64,000 bases of DNA from contig NW_025964334.1 of assembly GCF_023055435.1 (NCBI RefSeq), positions 14,508,001 through 14,572,000 of the forward strand. Direction: 5' to 3'. The notes under the pieces were generated by a model. That model had not been told where the DNA came from. It ran no database searches and was given only the letters and a program-made list of their open reading frames with translations. The stretch is from Haliotis rufescens (Eukaryota). Position numbers and translations under genes: made by a program. Positions 1-64,000 of this stretch are shown here, piece by piece (position 1 is the first letter of the stretch; every line of letters starts with the position of its first letter).

Positions 1-646
1 ACTCGACCTCAGTACATGGATGACAATGCCAGGCCTCATCGTTCGCATACAGTCGTGGATTACATGAGGGCCAATGCAATAACGACTCTACCCTGGTCAG
101 CAATGAGCCCAGATTTGAACCCCCTGGAACATGTTTGGGATATTCTGGGGCGGCGCATACAGACATGAGATCCTCCTGTACAAGATTTACGCCAATTTGA
201 AGCAGCATTGCATCAGGAGTGGTTGTTGTTGTTGACCCATCAACAGATCCAACGTCTGACTGGAGGCATGAGACATAGGGTGGATGTGTCATCCGAGCAC
301 GTGGCGGTTATACCCGCTACTGATCTGTTTCACGTGTCATGTCAAGTAGAGACTTTAAGGAACATGGTCACATGAAACATCAAACGTAACTCGTTTACTT
401 AATCCTGCAGCTCCATACTTTTTTAAGCTATTGTCTAAGTACAAAACAGTACCTGTGTTACCATGATGTTTTGTCAGTACATTTCAATCACAACTCACCA
501 ATATCTTCTTTATTTGTTGTCAAATGTTTGTTCTATCCGCTGACATTGGTATCGTCCAGCTCCAGTGGTCAGCCATCCCATGCCATGATTTTTGCCATTT
601 GTCATGGTTCAGAAATAGGGGTGTGCTTAACTTTTTTCTTTGTGTA
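1..646 (+). mobile_element. 3' part of a decayed Tc1-family DNA transposon
   Basis: Frame 1 reads ..YMDDNARPHRS..LPWSAMSPDLNPLEHVWDILGRR.., the Tc1 catalytic second D and E region, then a stop and frameshift; ends ..GGYTRY* at about 323. A likely right terminus (..gtgtgcttaacttttttctttgtg|TA) lies at about 644-646. Confidence 0.85.
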
Positions 647-749
647 TATAACTTAGTATTCATGACCCAACTGTGTATATATCAACTTGTTCTCGTCGCT
701 ATATGGCTGAAATACGTTAAATGTTAACTCACTCAAACTACCTAGGAGC

Positions 750-1003
750 TTGGTCCATTTATATACTGACGGATCTAAAAATCCCATCAACAACACTGCT
801 TGTTGCGTGATTCATATCCATAGCTCCAAACAGCAAGCACATTCGGTCCCCTTGACTAACGGTCAGTCATTATTCACTGCTGAATTGGGGGCAATTCCAC
901 ATGCCCTCAAGTTCATGCTGGAACTACCGGAAGCAAAGGCAGTCTTCCTGTCAGACTCGCTGAGTGCTCAGCGAAAGAACTCGAGACCAAACAGAGTCAA
1001 TGT
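750..1003 (+). mobile_element. Non-LTR retrotransposon RNase H domain, N-terminal half (fragment)
   Basis: YTDGSK..FTAELGAI..AVFLSDSLSA motifs typical of LINE-encoded RNase HI; interrupted at about 1004. Confidence 0.8.
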
Positions 1004-3845
1004 ATTTACTATGGGGTTAATACGGAAACGAATGTAATTTGAAGACAAATGCTGTACACGTGAAAGTGAGTATGTCACGTGATTAAGGTGCAGTGCAGAG
1101 AGCAAGGAGTGTGAAGCACGACTCGAGGCCTGTCTTTGTCCTCTCTCGTCACCACAACAAGAAAATCTTGATTCCATTGAAGGTCTCCACCTTTCCAGTC
1201 AACATGACAAAGCTCAGGATTCTGTTGAAGGGTACGAAAGGTCGTTCTCTGCAGGGTATGAAACTCCCAAAAATTTCAGCCAGACCACAGGACTGGCTAT
1301 CTGAAATACTTGCCAGCCCTGACCAAAACCTGCCTGCCCACTATAATCATATGTTTCTCAGGATTAGCTAACGGGGTTTCTTTTTGGTTACATTTTATCA
1401 TTCATCTTTACATGTGAATTAATGCTTATCATCGGGAAATATTTAGAATATTTTCACATATGAAATATAACCCGACCGTCGGGCAGGGTGATTTAAAAAT
1501 CTGGCAGCCCGAGTTGAAATCAACCCGTCTCGGACGGTCGGGCAGGCAGGTATTTCGAACACTGTTCTCTGTTATTAAGAGAGCTAGATAAGACTTTGAT
1601 CACTGTTCGGATTCAAAGGAAATCAGTTACAATACAAGTTCAACATTCGTATTTGGGATCAGGTTGACTCTGCTATTAGTGGCTAAAGTTACTACCGTGA
1701 TTACGATTGTATCACATATGTTTCAGGGGATCAGATTTCAAGTAGAAATATTTAAAAAACATACTAACGCAGATTTCCCACAGGTCTCCAGTTCAGTGTC
1801 AGTTGTAGGTCACAGTTTGATGTTCATCTGATGGGTAATCCTAAGAGGTACAAGGATATAGATGCTCCAGAATTCATTACTTAAACTATTACAGATGGTT
1901 ACATCATTCCTCTTGTCGCCTCCCTTGTTTCATAGAAAGAACAACACCTCTGCTGTCAAACATAGTGACCTTGTCTCTGAGACTATCCAGGATCTCATGT
2001 AAAACAACTGTATTGTTGTACATGTAGGTGTAGACTGACATCAGGTTGTGAACCTCCAATCAGTTTCTATTTAAAGCTCTGGTAAGAAAAGGTTAATTTT
2101 AGACCTAAGAATTATAAACAAATATGTTTAGAAAGAAAAGATAGTCTTTGAGGATTACAAAGTTGCTTTGAATTTTGTGGATACAAGTTTTATCTTAAGT
2201 CTTGGTATCACCACATAGATAGAAATTAACCCTCGTCAACCCACGTTTTTAGGCTTTTCTTGGTCAATTAATGGTGTGTTTTTTCGTTACACATTTTTGC
2301 ATATCTTCATTGAGTGTCTTAGTCCATGAGTTAGATACTGGAGAAAACATTCTGTAGATGTTGTAGTTTACTTAGACGATGGATTCGGGTTTGCTTCATT
2401 CAAAGCATTAGGCAGGGAGTAATCAGGTTTTGTTAAATCTTCTTTGTGCAGAGTAGGCTTTGTTTGTAATGAACACAAGATATCTTGAATGGCTCGGGCT
2501 TAATTGGAATCCTGATGCAGTCGCGATATCTATTCCTCCTAGAAGATAAGAAAATGTGAGAAACTCATGTACAGGATTCTTAGCGGCCTTACCGCAATTC
2601 GCAGCACGTAACCATTTGGTAGTATAGAAGTAAAAAGTATCTCTTTCTCCAGTTTTTGGCGATGTTACATACTTGTGATTAGACGTATTTATTCAGTTAT
2701 ACAAAGAGCTTGAATTAGGGATAGAAAGCAAAGCAAAGTGGCCAAGAGTTCAACTTGGCGGGAGTTAAAAGCTGTTAAATAATCTTTGAACGTTTTCACA
2801 GAAGCTTTGTGTAATCAGATTGTAACGTGGTTCACAGATAGCAAGGGTTGCTGTCAAATTGCTTCTTTTGATGGTTCAGTTCATCGTCACAGGATTTTTT
2901 GCTATGTCAGTGTTCATCATGGCTAGGATGTCTAACATCATGATAAAGTTTAGCTTGATTCCACGTTCAGAAATCGACATAAAGATGCGTTGGGGAAATG
3001 TGAAGGAACTGGATTGTTACTGATGCTGTCTTCAGGCTGTGGGATCAGAATTGGGGTGCCCACACTGTTGATAGATTTGCTAGTCATTCATTCTAATCCT
3101 AAGATGGGCAGATTCAATTCCTGATCTTGGTGCCCTGGCAAAAAAGCAGTAGATATTTTGTACACAGTCATGGCCAGATGATATCAATGGGGTTGTCCAC
3201 CCCTGTGCATTTGGTGACAACGGTTATTAGATATGCTCTACAAAGCAAAGCAGTAGACAAGTACTATCTCGCCGAAACTTCTAATGAATATATTTTTCAT
3301 TAACTTTTCTTCTGTGAATCGTATGTACTCAAAGTAATAAACCTTTATCATATCCCAGAGTGAAGGAAATCTTTATTGAAAAATTCAAACTAAATTGGTG
3401 AAGATGTCACAAGACCTTCACAGTTTCTGTTCAGGTGGGAGGGACTGCTGCAGCTAACGCAGGAGTTACAGATATACTTTTCTAGCGACATGGACACTGG
3501 GCCTCAGATAAGGCCAAAGACGGTTATGTCAGAGACGATGCATCTGAACTGTTGAGATGTCATCATTGTTGGGATTGTAAACAGCTGAAATATATCTGCT
3601 GCATGGACCCGTTCTTTTAATTCGAGTTGCTTCAGGCATTACCCATGAGTGGAGTGTGTTGACATAGTAAATGTTTTATGTTCATTTGAACATAGTGAAT
3701 TAAAACATAAATGTGTTTACTATGGGGTAAATACGTGAACGAATGCTGTGCACATGACAGTGGTGAGCTGCAGTGCAGAGGGCAAGGAGTGTGATGCACC
3801 ACTTGAGGCCTTCACGTCACACTTGCGAGCTGTCTTTGTCTTTCT
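1004..3845 (+). mobile_element. Degenerate DIRS/Ngaro-type tyrosine-recombinase retrotransposon
   Basis: Broken-frame motifs in the expected order: RT (KKRLILDLR, YHHID, FLGFSW, VVVYLDDGFG; about 2080-2390), RNase H (SSTWRELKAV, WFTDS; about 2745-2845), methyltransferase-like (WGAHTVDRFAS..RFNS; about 3050-3200) and tyrosine recombinase C-terminus (HS..GG.TAAANAGV..RHGHWASDKAKDGYV; about 3415-3540). Related ~140-bp direct repeats at about 1004-1145 and 3714-3845. Confidence 0.8.
1252..1564. mobile_element. hAT-like MITE nested in the DIRS element
   Basis: Ends cagggtatgaaa / tttcgaacactg (imperfect TIR starting CAG), flanked by duplicated ttctctg; subterminal cccg/cggg repeats. Confidence 0.5.
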
Positions 3846-3848
3846 TTG

Positions 3849-4026
3849 ATTCCGGGGTAGAATAGGTCCTCAGCAACCCATGCTTGCCGTAAAAGGCGAC
3901 TATGCTTGTCGTAAAAGGCGACTAACGGGATCGGGTGGCTCGCTGACTTGGTTGATGTATGTCATCGGTCCCAATTGCGTGGATCGATGCTCATGATATT
4001 AATCACTGGATTGTCTGGTCCAGACT
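3849..4026 (+). mobile_element. SINE-like repeat family R (non-tRNA head resembling an RTE 5' end), 5' part
   Basis: Matches the ~270-bp interspersed consensus gatccggggtagaataggtcttcagcaacccatgcttgccgtaaaaggcgact.. that recurs about 20 times in the window. Confidence 0.8.
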
Positions 4027-4500
4027 GAAGGGCAACAGATGGAGCTTTGTTGGATCCCGTCTCACACATAGATATTCATGGAAAGAACAACATGCAGTCA
4101 CATTCGCGAGGATAGCTCTTGACAAAGTAGAGATACAGCCTATTCCCTTCAGAAAATTAGAAATCAAATTCAAAATCAAAGCCTCCATAAGCCAAATATG
4201 ACAAGCCAAATGGGACGCAAGAAAGATCGGCAGACGGCCATATAAAATTCAATCCAACAGCCACAAAAAGCCATACTCATACTCTAATGAAAAGAAAGTT
4301 GAAGTAGCCATTTCACGCCTGTGATTTGGTCACAAAAAGCACTATGACAAGGTATGCCCATCTTGCAACCAACCTGTATCCATTGCTCACTTGTAACTGA
4401 AATGTTAAGACAATGCTTAGATCCGCTATTTGTCGTAGATCTCCTGAAGCTAAGAGATGCAATAGCGAATTCGAAGGTCAAACTATTTCTAAACTGAGAG
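4027..4500 (+). mobile_element. LINE RNase H C-terminal half and downstream ORF2 remnant
   Basis: Translates ELCWIPSH..IHG..HAVTFARIAL..KIKASISQI*QAKWD, i.e. the WIPSH/GNE.AD..A region of non-LTR RNase H, with frameshifts. Confidence 0.65.
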
Positions 4501-4627
4501 ATGGACAGGTACTCGAACGTATATAGAGGGCAGTCAAAGATAAAAACTTAAATGTTACCAATGCACGAGAAAATTATCAATACAAAAAAATCCTGAAATT
4601 TTATTAATACTAAAATTAGGGCTACGG

Positions 4628-4682
4628 GAAGGTCACCGTCTTTGACCTTTTCTGAGGCCCAGCGTCCATGACGCTCGAAGGT
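4628..4682 (-). mobile_element. Tiny tyrosine-recombinase fragment (DIRS-like)
   Basis: Minus strand reads FERHGRWASEKVKDG, matching the F*RHGHWASDKAKDG motif of the upstream DIRS element. Confidence 0.55.
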
Positions 4683-5330
4683 CACGATACGAAACGTATC
4701 TCGATATTCTGGTCTCGATACAATACGTTTCTCGATACGCAACGATACAAAAACACACAAAACAGATAACAGTACTCCAGCTTTTATTAGGTTTTAAGAC
4801 TTCAAACACCAGAAATATTCAGTGTACTTAACAGTTCACAGTCTGAATGGTTCAGCTTCAGTTTTTCTCAGAAATATCAAAATGTCAACATTGTCAGGGG
4901 ACAGGGATGCCCTTTGGGTACTGACAATGTCTCCTGCAGTTGAGAACACTCTTTCACTGGGAACAGAGATCACAAGGACTCGAAGTTAATGCCTGACCAA
5001 ACGAGCTAAGTAAGGGAAGCGATATCCATTGGCCATTCACCATTCCAGGGGATTTGCAGTTAATAAATTTGACGAACACCTATCAAAACAAAATGTCCTC
5101 CATGGCAGTTTTGATTTTCTTGTTACATGGTTCGTCAGTGGCGTGAGACTGGCACACTCTCAGATTTCACCTCAATGTCAGTGTCAGACACAGATGGTAG
5201 TGGTGATAGTGGTTGGCTTTCAGGCTCAGCATGAAGAGGTTCACCTTCTTCCTCTTCAGTCTGCAACAAGTTTTCAGAGTTAATATATAGAAAACCTTCT
5301 TAATTAAAAGTCAGTTTTTATTTTTTTGTA
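4681..5330 (-). mobile_element. hAT transposon 3' remnant (ZBED1-like dimerisation domain and subterminal repeats)
   Basis: Minus strand at about 4860-5050: PLEW*MANGYRFPYLARL..SVPSERVFSTAGDIVSTQRASLSPDNVDILIFL; clustered cgata(c) subterminal repeats at 4685-4748. Confidence 0.75.
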
Positions 5331-5556
5331 ATTTATGTTGAAAATAATCATCGACTATGTCAATGTTGTTTTTCTTAAGAAGTGTTTTCAAGAAATTTTG
5401 TAACCCAAATATTTATGCTTGTTTCATTTTCTAGGCTTATAATAAGTTCTCAAACTTTAGTTTAATAGTTTAATGCACTAATATCCAGAAATTCAGACAA
5501 AACATTAAGTAAACAAATAAATACCTTTCACTTTAATGCACATGCCACTGCTTTCG

Positions 5557-5797
5557 TTTGTTTGTTGTTTAACGCCGCACTCAGCAATATTCCAGCTCTA
5601 TGACGGCGGTCTGTAAATAATCGAGTCTGGACCAGACAATCCAGTGACTGAAATCATGAGCATCGATCTACGCAATTGGGATACGATGACATATCATATA
5701 TCAACCAAGTCAGGGAGCCTGACCACTCGATCCTTACGGCATGCATAGTCGCCTTCTACGGCAAGCATGGGTTGCTGAAAACCTATTCTACCCCGGG
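5557..5797 (-). mobile_element. SINE-like family R copy
   Basis: Reverse complement of the family R consensus with a (caaa)n tail. Confidence 0.8.
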
Positions 5798-6097
5798 TCG
5801 AATTCCATCTTGTGGAACCATCTTGTATGAGTTTGTGACAGGTAAGTAACTGTTTGGTTCTCAGGACAGATGCAACATGAGAGCTTCCGTGAAAAAATGA
5901 CTCCTCAAACTCTCACTAAACTTGCATTGTTCAAAACATCTAATGTGAGGGTTGAGACTGGGTGACTCATTGGCAGCACTAACAATGCTGCTTGCTTTGT
6001 TTGTTTGTTTGTTTGTTTAACGCCGCACTAGGCAATATTTCAGCTATATGACGGCGGTCTGTAAAATAATCGAGTATGGACCAGACAATCCAGTGAT

Positions 6098-6360
6098 TGT
6101 CAGTAGATATAGCAATATTTTCAAACCTGTCAATCTTCCATTCTGATAAAGCTGAAGTCAGAACTTTAGCTAAATTTGTTCCAGTATGGCACTGGTGAAG
6201 GGGTCGTGTTTCTAACACAGGATTTTCCATTTACCACGCTCCGCTGAAAGAATGTGCAGTTATTGTAACGTAGCTGTCGATGGCACGTGACCAACCACGA
6301 GTGGTAATAGCAACACTTTCAATTCCTTTCAAGACATCACGTTTCGTGTTCTCGTACAGT
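6098..6360 (-). mobile_element. hAT transposase internal fragment
   Basis: Minus strand: W SRAIDSYVTITAH..VLETRPLHQCHTGTNLAKVLTSALSEWKI..ISTDN, a hAT catalytic region (D-W-S, HT, TDN). Confidence 0.7.
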
Positions 6361-6722
6361 TAATAAGGATGTAAGTAGAATAGTAAGTAGGTAGATCTAT
6401 TTTTAATAAAGTTTGTGAAGAGTTTCTTTTTGGGGAAAATTAGGGTTAGGACTAAGTATGTACAAAATATGCGGTAAACAATAGACATGTATCAGGTTCT
6501 TGTCCGTGTGATTGTTGGATTTCTCAATTTTATATTTTGTTGAATATTCCTCTTTTGGTATTTATTAAAAAAAAAATTTCAACAAGCCTTTTTTGTCTTT
6601 ATTCACCTGCCTAATGCTTGAACGTTAACCATACTACAGAGTCTCACAGGAGTGTACCAGCTTACCACACATTTACCATGTTATTAAACACAAGGCAAAG
6701 GGCCGTGAGTCAGCAGTGTGGG

Positions 6723-7052
6723 CCCGTGAAGATCCGGGGTAGAATAGGTCTTCAGCAACCCATGCTTGCCGAAAAAGGCAACTATGTTTGTCGTAAGAGG
6801 CGACTAACGGGATCGGGTGGTCAGGCTCGCTGACTTATGTGAAGCATGTCATCGTATCCCAATTGGGTGGGTCGATGCTCATGATGTCAATCACTGGGTT
6901 GCTGAGTGCGGCGTTAAACAACAAACAAACTAACAGCAGAGGGATTCAAGACGCTCTGCAGAGCCACAGAACACTGCTGTCACTGGGTACCTCAGGCTAG
7001 TGATAGACAACAGAACTCTGCTTCAGGTAAACGTTGCTTTTCGTTAGAATAT

Positions 7053-7093
<41 letters not shown>

Positions 7094-7224
7094 ATGTGGA
7101 TCGATGCTCATGATATCAAACACTGGATTGTCTGGTCCAGACTCGATTATTTACAGACCGCCGTCATATACATGTAGCTAGAATATTGCTACGTGCGGAG
7201 TCAAGCAACAAACCAACCAACCAA
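6723..7224 (+). mobile_element. Two family R SINE-like pieces with an (AC)n microsatellite between them
   Basis: Consensus matches at 6723-6930 and 7091-7224; (CA)n at about 7054-7090. Confidence 0.7.
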
Positions 7225-8099
7225 CACGAACCTTTTGCACGTGTTCCTAGCTCTTTGGCAACTTGGGTTATAACTGCATGTCCCGGGGCAAGTAAACGGT
7301 TCATTTAGGACCAACTCGAGCACATTTAGCAATCACCTGAATAGTACTTGCACATGTTGATCGGCCTATTATGAGCAAACATAGGCCCTGATCACGAAGA
7401 GAGTAATATCCTTGTTTTCTGTTCCGTGTCTTTGAACAAAAAGCTACCAAATCATACGTACGTACAATGCATAGAATAACTTAAAACGTACTGCCAAAAA
7501 ACACATAGTTCACCATTCATAAACGGATAAACTATGAGTAAGCAAATATTTAGTTGTTAATTTCATAACATGTCGTTCATGTCGCCGAGGCAGAATACTA
7601 CATTCGTCAGTTGCATTTCGCTGTTAGTTTCATGTTCTCAGCAAGGGTAATTTTACTGTCTCATTCCATTGTTTTATGTCTCTGATTTGATTGGGCGGCT
7701 AAAGGTTTCATCACTCCGAAGACTCCGAAGAATCTGAAATGACTACTTTGCGTAAAGCTCATTTCTAAACTAAGCCCATGTTTTCTTGAATGTGACATCA
7801 GATCAACATGTGAAGGGCTTTAATATCAAGACCGTGTTGTTTTGGAAATGCTCATCTACAATATGATAGTAATATTACAATTATTGAATCTCTTACTTGT
7901 CATTTTCCTCATCTTCAGGATTGCTGTACTGTGTTTTTTATGTTTGTTATCTTGTACGGAAGAGGTCTTTAGACGTTTAGACTTTTATGTATTCCATCCC
8001 AAAGTAAACACCCATTTCACAGTAAGGTCTCTCGCTGTATGAGTATACGATTGAGGTCGCTCTAATACACATGATTGACAGTGTTGGTGAATGGTGAAC

Positions 8100-9630
8100 A
8101 GTGTTCGAAGAGCATAACTCAGAAACCGTTAAATATTTCTCTACGAAACTTTGCATGTCTATCAGACTCATGCTGAACTGGTGCCTTTTGCTATTTAGGA
8201 ATTTTATAAATGTTCATTTTTTACGTTTCCATGGCAACAAGTTGGACTTAGGTTCTATAAGGGTGCTGTTCGTTTCCGGAGCGTAACTCAAAAACCGTTA
8301 AATAATTTCTTACAAAACTTTGCATGTTTACCAGACACATACTGAACTGGTGCCTTTTGCTATTTAGGAGTTTTATGCATTTTTATTATTTACGTGTCCA
8401 TGGCAACAAGTTGGACTTAGGTTCTATAAGGGTGTTGTTCGTTTCCGGAACATAATTAACTCAAAAACTGTTAAATACTTTCTTACAAAACTTTGCATGT
8501 CTACTAGGCACATACTGAACTGGTGCATTTTGCTTTTTAGGAATTTTATAAATTTTTATTTCCATCATCCAATCCTTGGTTCATATGCTAGTAGTACACG
8601 GACAATGTAATTGTCTTAAACGACAAACAACAAGAAATTAAGCGCCAGTGCCATATGGGCTGGAAAAGGAAACAAACGATTCCTCTTGGGGGCAAAGGTA
8701 ATTTAATAATGACAAATGTTTAATCGAAACATAAAACCTCCGGGTGGGAGGTTGGTAAACAAACAGACTGAGAAAATTCACCAAATTCCTGAACAACATG
8801 TAGTTTGCATGTTACGTTTGGCGCCTGTGACGTGTCTCTTGCAACAATAAAAAACAAATACCGCTTACAGCATAATCAGCAATTGACAGTCTGGATTGTC
8901 TCCCCTTTATTGTAAAATTAATGGACACTAAATCAGATGCCATGGCATTGCCGTTTAAATTAAAATAAACTAGGGTTTATTTCTCACTTTATTTTTTACG
9001 TTTCCATTGCAACAAGTTGGACTTAGGTTCTATAGGGTAGAATTTGTTTCCGGAGCATAACTCAAAACCCATTCAATACTTTCCAACAAAAACTTTGCAT
9101 GTTTTCCAGACACATACTGGACTGGTGCCTCTTGCTATTTAGGAATTTTAGAATTTTTTATTTTTCACGTTTTCATGGCAATAAGTTGGACTTAGGTTCT
9201 ATAAGGGTGGTGTTCGTTTCAGGAACATAACTAAAAAACTGTTAAATAATTTCTTACAAAACTTTGCATGTCTACCAGGCACATACTGAACTGGTGCCTT
9301 TTGATATATAGCACTTTTATAAATTTTTATTGTTTATGTTTCCATGACAACAAGTTGGATTTAATTTAATATAGGACTGGTTTACTTAAGGAGTATAACA
9401 AATAAACTGTTAAATATTTCCTTGCCAAACATTGCATGTCTATATATAAAGCGCATACTGAACTAGTGCCATTTGATATTGAGGAGTTTTAGAAATGTTT
9501 ATTTTAGAATTTCCATTGCAGCTCTTTTGGCAATGGCTAAGAGAAATGTAGGGTCAGTTACCTGGTTTGGGACCAGAACGGGTTAAAATGGGTGGGGGGA
9601 TATAGATGACTTTGTCAACTATACGCTTGT
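8100..9630. repeat. ~171-bp tandem array (about 6 units, interrupted at ~8565-8975), probably the core of a non-autonomous Helentron/HINE-like element
   Basis: Unit aaaactttgcatgtctaccagacacatactgaactggtgccttttgctatttagg..ccatggcaacaagttggacttaggttctataaggg.. recurs at about 8145, 8315, 8488, 9090, 9258 and 9428; G-rich end gggtggggggatatagatgactttgtcaac..cttgt. The class assignment is inference. Confidence 0.65.
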
Positions 9631-9704
9631 AAACGGTAAACATGATACATGAATCATGACACTGACATTGTTATGTGAAACAGGGTCCGGCTTCAAAGTA
9701 CTCC

Positions 9705-9995
9705 GGGGGGGGGGGGGGGGGGGGGGCGGCACTGGGCCTAAGGCGCCGCGATTCGCTGTGCAGAGTTGCGTCCCTTGGACACGCCAGAAACCTATGATTG
9801 TGAGTTCGAATCCCGGTTCACCCCAATTATGTTTCTAGGTTTGTCAGCACCATACCCGTGCTCGTGGGTTTCACCGAAGTGGTAAACGTCTGAGACCTGC
9901 ATCACTTCGGGCTTTCCTCCCACATTAAGCTGACACGCCACGATATAACTGGAATGATTTTAAAAGCGGCGTTAAACCCAACTCACTCACTCACT
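9705..9995 (+). mobile_element. SINE family L (tRNA-like head with long insert), 5' end replaced by poly-G
   Basis: Box-B-like gttcgaatccc, (ctca)n tail, target-site duplication tcaaagtactccg on both sides. Confidence 0.8.
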
Positions 9996-10169
9996 CAAAG
10001 TACTCCGCTCTTAACTCTTTTAACACCGTAGCCACGTCAAAATAAATATACAGCTTCATGAACCTACCTATCATTCATTTATGAAATCTATCACTGTTCA
10101 CAAAGTCGGAAAATACGTATTTCATTTCAATTTATCATGTTTTATCAATAGATTTACAATTATTAACTA

Positions 10170-11810
10170 AACTGACGTCCAAAAGAAACTTTACCAGAGT
10201 TTGAAATCACTCTTGCTCAAAAACAACAAAACATACATGCATGAAGTAAAGTGTATTCAGAAGATCAATATATCAACATAATCAACACTGAAAATGACAA
10301 TCATACCGCGACCGAGAATGACGTCAGAGCCCCCCAAAGTTGGGTGTGGTACAAAACTCGAGCTTTCAGAATCATGGACAATAGGCAGAGTAGATAAACA
10401 ATCGCTCACGTTCAATAACAAGTCATTAGTATCGTGTGTGACCACCAAATGCCTCAATACACGCAAAAACTCTTCGACGCACAGAAAAAGTCAGTCGTCT
10501 GATGAGGTCACGTGGGATTTGACGCCATTCTTCTTGGAGTGAGTGAGTGAATCAGTATGGTTTTACGTCGCTTTTAGCAATATTCCAGCAAAATCACGGC
10601 GGGGGACACCAGAAATTGGCTTGACACAATGTACCCATGTCGGGAATCCAACCCGGGTCTTCGGCGTGACGAGCGAACGCTTTAACCACGAGGCTACCCG
10701 ACCGCCCAATATTCTTCTTGGAGGGCCAAGATCAGTTCTTGCCATCAAGTCCCAGAGGTGTTCTATGGGGGTCGTTGACATTGTTTGCTTCGAGGATGTT
10801 AGTGACAATTCTGGCTGTATGGGCTCTAGCGTTGTCATGCTGATAAATGACACCACGTGGCTGCCGTTGGAGAAATGGTAGGACAACTGGACGAAGAATG
10901 TTATCCATGTAACGCTGAGCTGTCAAGTTTCTGTCATCGATGACCAGCGGTGTCCTCTCCTGCCCAGAGATCCCTCCCCACACCATGACACTCCATTCAC
11001 CATATGGTACGACCTCCTGCACGCAACACGCCGCCGTTCGTTCACTCCTTCGGCGGTAAGCACGTTGTCTTCCATCAGCCCTAAACATACAGAATCGACT
11101 TTCGTCAGTGAAGACAACCCTCGGCCAGTCACGTCGCTGCCAACGTCGTACAGTCAGGGCCCATCTCAATCGCAGACGACGATGTTGCGCTGTCAATAGC
11201 TGTCCTCTGTATGGTCTAAAAGCCCTGATTTCATGAGCCCTGAGTCTCCTGGCCACTGTCTGTCGACTAACCCTGTGACCTAAGGCATTTGTCGCCGATG
11301 ACGTCACTGTCAGGAAGCGATTTCGGAGGTGCAAGGTACGCAAGTGTCATCATGGGGCGTGGTCACCCTGGGTCTGCCTGTTTTTGGCCTGTCAGCGGTC
11401 CGCCATGTCTGTCTGTAACGTTGCATCAAGTTGGTAACGGCAACACGGGAGCAACCGAAGGTTCGTGCAATATGGGCGTGGGTGGCTCCCATATGTACCA
11501 TACCCAAGGCTCGTTCACGTTGTTCGACTGTGAGTCGTGGCATTTCTTTTGTGTTTTTTTATCACTGTGGATGTCTGACTTGCCGTTTTTATACCCTTAC
11601 CCGCACGTGCATTTGCAGTTGTCCGTGGTGCACGTGTTTTTTACCTTTTCGCGTGTTATCTCGCAAACATGTAACAGACGATTAACATTTTCTGCATACA
11701 CTATTGTTGTATTTAGGTTATGTGTTTTAGATAGACTTCATCGAAAAAAAAATTATACTTTGTCTGAAATTTTTATTTTCAGTTGGTAAAGTTTCTTTTG
11801 GACGTCAGTT
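10170..11810 (-). mobile_element. Tc1 DNA transposon with both TIRs; transposase pseudogene
   Basis: TIRs aactgacgtccaaaagaaactttacca / tggtaaagtttcttttggacgtcagtt with TA flanks; ORF pieces MPRLT..GRPRVTT, VVFTDESRF, SVMVWGGI, QHDNARAH; frameshift, deletion before the catalytic E, and a SINE insertion. Confidence 0.92.
10538..10706 (-). mobile_element. tRNA(Asp-like)-derived SINE (family D) inserted in the Tc1
   Basis: Reverse complement of the family D consensus; TSD attcttcttggag on both sides. Confidence 0.85.
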
Positions 11811-12355
11811 TATTTCCCGCAATGTTATTGAAAAAACTTGATCTAGGGGACATGCTTCGACAACTGGTCCATAGCAAACATGATCCTGTTAGCGAGCAAT
11901 GTAAAGACGTTTCACGAAAACCGTAAATATATTTACTAAAGTAATACATAAAATCATCAAACATATTTCTTAAAATTGTCAACTTACATCTCAGCTACTT
12001 TTTCCATCTTTTCGTGCGATCGTGTAATGTCAAATGACATCTCGGCATTTGTCGCCCCAATTTATAATTTTTAAATGTTGTTATTATATTCAAAACTTTA
12101 TGAATAATGTAGTGATTATCTGCACATCTGTGAGAGAAATGCAGCGGTTATCTGCAAAGCTATGGTACTGTATATGAGCAACGAGGTCTCCGCGCCTGAC
12201 CACCAGATCCATTTAGTCGCTTTCACAAACGAGGCTTGGTTGCCGGGACATATTCTTACCTGGTGTACAAACAAATTAGATTAATGTGTTAATATGAAAA
12301 ACAGCATGAGTATTCTTGTTGTACCTGGATGGTTATGTTCGTAATTTTGTATATA

Positions 12356-13807
12356 TACTGAACAACAAAAGTTCCTGTGACAATGAATAAGATTTAATGC
12401 AAAATTAAGTTTTTTACCAAATCTGAAACAATTTCTGTTTGCAACAGATAAAAGACTCCTGTAAGTGTTCAAATAGTTCAAATTGCCAAACTGACTTCAG
12501 AAAATGCGTGATTTCATAAAAAAGCATAATCATGCCAAAATGTCAATTTACAAATCAATAGCGTGTGTGTCCACCTCTGGTTGCGATGCAAGCAGCACAT
12601 CTTCGCCTCATGGAATGGACCAGGCGTCGCACAAAGTCCTGTGGGATATCTGTCCATATCTGATGGAGCATGTTTCGAAGTTCCTGGAGTGTCTGTGGAA
12701 CACGTGGTTGACGTGGAAGGCGCCGATCCATCTCATCCCACATGTGCTCGATTGGTGAGAGATCAGGAGAGCGAGCCGGCCAGGGGTTGACATTCAAGTT
12801 GTTTTGTTGAAGAGAATCCTGAACAAGTCGAGCAATATGAGGCCGGGCGTTGTCATGTTGAAAGGTAATGCCTGGGCCATGACGACTAAAAAACGGTAGA
12901 ACAACAGGGCCGATGATCTCGTCGCGGTAGCGCTGTCCAAAACAATTTCCAAAAAAGAGATTTCCCTCTACCACTATCAAACGGGTCCTCTAACTTGCCG
13001 TAATCCCATCCCATACCATAACGCTGCCGCCCCCGAACCAATCTTCTTCCATGACACAATGATTGACGTAACGTTCACCTCGACGTCGGTACTTTCGAAT
13101 CCGTCTATCGCTGTGGCTGAGGTGAAAACGAGACTCGTCAGTGAATAGAACTTGTCCCCACTGCATGGCCGTCCAGAGTAGAAGCTGTCTGCACCACTGT
13201 AGTCGTGCTTGGCGGTGGTTTCCTGTGAAAATGGGACGTCTGGCGGGTCTTCTGGTGACAATCCCTGCACATCTGAGGCGACGACGTACGGTTTGTGAAG
13301 ATATTCGTCGAATGCTAGGGATGCTTCTTGCAGTCACTGTTGCTGGCTGGAATCGATTTCGTAGGTGTGTTGTTCGAATCCAGTTGTCTTGTCAATTATT
13401 GGTTACGCGTGGTCTGCCACTCCGAGGATGGTCTCTGACCGCATTCGTCTGTTGCCAACGTTGCCATAAACACCAAATGGTGTTTCTGTGGACGTTAAAT
13501 TGTCTTGCAACATCACGTTGACTCGATCCTGCTTCAAGCATACATGTACCAATGGCTCGCAGGCCCTCATTTTCGGACAGGCGTGGCATTTCGTAATGTT
13601 GAATAATTGCGTACAATGCATATTGAATCCCGTTAACGCACGTTTTCATACCCATTATTGAGGAGTGAAATGCATGGGGCTTGCATACTTTTCTGAAGCA
13701 GTTGGTGACTTGATTCCATACATGTACTACAATATTGAAAACCAAACTTTACTTGTTTGAAAAATACACTAAAATATTTGTGTCACAGGAACTTTTGTTG
13801 TTGAGTA
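12356..13807 (-). mobile_element. Tc1 DNA transposon (DD34E), near full-length, frameshifted
   Basis: TIRs tactgaacaacaaaagttcctgtgaca / tgtcacaggaacttttgttgttgagta; VLFTDESRF, FQHDNARPH..SPDLSPIE with 34 residues between D and E; ends GGHTRY. Confidence 0.92.
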
Positions 13808-14163
13808 TATGCAAGAAATTGACTTAATTAAACATGACATGTACTCATACGTTCAGTGGAGTGTTGAAAAGCATATATTAGAGTTAACAACCACAGCTAA
13901 ACACACAATGTTGGTGATGACATTAATCTACAGCAATATAGTAAATGGCGTCGTGGATGGCGTGGTACATTGCTCGTGTGTACAGTTATTGGTTTTTCTG
14001 ATCCAGACTTGCGTATTTAAAGGCCACCATGATATCAACATCTGGAATATGTGGGCGCTCGATCACATTCGCCCACACACCGCGAACACGACATTGACGT
14101 GTTGATGTTGTCACTGAATGTATAGGTTTCGCAGCTTCGAAACCCGTTGGGAACACACGCTTT

Positions 14164-14432
14164 TGGTTGGTTGGTTTACGCTGCACTCAGCAATATTACT
14201 GCTTAATGACGGCGGTCTTTGTAAGTAATCGAGTCTGGACCAGACAATCCAGTGATTGATATCATGAGCATCGATCCACGAAATTGGGATCGATGACTAT
14301 GCTTGTCGTAAGAGGCGACTAACGGGATCGGGTGGTCAGGATCGCTGACTTGGTTGATGGATCGATGCTCATGATATTAATCACTGGATTGTCTGGTCCA
14401 GACACGATTATTTTACAGACCGACGTCATAAT
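14164..14432. mobile_element. Rearranged family R pieces in opposite orientations
   Basis: Minus-strand tail at 14164-14295 joined to a plus-strand piece at 14295-14430. Confidence 0.6.
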
Positions 14433-14511
14433 AAAATAAATTAATATAAATCTGTCCCCAGAGAGAGGTACATGTTTGTTTGTTGCTTATGACATCAAGG
14501 AGTCTTGTACC

Positions 14512-14765
14512 TACTCTCCGTAGCGTAGAGGATGGGGCATCTGCGCAGAAAGCGGAATGTCGGTGGTTCGATGCCCCGGAGGCGTCATACCAAAACACGT
14601 CAAAGATCGTACTTGTTACCTGCCTGGAGTACAACATTCAGGGGATAAAACAAGGACTGGTCGGCAAGAAGTCTGTGTAATGTGTTCGAGTAAGATATCC
14701 ATGGGTTTGTGCCAGTTCACCGACATAACTCTGGACTGGTATTAGTACTGGTCCACGCACGCACG
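14512..14765 (+). mobile_element. Decayed family M SINE
   Basis: Diverged match to the 17550 copy (gtcataccaaaa..cttgttacc..aaaacaaggactggtcggc). Confidence 0.6.
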
Positions 14766-15293
14766 CAACATGAGTGAATTAATATTAATATCAATTCACC
14801 TGGCACAGACTCACAAAATTCACATCTACTGCTGTGAACGTCGCAGATTTGAGCTATTGCTCGACATAAAAGGAAAGTTGAGAGCTGACATTGACTATTG
14901 ACATTCATACAGATGATATCTGTCGAGGATGATCTACTCGTAATTCTCGAGCAATGAAAAAGTACATCGTTCACCTGTTCTTGTTAAACCACGCTCCCCG
15001 AATACTTTGCAAATCAATTTATGCATATTTTTTTATTAACGGACGTCTATGAATATTATCTACGGGCCATATTGCGTAATGCCATGTTAAAGATATGTTT
15101 GTGTATTATTTATACCAGGAAGAGGTCAACATGACATGGGTAGGCGGGTCGCGTTGACCTCTGTTCTATCAGCTCCATACTAAAACATAAACTCAATATC
15201 GTAAACCATATGTAATTGTTACGATATTCGTCAGGTTCATTTCAGTTTACTGCCAATCACATTCACCTGTATCTGTAGCTCTCAAGCCAGCTG

Positions 15294-15465
15294 GGGCGGT
15301 CGGGTAGCCTAGTGGTTAAAGCGTTTGCTCGTCACGCCGAAGACCCGGGTTCGATTCCCGACATGGGTACAATGTGTGAAGCCCATTTGTGGTGTCCCCC
15401 GCCGTGATATTGCTGGAATATTGCTAAAAGCGGCGTAAAACCATACTCACTCACTCACTCACTCA
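15294..15465 (+). mobile_element. tRNA(Asp-like)-derived SINE family D, full length
   Basis: Box A tagcctagtggtta, gtc anticodon-like loop, box B gggttcgattccc, (ctca)n tail, TSD ctcaagccagctg. Other copies at about 17060-17215(-), 18251-18418(-), 43878-44036(-), 44606-44736(-), 52458-52593(+) and 61495-61650(-). Confidence 0.88.
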
Positions 15466-16197
15466 CTCAAGCCAGCTGAATTGGGCACCGAGTGATCAGG
15501 CTCCTTGGCTTGCGAGGCACCGTGTCGTGGAAGCACTTGTCATTACTCACGCTCTCTCCGACCCTTGTCCATGCTTTCAATCATGATTTTGACTGATCGA
15601 GACTCCCATATGTACAGGCCGATATGCCGTGGCTGGGATGTTGCTAGCTACGGCGTTTAATAAAATTCATGTGCTTATTATAGCGCTGACATATAGTGTA
15701 GGCGCTAGATCTACAACGACAACGACACTACAACGTCTGCCAATGTTAAAATTCCAACAGCGTATTGATGTAATTACAATAACACGTTCTCCGTCTACAC
15801 AGACGAGAAGCGTGCATCCCGATCGTGTAAGTTTAACTGAGTTGTCCTGTATAAATTACTCATTGTCATTTTTAGAAATGAATACAGAAACGTAGCTGAA
15901 TACATTCCGCACACGACTAAAGGGTAAATTTGTGACAATTTACATGATTTCAATGATTACTGAAGAAATACAACAGCCTTTGTATCAAATGTGCATACAT
16001 GTATGCAAAAACTGGAAGTTTAAAACACTATAGTTTTCGCCACCTATGGGTAATAAATAGATGGAAACTAATGTTGTCTTGCTGAATAATGGATTAAAAC
16101 CAAACTACTAGTGTCTCACTGAAAAAGTATACATGGGCAGTAAGCCAAATGCCGTTAGTCATCTTAAGCAAGCCACTCATGCCAACGACCTGCAACT

Positions 16198-16308
16198 GGG
16201 CCCCGTATCACAAAGCGACCGTAGCACTTATGTGGTCGTAACTCCCATATACTTTAACATAGGATTACGATAGTCGCAGCGCTGGGCTCGCTTTGTGGAA
16301 CGGGCCCC
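16198..16308. mobile_element. Short palindromic MITE (PIF/Harbinger-like)
   Basis: gggccccgtatcacaaagcga..tcgctttgtggaacgggcccc flanked by ctg on both sides; related element at 34253-34341. Confidence 0.65.
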
Positions 16309-16477
16309 TGTACTATGGTCGTGGTGTATTGATTTATTAACACAGCGTGAAACACAGTTAGGCCTAACAAAATCGTACTTGTACTTGAATGAACGTAGAG
16401 CGAAAGTTGAACAAAACAGGTAATTGGATTGTTTTGCAGAATTATGGTCCTTAGGGAAAATATTCCCCTAAACCACC

Positions 16478-16793
16478 ATGTGCACGTTTTCTCCAAATTC
16501 ATTACAGGTGCCTATAGGGGTTTGCAGCTGACAATTTGTGAAGTACTTTCTGGGTCTTGCGGACCCCCTTATCCACCTGTTCGCAGCCTGAAGACACCCG
16601 GACAAGGCCATGGAGTGTTCGCGTGTCATAATGAACCAAGAAATCGCTGCGTCTATGGCGGAGGTGGAAACAGTTGTTAGGGATGATGCACTCAATCTGC
16701 TGCTGAACAACACCGACGTTAACCAACAGGAACATGGCATCGAACCAGTGACACGGGAGAAGATGAATGTTCATTTCGACCGTAATGTTACAG
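16478..16793 (+). pseudogene. Decayed exon 1 of a C-factor/sniffer-like SDR
   Basis: Aligns to SDR exon 1 (FITGAYRGL, LNLLLNNTDVNQQEHGIEPVTREKMN, same donor position) with deletions and frameshifts; no exon 2 seen before the next copy. Confidence 0.85.
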
Positions 16794-17549
16794 GTAGAAT
16801 AAAATTATTACTACGCACAAGTAACTGGACATTTTTTACCATTAGTGCGCGCGCACACACATTCACGAAGCCTAATAATTCGAGCGGGCACAAGTAGAAA
16901 CTGCTACCAGTCCTTATTCACGGTAAATTTTCGACAGGTCTCCGCCTGTATGTAGGTGATAACGGTAGCGCTAGGTACAAAACTTTAAAACACATTATGT
17001 GATTTGCATTGATGATGCCGAAAGGGCGATATGAATCCTAAAGCGCACATTGGCAGCATTTACTGACGAGTTTAACGCCGGTTTTGGCAATATTCAAGCA
17101 ACATCACGCCGGAGGACACCAGACAAGGGCTTCACACATTGTACATCTATAGGGACTCAAACCGGGCCATCGCCGTGACGAGCGAACGCTTTAACCACTA
17201 GGCTACCACACCGTAACTTAGAAGTTGAGATCCATGACCCCAACAGTGGCAAATAGAAAAAACATGTATACATGAACGAGGGAATGCGATAACGCATCTT
17301 GACACATGGCCCAGACTAAACTACATTATACCATGAATAGACAATACGCCTGAGAGAATGAATACCATTGAATAACTGATATTAACCACCATCTATGAAG
17401 AAACAATCAGCTTTTTTAGAATCTTGGTAAAGACGGTTTAATAATGTGATAATGTTGCTACATTTAATCATTTGATACTTATCGTCAACTCATTGCCAAA
17501 GGAGACATGAGGAACGATACATTAATTCGTTGTGGCTTCATTCAGTGCA

Positions 17550-17903
17550 GGACCGCCTCCGTGGTCTTTTGGTAGAGCGTCCGCCCGGAGAGCGGAAGGT
17601 CCGGGGTTCGAACCCCGACCGCGTCATACCAAAAGACGTTAAAAGATGGTACTTGTTGTTACCCTGTCTGACGCTCGGCATTAAGGGGCTAAAACAAGGA
17701 CTGGTCGGCTCGGAGTCAGTATACTGTGTCTGAGTGGGGTATTCATGTTAAACTGCGGCATGGTATCTCAGTGAGCTAGCACTATAAATCGGCATCAGTC
17801 CGGACTAGTACAAGTAACCAACACAAACACACACACATACATGCACGTCGCTATATAAGTGCAATAATCTTGGACGCGACGTTAAACCCCATTTCACCTC
17901 ACC
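17550..17903 (+). mobile_element. tRNA-headed SINE family M (Meta/MESC-like core), full length
   Basis: Head ggaccgcctccgtggtc..ggtagagcg..ggggttcgaacccc, core gtcataccaaaagacgttaaaagatggtacttg, (cacct)n tail, TSD tcattcagtgca. Confidence 0.85.
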
Positions 17904-18250
17904 TCATTCAGTGCATTTGCCTGAGGATACGGGAACGAAGATTTTCCGGCCGCTTCTTGGAGTACCAGTAACATTTGTTTGTTTGATGTTTTACGCCACG
18001 TGTACACTCAGCTATATGAGTGAGTGAGTGAAAATTTAACGTCGCATCGGCATTATTTCAGCCATATAGCGACTCAGCTATATGATGGCGGTCTGTACAT
18101 AATCGAGTCTGGACCAATGCTGTTATTGATATCATGAGTATCGGTCCACGCAACTGGCATGTTATAACATGCATCAAGCAAGTCAGCGGGACTGACCAAC
18201 CGATCTCGTTAGTCGCCTCTTCCGACAAGCATTGTCCAGACTTGATTATT

Positions 18251-18418
18251 AGTGAGTGAGTGAGTATGGTTTTACGCCGCTTTTAGCAGTATTCCAGCAA
18301 TATCACAGCGGGGGTCACCAGAAATGGGCTTCACACACTGTACCCATGTCGGGAATCGAACCCGGGTCTTCGGCGTGACGAGCGAACGCTTTAACTACTA
18401 GGCTACCCGACCACCCCA
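18251..18418 (-). mobile_element. Family D SINE
   Basis: Reverse-complement consensus; TSD acttgattatta. Confidence 0.85.
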
Positions 18419-18923
18419 CTTGATTATTAACAGACCGTAGTCATATAGCATGACTATTGCTGAGAAGGGCGTTAAACAGCAACAAAACATATTTATTTTT
18501 TTGGTATTTGTGTTTCGAGCGGTAATTCAAATGCTAAAACGTTTTTCACTTTAATTTGATAACCAAGATATGTTTCTGATTATGAATAATTCTGTAAACC
18601 GAGACATCTCACTAAAAGTATACCTTTAAAGCTTATCTACATGGTAGATCAACATTTGATCTGTTTAATTAATATGTTAATGATAAGGTTGACGATGCAT
18701 GACGAGCTGTTGCCGCTCTCGCATATCGATCTGCCACGATGCTAATGAGGAACTGACGCTCACAACAACAGAACATCAATTCAATATCGTAGCATTAGGC
18801 CTGATAACACAATGAAATGATCAATGAAGCCTTATAGGGTCATCGCTCACAAATCTGACGGTCACAGTTACCTCCCTTTGTTTACACGGGCGCCCATGCT
18901 GCAACGGACTCGCTTCGACGACC

Positions 18924-20359
18924 ATGTGCACGTTGTCTCCAAAATCCGTATTCATTACGGGTGCCAATAGGGGTTTGGGGCTGGAATTTGTGAAGCACTT
19001 TCTGCGTCTAGCGAATCCCCCTACCCACCTGTTCGCAGCCTGTAGACAGCCGGACCAGGCCACGGAGTTGACGCAGCTAGCGAGCGAAAATGGAAGTATT
19101 CGCGTGGTAAAGCTGGACGTGAGGCAGGACGAAGAAATCGCTGCGGCTGTGGCGGAGGTGGGGAAAGTTGTTGGGGATGATGGACTCAATCTGCTGCTGA
19201 ACAACGCCGGTGTCAACCAACAGGAACAAGGCATCGAACCACTGACACGGGAGAAGATGAATTATCACTTCGACTGTAATGTTACTGGTAGGTTAATTTA
19301 TTATGAAGCCATCGTCACGTGTACGAGAACTCGTCGATGACAGATGATTGCCTGAGGTTTTTTTACATACCGCCGTCGCATGGCAGGAGTACTGCTGTGT
19401 GGCGCTAGGCAACGGATCCTTCAAATTTTATGGCGGGGACAGGACAGGACATGCTTTCCCTTTTCACAAAGACCCGTGAAGATCCGGGGTAGAATAGATC
19501 TTCAGCAACCCATGCTTGCCGTGAAAGTCGACTATGCTTATCTTAAGAGGCGACTAGCGGGATCAGGTGGTTGGGTCGCTATATGGTGGCGGTCTGTAAA
19601 TAATCGAGTTTGGAGCAGACAGTCCAGTGATTGATATCATGATATCGATCCACGCATTTGTCAGCGTGCCTGACCACCCGATCCCATATGGACCGACCAT
19701 TTCATATTCTGGCTGTGATGGGATTTTGTTTACGGAGCGTAAATAATTTATCAGCTGCATTTGCAAAACCTTTTTTGATGAAATAAAAATAATGAGTCTA
19801 AATATTTCGATAACGCCGAATTTTGATAAAAAATGAAAATAACTCAAAACAATTGGACCCGGAACCGGATTTGGGATATCCAAGATAAGAAAATATCGAG
19901 TGGGTCGGTGCTGAGAAAGATGGCTATATTTTTTGTGGACATGTTCTTTTTTCAGCTCCACTGTTGATTTGTAAAGCGTTTCTTCCCACACTGAGACGAG
20001 CTGCGGACAAGACAGAGTTCAGCTGCAGCAGAGCGGCCATCATCAATCTCTCTTCTACCTTGAGCCTTATCAACTACGTCAATAAGATAAACGATTTCCG
20101 CTACCCTTACAACAGCTCAAAGTGTGCCCTCAACATGGTGACCGATGTTCTCGCGAGAGAAGTTTCCCCGGACGGGGTGTTGGTGGCTGGGATCCACCCC
20201 GGGTGGGTCAAGACCGACATGGGAGGTCCTAACGGAATGATTGATAAGGAAGAAAGTATTTCCAAGTGTATGAATACATTTGCAGCGATGAATAAAGATT
20301 CGTCAGGGTTGCTGCATTCATACACAGGAGATATCTTTGATTGGAATTCCGGGCCCTAG
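18924..20359 (+). CDS. C-factor/sniffer-like classical SDR, copy 1 (exons 18924-19287 and 19956-20359; 255 aa)
   Basis: TGANRGLG cofactor motif, NNAG, catalytic S and YNSSK (YxxxK), HPGWVKTDMGG; GT-AG phase-1 intron joins exons of 364 and 404 nt in frame. Confidence 0.93.
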
Positions 20360-20924
20360 TCAAATGCAACTATGTGATTTGCCTGAAAGTGAAGTGTATC
20401 ATGCAAAAGGTTGATAGGTTATGGAAAAAAAATATCATAACGCTTCAGTTCGTTTACCTTGTCGAATAAGCATTATATTTCAATATATATTCAAATAATC
20501 GGATTTGGGAGCATTCATTTTTTTGAAAATTCAACCAAACTGTTCCTTTTTTCACCACGGTCAACAAACTGTAGATTTTGGCCATATTACGGAACAAACT
20601 ATCTATTTAAACAAGCCCCCGCCCCACCACATCAAAAGAAATCAAATGGATATTTCTGATTCTGATTCTAAGTATCCTCTTTTAATCCTCTGGATAAGTT
20701 TCTGAGTTGTGCTGTAATATACTTATTGATGCAGGATGAGAATCAATATCAAACAATATAAAGTATACGTGACATCTTCTGAATGGACCACGTACTGGTT
20801 AGTTGAGATTCCTTTTTATGAACAGATGAATAAATGTGGTTCCAATCTGAAATATGCTGTGTTTGTATTTCGCAAGAATGTTTGCATCATTTCAAGGAAG
20901 AAGGAATACAGGGTATTGGGACAA

Positions 20925-21170
20925 GGATGACGGAGCCACCTACAGCGGCCAATTCATTGTTCATAGGCTTGCCAGAAACCTATAATCGTGAGTTCGAGTC
21001 CCAGAGTCGCCTCATTATGTTTTTAGGTTTGTCATCACCGTTCCCGTGCTCGTGTGTTTCACCCAAGTTGTAAAGCCTGCATCATTGCTTTTCTCCCACA
21101 TCTCCGCCTGGAACACAGTGATAAAACTGAAATACTGTTCAAAGTGGTGTTAAACAAATACTCACTCACT
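20925..21170 (+). mobile_element. Old family L SINE in the SDR 3' flank (shared by all three SDR units)
   Basis: Diverged match to the 9705 copy; paralogous positions at about 27055-27300 and 37985-38470. Confidence 0.65.
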
Positions 21171-23633
21171 TAAGTTGGTACTATTCATCTGTCAAAAGTC
21201 CATTACCGTTTTAGGTCCAGACTTCGAAACTGAGACAATGTAACTGCATTATCAGGTAATTATACACTACTCAATTGGCATACATCACTTAGTATTGGTA
21301 AGGAGTGAGTGAATGTAGTTTTACACAGTATTTAACAATATTCGTTTCGTATCAAAGTTTGAAATCTCTAATTTATTAAGCACAATTTATTTTTCTCCTA
21401 CAAGTAAATGACTACATTTTGCAGCAATGAATAAAGATTGTATTCCTACACGGGAAGCATTTTCAAATGGATATTTTCCGATTGGTATGATTTGTTTGTT
21501 TTGTTTGTTTGTTGTTTAATGCCACACTCGGGGATATACCAAATATATGACGGTCGTCTGCAAAAATCGCGTCTTGACCAGATAATCCAATGAAGGACAT
21601 CAGCATCGATCACAATTGAGATACGATGACATGCATCAACCAAGTTAGCAAGCCTGACCACCTGATCCCGTTAGTCGACTGGTAGACTGCATGTACTTGC
21701 ATCACTGAGTAGATTATCATGTAAAGGAAGAAATTATCAGATAATGTTAACCTCGTCGGCTACGCATTATGTTTCAATTTTGATACAAGAAATCCGTTTG
21801 GATAAAATATATTGATTCTCTATTGACTCTTTTCAGTAATACTGACAGTTGGAAGGGGACATTCTCTACAGTAATGAGTGTTTCATTTTCAGGATAAGAA
21901 CCACCATGAACAGTATTATGAAGTGGCATTTTCAGAATGGTTAAAGCATTAATTTACTTGAAGGTTCGATTGCTGGAATAAAGGAATAGTTGAATAAATG
22001 GGTTCATATTAAGCTAAAGTAGATTTCAATAAATAAATAAAATTATAAGTGGGTCATTTTTGAGTACCGTAAAACATTTTTGTTTGTTGTTTAACGCCAC
22101 ACAGCAATATTACAGCTATGTGATGGCGGTCTGTAAATCCAATGATTGATATCCAGAGCATCGATGCACGCAATTAAGATACGATGACATGCATCAAGCA
22201 AGTAAACGAACCTGACCACCCGATCCCGCCTCTTACGACAAGTATGGGATGCTGAAGATAAATTCTAACCCGGATCTTCAGTTCTTGCTTCAGTGTTGAC
22301 CAAGTGATAATTATAACAGTTGTTATGTTCGGTAAACATATTAAAGGAGTAGAGGCAGTGTAGTAATAGTGAGCGGGTGAGTTAAAATCATTCACGGTGT
22401 TACGTGTCGATTCCCAAAATTCACTTAGGTTACAAATCAATGCAAATTACTGCACAGCAATTAAACAATAGAGTGGAGTACAATATTCAATGGCAATATA
22501 TAATATGATGGCAGTGATCAGCATCAAAAAAAAAAAATACAGTGGTGGTCGCAAAAGTCAGTGATAATAGTATATATTCACCCAGCAGTGACTGTGGTTA
22601 AGCTTCCGAGATTGGCTAGGCAGGGAATCTGGGATGATGAGCGATCCTCACATGAAAGATGGTTCTAAAGCGAACATTTAAGAGACGAAATGTGAAATAG
22701 ATACGCAAACACGCTATTGTCCCGTTATATACAATCTACCTATCTTCTGGAAAATTCACCTGTCCATGGGCACAAGAACATTGAAGAAATTTCACCAACA
22801 TACCATCATGGTCCGCGTTGTACCAGACAGGAAGTATACACACCACACTAGCATCTAAATATAGTTGCTTCCTGACGACTGATCACTGTCCAAATACAAT
22901 GGTATGAGCGTCTACCGATTCTAAACCAAAAACAATGTAACATAGTTTCAATAAAATAAAATAAAATACACTGCCATAAAACTCTCTCCCCCTTCGGTGG
23001 AAGAAGGTTTGAACGAGTGATAACTTTATTTCACATTCAACCAACCCGTGACAATGCGTCCGCAAAAACTTTGTCTTTACCTTTGATATGGTTGATGTCT
23101 AAATCAAATTCTTGCAAAGACAGGCTCTAGCGCATTAGGCGTTGTTTTTTGTTCTTCATTTTATGAAAAAATAGTCAGTGGATTGTGATCAGTATACACT
23201 TAAATGGGAAACAAAGTAGTACCCAAGTACATTCCAAATGGCTGCTAAGCTAACAATAGAGCAAGAGTTCCTTTTTCATGAGAAAGCGATCGTCACATGA
23301 AAGCCGGTTCTAAAGCAATGAAATGCATGAGGTGGGAAATACGACACAACCCAACAACTCTGATGATAAGCATAGGTTGCTGAAGATCATTTCTAACCCG
23401 GATCTTCACGAGTTGAAAACAGAAAAGAGTGCCGACAGTTTGGGTTCAGTGTTGATCAAATGATAATTTTAACCGTTGTTATGTTATGTAAACATATCAA
23501 AAGAGTAGAGGCAATGTAGTAAAAGTGAGTGAGTGAATTAAAATTTAACGCTGCATCGGCGTAATTTCAGCCATATAGCGACTAATGTAGTATGTATGTA
23601 TGAATAATTCAAATGCCATTCAAATGCTGAAGA

Positions 23634-23960
23634 CGCGTGAAGATCCGGGGTAGAATAGATCTACAGCAACACGTTCTTGTCGTAAAAGGTGACTATACTT
23701 GTCGTAAAAGGTGACTAACGGGATCGGATGGTAAGGCTCGCTAAATTGGTTGATGCATGTCATCGATTCCAATTGCGTGGATCGATGTCGCATGATATCA
23801 ATCACTGGATTGTCTGGTCCAGACTGAAGGGCAACAGATGGAGCTTTGTTGGATCCCGTCTCACACTTAGATATTCGATTATTTACAGACCGCCGTCATA
23901 TAGCTGGATTATCGCTGTGTGTGGCGTAAAACAACAAACCAACCGACCAACCAACCAACC
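23634..23960 (+). mobile_element. Family R SINE carrying a ~50-bp LINE RNase H insert
   Basis: Consensus interrupted at ccagact by gaagggcaacagatggagctttgttggatcccgtctcacac.., nearly identical to 4027-4075. Confidence 0.8.
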
Positions 23961-24372
23961 AATTGCAAATGCTGAAATGTTTTTTCACTTTAATTTTACA
24001 ACCAAGACATGTTTCCCATTGTGAATAACTCAGAAAAAACGAAGCAACTAACAAAGAATAATAACGTTTAAATGTTATCCACATGATAGATCAACATTTT
24101 ATCTATTAATTAATCATTTAATGGGAACGTTGATGGTGTATGACGAGCTGTTGGTGCAGTCGCATAACACTCTGCCACGATGTTAATTATGAACTGACTC
24201 TCACAACGATACAACAGCAAATTGAATATATCGTGTGCAGCTTAATGCATGAAGCGCCAATGAAATGGTCACTGAATAAAGAATAGGGTCCCTGCTCACA
24301 AATCTGACGATCGTAGTTACCTCCCTTAAAGTACACGTCCGCTTCTGCTCCAACGGACTCGCTTCGGCGACC

Positions 24373-26487
24373 ATGTGCTCGTTGTCTCCAAAATCCGTAT
24401 TCATTACGGGTGCCAATAGGGGTTTGGGGCTGGAATTTGTGAAGCACTTTCTGCGTCTAGCGAATCCCCCTACCCACCTGTTCGCAGCCTGTAGACAGCC
24501 GGACCAGGCCACGGAGTTGACACAGCTAGCGAGCGAGAATGGAAGTATTCGCGTGGTAAAGCTGGACGTAAGACAGGATGAAGAAATTGCTGCGGCTGTG
24601 GCGGAGGTGGAGAAAGTTGTTGGGGATGATGGACTCAATCTGCTGCTGAACAACGCCGGCGTTAGCCAAAAGGAAGAAGGCCTCGAACCACTGACTCGGG
24701 AAAAGATTAATTTTCACTTCGACATTAATGTTACTGGTAGGTTAATTTATTTTGAAGCCATCATCACTTGTTCTCATGCATGTACGAGAACTCGCGTTTC
24801 TTGTCTGTTTTGTTTGTTGTTTTCCTCGTCGATGCCAGGTGATTGCCTGGTTTGTTTAAATGCCACCGTCACATGACAGGTCGACTGCTGGACGCCTGGC
24901 AACGGATCCTTTAACTTTTATGCAAATTCTTTGATTGGCGTGGACAGGACATGCTTACCCTTTTCGCGAACACCTGGTGTCATCACTGGTTTTCAGTGAT
25001 CCATTCATATACTTTTCACCGCTATTTCGCTTCTTACAAACAATGGAATCTGTTTCCATGGATAATGGAGACTACATCGTTGTTCTCTGGCGTTGACTTT
25101 ATATGTTTTGTGTGTCGCTGATCATTTTGGTATGTGATTTGTTGACTCTATGGTCATTACCTTGACCTTGAGATTTTACGGCTGCATATTGATTGCATAT
25201 AACAAGCCATGCATTCATAACTTATATTGGACTAGGTCTTCAGTTGAATAGACTTTGATTGGCTTTATTAATTAATTGTCTGAATAAATAAAATCTTACA
25301 AACTATTCAAGTTTCAAATAATCCAATCCTGAAATGCAAGCGCATGTCTGTCTTGTATTTAAATATGCCTTACTGACGTGTATGTCGAGGAGAGTAGTGT
25401 TCAGACGACATTATGATGACATTAATAAACTATACACATAACATTCCCACAATTGTTCATCATCTAAACCCGTTGTGTCATACAAAATGTGCAATGTTGC
25501 CCGAAGTCTCGTCACGTTCAACCAGATGTAGGTGAAACAGGTGGTCTTGTGGTCTCAAGCACCGACACTAGATCAGACGGGGGCCGCTATGCGTTCGTTG
25601 GATTCCTCTCGACTATGCCCTTTGCTCTATTACCACGTGGCCCGTGCCCGTGCCTGTGGTTTGTTTGTTTGTTGTTGAACCCTACACTCAGCAATATACG
25701 AGCTCTATGACGGCGGTCTGTAAATAATCGAGTCGGACCGGACAATTCAGTGATTGATGTCATGAGCAACAATCCACGAAATTGGGATGCGATGACATGC
25801 ATGAACCAAGTTAGCGAGCCTGCCCACCCTATCATGTTAGTCGAATCATATGGCAAGTAGAGTCGTCTTTTACGACAAGCATGGGTTAGACCTATTCTAA
25901 CCAGGATCTAAACGGATCGTTCCCGAATAGTTTGTTTGTTGTTGTTTAATGCCGCACTCAGATGGGATGGGATTTTGTATGCTGAATGTGTAAAACCAGA
26001 TTAAAAAAATAATATAAAAAATATGAACCTAAATATTTCGATAACGCCTTTATGTGGTCTCAGAGGACATGTTCTCTTTTCAGTCCCACTGTTGATTAGT
26101 AAAGCGTTACTTCCCACACTGAGACGAGCCGCAGACAAGGTAGAGTTCAGCTGCAGCAGAGCAGCCATCATCAATCTCTCTTCTATCTTAAGCCTTATCA
26201 ACCATATCAACAAAATAAACGACTTCCGCTACCCTTACAACAGCTCAAAGTGTGCCCTCAACATGGTGACCGATATTCTCGCGAGAGAAGTTTCCCCGGA
26301 CGGGGTGTTGGTGGCTGGGATCCATCCCGGGTGGGTCAGGACCGACATGGGAGGCCCTAACGCAATGATAGATAAGGAAGAAAGTATTTCCAAGTGTATG
26401 AATACATTTGCAGCGATGAATAAAGATTCGTCAGGGTTGCTGTATTCATACACAGGAGATATCTTTGATTGGAATTACGGGGTCTAG
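24373..26487 (+). CDS. C-factor/sniffer-like SDR, copy 2 (exons 24373-24736 and 26084-26487; 255 aa)
   Basis: Same motifs and exon lengths as copy 1; GT-AG phase-1 intron. Confidence 0.93.
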
Positions 26488-28819
26488 TTAAATACAACGT
26501 TTGTTTTTTACCTGAAAATATATCATGCAATAGGTTGTAAGGTTATGGAAGAAGTTATTCAATCGTTTAATTTTGTTTTCCTTGTCGAATAAGCTTTATA
26601 TTTCAATGATTATTCAAATATTCGGATTTAATAAAACGGAGTTAGGGAAGATCCATGTGATTTGAATATTTCACCACGGCCAACAAACTGTTCATTTTGG
26701 CTATATTACTGAACAAATATTACTATCTATTTAAACAAGCCTACGCCCCACCATCAATAGAAATCAAATGGATGTTTCTGATTCTGATTCTAAGTATCCT
26801 CTTTTAATCCTCCGGATAGTTGGAATTCTCTCGAGTAATACGTTTCTGAGTTGCGCTGTAATATACTTGTTAATGCAGGATGAGAATCAATATCAAACAA
26901 TATAAAGTATATGTGACATATGGACCACGTACTGGCTAGTTAAGATTCCTTTTCAGGAACAGATTAATAAATGGGGTTCCACCTGAATTATGTTGTGTTT
27001 GTATTTTGCAAGAATGGTGACATCAATTCAAAGAAGAAAGACAGGTAATTTAGACAAGGATGACGCAGCCATCTACAGCGCCCAATGTCTTGTTCATAGG
27101 CAACATTGTTCCTATGATCGTGGGTTCGAACCCCAGAATCGCCTGATTATTTTGTTGTTGTTGTCAGCACTGTTCCCGTGCTCGTGTGTTTCACCCAAGT
27201 TGTAAAGGCTGCATCATTGCTTTTCTCCCACATCTCCGCCTGGAACGATGTTATATAACTGAAATACTGTTCAAGTGGTGTTAAACAAATACACACTTAC
27301 TTAAAGAATTCTTAAAAAGGTTACTACACATGCTTTATACTCGCTATAAATGGATACTTAGGTATATATGCTGTACACAAAAGACAGTTTTAAACAGTAA
27401 CACTTCATCATACAGCTAAAATTAGCAATCTAAAATGGACGTCCCATGGGAGCTTTTGTCGGTTACGTAAGATAATAAGGTAGCGAGTCACGTCATCGTG
27501 TGACATCATACCGGACAGTTGTAGCATCAAAACACACAAATTGCAACGATGCCTCCCCGAATCCCTCACTAAGCCCTGCTTTTATCTTGACTAATAATTT
27601 GATCTACAGGGCCAAAATGGATTTGGCTATTCTACCAGAAACAGAAAATGACAGAGAAGTACAAACTTTTTTCAATTTGAACCTATATCTGCCAAAACGA
27701 ACGACAGGAATACTGCCGACGATTCCAGCAGTTTACAAGAACACACTGACGATCCCGATCTCGACGATGTTTTGCATAGACATCATATAGACTGGTATGC
27801 TGGTCATTTGCGTATTATGTGTCATAATTACAGAGTAGATATGGAATTAATGTTTCAGCTGTCACAGTAAAATGTGCAGTCATAATTACCGTAAAGTTAC
27901 ACCAATATGCTAAGCCACGTCCATATGAGACAGTAAATGCTCAAATCGCAATTTACAAGTAAATTATTTTAAGATAATATTTAAGACTTTTATAATGAGA
28001 TGTTATAATACTTCTTATGACGAAATGTGCCCAGAAGAAGGATCGAATATGGGCATAAACTTTTCTGTGAAATACCGTTACGTCAGTCAATGCACGGACA
28101 CAGTACCCTAGATTCGTTTGTGTGACATATCAAAGAGAAGCAATGAAAGAGTGCATCGAAGTTCAGTTTTATGACATTTTCAATTTCCATGAACGTCTAA
28201 AATATTGGTAAGCTGTTGTGATATTTATTGTGGAATATACATGTAAAATAAATTATATAGTGAATGTAAAATGTAAAATTATTATTAAATTTTAGTGTGA
28301 ATTTAAAAACAAATGTGTCATAAATAAGAAATATGCGAACAAACAACAGTCAGGCCCACAAGACGATAACGAACCAATTCATAAGTATGTTCCTTCAAAA
28401 CTGATAATAACTATAACCAAAGAAAATATAGCTGCATAGATTAGAATTGACATATCCTTATCACTGTTATGCATTAATTATTAAATATAATCGTCAGTGA
28501 GTGAAAAAGAAATATTATCATTGCTTTATAGTTGTAAATGACATGAATATAGTGATCAGTTCCAAAGCAAGACCTTCAATGAAATTAAGGATTAACTAGC
28601 ACAAAACTAAATGTGTAAATGTTGTATTTGCATACCTTTTTAACATACAAAAGTGCTCGTTGTGTGGCATACCGTCGATTTAACAGAAAATCGATTGTCC
28701 CATACCATCATGTGAGGTGAGGCAGTTGAGGCGAGGTGAAATGGGGTTTAAGGTAGCGTCCAAGGTGTGTTACGGCATATATTGTCGCGGGGGTGGGGGG
28801 GGGGGGGGGGGGGGGGGGT

Positions 28820-31800
28820 CTCACTGTGATGAAGTACAGGATGGATGCCTGACTGATGAAGGACGGGAGGTACATTCTGACTGTGATGGACAGAAAGGAG
28901 AGTCTGACTGTGATGAAGGGCAGGAAGGAATATCTGACTGTGATGAAGGACAGGAAGGAGTGCCTGACCGTGATGACTGACAGGAAGGAGAGCCTGGCCG
29001 TGATGAATGACAGGAAGGAGAGCCTGACCGTGATGAAGAAGAAGAGGAAGTAATGTCTGACCGTGATGAAGGACAGGAATGAATGTCTAACTGTGATCAA
29101 GGACAGGAAGGAGAGTCTGACTGTGATCAAGGACGGGAAGGAATATCTGACTGTGATGAAGGACAGGAAGGATAGTCTGACTGTGATGAAGGACAGGAAG
29201 GAATGCCTGACCGTGATGAATGACAGGAAGGAGAGCCTGAACGTGATGAAGAAGAAGAAGTAATGTCTGACTGTGATGAAGGACAGGAATGAATGTCTGA
29301 CTGTGATGAAGGACAGGAATGAATGTCTGCCTGTGATGATGGACAGGAATTAATGTCTGCCTGTGATGAAGGACAGGAATGAATGTCTGACTGTGATGAA
29401 GGACAGGATGGATGCCTGACTGATGAAGGACGGGAGGTACATTCTGACTGTGATGGACAGAAAGGAGAGTCTGACTGTGATGAAGGGCAGGAAGGAATAT
29501 CTGACTGTGATGAAGGACAGGAAGGAGTGCCTGACCGTGATGACTGACAGGAAGGAGAGCCTGGCCGTGATGAATGACAGGAAGGAGAGCCTGACCGTGA
29601 TGAAGAAGAAGAGGAAGTAATGTCTGACCGTGATGAAGGACAGGAATGAATGTCTAACTGTGATCAAGGACAGGAAGGAGAGTCTGACTGTGATCAAGGA
29701 CGGGAAGGAATATCTGACTGTGATGAAGGACAGGAAGGATAGTCTGACTGTGATGAAGGACAGGAAGGAATGCCTGACCGTGATGAATGACAGGAAGGAG
29801 AGCCTGAACGTGATGAAGAAGAAGAAGTAATGTCTGACTGTGATGAAGGACAGGAATGAATGTCTGACTGTGATGAAGGACAGGAATGAATGTCTGCCTG
29901 TGATGATGGACAGGAATTAATGTCTGCCTGTGATGAAGGACAGGAATGAATGTCTGACTGTGATGAAGGACAGGAAGGAGTGCCTGACCGTGATGAATGA
30001 CAGGAAGGAGTGCCTGACCGTGATGAAGAAAAGGAAGTAATGTCTGACTGTGATGAAGGACAGGAATGAATGTCTGACTGTGATGAAGGACAGGAAGGAG
30101 CGTCAGACCGTGATGAAGGACAGGAATGAATGTTTGCCTGTGATGAATGACAGGAAGGAGAGCCTGACCGTGATGAAGAAGAGGAAGTAATGTCTGACTG
30201 TGATGAAGGACAGGAATGAATATCTGACTGTGATGAAGGACAGGAATGAATGTCTGCCTGTGATGAAGGACAGGAATTAATGTCTGCCTGTGATGAAGGA
30301 CAGGAAGTAATGTCTGACTGTGATGAAGGACAGGAAGGAGTGCCTGACCGTGATGAATGACAGGAAGGAGTGCCTGACTGTGATGAAGAAAAGGAAGTAA
30401 TGTCTGACTGTGATGAAGGACAGGAATGAATGTCTGCCTGTGATGAAGGACAGGATGGAGAGTCTGACTGTGATGAAGGACATGAAGGAATGTCTGACTG
30501 TGATGAAGGACAGGAAGGAGTGCCTGACCGTGATGAATGACAGGAAGTGGGGCCTGACCGTGATGAAGAAAAGGAAGTAATGTCTGACTGTGATGAAGGA
30601 CAGGAATGAATGTCTGTCTGTGATGAAGGACATGAATGAATGTCTGCCTGTGATGAAGGACATGAAGGAATGTCTGACTGTGATGAAGGACAGGAATGAA
30701 TGTCTGACTGTGATGAAGGACAGGAATTAATGTCTGCCTGTGATGAAGGACATGAAGGAATGTCTGACTGTGATGAAGGACAGGAAGGAGTGCCTGACCG
30801 TGATGAATGACAGGAAGTGGGGCCTGACCGTGATGAAGAAAAGGAAGTAATGTCTGACTGTGATGAAGGACAGGAATGAATGTCTGACTGTGATGAAGGA
30901 CATGAATGAATGTTTGCCTGTGATGAAGGACAGTAAGGAGAGCCTGACCGTGATGAAGGACAGGAAGGAGAGTTTGCCTGTGATGAAGGACAGGAAGGAG
31001 CATCTGAATGTGATGAAGGACAGAAATAAATGTCTGACTGTGATGAAGGACAGGAATGAATGTCTGACTGTGATGAAGGACAGGAAGGAGAGCCTGACCG
31101 TGATGAAGAAGAAGAGGAAGTAATGTCTGACTGTGATGAAGGACAGGAATGAATGTCTGACTGTGATGAAGGACAGGATGGAGAGTCTGACTGTGATGAA
31201 GGACAGGAAGGAGTGCCTGACCGTGATGAAGGACAGGAATGAATGTTTGCCTGTGCTGAAGGTCAGTAAGGAGGGCCTGACCGTGATGAAGGACAGGAAG
31301 GAGAGTTTGCCTGTGATGAAGGCAAGGAAGGAGCGTCTGAATGTGATGAAGGACAGGAATAAATGTCTGCCTGTGATGAAGGACATGAATGAATGTCTGA
31401 CTGTGATGAAGGACAGGAATGAATGTCTGTCTGTGATGTTGGACAGGAATGAATGTCTGACTGTGATGAAGGACATGAAGGAATGTCTGCCTGTGATGAA
31501 GGACAGGAATGAATGTCTGCCTGTGATGAAGGACAGAAAGGAGTGCCTGACCGTGATGAATGAAAGGAAGGGGAGCCTGACCGTGATGAAGAAGAGGAAG
31601 TAATGTCTGACTGTGATGAAGGACAGGAATGAATGTCTGACTGTGATGAAGGACAGGAATAAATGTCTGCCTGTGATGAAGGACAGGAATGAATGTCTGA
31701 CTGTGATGAAGGACAGGAATGAATGTCTGACTGTGATGAAGGACAGGAATGAATGTCTGCCTGTGATGAAGGACAGGAAGGAGTGCCTGACCGTGATGAA

Positions 31801-33785
31801 TGACAGGAAGGGAGCCTGACCGTGATGAAGAAAAGGAAGTAATGTCTGCCAGTGATGAAGGACAGTAAGGAGAGCCTGGCCGTGATGAAGGACAGGAAGG
31901 AGAGTTTGCCTGTGATGAAGGACAGGAAGGAGCGTCTGACCGTGATGAAGGACAGAAAGGAGATACTGATCATGATGAAGGACAGGAATGAGCGTCTGAC
32001 TGACATAAAGGACAGGAAGGAGAGTCTGACGGTGATGAAGGACAGGAAGGAGTGTCTGACCGTGATAAAGGAAAAGAAGGAATGTCTCACTGTGATGAAG
32101 GACAGGAAAGAGTGTCTGACTGTGATGAAGTACAGGATGGACGCCTGACTTATGAAGGACGGGAGGTACAGTCTGACTGTGATGAAGGACAGGAAGGAGT
32201 ACCTGACCGTGGTGAAGGACAGGAATGAATGTTTGCCTGTGATGAAGGACAGTAAGGAGAGCCTGACCGTGATGAAAGACAGGAAGGAGAGTTTGCCTGT
32301 GATGAAGGCAAGGAAGGAGCGTCTGACCGTGATAAAGGACAGAAAGGAGACACTGATCATGATGAAGGACAGGAAGGAGATTCTGCCTGTGATGAAGGAC
32401 AGGAAGGAGTGTCTGACCGTAATGAAGGACAGGAATGAGCGTCTGACCGACATGAAGGTAAGGAAGGGGAGCCTGACTGTGATGAAGGACAGAAATGAGC
32501 GTATGGCCGTGATGAAGGACAGGAAGGAGAGCCTGACCGTGATGAAGAAGTCGAAGTAATGTCTGACCGTGATGAAGGACAGGAATGAATGTCTGACTGT
32601 GACGAAGGACAGGAATGAATGTCTGTCTGTGATGAAGGACAGGAAGGAGCGTCAGACCGTGATGAAGGACAGGAATGAATGTTTGCCTGTGATGAAGGAC
32701 AGGAAGGAGAGCCTGACCGTGATGAAGGACAGGAAGGAGCGTCTGCCTGTGATGAAGGACAGGAAGGAGCGTCTGACCGTGATGAAGGACAGGAAGAAGA
32801 TACTGATTATGATGAAGGACAGGAAGGAGCGTCTGACTGACATGAAGGACAGGGAAGAAGTTTGATTGTGATGAAGGACAGGGAGGAGTGTCTGACCGTG
32901 ATGAAGGAAAGGAAGGAATGTCTCACTGTGATGAAGGACAGGAAAGAGTGTCTGACTGTGATGAAGGACAGGATGGATGCCTGACTGATGAAGGACGGGA
33001 GGTACAGTCTGACTGTGATGAAGATCAGGAAGGAGTGCCTGACCGTGATGAAGGACATGAATGAATGTTTGCCTGTGATGAAGGACAGTAAGGAGAGCCT
33101 GACCGTGATGAAGGACAGGAAGGAGAGTTTGCCTGTGATGAAGGACAGGAAGGAGCGTCTGAATGTGATGAAGGACAGAAATAAATGTCTGACTGTGATG
33201 AAGGACAGGAATGAATGTCTGACTGTGATGAAGGACAGGAAGGAGAGCCTGACCGTGATGAAGAAGAAGAGGAAGTAATGTCTGACTGTGATGAAGGACA
33301 GGAATGAATGTCTGCCTGTGATGAAGGACAGGATGGAGAGTCTGACTGTGATGAAGGACGGGAAGGAATATCTGACTGTGGTGAAGGACGGGAAGGAGAG
33401 TCTGACTGTGATGAAGGACAGAAAGGAGTGCCTGACTGTGATGAATGACAGGAAGGGGAGCCTGACCGTGATGAAGAAGAGGAAGTAATGTCTGACTGTG
33501 ATGAAGGACAGGAATGAATGTCTGACTGTGATGAAGGACAGGAATGAATGTCTGCCTGTGATGAAGGACAGGAAGGAGCGTCAGACCGTGATGAAGGACA
33601 GGAATGAATGACTGACATGAAGGACAGGAAGGGGAGTCTGACTGTGATGAAGGACAGGAAGGAGTGACTGACTGTGATGAAGGACAGGAAAGAGTGTCTG
33701 ACTGTGATGAAGGACAGGAAGGAGTGTCTGACGGTGATGAAGGACAGGATGGAGATACTGGTCATGATGAAGGACAGGGAGGAGA
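28820..33785. repeat. 30-bp purine-rich minisatellite, about 5 kb (roughly 165 units)
   Basis: Unit about ctgactgtgatgaaggacaggaa(g/t)ga(a/g)tgt; preceded by a poly-G tract at about 28788-28818; contains a 567-bp higher-order duplication. Confidence 0.95.
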
Positions 33786-34252
33786 GTTCAGGAGGCGGTG
33801 CAGGAGAGATGGTCTCCCTGATGACCGCGTGCTGAATATAGAGACCATTTCTAGATCTCGTTTCTTCAGGTTTCTCCAGGTTTCGCTGAATCGTTCACGA
33901 GTGTCTCGCTACTGGATAGTCACGTTCGAAACTCAGGTTTCGTCAGTAAGCGGTTTTCGGGAGATGGTTCGATCTAGATTCTGGCTTAGTCTGGTTGTAC
34001 TGAACTAAACTTAGTTACTAAGGTTTGTAATATTCAGTTTTGCTGGTAATCCAGGGAGAACCAACCTTCCTGTGATATTGTCTAGCTATTTAGGAATTTA
34101 AGTCTGAATTTAAGTTTAAGACTTATTTTAAGGGATAGTGTTTATTTCTCGTTATTTAACCCAGCTGAGGTTATTCATTCATCAGAGCGTTGAGTTAATT
34201 GACTCAGGTGATAATCGGCCGCAACCGACTTACTTGGCTGTCTATGCATCTG

Positions 34253-34341
34253 GGCCCACTTGCACAAAGCGATCTTAGCGCTAAGACTATTGTAAGCCTA
34301 TGTTAAAGTATGGGCTAAGATCGCTTTGTGCAAGTGGGCCC
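34253..34341. mobile_element. Short palindromic MITE (PIF/Harbinger-like)
   Basis: gggcccacttgcacaaagcgatcttagc / gctaagatcgctttgtgcaagtgggccc, a perfect 28-bp inverted repeat. Confidence 0.75.
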
Positions 34342-35179
34342 TGGTCAGTTTCTTGTGTTGTTTAACTACTCCTTTTATTGCTGTAATATAATTGTTTAGC
34401 TTAATCTTTCTGATCATTCAGTTCCGACGTTCATACAGTTTGGCCCTCACTCTATGAAGGTTCATACCCCAATGAACTCACTCAAAGTGAAAGTCATTTC
34501 TAAAATGAATGACAAGTCTACTTACAAAACCTGCGACATGCGCGAAAACTGTGAAAACGCCATCATGGCATACATCACTTAGTATTGAGTAAGGAGTGAG
34601 TTGGTACCGTTGTACGCAGCATTTAGCAATACATGGGAAGCATTTTTAAATGGATATTTTCCGATTGATATGATTTGTTTGTTTTGTTTGTTTGTTTAAC
34701 GCCACATTCAGCAATATTCCAATTATTTGACGGAAGTCTGCAAAATTCGCCTCTTAACCAGACACTCCCGTGATTGACATCATGAGCATCGATCCACACA
34801 ATAGGGATACACTGGCATGCATCAATCAAGTCAGCGAGCCTGACGACCTGATCCTGTTAGTCGCCACTTACAAAAGACAGTCGCTGTTCATGGCAAGCAT
34901 GGGCTGCTGAAGACCTCTTCACAGATCTTCACGGGTTGAGAGTGCCAGCAGTTGGTGCAGTCGCCTATCTCCCTTCCACGAAGTTAAGGATGAACTGACA
35001 CTCTCAACGATTTTTTCAGATCGTTTCTAGATCGCATGATGCCTGATAACCCAATAAAATGACCCATTAAAATGATAAATGAGAAAAGAATTTGGTCACC
35101 GCTAAGAAAATTTCGATTGTAGTTATCTCCCTTTGTTTACACGTCCGTTTCTGTTGCAACAAGACTCGCTTCGATGACC

Positions 35180-37413
35180 ATGTGCACGTTGTCTCCAAAA
35201 TCCGTATTCATTACGGGTGCCAATAGGGGTTTGGGGCTGGAATTTGTGAAGCACTTTCTGCGTCTAGCGAATCCCCCTACCCACCTGTTCGCAGCATGTA
35301 GACAGCCGGACCAGGCCACGGAGTTGACGCAGCTAGCGAGCGAGAATGGAAGTATTCGCGTGGTAAAGCTGGACGTAAGACAGGACGAAGAAATCGCTGC
35401 GGCTGTGGCGGAGGTGGAGAAAGTTGTTGGCGATGATGGACTCAATCTGCTGCTGAACAACGCCGGTGTCAACCAACAGGAACAGGGCATCGAACCACTG
35501 ACACGGGAGAAGATGAATTATCACCTCGACTGCAATGTTACGGGTAGGTTAATTTATCGATGACAGACGATTGCCTGTTTTTTTTACCTGGCAACAAATC
35601 CTCTAATTATTATGCAAGTTCTGTGAGTGGTGGGGTTCGACATGCTTTCCCTTTTCGCGAACACCTGGTGTCATCACTGATTTTGTGTGATCAATTCATG
35701 TATTTTTTAGATCTATTTTGCCTGTGACGTACAATGGTTGGTTGGTTGGTTGGTTGGTTTGTTGTTTTACGCCGCACTCAGCAATATTCCACGTACAATG
35801 GAATCTGTTTCCTCGGATAATCGAGACAGCATTGTTATTCTCTGGCGTTGACATTTAAATTACGTGTTACGTATGTGTCTAGATGATTCTCTTGGCATGT
35901 GATTTGTTGACTTTATGGTCCATTATATTATTTTTTAAGCATAGCCAATGATCTCATTACCTTGAGATTATACTGCTTCATATTGATCTACATATAACAA
36001 GGGACCGCCTCCGTGGTCTTGTGGTAGAGCGTCCGCCCGGAGAGCGGAAGGTCCAGGGTTCGATCCCGGGCCGCGTCATACAAAAAGACGTTAAAAGATT
36101 GTACTTGTTGTTACCCTGTCTGGCGCTCGGCATTAAAGGGCTAAAACAAGGACTGGTCGGCTCGGAGTCAGTATACTGTGTCTGAGTGGGGTATTCATGT
36201 TAAACTGCGGCATGGTATCTCAGTGAGCTAGCACTATAAATCGGCATCAGTCCGGACTAGTACAAGCAGCCATACACACACATACACGTGCATGCACGTC
36301 GCTATATAAGTGCAATAATCTTTGACGCGACGTTAAACCCAATTTCATCTCACCTCACCTCACATATAACAAGGCATGCATTCATAAGCTAACTTGGACT
36401 TTTTGTTGTGATAACACTTTGATTATCTTTTTTAATGAGTTGCCTGAATAAAAACAAATTACAAAATATTCAAGTTTGAAATAACCCAAACCTGAAATGT
36501 AAGATAATCTCTTTTACATCATGCTTATAAATATTCCTTTCTGACGTATATGTCGAGGCATGTATGAGGGCATAAAAATATTGTAACATTTCGACAATAG
36601 TATTGTCTTTTGAAGCCGTTATGTCTTAAACACTGTGTTATATTGCCCGAGGTCTCTTCACCCGCAACAAGATGTAGGTAATACAGGTGGTCTAGTTGTC
36701 TCAAGTGCTGACACTCTATCAGACCGGTGCGCTATGCATGGGTTATATTCTTCCCGAGTATGCCCTTTGCTCTGTGACCACTGTGCCGTGCCAGTGGTTT
36801 GTTTTTTGTTGTTTAACGTTACACTCAGCAATATTACAGCTATGTGACGTCTGGACCACACAGTTCAGTGATTGATATCATGAACATCGATCCACGCAAC
36901 TGGGATGACATGCATCAATCAAGTCAACGAGCCTCACAAATTATAATTATGAGCCTAAATATTTCGATAACGCCTTTATGTGGTCTCACAGGACATGTTC
37001 TCTTTTCAGCCCCACTGTTGATTAGTAAAGCGTTACTTCCCACACTGAGACGAGCCGCAGACAAGGTAGAGTTCAGCTGCAGCAGAGCGGCCATCATCAA
37101 TCTCTCTTCTATCTTGAGCCTTATCAACCACATCAACAAAATAAACGACTTCCGCTACCCTTACAACAGCTCAAAGTGTGCCCTCAACATGGTGACCGAT
37201 ATTCTCGCGAGAGAAGTTTCCCCGGACGGGGTGTTGGTGGCTGGGATCCACCCCGGGTGGGTCAGGACCGACATGGGAGGTCCTAACGCAATGATAGATA
37301 AGGAAGAAAGTATTTCCAAGTGTATGAATACATTTGCAGCGATGAATAAAGATTCGTCAGGGTTGCTGTATTCATACACAGGAGATATCTTTGAATGGAA
37401 TTCCAGGCCCTAA
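35180..37413 (+). CDS. C-factor/sniffer-like SDR, copy 3 (exons 35180-35543 and 37010-37413; 255 aa; alternative ATG at 35174)
   Basis: Same SDR motifs and identical exon lengths; GT-AG phase-1 intron. Confidence 0.93.
36001..36360 (+). mobile_element. Family M SINE in the intron of SDR copy 3
   Basis: Near-identical to the 17550 copy; TSD acatataacaag; absent at the equivalent site in the copy 2 intron (about 25195-25210). Confidence 0.88.
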
Positions 37414-38182
37414 GTAATTGCAACGTATGTTATTTGCCTGAAAATATATCATGCAATAGGTTGTTAGGTTATGGAAGAAATTATTATATGTGCGAAAATA
37501 TTGTTTACCTTGTAGAATAAGCATTATATTTCAATGTTTATTTAAATATTCTGATTTGATAAAACGGAGTTAGGGAAGATCCATGTGATTTGAAAATTCA
37601 CACAAATTGTTCCCTTTTTTCACCACGGTCAACAAACTGTTCATTTTAGGCATATTACTGAAAAAACTATCCAATTAAACAATCCCCCGCCCCACCACCA
37701 GCAATAGAAATCAAATGGATGTTCCCGTACTGATTCCTCTTTTAATCCTCAGGATAGTTGGAATTCCCTCGAGTAATGAGTTGTGCTGTAATATACTTGT
37801 AGATGCAGGATGAGAATCAATATCAAACAATATAAAGTATATGTGACATATGGACCACGTACTGGTTAGTTGAGATTCCTTTTCAGGAACAGATTAATAA
37901 ATGTGGTGCCAATCTGAAATATGCTGTGTTTGTATTTTGCAAGAATGTTGGCATCATTTCAAAGAAGAAAGACAGGCTATTGGGACGGAGACACCTACAG
38001 TGGCCAATTCATTGTTCATAGGTTTGTCAGGAACCTATGATCGTGGGTCCGAAGCCCAGAGTCGCCTGATTATGTTTTTAGGTTTGTCAGCACTGTTCCC
38101 GTGCTCGTGTATTTCACCCAAGTTGTAAAGCGTGTTTCATTGCTTATGTCAAGCTGGAACGTCGTGATATAACTGAAATACT

Positions 38183-38419
38183 AACAATAGCTCATAACAT
38201 AGCTTTCGGCCATGGGAACCGTGTCAGAGGGGTACTCAAAGTACGTGATCTAGACTACCAGTTGTCGGACTTTCATTTTTGTGGAAGCCTCGGTGGCTGA
38301 GTGGGTGCCTCACACTGGCAAGTGTGGGTTCGAATCCCGGATGTACTTCACTAAGAAAGTGTTGTCCCAAATATAACATTTGTTACATTTGACCACTTTC
38401 TAAATGGCATTGTGTACTC
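38183..38419 (+). mobile_element. ~237-bp retroposed insertion with internal tRNA-like boxes
   Basis: Flanked by a 14-bp duplication ataactgaaatact; contains ggtggctgagtgg and gggttcgaatccc. Confidence 0.55.
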
Positions 38420-39199
38420 ATAACTGAAATACTGTTGAAAGTGGTGTTAAATAAATACTTACTCACTCACTTAACTGGAGACTATTCCACTGTCAAGAGT
38501 CCATTAACATTTTAGGTCCAGACTTCGAGACTGAGACAATGGACATGTACTACAGTTATAACGAACTAAAATTAGTGGTCACTTTGAGTTCTTTATAACC
38601 ATAGTTTACCTACACTGTAAGGTAGTTTTGTGTGTGTGGAGATATAAATGTAAAAGCCGGTCATTCGTCACCACTCGTCTCTCTCCGTAACCTGCAAGAA
38701 GACTCGTCCTCCTATCCATGAATGCTATGGGCGAAAATACGACAAACCAATCAGAATACGCGTATGATTTCAAGTTCTTCGTCAAAGAAACCCTCAGAAA
38801 TAATTTTTGATTTTACATATGTCTTGCATCTAAACATTTACCCAATACAGATTTAAATATGTTCAAGCATACTGTATAATTCCGAACATCTCGGTGTGCT
38901 TTAAATTGCATCTGAAATATATATAATGTAGAAATATATGTGAACCATTACGCAACGAGTTGACAATTGGTTTAGGTATGCCCCTTTGCGCCAAGACGGA
39001 ACCCGGTCGCAAAAATAGCCATGAGAGGGCCACGAATTGCTATTCGGCTTTTCCCGGAATAACACGAGTTGGTCACGAATGAAAAGCCGGTGTGTACACT
39101 GTGTAAATCCGCCAGATGGTGTGCAGAGAATCATCTCCCAACACGTAGTCAGCAGATTAATTCCAGATTGGTGAAGGCACTTGATACATATACGATGCA

Positions 39200-39463
39200 T
39201 CCCGTGAAGACCCGGGTTAGAATAGGTCTTCAGCGACCCATGCTTGCCCTAAAAGGCGACTATGCATATGCTTGTCGTAAGAGGCGACTAACGGGATCGG
39301 GTGGTCAGGCTCGCTGACTTGGTTGATGTATGTCATCGTATTCTAATATCGTAGATCGATGCTCATGATGTCAATCACTGGATTGTCTGATCCAGACTCG
39401 ATTATTTACACACCGCCGTCATATAGCTGCAATATTGCTGAGTGCGGTGTTACACAACAAACA
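39200..39463 (+). mobile_element. Family R SINE-like element, full length
   Basis: Complete consensus from cccgtgaaga.. to the (caaa) tail. Further copies at about 40185-40448(+), 41578-41826(+), 42324-42530(-), 50395-50671(-), 63320-63527(+), 25659-25915(-), 34676-34935(-) and 21495-21680(-). Confidence 0.85.
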
Positions 39464-39575
39464 AAACGTAACAGGCTTCCCCACCCCAGTGTAACAACAT
39501 CCTAATCTACCCAACTGTATAAACTTTGCCTCATACATGTATATATGCTTTTCTACCAAACTCTGTTCATCACTT

Positions 39576-39614
39576 GCTTGATGACGGTGTTAGAACCTAC
39601 ACCGAAACGTCGCT
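39576..39614 (+). ncRNA. Minimal type-I hammerhead-ribozyme-like motif of the Penelope-repeat type (probably decayed)
   Basis: gc-TTGATGA-cggtgt[tagaacct]acacc-GAAACGTC-gc, followed by AATAAA about 13 nt downstream. Confidence 0.5.
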
Positions 39615-40874
39615 CCTAATTGTAATAAAGAAGTTTTTCTTCCATATATCTTATCCTTACTTACGATGTTATATTTTAAAAGTTGCCAATCCAGATTCAC
39701 ATGTACGATTAATGATATGTTCAAGTCATGTTTTAAAACAGTGATAAATATACCTGTGACAAATAACTCTGAAATAGACTTAATATAATTTAATTCCCAA
39801 TTGGGACTGGTAAAACCCTTTGGGGAAACCGCTGTTCACAGGGTGACGTTCAAACAACTTGTATGACAACGTGACAACACATTTAAAGAATATGCACAAA
39901 ATATCACAACTGAAGGTTAATAATATATGCATATGGAATAAAGTTGGGTATGAATCATATATGTTTATCTAAGTGGCATTTAGACAGGCTGAGTGATCAC
40001 ACGATTGCCATAGATTTCCATTTCTTTTATCATTTCAACATCTCTTTTTCTTTATATGATATTGTTATATTATTTCTAAAAAAGACCCACGAGGACTCCT
40101 AGTTAGTGTAGGTACAAAGCAACCATCATGTTGCGGTGTCAGACAACTCTCATGGCAACAAAACGTATGTTCATATGATGTCGACCCGTGAAGATTCCGG
40201 GGTAGAATAGGTCTTCAAAAACCAATGCTTGCCGTAAAAGGCGACTATGCTTGTAAAAGGCGACTAACTGGATCGGGTGGTCTGGCTCGCTGACTTGGTT
40301 GATGCACGTCATCAATCCCAATTGCGTGGATTGATGCTCATGATGTCAATCACTGGATAGTCTGGTCCAGACTCGATTATTTACAGACCGCCGTCATATA
40401 GCTGGAATATTGCTGAGTGCGGCCTTAAACGACAAACCAACCAACCAATCATATGATGTCAAGTGTCAGGTTGTGTTGTTAGTGCCCATCGTGAATGGAC
40501 GTAAATGCATTTTGTTCGCAGATGAGATGCTTTATCTTCCTACCCGCTACGAAGCAGGGCAGGGGATGTAGGTTTCGGTTCAGACGTTAATGGGGAAAAG
40601 TTTTTTCAGAAACTAATATTTTGTTTATTTTGCATACATCATTGAGTGATTTATATGTAAATTAAGTTCGAAATCCATCACAAAGTGACAGTGACTTTAT
40701 AGATATTTGTGTTAAGCCGAGTCGAAAGCCATTTAGAGCTACACAACAGCCGTATTGTGATCACCAGATAGCTATCTGATTGTGATACTCGGTCAAAGTA
40801 ACATCAGCGATCGAAGGGCATCCACATTGTTATTCAATTGAAGAGAGAAACAGGGTTTCTGGAAAGATAAATGA

Positions 40875-40948
40875 CAACACTCGTTGATAAAAGTGGCAAA
40901 AATCCTCGCCAAGCCTCGGATTTTTTCCACTTTTATCAACGAGTGTTG
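40875..40948. repeat. Hairpin-forming inverted repeat (Crypton-like non-autonomous element end)
   Basis: caacactcgttgataaaagtgg / ccacttttatcaacgagtgttg, a perfect 22-bp stem. Confidence 0.65.
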
Positions 40949-41152
40949 ATATATTTGATATCAAAAGTCACTCGGGTGAGATTCTCTATATCCAGACGCT
41001 CACGCGCTATCAGTGTCACTGATACGGCCGCGGTATCAACAATGACAACATTAGGTATGTGCATGCTATGATAGCAAACCGATTTACTCATGAATATGTT
41101 AGAGAGAGGTAAATACAAGGAAGACAGGATTGACGTATGGATTTCGACTTCT

Positions 41153-41285
41153 ATATACTACTCAAAACAAGTTGAGGACCACCCGATTCTTTCATATTAC
41201 TATAGTTAATCTGTTATGCCATGACAGATTAACTATAGTAACATGAAAGAATATGGTGGTCCTTAACTTGTTTTGAGTAGTATAT
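41153..41285. repeat. ~130-bp near-perfect palindrome (TA-flanked MITE/foldback)
   Basis: atatactactcaaaacaagttgaggaccacc..tagttaatctgt / acagattaacta..ggtggtccttaacttgttttgagtagtatat. Confidence 0.85.
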
Positions 41286-42631
41286 TTTTGCGATCCGACG
41301 TTTCGTTACAGATACATATAACCAGTTAAGGTGCTTATAAGGTACTGGTATCTGTACCCAACCGTCGTATCAAAATAATATTTGTTTGTACATTTATTTG
41401 TTAACACCATACTCGGCAATATTCAGCTCAATGACGGCGACAAGAAAATAATAGAGTCTGGACCATACAAACCAGTGACTGATATTGTAAGCATTGTTTC
41501 AGGCCGTCAGGGTTCGCTGATACGCACTCAACTAGGTCAGCGAGTCTTCCTAAATTATCAATTAAGTCGCCCTCTACCCCTGAAGTTCCGCAGGGATAGA
41601 ATAGGTCTTGAGCAACCCATGCTTGCCGTGAGAGGCGACTGACGGGATCGGGCGGTCAGGCTCGCTGACTTGGTTGATGCATGTCATCGTATCCCAATTG
41701 CGTGGACCGATGCTCATGATGTCAATCACTGGATTGTCTGGTCCAGACTTGATTACTTACAGACTGCCGTCATATAGCTGGAATATTGCTGAGTGCGGCG
41801 TTAAGCAACAATTGAAACAAACAAACTTAACTAATACTACAGCTTCTAAATGTCACTTCAAAAACACATGCATAGATTCATATACATGCTTATTCCATTT
41901 GACTTTAATTTAACAATTGTGCCATTTCATTATATGTATCTTGAAATGCCGATACCTCAAACGAAATTATAGTATTAATAGACAGTAGATATGGTAAGTA
42001 TGTGCGATAGCTCGTGAACAACAATGCTACGAATATCCATGTGTATGATATGTACGTATCCATAGGCACACTTATCTTGACCCTCATCCACGTGTGATTG
42101 ACTCAACTGCCATATCGTATATCTCTATACATCAGACATAAGTATTAACAGTTAAATGTTGACGGTATTTTCCATACAAATCATCAGATTTGAGACCATT
42201 TAGCGTAGCTCAAACTTCAGCAAGGATTATGTATATTACCTGATTGGCCTTTGATGACATACAACATGGGAGGGACACAGTCAGGTGAGATGTAACGTCT
42301 TAACGTCGCGTATGTAGGTTAGTGTTTGTTTGTTTGTTTGTTGTGTAACGCCGCACTCAGCAATATTCCAACTATATGACGGCAGTCGGTAAATAATCGA
42401 GTCTGGACCAGACAATCCAGTGATTGACTGACCACCCGATCCCGATAGTCACCATTTACGACAAGCATAGTCGATATTTACGGCAAGCATGGGTTGCTGA
42501 AGACCTATTCTACCCCGGATCTTCACGGGTCTTACAAAATTAGGTTACGTTGCATACATCATCTAAGTCATCGAGCCTGGCCACCTGATCCCGTTAGTCG
42601 CCTCTGATTTTTTTATTTGTCTTTGCATGTG

Positions 42632-42730
42632 TATCATCTGGTATCATCTGGAATCATCTGGAATCATCTGGTATCATCTGGTATCATCTGGAATCATCTG
42701 GTATCATCTGGTATCATCTGGTATCATCTA
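42632..42730. repeat. 10-bp tandem repeat (tcatctgg(t/a)a), about 9-10 copies
   Basis: Directly visible in the sequence. Confidence 0.9.
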
Positions 42731-45345
42731 CATTTGACAGTGATTCATAAACACATGGTCACGATATAGTCGGAATCGTACAATCGACTCTGCCTTTTGC
42801 AGAGATTTCTTATGAATATGGAATGGGTTCTGTCGTTGTATTTAGACCAACAATCGAAACAGGGCACATCTGGGGTTTGAACTCGCTGTCAGTGATTCAT
42901 GGCACAACTGAAGGCACGCAATCACTGCGACATGATTCATAGAAGGTACACCGCGGTACGATGACACATTATCAAACATGTCACGATCGTGTAGTTATCT
43001 CTTAAGCACAATACAATATACTTCTGGTTCATCGATCACTTGATCGTCTAGTTTGTTTACAGGCTGACGGAGTACTGTTGTGCGGCGTCAGGCAATAAAT
43101 ATTTACTTTTTTATTCAAATTGTATGAATGGAGGGTGCTATCGGTAGGTCAGATATGCTTTCCTTTTCGCGAACACCTGGTGTCATCACTGAATTTCAGT
43201 GATCCATTCATTAAATTTCCACATTTATTTTGCCCTTTACGCCAAATGGCATCTGTTTCAGCAGATAATCTAGGCTGGTTATTCTTTAGCATTAACAATT
43301 TATAATTACATATATATTGAGGCTAGTCTAACCAGTAATTCATGGAAATTGGATTCAACGTATCTGACCTACATGTATGTGTTTCAGGAGCCTGCGTTAG
43401 TACTAAATTGATGGCTCATGCAAGCAATCATTGTTTTCCTTCATTCAAGACTTCAGACGTTCGATTCCAGACCCGAATAGATCGCCCACACGCCACGCAT
43501 ACCCGAAGAGCTGACTAAGCTTGGTTAGGGTCAAGGTGTGACTAGGTTGTGTGTCACGGTTCCCCGATGTTGTGGTTCGAACCGCTGGTTTGTCTGGCCC
43601 GGACTCACAAACACAAAAAAACTCACTCTAACCTATTTTTACAAGGAGACTTTTCCTTGCGATCTTATCAAAGGTTCTGCATACTGAGATGGGGCTATAC
43701 CGTATTGAAGGAATCGTAACTTGGTCAATAAATTGATGAAATAGTGCTGACGTGACTTCAAATTTTAACTCAATCACTCATCATTATTTGACTTTTGATC
43801 CCTTTAGTGTTGATCAATTCAGTTGCTTTCTCATATTTCATCACTATTCACATCGAAGAGACTGTCTGATATAATAAGTGGGTGAGTGAGTCTGGTTTTA
43901 CGTCGATTTTAGCAACAACCGAGCAATATCACGGCTGGGAACACTAGAAATGGACTTCAAACATTGTACCCATGTGGGGAATCGAACCTGGGTCTTCGGC
44001 GTGACGAGCGAACGCTTTTATCACAAGGCTACCCCTCACTCATTCATCGTTATATCCATACTTAAAACGATGTGCCGGTTTTTTCAGGGAAGCGATCTTC
44101 ACAGCCTCTTCTATATGGCGGTAAGAAATCTTTAATTTCCTTAATCTTATTCAAATACTACTATAATCGTCCACGCAAATTTTTACTTGAGAGGCTGAGA
44201 AAAGTAACATGAAGTAGGCCAAACTATGTCAAATGTATCAAACCTATTCCAGAGCACGCGCTAGTGTTCTGGTGTAGTTGCAAGCTGCTACGACCAAGCA
44301 CGTGAAAGCACTCAGGTTGGAAAACAAAAAACTGTCATTGAGAATTCAAGTAAAAATATTCATATCGTAGTTAGCTTATTGAACGCGCCTCGTATATCAA
44401 GCCACCCTGAGTTGAGTCTATAATTTTAGGCAGGTAGAAATTGTGACTACAAACACTTCATTTTATTGTTATTATTTATTTCTATGGATCTTACCACTGA
44501 TCATGGAGAACTATAAACGTAATAAAGGGAACTACTAGTATGTTACTCTGTCATTTATATTTATTGAGTTATAACGTTGGCATGAAACATTTTAATGAAC
44601 AAATTGAGTGAGTAGGTATGGTTTTACGCCGCTTTGGGCAATATTCTAGCAATATCATGTTCCCATGTTGGGAATCGAACCCGGGTCTTCGGCGTGACAA
44701 GCGAACGCTTTAACGACTCGGCTTCCCCGTTGCCCCAATGAAAAAAGTAGTAAACACGAATGTTCAGTATGTACCTGTATCTATTCCCTATTTGCATCCA
44801 TCGGTTCTTCCTTAAACGCTTATTAATTTTTTATTGCACGTCCCCGTTCGAACGATATGAATTGAAATAAATAAAATAGCTTCCCGGTCAGTATAAGCTA
44901 CATGTACGTATGAAATGGGATACCAAATGAATACGTCATATTTCTAAGAAGTTCAGTTCTGCACTGTATTTTTCTGTTTAGTTGATTATAATAAGGTGCT
45001 TTTGATTGTGTTTATCTTAAATACTTTATTTATGTACGTACATTGTACATGTGTATTAGACATAAATAGTTTCATTCCTCGGATCACCTTGCCATTAACA
45101 CGGTAGCGTAAAGATCATACTGACATTAATAACTTCTACTATATATAGTACCTGGTTTTGTTATAACGGGGTGATTGTGACATTATAACAGGGTGATAGT
45201 GTTATCTACATTTTATCTGAACAGTGGTAGCAACTGTAAGCAACACCGGTCTTGTTAGATAAGAAGGGTAAATACAGATTCACTGTAGGATTATTATTAT
45301 TTAATCATATAATACTGCTTAAAATTTTATCAACCTCATTTACAG

Positions 45346-48300
45346 ACGAGTATGACACCCCAACAGCTTCGACCCTGTACTGCTGTTGTCTTGGAAGAAA
45401 AATAAAAATGCCCATAAAGTATGGAAGTGACCAAAAACAACAGGCATATCGCTTGCAGGAATACCCCATGTTGATAGATCCAGGTACATTTATCTACCCC
45501 TTACATATTTACTCTATGAAGATGAATTCAGGAATATGATCTACCCCTCACACATGCACTCTCTGTTGATGTATCTTCCCCTTACACGAGTATTTCATGG
45601 TGATAGATCCAGGTGCATTATTTATCCCTTACATATATATCCCATGTTGATAGATCCAGATACACTATCTATCCCTTACATATATACCCATGTTCATAGA
45701 TCCAGGTACATTATCTATCCCTTACATATATACTCCATGTTGATACATCCAGATACATTTTGTATCCCTTACATACATACCCCGTGTTGATAGATCCAGG
45801 TATATTATATATCCATTACATATATACCCCGTGTTCATAGATCCAGGAGCATTATCTATTCCTTGCATATTTACCTTATGTAAATAGACCCAGGTACATT
45901 ATCTATCCCTTTCATATATACCCCATGTTGATAGATCCATATAAGTTATCTTTCCCTTACATATATACCCCGTGTTGATAGACCCAGGTACATTATCTAT
46001 CCCTTTCATATATACCCCATGTTGATAGATCCATATAAGTTATCTTTCCCTTACATATATACCCCGTGTTGATAGATCCAGGTACATTATCTCTCTCTTA
46101 CATATATACCCCGTGTTGATAGATCCATGTACATTATCTACCCCTTACATACATACCCCATGCTGATAGATCCAGGTGCATTATCTATCCCTTAGATATA
46201 TACCCAATGTTGATAGATCCAGGTACATTTTCTATCCCTTACATATATACTTGTGTTGATAGATCCAGGTGCATTATCTATCCCTTACATATATACCCTA
46301 TGTTGATAGACCCAGGTACATTATCTATCTCTTACATATATACCCCATGCTGATAGATCCAGGTGCATTATCTATCCTTTAGATATATACCCCATGTTGA
46401 TAGATCCACGTACAATTTCTATCCCTTACATATATACTTGGGTTGATAGATCCAGGTGCATTATCTATCCCTTACATATATACCCCGTGTTGATAGATCC
46501 AGGTAAATTATCTATCCCTTACATACATACCCCATGTTGATAAATCCAGATACATTATCTATCCCTTAGATATATACCCATGTTCATAGATCCAGGTACA
46601 TTATCTATCTCTTACATATATACCCCGTGTTGATAGATACAGGTATTTTTTCTATCCCTTACATATATACCCATGTTCATAGATCCAGGTACATTATCTA
46701 TCCCTTACATATATACCCATGTTCATAGATCCAGGTGCATTATCTATCCCGTACATATATTCCCATGTTCATAGATCCAGGTGCATTATCTATCTCTTAC
46801 ATATATACCCATGTTCATAGATCCAGGTACATTATCTATCTCTTACATATATACCCCATGTTGATAGATCCAGGTACATTTTCTATCCCTTACATATATA
46901 ATTGTGTTGATAGATCCAGGTGCATTATCTATCCCTTACATATATACCCCATGCTGATAGATCCAGGTGCATTATCTATCCCTTAGATATATACCCCATG
47001 TTGATAGATCCAGGTACATTTTCTATACCTTACATATATAATTGTGTTGATAGATCCAGGTGCATTATCTATCCCTTACATATATACCCATGTTGATAGA
47101 TCCAGGTACATTATCTTTCTCTTACATATATACCCCATGTTGATAGATCCAGGTACATTATCTATCTCTTACATATATACCCCGTGTTGATAGATCAAGG
47201 TGCATTATCTGTCTCTTACATATATACCCCATGTTGATAGATCCAGATGCATTATCTATCCCTTTCATATACACCCCATGCTGATAGATCCAGGTGCATT
47301 ATCTAACCCTTAGATATATACCCAATGTTGATAGATCCACGTACATTTTCTATCCCTTACATATACACTTGAGTTGATAGATCCAGGTGCATTATCTATC
47401 CCGTACATATATTGCCCATGTTGATAGACCCAGGTACATTATCTATCCCTTACATATATACCCAATGTTGACAGACCCAGGTACATTAACTATCTCTTAG
47501 ATATATACCCCATGTTGATGAATCCAGATACATTATCTATCCCTTAGGTATATACCCATGTTCATAGATCCAGGTACATTATCTGTCTCTTACATATATA
47601 CCCCATGTTGATAGATCCAGATGCATTATCTATCCCTTTCATATACACCCCATGCTGATAGATCCAGGTGCATTATCTAACCCTTAGATATATACCCAAT
47701 GTTGATAGATCCACGTACATTTTCTATCCCTTACATATACACTTGAGTTGATAGATCCAGGTGCATTATCTATCCCGTACATATATACCCCATGTTGATA
47801 GACCCAGGTACATTATCTATCCCTTACATATATACCCAATGTTGACAGACCCAGGTACATTAACTATCTCTTAGATATATACCCCATGTTGATGAATCCA
47901 GATACATTATCTATCCCTTACATATATACCCTATGTTGATAGACCCAGGTACATTATCTATCTCTTACATATATACCCCATGTTGATAAATCCAGATACA
48001 TTATCTATCTCTCACATATATACCCCATGTTGATGAATCCAGATACATTATCTATCCCTTACATATATACCCTATGTTGATAGACCCAGGTACATTATCT
48101 ATCTCTTACATATATACCCCATGTTGATAAATCCAGATACATTATCTATCTCTTACATATATACCCCATGCTGATAGACCAAGGTACATTAACTATCTCT
48201 TACATATATACCCCATGCTGATAGACCCAGGTACATTAACTATCTCTTACATATATACCCCATGCTGATAGACCCAGGTACATTAACTATCTCTTACATA

Positions 48301-49583
48301 TATACCCCATGTTGATAGACCCAGGTACATTAACTATCTCTTACATATATACCCTATGTTGATAGACCCAGGTACATTATCTTTTCCTTACATATATACC
48401 CCATGCTGATAGATCCAGGTGTATTATCACTCCCTTACATATACCCCATGTTGATAGATCCAGGCACATTATCTATCCCTTTCATATATACCCTATGTTG
48501 ATGGATCAAGGTAAATTACATGAGTACCCCAATTTTATATTTCCGAAAGAGACATGCACATTTTATATGAAAGAAAGTATGAATACACCAAAATAAAGAT
48601 TGGGTGGTGCTTCACTCTTGTCCAGGTGTATATATGATTATTGGGAGTACCCTCTTCCAACAGTCGCTTTCCGGGTCCACTCTGCTGTTGCTGATAAGCG
48701 TTTTGGCAAGGCCATGATCAGGTTTGTTCAGCGTTCTGGACACGTGTCGCTCCAAGACACCGAAACTGATGACGTTACAGCGGTCAGTCCTCTAATTGTC
48801 TTCTGTCTCAACAACAGTTCAGTGGACGCAGATGCAGGCAGAGCTCTCAGCGAGGCTAGAGGTCAGCTTTAGACAAGTAACATCTCAAAGCATGAATGTT
48901 TCATATAAACAAGTCTTAGATAACATTTACCAAGATTGTATTTCACGAGAATATATTCTAAAATGTTTCAAGCCATTTGTATTGGATACATAATGATTCA
49001 TAATAAAATCAGAAACATGACAGAAAACCTAAAGACTGGACAGATAGAGACAGGAATTTACACTGTTTTATTATATATTTCCAGATAAAGAAAACAAATC
49101 ATCACCAAATTAATAATAATAACCTTTACTTTCTGTTCCTGGTTAGAAGAGACCATTTACGCATTAAATGTTTGGTTGCGATATTGACGTTCGAATTGCA
49201 TATAAATAATGTGTATCATGCTTCAAATGCTGAAGCTTAATATAGTACCACTTTCAAGATTATCCAGATGCTTTTAATGTTTTTAACGCTACACAAAACG
49301 TATTCCGTTCACGTTGATTTGGAGTATGAAAAGTGATGACCTTTATGTTCGTCTGTTTTCAGAGGGTAATGATGTGTTTCTGGTGGTGATCAAAAATGTA
49401 AACCCAAGCTCACCCTACAACAACACCCTCAGTCTCTCTGCTAAGAACAGGCGCCGCATTGGTGGGTGTGGAATACTTACATACTCTACGGATTCCAGGA
49501 AGTTCCAGGAAACAGATGACAATATGGACATGTTAAGGCGATTACGTCACTTCTTACTGGACGCAGTTGTTGAAATTGATTAA
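45346..49583 (+). CDS. Uncharacterised gene A with one copy of the ~130-aa alpha/beta domain (exons 45346-45483, 48664-48861, 49363-49583; 5' end uncertain, possible ATG at 45408 or upstream mini-exon 44088-44120)
   Basis: Canonical AG/GT phase-1 junctions give an open frame ..YCCCLGRKIKMPIK..YPMLIDP-VAFRVHS..SPLIVFCLNNSSVDADAGRALSEAR-EGNDVFLVVIK..RIGGCGILTYSTDSRKFQETDDNMDMLRRLRHFL..*; clearly homologous to gene B with the same intron positions. Confidence 0.75.
45462..48516. repeat. 47-bp intronic satellite (about 60+ units)
   Basis: Unit ccccatgttgatagatccaggtacattatctatcccttacatatata; includes a ~374-bp higher-order duplication (47281 versus 47655). Confidence 0.95.
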
Positions 49584-51947
49584 GCACTTAATCTTTGCAT
49601 AAACATTTACAACGACGTGCTCCAAGAAACTGTCTGATTGCCGCTCGACAATCAGTTATGTGCAAGCCTTATGGCTATGATCTTAAAAGACGACAGACAT
49701 TTGTCGTTTGCTTTATACGTATTGTGATGACAAAAACTGATGTTTTATCTTTAAGAATAATTTACAGAGGCATTAATTGTAAATTAATGTACATCCGATC
49801 TCTTTACTCTAAAATGTACCAGAAATCTAGCTTACACGACGTAGATCATTAGGATCGCGTACGTGTGAATGATTGTATATTTGCATGCATTGTGACATAC
49901 ATTACATTGTTTCTGTCTGTGATTGAGTGAGTTCGTGTACCAGGGTTCATTGTACAGCTGGTATTTCAAACCTACATGTATATGAAACGAAATGGGCTCT
50001 GCTATCTGTGCGTGTATTAACTCAATTCCATGTTCTTAATGTCCCTCTGAAAAATATAATTTGGTCGCGTATGAGTTATTTCAGGAATAAACCCTGCATT
50101 TAAAATCAGTTTGCGTCGCATTGGTGAACATATATTAACATATATCATTGACTTTTATATTTTGAATTAATTTACCTGTATTATATCAATCAACGGAATG
50201 ACTATGACGAATCGTTTTCATGGTTTTATCACATACAATTTTACCTTCAAGTTTTCACCGTGATCTACAATGTACCACGAACAAAATATACACAAATGAT
50301 GATATGTAGGTGCCGATCATCTCGATATAAACATACTCTGTTGTCAATAACACATTCTCCTTTTTGTTTTGTAATAAATTATATTATTTTAATGTTTGTT
50401 TGTTTGTTTGTTTGTTTGTTTGTTTGTTGTTTAATGCCGCAGTATCCCAGCTATATGATGGCGGTCTGTAAATAATCGAGTCTGGTCCAGACAAGCCAGT
50501 GATTGACATCATGAGCATCGATCCACCGCATTTGGGATACGGTGACATGCATCAGCAAAGTCAGCGAGCCTGACCACCCGATCCCGTTAGTTGTCTCTTG
50601 CGACAAGCATAGTCGCCTTTTAGCTCAAGAATGGGTTGCTGAAGACCTCTTCTACCCCGGATCTTCACGGGTCAAATATTATTTTAATAACTTAAAACGG
50701 CTTTGTGATAATCATTTTGTGGTGGAAAATCACTGTTGTTGCAATTGCGTCATTTATTCTCTGTTCTGTGGTTACATCTGCATTCTAAACATATCTGTGT
50801 TGCACATTTACATAATATATTCAACACGGTTTGGATTATCGGAGGTTCCAAGCCAGTAAAACATGCCTCTGATACATTCAAACAACCACACACGTGTGAG
50901 GGGAATTACAGATCAACGTCCTTCTCTATGCTTATGCTTTTGCTTGTTATTTTTATTGACAATCCCGGTATTGTAACTGCTGATATAAGCAATTGGACTT
51001 TTAAAATGGGGATGTGAGGCCACTAGACAATTTAAATGCACGTTCGAGAAAACAATGTGGGTTTTTACTCGATTATAAACGACATCGAGAAACCATACAT
51101 TTCACATTCACAGTGTTATATTACCCTTCACTGTCTTATACTATTATAATGAATAGATAATAAATGTATATGGTCGTCTTCAAAGATCATTGCTCTGTTC
51201 GATAACACCTTATACATACAAATACTACTTATTTCCATCAAGCTTGAATAGATGTCTTTAGTTACCTGCAACGTTCTTTGAAAGCCATGTTTTATATATC
51301 GAAAAATTATACATACAGTAGAATATGTGTATCTATGGCAATAGGTAATTGTATCAACAGAATCCATAAATTGTGTCTACTTTGTCAAAATCCATGAGTT
51401 CGCTGCATTATGACGTCATTTCTCATTACGTCATTTTGGCATAATACGAAGTGACGTGTCGTCAGTCCTGTTTTTCGCCATTGGAAAGATATGCATCGAT
51501 CGATTTCTGGTGTTAGTATGGGAGTAGAATATACCTGTCTGTACATACACATTGAGTATTAAGCGCATAGTACAGGTATCATGTGTCAAGTCTGTCCCTT
51601 CCACTGGAAATGAAATTTGATATGACGATACTGGTGACCTTAACGCGTATTGTTTACGTATCAGCATCTTATCTACACAATGTGATTTCAAAGGTCCCTT
51701 ACACAATACAATCGCTAATACCGAGGTAAGCATGACATCTATTTTCCTTCTTGTAACTATGCGTTGTTTGAATTTTACAACGAGGACATAACACAGTATT
51801 TTGGTTTCACTGCATATACGTTCATGGAGGCAGTAAGAGCCCGTGTATAAACTTAAGCATGTGCCATGCCATGCAATGTTACAGTGGTAGCGTGTCAAGT
51901 TTGTTTATAGTGAATGCGGGAGTGTCCGTTTATCTGTTAGGCCTGAC

Positions 51948-52069
51948 TGAAGCATGACTGTGACACGCCCCTTGGATGAAGCATAGCTGTGACACACCCC
52001 TTGGATGAAGCATGACTGTGACACACCCCTTGGATGAAGCATGACCGTGACACACCCCTTGGATGAAAC
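51948..52069. repeat. 29-bp tandem repeat, about 4 copies
   Basis: tgaagcatgactgtgacacaccccttgga repeated. Confidence 0.9.
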
Positions 52070-55000
52070 ATGGGTAGCTCGACATCAGGTGATGCTTTGT
52101 GCCGAAGTTCATTAATCAGGATCCTAAAATAGGTGTACAAAAGTTAAATCAGCTTGTAAATCACACTCCTGCATGTATACATGTATATTGTTCATGATGA
52201 TAAGCGTCCCTTGAACACGCCAGAAACCTATGATTGTGAGTTCGAATCCCGGTTCGCCCCGATTATGTTTCTAGGTTTGTCAGCACCATACCCGTGCTCG
52301 TGGGTTTCAGCGAAGCGGTAAACGTCTGAGACCTCCATCACTTCGGGCTTTCCTCCCACATTAAGCTGACACGCTATGATATAACTGGAATAATGTTAAA
52401 AGTGGCGTTAAACCCAACTCACTCACTCACTCACTCACTCACTCACTCATGATTATAAGGGGCGGCGGGGTAGCCTGGCCTCGTCACACCGAGTTTCGAT
52501 TCCCCAAATGGGTACAATATGTGAAGCCCGTTTTTGGTGCCCCCGCCGTGATATTACTGTGATATTGCTAAAAGCGGGGCAACTCACTCACTCATAATGA
52601 TAAAGGGTCTCATAACACACCTTGTTTAATGGCAACAAGGAATACACGTGCATTCACACAATGCATATTCCTTCATGATCATGATCACTGTGGTGTATAC
52701 AAATACGGGTTGAATGTTTAGTTATATTTCATAATTCATGTGTTTGAATATGACGTGGGAGGAAAGCCAGAGGATATATAGGGTGTAGACGTTTACCTTG
52801 GGTCATCGTATATCGTATTCACCCTCAGATATATCTCAAACACTTGTGTAACGATGTTCAGTTGACATAAGACAAATCAGTTCTTTGGGAAACGTGCAGT
52901 GAAATAAACATGAATTTTAGTTTCATATTATGCGATGGAAGATTCGGCCCTGATTCAGAAGGTAAAAGACAAAGTCAGGCGGAAGTGTAAGCTGAATCTG
53001 AAAAAGGTGTCAGCTCGTTCCCAAGCCAGCCCCCTACTTCTTTTCTGCGAGGTCACAACTACCATCGATAAGGCTGTCAATGACATCGTTAAAGAAGCTA
53101 GAGGTATCATTTCATTTGAATTCTTGACATGCACAATTCAACGAAGGATACCCATACGCACAATGGCATTAAACAAATTAACATTTGATTTCATTTCTTA
53201 ACAACACATAACACATGACTTACAAATTGTTGTCTACTTGGCTTTGAAACTTAGGGACCGACCATTTTATATTCTGGGATGGGGGTGATGACTAAGATTA
53301 AAAAAGAAATTGTCCTAGAGAATGCTTAAAAAATAAAACAAGGACATTTGTCTGTCACTAAAATGCATTGTTGCAATATGTTGTTTATTTATTTATTTTT
53401 TTAAAAAGTAGTATTTGGCCTAAAACAAAAATAGAGAGGATATTCCATGCGACGAGTGAAATATCATGCTTCTCTCATCGAGTAACGGGGAAAAGGTGAT
53501 ATTTTCTTGAGATGAGACGAAAATGATATTTCACTCGACACATGGAAAATCCTATTTATTAAATACTTTTTTGTGTAGTTGGCTACCGGAAAATTGAATT
53601 ATTTCATAACAAATCGAAAACCTTGAAACGTAAAATTTCCCTACCTAACACACAGGGTCGTTTCACCATCCCTTGTAAGTGCGACTTTAAAGTAATTTAA
53701 ATTAAAATCTGAAAAAATATAAACAAAAGTAACAAAAAAATATTTGATGTCAAGTAACAAATGTTGTGCCTTTCGGAATGAACAGCCTCGATTGACGAGT
53801 TAAATGAGAATTTACAGTTTACAACAAAACAATTTCAAGAGTAATATTTTCCACCACTCGACAAGAAGCAATATTACATGTAACGCCATAAATAACCATC
53901 TGTCACTATTTTGCCTTGTCAATGCGGAACTAACGTCAATAGGAAGTCAACAGTTTGTGTACGGGCTAGACAATTGCGATAAAGGGAGCTAATTGGCGGG
54001 GAGGTTACTCTTGTAAGACAATAGTTCCGTCGAAGTGTAATGTTCACTGCAGTGAAATATTATGTCTGATGTTCAGTGTTTTTGTTCACTGCAGTAAAAT
54101 ATCAAGTGTTATGTTCACTGCGATGAAAATACCTCTTTTCTGAACTTCAAATTAATATGATTTTGCAACTGTAGCTGAAAAATTATTACTTACCAATACA
54201 GAATCCTAACACCTTCCAGCGCCTCCGTGGTCTAGTGGTAGAGCGTCCCCCCGGAGAGCGGAAGGTCCGGGGTTCGATCCCCGGCCGCGTCATACCAAAA
54301 GACGTTAAAAGATGGTACTTGTTGTTACCCTGTCTGGCGCTCGGCATTAAGGGGCTAAAACAAGGACTGGTCGGCTCGGAGTCAGTATACTGTGTCTGAG
54401 TGGGGTATTCATGCTAAACTGCGGCATTGTATCTCAGTGGGCTAGCACTTTAAATCGGCATCAGTCCGGACTAGTACAAGCAGCCACACACACACACACA
54501 CACACATGCATGCACGTCGCTATATAAGTGCAATAATCTTCGACGCGACGTTAAACCCAATTTCACCTCACCTAACAACTTCCCCGAATATTTAATGATC
54601 GGTCCCTCACAAACGTTAATTAGGAGGCCTGGGTGTCTACTCGGCTTTGAAATTAATTACAAAAGAATACCGCAAAAATACCCGAACCAGCTCCTTAACC
54701 TTCAGTCATAATGGACACCCGTTACTATTGCAAATCTTTGATATAATTCTCCTGTTACTACGTTCATTGCAGGTGGCGATGATGTTTTTGTGGTCACGGT
54801 TAAAGTCAGCAATAGACACCCTGGAAAAAACAAGCATTTGTCCGATTTCATAGCGGAAAGCACAAGGAGATTAATTGGAGACGCTTGTGTGTTCTTCTTT
54901 GACATGAACCTTGCATCAACTGATTACCGAAATGACAATAAAATTGCCTTTTGTGGAATAAAACGGTTCATGGCAGATGTCAAGCCAGCTGATAGACATA

Positions 55001-57459
55001 TGATACTGCCTCATGTCACTTTTCAGAGACATCCCTTCCTCAATGAGCCAGGTAAATATAATTACTAATATAACATATTGTGACCCTATATAATATAGTG
55101 ACCCGCCAAGAGAAAAGGGACCTTTTGGGTGCTAGGGTACACTTGTGCTATGACGTCATCAAGACGTTTGACGTCAGCTTCCTTTAGTGAAGATCGCCAT
55201 GTGTGATGTCATGTATTTCTGTAACAAATATGAATTGAAGCTTGTGAATTGTATATTTATATTCCGAAGGTGCCGTAGTTTAAAAATATAATGAAAAGTT
55301 AAAATGAAAATTTTCACCCATAAGGTTCCTTATCTCATGGTCGGTCACGTATGATGTTTTCAACAAAGCGTCATTCGTAACAGGACACAACAACATGATT
55401 ATTTGTTTATTTTAATTTGTCATAGAAGAGTAGCTTGGGGATAGCTAAATATGAAAACGTTTGGATTCCTCACGTTGGACTTGTGCATTTTAAAGGCGGC
55501 CATGTCAAGTAGTTTGCTGTATTCTAGGCCGGACCATATGCACGTGCGTTCAACTTGCGCCTATTGATACAGCGCGCTTCATGTAGGCATGGTATATATA
55601 CAAACGTAATCACAACAGTGTTTCTTGTGGACTAGAAGGTGCATTGTTGTCGTAAGTCATAATACATGGGACAAAATAAGAAAAACTGATGTTCGCTTTA
55701 AATTACATCATGAACGTACACATAATGAATTGTATAGCTCGTTCCTCATTTTTAACTTCGACAGATTTTCACGAAAATAACAAATATTTAACGGAATTGT
55801 CTTTGTGTTATTGTATACAAATACTCCTCAGACTCTAACAAGCTTTTAAATCTTTGATCATTGTCAGTCGATAACAACTTGCTTTCCAACATAGTGAGTG
55901 AGTGAGTGAGTGAGTGAGTGAGTTTGGTTTAACGCCGCTTTTAACAGTATTCCAGTTATATCACGGCGTGTCAGCTTAATGTAGGAGGAAAACCCGAAGT
56001 GATGCAGGTCTCAGACGTTTACCACTTCGGTGAAACCCACGGGCACAGGCATTGTGCTGACAAACCTAGAAACATAATCGGGGCGAACCGGGATTCGAAC
56101 CCACAATCATAGGTTTTCTGGCGTGCCCAAGGGACGCAACTCTGCACAGCGAATCGCGGCGCCTTAGACGACTGGGCCACCCGTGCCCCCCTTTCCAACA
56201 TAGAATTTCACTTCTGGTACAAACTGTTAACTAATAAATGTTTGAATAGAAAAGCCGCTGAATTGCAACACAGAAATAAAGGAGGATAACAGAGAGTTGA
56301 AGTGCGAACATTTGTGGTACTATATCCGGCATTGTCAAGATACAAGAACATAATGTAAGGGGTAAGGTGGTACATCCCGTTGTATTAACACTGTAGAACA
56401 TGTACATATGATTAGACATTTACGCTTCATTTTTCAGTTTTTGGGTAATATGTCTTCGTTTGTAAACACACTGCAGATATAAACGTACCATTTTTCAGTT
56501 TGCTTCTATTTTGAACCTGGGAGTCACATGGAACAAGACACACTGACCTTCGTGCAGGACGTAGGGCAGTTCCCCTTGCAGAAGTGTGCCAGATCTGACG
56601 TCAGGTCTGTCAGCCCGCTCATTGTGTTCACACTTTGCTACACCCGTGTTGATGAGGATGCTAATTCAATCCTCAGACAAGCCAGAGGTAACCTTTGCTT
56701 TATTTAGGGAACATGTTCAAATGCTTGTATTAATATGTCTTACTATGTGTTGGGTTAGTATGCTTACCGAAAGATGGAGTCGCTATATGGCTGAAATAAT
56801 GCCCGTGCGACGTTAACTTGTAACTCACTCACTCGCTGAGAGATGGTCGTTTAAATTTACTTTATCATATGATAAGCAGAGAGATATATATGTAGACAGT
56901 GATTTATTAAATATATTGTTTTAAAAAGTGCAGTGTGTATTATTCATAGAAATGATCCATCATAAAATTGGCTATCACTATTCCCTCTCATACACCTCAA
57001 AATTTGAGATATGCGTTCGGTCAAACAGAGTGCAGTTTTCATATCAATTGTTTGATAAAGGTTAGCGCAGTACCTCTAAACTTCTGCATTCCTAACGATG
57101 ACAGTTTTAAGAATGCGTTGATCAAAATATATTGGCAACCACTAAGTGACTAAATATGCAGTATATGTTCTTCAGATGGACATGACGTGTTTCTGGTGGT
57201 GATAGAAAGTGCCTACAAGCACTCAGCAATCACAATCAGCAATGTTCCACATCTATCTTCAAGGACCAGAAGTCGTATTGGAGAGAGCGGCACACTGGTG
57301 TACTCACTTGACTGCAAGAGCTTTCAAGAAACGAGTCAGAATATGCAGATGATACAAAGATTACGGAAGTTTCTTATCGACACGGTGGAAGCAAACAAAT
57401 CCAATAGTTTAAGAAGATCAAGAAGTACTTTAGCCGATTGCCGTGGAACACTGCTTTGA
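52070..57459 (+). CDS. Uncharacterised gene B with two tandem copies of the same domain (exons: putative 52070-52088, then 52921-53103, 54773-55051, 56499-56687, 57176-57459; about 317 aa)
   Basis: All junctions AG/GT phase 1 and in frame (183, 279 and 189 nt internal exons). Domain 1: SPLLLFC..KEAR-GGDDVFVVTV..RLIGDACVFFF. Domain 2: SPLIVFT..RQAR-DGHDVFLVVI..RIGESGTLVYSLDCKSFQETSQNMQMIQRLRKFL. The first exon (MGSSTS) is tentative. Confidence 0.8.
52203..52450 (+). mobile_element. 5'-truncated family L SINE
   Basis: Near-identical to 9768-9995, with a (ctca)n tail. Confidence 0.85.
53253..54608. mobile_element. TIR-bounded non-autonomous DNA element with nested hairpin element and SINE
   Basis: agggaccgaccattttatattctggg / cccgaatatttaatgatcggtccct imperfect TIRs; internal hairpin at about 53438-53553; family M SINE at 54218-54572. 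Confidence 0.55.
54218..54572 (+). mobile_element. Family M SINE
   Basis: Near-identical to the 17550 and 36001 copies; TSD about ctaaca(c/a)cttcc. Confidence 0.85.
55098..55348. mobile_element. MITE
   Basis: TIR gtgacccgccaagagaaaagggaccttttgggtg / cacccataaggttccttatctcatggtcggtcac. Confidence 0.6.
55895..56190 (-). mobile_element. Family L SINE, full length
   Basis: TSD ctttccaacatag; head ggggcacgggtggcccagtcgtctaaggcg; box B gggttcgaatccc; (ctca)n tail. Confidence 0.88.
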
Positions 57460-60030
57460 ACACGAGAATATGACAGTTCTTGGCAAGTGTCTTCTCCAAA
57501 AGCTTGTTTTTTCACACTTCAGGGGAGGTGAAGGCTCCTTCTTTAGCCCAGACGAACAGAAACTCGATATTGGAATATCGTTTATATTGTAAGAGTAAAT
57601 TGACTGCACATTCTTGTTAACCCTGATCACCACGTTTAATGAAAAAAAACCCATGGTTCAAAGAACGAAGTTTCCCCTCAGGTTTTTCGTGTGGGATGGC
57701 GGTGTACAAAGTTGAAAAATCAAATATTTTGACGTAATTGCAGTTGCTTCTTTTCTGAGATTGCTAAACTTGAAGTTAGTTCAAGTATTTGAGAATCCAC
57801 TTGTCTCAAATACTTTTTATGGATCATGTGAAGACAGTTCTTTGATTGTATTAATGCATATGAGGTACATTTATAGCATTATGTCCCTCTTTTTACAGAT
57901 ATGTTATTTGACATCCAGTACAAAAGAGGAATGGACATATCTTCAGGCTTTAGAACCTAGCATAAAGGTGATAGTGCTGATGCATGTTTGTCACAGATGT
58001 ACTCCTCTGTTACCAAACATGTGGACTTTATTTGATATGTTACTTATACCAAGTTCTTTGATCAAATAAATAATGTAATGATGCTTACATGTTACAGATA
58101 TAGGCCTTGTCAGTTGGAAAAAGTACGAACATGCAATGTAGGGCAGCCAGACTATGGATGACGGCTGGCCAGTACAGTATGACTTTATTGCAATTCTGTG
58201 TCCAGTTTTCGGTGTGTACATTCTAAAAATGACACCATACCCACTGACTTAACCTACTCTGAAAGACAATCAACAGTTTCCTATTTTCTATTAGCCCATG
58301 TTTGACATACGCTTCGATAGCATTCATAATGATTGTAAATTGGTATTGCAGTTCACGATATTTTCAGCTATATTTAAATAATTTGAACTGACGAAAGTTG
58401 ATGTCAACAATAGGGATACCACCTGTAGTTATATGACTAGCAGGTTGGTAGACAAACTCCTGGAGCCATTCCCGTGGTTCACGTGATCTCAAATTACGCG
58501 CCCCTGATTTCCACAACCAATTTGATTTGCTAGACTGTTCGGTCTAACGGACCAATGAGAATGGGAGTTAGAAACCAGCCTCAATGTTGGGGTCGATATC
58601 AACAACATGGCGGCCAGTTCCATTGATTACCATTGAGTTTGCAAGAAATTCAACGCTGAAAACCCCAAAACGTTTTTGATGGAAAGGATGTGTTCATGTC
58701 CACTGAAACTGGCGGTGGCAAATTCCCCTTACCAATTTTTGTTTTCCTTATTTCGAGATTTATTGGTCGGAAAATGTTTTAAGGAAAATCATGGTTGGAT
58801 ATATTGAGATCGCGAGACCTCACGAATGGATCGAGAGATTATTGAGAGTAACTTACCGAAATGTGAGCCCTGGGCATATTGGGCATGAGTTGGTGGCGAC
58901 GTTTGTTTATATGATAAATAAGTTGAAAGCGTAAAGACCAGCATCACTTCAGGCTTTACTCCTTTCAAATGGAGACGCCGTTTTAAGTGGCGTTAAACTA
59001 AACTCAATCACTAACTCACTATGAGGGCCCAAGTACAGAAGTAGATCTTATCTTACGAATGTAAATATTAATTAGAAAAAATCGAATGTGTGTAATTAAA
59101 TAAATTCATTAAAACATTTTGACATATATCTTCCGCAATACCTTTAATCCATACAGGATATCCTCCTTATGTTCACGGAAAGCCTTTTACAAAGTATAAA
59201 ACCACCATTAACAGTGCCCACATCAAGCATCTATTATACAGCGTAAATAACAACTGTAGGTTACTCGAAAATGTAATTAGCCAAATATCTAATATTCATC
59301 AATTATATATGTGATTTGCTTTGTGGAACAATAAAACAATTTATACGTCATACGTTTTTCATTTGTATTTCCGTTTAACACGAGATTAAATAAAAAAGGG
59401 CACATTTAATGTAAGCCAGTTTGGTGCATATTTCCAGATTGAATTGTTTGTTATATTTAGGATAAATTCTTGCAAACTTACAAAGGCGCATATGGTATAA
59501 GAAGGTGCGCGAAAGGGGAACTAAATTGATGAAATGGCCACCAGAGGACACGAGTCGTAACTCGGGTCGTTCCGGATTGACACAATTAGTGACACAATGT
59601 GGTGACACAACCGGTACACCGTCTGAACAAGCAATGTACTACAAAGATATTTTTGGCTATCATATTTAAAATCAGATTGGATATCCTATTGAAGACATAT
59701 ATTAATTTGTTTGTTGTTTGACACCGCACTCCGCAATATGACATCTACATGCCGGCGGTCTGTATATAAAGGAGTCTGGACCAGACAAACCAGTTATTGT
59801 ATGAGCAATAATCACGCATTTGGGGACAGGAAACTTCAATCAACCAAGTGGCCCCTTACAACAAGCAAAGGTTCCTGGGACAATTCTTATTGCCATGGAG
59901 GTAGGGCATTTAAAAAAAAGATGGACTTTTTTGCAAAGTTATTTCTATGATTTACAACTAGGATGTACATACACAGCAGGATCTTCCCATTGAATTGAAA
60001 CTTATTCAGTCTTCTAGTTCTGGATGTATA

Positions 60031-61465
60031 CACTCTTCAAAAAAAGAAACGCACAGGTAGATTTTTAGTACATTTATCGAACCTCATAAAGTCGATATAT
60101 TTGATTTAATATCATAGATACAAATATGAAATTTTGAAGCTCGATAGTCACATGTTGTCGGTGTACAAAGACATTGAAAACTGTTCATTGTCATGTCACA
60201 TAAGGCCACAAGGTTGCGCTGAACTCAATATCTCGTGTGACCGCCCAGGGCAGCAATCACGGCTCTGCATCTCCTCGGGACTGACTGGATAAGTGTACGA
60301 ATTCTTCTTGGGAAATTCTGCGCCATTCTGCTTGTAACGCGTTGGCCAGTTGTGTGAGTGTCTGCGGCGTGTTCTGATGTTGACGTACACGTCGATGGAG
60401 TTCATCTCAGAGGTGTTCCCTTGGGTTGAGATCTGGAGATCTCGACGGCCAGGGCAGGTCGTTGATGTTGGCATTATGAAGGAAGAGTATGTGCGGTGGA
60501 GCGTTGTCCTGTTGAAACAGCTCCCTCTGGCGGTCAATGATTGGAAGAAGGTGAGGTTGAAGAATTTGATTCATCCAGTGATTTGCTGTCAACCCCACCC
60601 CCTTCCACACCATGGCACTACCGCCACCGAAATTCACGTCGAATTCACGTACACGTACACAATACGGGGCAAACCGCTCATTTCGACGACGATAAACACG
60701 TTGTCCTCCATCTTGTCGGTGAAGAAGAAATTCCAAGGCTGTAAGGTATGACACCGACGCAAGCGTCGCTGTCGCTGGATCTGTTACAAAACAGGGACAA
60801 TAACTGGATTTCTGGGTCGGATTCAAGCCTCGCGAAGATGGTTCCTGACAGTCTGGTCCGATATCCTCCTCAAACCAGGGATGCGTCCTGAAGTCTCCGT
60901 AGCTGCGGCATTGCGATGACGTGGGCGGAACAGTCGAATGAAGCGATCCTGTGCAGGGGCGGTAACTCTTGGTTTGGCCGGTTCTCGGACGGTCTGCAGT
61001 GGAACTGAACTGTGTGTATCGGGCTCAAAGGCGGCAAATGGTGCTGTGGTGGACGTTGAAGTGGCGTGCAACAGAAGACTGCGATTCCCCTCTTTGGATA
61101 CGTCCTATGGCGATGCTCCGATCGGCAGCGCTGAGTCTCGGCATTTTCGACATTTCGAAAAATGTTGACAATTGAATGACAACTTATTGGCTTATGCATG
61201 CTTGCCTTTATATAGCCACTACCACGAGATACGAATGCCATTACTTGCACTAGCATTTTGCTTTACTGTTTTTCTCCATGACATTTTTTAACAAGTGTGA
61301 AAACAATGCCGTTAAAGGCATTGCAAATCGACAATGACGCACCGTTTGTCGAATATCAGGCCACCAGCATTTTCCAATATATATCCATTTTTTATACCGG
61401 ATATTTTGTGTATTTAGGTTCAATGAACTACATACTACCTGTGCGTTTCATTTTTTTGAAGAGCG
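60031..61465 (-). mobile_element. Tc1 DNA transposon, decayed
   Basis: TIRs cactcttcaaaaaaagaaacgcacaggtag / ctacctgtgcgtttcatttttttgaagagcg with TA flanks; fragments PRVTAPAQDRFIRL, FQQDNAPPH, WPSRSPDLNPREHL. Confidence 0.9.
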
Positions 61466-61672
61466 TATGCATTTGTCATGTCTCGTAGTCATACGTGTAT
61501 GGTTGTTGTTGCCTCTTTGAGCAATATTCCAGCAACAACACGCTTCGGGGACGCCTGAAATGCGGTTGACGCTTTGTACAATGTACCTATGAGGGGAAGT
61601 GAACCCGGGGCATCGGAGAGACGGGCACATAACTTAACCACTAGGTTCACCCACTTATAAAAGGCCACTTAA

Positions 61673-62123
61673 CACCCTTGCCGAACTAGGCTGGAATTTC
61701 TGGGCTCGATCGTATCGCCACCAGTAGCAATTATTATTTATAACCCTTCTATGTCCCTACTATTGACCAATCAGCTTCCACCTCTCATATCACTTGCATT
61801 TGTTTCAAACAGAATGGCGGCGCCCACACAAGAGGATCTGATCGATAATCAAGATCAAGAAACGGGTCACAACTCGCAAAGTGTATTAAATTACTTGAGC
61901 ACCTTGATTGAACACAAAAGAAAATTTTGAAAATATCTGTCGACCCCCATTTGATTGGACACATGCTCTGCAAATCCTGCAGTCGACGGACGTCTGCACG
62001 GTGATGTCCATGTTGTTTTAGAAACGGATGTCTAGGTCGTTACGCGATTGTGATTGGACTATGTATAGACTCGTAAGTCCAGCCACAATGTAACGAAGAG
62101 TACAGCCTAGTTCGGCAAGGGTG
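61673..62123. mobile_element. Non-autonomous TIR element (MITE)
   Basis: Perfect 21-bp TIR cacccttgccgaactaggctg / cagcctagttcggcaagggtg. Confidence 0.7.
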
Positions 62124-63527
62124 GAAACTGGACTTTTATAGTCAGTTAAGGCCCTTGATTCGGGAAGATGCACCAACCCGAACGGCATGCATGTATGATA
62201 GCTTCAGTACAGTCACTGTCATCAATTTGCATCCTTATTGTATGTTCAGATAGCGCCCTGTCATCTGGCGAGATTTCCTATTTCCGTCTGACTGTATTTA
62301 TCTTTCCTGTGAGCTGTTCACATGTTTCCTTCTCAGACACATTCAACCTTACATTTGGCTCATGGTATGCGAGGCAATTGCGAGCGTTGGTTGACAGACA
62401 TAGTCAGGCTCTTCAAGGTAGGATAAACGTATGCCATTAATATGCACTCATCGATGTGTATTTCATGCATGAACAGAAATAATGTTTCACATTTGTGTTT
62501 ACACTCGTCTATTGAGATTGCTAAATTGTTTCAGTAAAGCTTTCAAAAATTGTATGGTATACATGTTGAGGACATTTCCAAATTCGTTTTATCAGTGACA
62601 AAAATGATGTCCGATCCCATTCCCTATTTTGATTTATACCATATGTTCCCGTGTTTTATCAGGTGAATACTTGATTTGTCTTTGCATGTGTTTGTGATGG
62701 ATGCCACCTTTTCTGGAACGACTAGTAACATCATTATTTGATAGTGATTCATAAACACATGCTCATGATATAGTAGGTATGGTACAGTCGACTCTGCTTT
62801 TGACTGAGAGCTCTTATGAACATGGAAAGGGTTTGGTCGCCTTTATTTATTATTATGTTGCTCGAACTTACAGACCTCGTGTCGCACAGCTTCGTCTCAT
62901 GAATGTAAATGCACTTTCGATTGGTTTTGTTACAGATGCCGTGCTGGGATAAATGCGTTGGGGCGGTAATGTATTAATTTGTTGATAAAAGTGAGACGTG
63001 TTTTACGACTCCATCAGAAATGTATACATATATATAACGGCGGCCTGTAAATATACATGTCGTCTGAATCAGGCAAACCCGCGACTGAAAAAATGACACG
63101 CACTTAGGTGACTAGACCCCATTTCACAAAGTCACCGTAGAGCTAAGACTAACGTAAAGCTATATGAGTCGTATATACGACAGTCGTATACTCACTTTGT
63201 ATAACGGTACCAAGCCGGCTTGTAATCAGTAGAATCTGGACAAGAGTCTGCGACTGAAAGACCATGTGATCCAGATGAGAGTCACAATGGTAGCCACTAT
63301 GATAGCCATTGATGCTGGATCCGTGAAGATCTGGGGTAGCATGGGTCTTCAGCAACCAATACTTGCCGTAAGAGGCGACTATGCTTGTCGTAAGAGACGA
63401 CTAACGGGATTGGGTGGTCAGGCTCGCTTAATTGGTTGGTGCATGGCATCGTATCCCAATTGTGTGGATCAATGCTCACGATGTCCTTGTCTGGTCCAGA
63501 CTCCGTTATTTACAGACTGCCGATAGC

Positions 63528-64000
63528 TACACAGAACTGAAACATGGCAAAGTGATATGTAGATAGGTACACAGAACTGAAACATGGCAAAGTGATATGT
63601 AGATAGGTACACAGAACTGAAACATGGCAAAGTGATATGTAGATAGGTACACAGAACTGAAACATGGCAAAGTGATATGTAGATAGGTACACAGAACTGA
63701 AACATGGCAAAGTGATATGTAGATAGGTACACAGAACTGAAACATGGCAAAGTGATATGTAGATAGGTACACAGAACTGAAACATGGCAAAGTGATATGT
63801 AGATAGGTACACAGAACTGAAACACGGCAAAGTGATATGTAGATAGGTACACAGAACTGAAGCATGACAAAGTGATATGTAGATAGGTACACCGAACTGA
63901 AACATGGCAAAGTGATATGTAGATAGGTACACCGAACTGAAACATGGCAAAGTGATATGTAGATAGGTACACCGAACTGAAACATGGCAAAGTGATATGT
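63528..64000. repeat. 40-bp near-perfect minisatellite, running off the window end
   Basis: Unit acagaactgaaacatggcaaagtgatatgtagataggtac, about 12 copies. Confidence 0.95.

Follow-up and report, generated by a model that had tools for sequence, protein, structure and literature searches.

In a 64,000-nt stretch of Haliotis rufescens DNA (hereafter the window), the end of one exon and the splice donor that follows it are repeated in tandem through most of the adjoining intron. This arrangement raises the question of which of the many donors is used in splicing, and whether the repeated ones do anything for the gene that carries them.

The host gene (gene A) is the uncharacterised locus LOC124135441. 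Joining the + strand segments 41042-41054 (coding part of an alternative first exon, isoform X2), 44088-44120 (33 nt), 45346-45483 (138 nt, phase 1-1, the last 23 nt of which begin the array), 48664-48861 (198 nt) and 49363-49583 (the last coding exon, to the stop) reproduces the RefSeq protein P0004 exactly, and the model that starts in the other alternative first exon (coding part 42254-42284, isoform X1) is identical to P0005. That 45346-45483 is an exon, as the first-pass annotation had assumed, is confirmed by the match to P0004 and by RNA-like contigs from two sequencing runs (X18 and X15) that join 44120 to 45346 at GT..AG. The 3,180-nt intron that follows (45484..48663) ends at an acceptor, 48663|48664, which like the join of 45483 to 48664 rests on the RefSeq models and the protein match; the AG before 48626 was rejected as an acceptor, as it gives an apparent frameshift. 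The exon had been read as ending in ...P-G; its last codon is instead split G|TC and encodes Val, and the proteins read ...IDP-V in gene A and ...NEP-V in a neighbouring paralog, gene B.

Little can be said of the product. A search with the last exon retrieved proteins of H. cracherodii and H. asinina, to which sequence clusters added three H. rufescens LOC124135441 isoforms and an H. rubra ortholog. The more distant relatives belong to an unnamed animal family that includes abalone paralogs, a Littorina protein (P0013) and a sea bass protein (P0012), with phmmer E-values from 1e-33 to 7e-4. Pfam assigned no family to the host protein (P0001 as query), and the Pfam rows of P0012 held no passing stretch. 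The predicted structure of the host protein has a three-layer alpha/beta fold over residues 60-200 (mean pLDDT 59); the best structural matches to this low-confidence model (Z up to 9.2) fall equally among small GTPases, TIR and flavodoxin-like domains, and Foldseek returned nothing with an E-value below 0.001 for it, so that the model assigns no function. In an atlas search the best cluster (0.93) was unnamed and chiefly of molluscs.

To define the array, we combined a TRF call (45596-48518, period 47, 62.5 copies, 86% matches) with a scan anchored on the exon-intron junction, which produced 71 rows; 7 were removed as out-of-register and 64 units of 46-47 bp were retained, with donor-equivalent positions running from 45484 to 48511. 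The segment 45510-45595 aligns as two further decayed units (alignment score 115 against a shuffle maximum of 45, n=300), and the 64 recognisable and two decayed units together make up 95% of the intron, the 147 nt at its 3' end being unique. A 22-nt unit motif has 62 matches in the window, all within 45469-48517, and none in 100 shuffles. The proposal of a ~3-kb tandem array whose first unit is the exon end and donor of gene A, with the junction at 45483|45484, is thus borne out.

Reading along the + strand, the array has a clear internal order: firstly, unit 1 (45461..45507) consists of 23 nt of exon, identical to the array majority, and 24 nt of intron on either side of the donor in use; secondly, the two decayed units (45508..45595) lack a GT donor, with AG|GA at the donor-equivalent position 45532, and contain an in-frame TGA at 45537-45539; thirdly, the regular part (45596..48516) holds 63 units, 45 of them with AG|GT, and carries block duplications (210 nt exact at offset 374, 138 nt at 141 and 99 nt at 94); lastly, the terminal unit and its tail (48488..48535) have a Met codon, a donor-like AAG|GTAAAT at 48511 and a tail corresponding to a unit that lacks 11 nt. 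The two units beside the real donor are the most decayed of all, the first with changes at 8 of 23 positions. An earlier estimate of about 60 copies of CCAG|GT proved too high: among the 64 units, CCAGGT is present in 42, AG|GT in 46 and GT in 50. This leaves 45 AG|GT sites downstream of unit 1 (hereafter decoys), 24 of which share all 9 bases with the real donor. An assembly artefact was rejected on the grounds that the units differ (mean identity 86%) and that two independent DNA-like runs show excess unit-like depth; the exact copy number could still be off in the assembly. Local scores for further decayed units in the right flank (48540-48670) or in the upstream exon were within those of shuffles, and an end-anchored alignment of the upstream exon to the unit was borderline, with 1.8% of shuffles reaching its score.

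We examined donor use in four of the 24 listed runs (X18, X15, X2 and X7), aligned to 44050-45595, that is, from the 5' flank through the decayed units. None of the listed runs is on record as RNA; "RNA-like" is a program's guess for X18 and X15, both seen as assembled contigs. Their main contigs (X18, organism A, depth 21.9; X15, organism B, depth 117) align over 45345-45483 and then stop, continuing past 45483 with unaligned letters, 1195 of them in X18 and 184 in X15 (in the orientation as we read it). The junction mapping proposed by the first-pass annotation therefore places the exon end at 45483 in both runs. Their exon joint upstream, together with intron cover that is absent save for low pieces in X15, supports an RNA origin of both. 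Depth over 45506-45595 is zero in the two RNA-like runs, compared with 10 and 22.5 in the DNA-like runs; as any transcript from a later donor must include this segment, later-donor use is unseen in these contigs, a form of data that loses rare and NMD-degraded forms. Against first-donor use, X15 has an extra piece of ~31 nt over 45489 (depth 10.7). The same exon junction, with no inserted residues, is found in all six named orthologs (three H. rufescens isoforms, H. cracherodii, H. asinina and H. rubra), which are annotation models and not independent experiments. The transcripts seen use the first donor, 45483|45484.

Donor strength does not account for this choice. By a simple count of matches to U1, 27 of the 45 decoys equal the real donor and one scores higher, so position, and not strength or masking, separates them. 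The first donor is also the only one that keeps the frame open, as had been noted: no GT lies between 45484 and the TGA at 45537-45539, and splicing from each of the next three unit junctions tested yields a truncated product of 79 aa. The early stop and these short products make errors cheap to clear; regulation is not thereby shown.

We consider it probable that this is a junction-spanning minisatellite of which the first donor is used and the rest is near-neutral DNA that leaves with the intron. The junction would have been duplicated by slippage at a short repeat common to the exon end and the intron start, and unequal exchange would then have enlarged the array in blocks. By analogy with the human F7 gene, the first donor may win because no functional donor comes sooner after the upstream acceptor, giving an exon of 138 nt; the next intact donor lies 129 nt downstream and would give an exon of 267 nt, a distance that results from the missing GT in the two nearest units and may help the first-donor rule, which has been demonstrated in mammalian cells, not in molluscs. 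Any slip to a later donor would be cleared by nonsense-mediated decay, leaving the decoys free to drift. That both units adjoining the real donor have lost GT could reflect selection, and these same units are also the most decayed at other positions.

The right edge of the array may preserve a trace of its beginning. It matches a unit at 18 of 24 positions after an 11-nt deletion (reached by 19 of 3000 shuffles), and 48522-48535 matches the exon at 45459-45472 in 11 of 14 positions (43 of 20,000 shuffles). On one reading, the intron originally began with this edge; the array was seeded when the two words slipped against each other by 36 nt, and the unit reached 47 bp through an 11-nt insertion that brought in the 3' arm of an inverted repeat. 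Simple decay of the last unit explains the edge equally well.

The paralog helps to place the junction in time. Gene B spans 52070 to ~57460 and shares ~47-50% identity with gene A in the last two exons; its exon at 54773..55051 (+ strand) has the equivalent phase-1 end, followed at 55051|55052 by an intron of 1.4 kb that is spliced without any array. Only 1 random draw in 20,000 attained the similarity of the two exon ends over 12 end-anchored amino acids. Since this junction is common to gene B and to orthologs of four abalone species, it is older than the sequence of the array. The view that the unit derives from a conserved coding junction thus stands as far as the junction is concerned, while the unit itself copies the junction of gene A in particular, the last 23 nt of the gene B exon matching it at 14 of 23 positions.

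One codon within the copied stretch suggests a more active part for the array. Codon 45474-45476 specifies the only residue among the copied codons that differs among the six orthologs, being Ile in H. rufescens and H. cracherodii and Met in H. asinina and H. rubra. ATA is found in 58 of the 64 units including the exon, and ATG in the terminal unit, in three interior units and in the first decayed unit. If the edge units preserve the original codon, the change affected exon and array jointly, through exchange in either direction. The array may accordingly have written back into the exon: it would have begun with Met, and an Ile variant would have spread through it and been copied to the exon by gene conversion or unequal exchange, altering the protein in the H. 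rufescens/H. cracherodii line. We regard this as possible though doubtful, as the edge units carry 8 and 3 changes in 23 nt in any case and A-to-G changes are common; if the exon had re-seeded the array, the Met/Ile pattern would likewise follow with no write-back. A search for an outgroup found none for this codon among the relatives searched. If write-back did occur, junction-spanning arrays would be a source of amino-acid change as well as of decoy donors, and intronic repeats evolving in concert could alter proteins.

Could the length of the array instead tune the output of the gene? Decoy donors might direct transcripts to decay, or the 198-nt exon 48664-48861 might be skipped in frame, as in human ABCA7. 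Several facts would suit such a role: every later donor tested truncates the product, skipping of the 198-nt exon would preserve the frame and leave 134 aa, skipping of ABCA7 exon 19 rises with VNTR length (PMC5954066), and the length of an intronic minisatellite in another abalone gene varies among animals (PMC6905558). Against these stand the zero depth over 45506-45595 in both RNA-like runs, the presence of the downstream exon in all six named orthologs, the retention of one VNTR unit in ABCA7, which does not change with length (PMC5954066), and the decay of the donors, which resembles that of other positions. AG|GT is changed in 18 of the 62 interior units, a number in the middle of the range over 44 four-base windows (5-34). 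A higher loss of donors near the exon was not significant among the 63 regular units at any of three cut-offs (Fisher p 0.17-0.55). This evidence is weak because the units are not independent. Organisms A and B show 0 listed differences (at most 1) over 45484-45595, where 3.7 are expected (p 0.02-0.11); we set this conservation aside, as 44996-45106 is equally free of differences. The earlier idea of tuning through decoys or nonsense-mediated decay is therefore unsupported, with neither transcript depth nor a sign of donor selection behind it; it is not disproved, because contigs drop rare and NMD-degraded forms. We judge it unlikely.

Masking of the decoys by RNA structure fares worse. The first-pass annotation held that an inverted repeat in each unit hides the decoys in hairpins, and that an altered arm in unit 1 leaves the real donor open. 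The majority unit does carry a 7-bp inverted repeat flanking the donor, which is reached in 29 of 1000 unit shuffles, and the donor is predicted to sit wholly in the hairpin loop. However, the repeat is perfect in 15 of the 64 units, and unit 1 retains a 7-bp stem through one G-U pair (45473..45494, + strand, arms 45473-45479 and 45488-45494), which covers donor positions +5 and +6 and has a predicted energy of -3.6 kcal/mol compared to a median of -2.8 over the 45 decoys (RNAfold). The 9-nt donor of unit 1 is predicted to cost 3.09 kcal/mol to open against a decoy median of 2.13 (2.55 against 1.60 in the shorter context), so that the real donor is at least as hard to open as 29 of 45 decoys in a 141-nt context and as 36 of 45 in a 71-nt context; all of these are equilibrium predictions at 37 C. 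The predicted duplex with U1, at about -7 kcal/mol, also outweighs the hairpin. With unit 1 predicted to be no more open than the decoys, masking is very improbable. The inverted repeat is mildly non-random, and may have helped slippage.

Recursive splicing, in which the AG|GT sites of the units would serve for stepwise removal of the intron, is more improbable still. Recursive splice sites resemble the units in having AG and then GT within an intron, but they are preceded by a pyrimidine tract, which the abalone units lack. The minimal motif Y5+N0-4YAGGT, as given in PMC10156609, is fitted by none of the 45 decoys; the two sites in the intron that do fit it are an incidental one at 47548 and one at 48626 outside the array. 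Positions -13 to -4 contain 4-6 pyrimidines of 10 in the units compared with 6-9 in eight true acceptors, and another AG lies 6 nt upstream in 44 of the 45 decoy sites. Moreover, the equivalent intron of gene B is spliced with no array at all.

The start of the array is found in at least two organisms: a DNA contig of organism B, which differs at 20 positions in ~600 nt of the upstream intron and has the Leu variant of P0001, spans the decayed units and enters the regular array by ~35 nt, and both DNA-like runs show excess depth. There is next to no chance that the unit is a genome-wide satellite which landed here and was then taken into the exon, as the protein sequence of the exon end is conserved in H. 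asinina, H. rubra and paralog B, no copy of the unit lies elsewhere in the window, and its summed contig depth on unit 1, about 100 in both DNA-like runs and the one measure by which genome-wide copy number was judged, is far below the millions of a SINE in the same alignment, which even as a rough measure that gives no copy number indicates that the unit is not an abundant satellite. The unit motif had 0 exact matches in a metagenome collection, where abalone DNA may be absent.

The abalone array is a donor-spanning minisatellite, a type described before in several human genes: it is tandem, its first unit lies over the real boundary, the donor is reiterated, and the most upstream donor is mainly used. 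Junction minisatellites are described in F7, IFI6 (6-16), CBS, LMNB2 and PDGF (PMC1557585). In the 37-bp VNTR of human F7 intron 7 (Borensztajn et al., 2006), as in abalone, unit 1 straddles the boundary of exon and intron, further donor copies follow within the intron, and only the first donor is used; in minigenes only the most upstream functional copy was used, other copies took over only once the first donor was destroyed, and no masking structure was found (PMC1557585). F7 has 5-9 near-identical, polymorphic copies with 4 exonic bases, whose competence as decoys has been demonstrated, whereas the abalone array has ~65 copies at 86% identity with 23 exonic bases, and 18 of its 63 downstream units lack AG|GT. 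IFI6, CBS, LMNB2 and PDGF share the architecture with 10-26 copies; in LMNB2 and PDGF the real donor alone is used, as in the abalone transcripts seen, while in IFI6 and CBS two nearby decoys are also used (PMC1557585), in contrast to abalone, where the nearest two units have no GT and no decoy use was seen. The 25-bp VNTR of human ABCA7 intron 18 has alleles up to 9.7 kb (De Roeck et al., 2018; PMC5954066), so the size of the abalone array is not exceptional. Its units, like those of abalone, each carry a donor and lead to a premature stop when a decoy is used, but they start at the GT and contain no exon, whereas the abalone unit holds 23 exonic nt, and their number correlates with skipping of the next exon. 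More broadly, splicing-associated tandem repeats are defined by an association of repeat length with a splicing ratio (PMC10078293). Our literature search, which left most subscription journals outside, found no paper that names LOC124135441 or describes the locus.

As the transcripts seen use the first donor, the array is likely a harmless repeat, and as it stands the finding is of small import, extending a known oddity to a mollusc. It suggests that first-donor preference also holds in a mollusc, against 45 decoys of which one is a better match to U1. In this farmed species the array could be used as a length marker, and it could offer a natural setting in which to test how donors are chosen outside mammals.

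In the region 48610–48663 of gene A (LOC124135441), an additional AG with a good pyrimidine tract is immediately followed by GT at site 48626, 38 nt upstream of the annotated acceptor. A motif scan of the gene A intron found that this site satisfies the minimal recursive motif (Y5+N0-4YAGGT, PMC10156609), but recursive use of 48626 would leave a remnant of only 38 nt; its use as an acceptor would shift the frame and, by computed translation, yield a 91 aa product.

Comparison of ortholog proteins revealed a Cys-Cys-Cys run in gene A, encoded at 45378–45386, that follows an MGG start in most orthologs; this arrangement is reminiscent of lipid-anchoring signals. At 44570–44777 lies a short dispersed repeat, very abundant, with a summed contig depth in the millions, and also found in the RNA-like runs, two sequencing runs whose RNA status was guessed by the tool.

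TRF identified two further arrays in the window. The first, a purine-rich array of 30 bp x 166 (28789–33783; 5 kb), has a 30-nt G run ahead of it; its longest open frames, up to 771 aa, are on the minus strand, and its plus-strand frames are broken by interruptions. The second, a 40-bp array with 98% matches (63522–64000, continuing past the window end), begins within a dispersed SINE-like repeat; its unit contains AG|GT, but no exon was seen ahead of the array. A two-exon short-chain dehydrogenase gene, whose first exon matches Pfam adh_short with E 1.2e-14, is located at 35177–37414.

The domain that is single in gene A is present as two copies in gene B (52070–57460), with matching exon boundaries, and a protein search returned 2 to about 9 matched stretches per relative. 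Immediately upstream of the first coding exon of gene B is a 29-bp x 4.3 repeat (51948–52072), which contains seven upstream ATGs with short frames and terminates on the likely start ATG at 52070, an assignment that agrees with the N-terminus of the database proteins P0008 and P0009. This repeat is a second small array in the window built on a functional signal.
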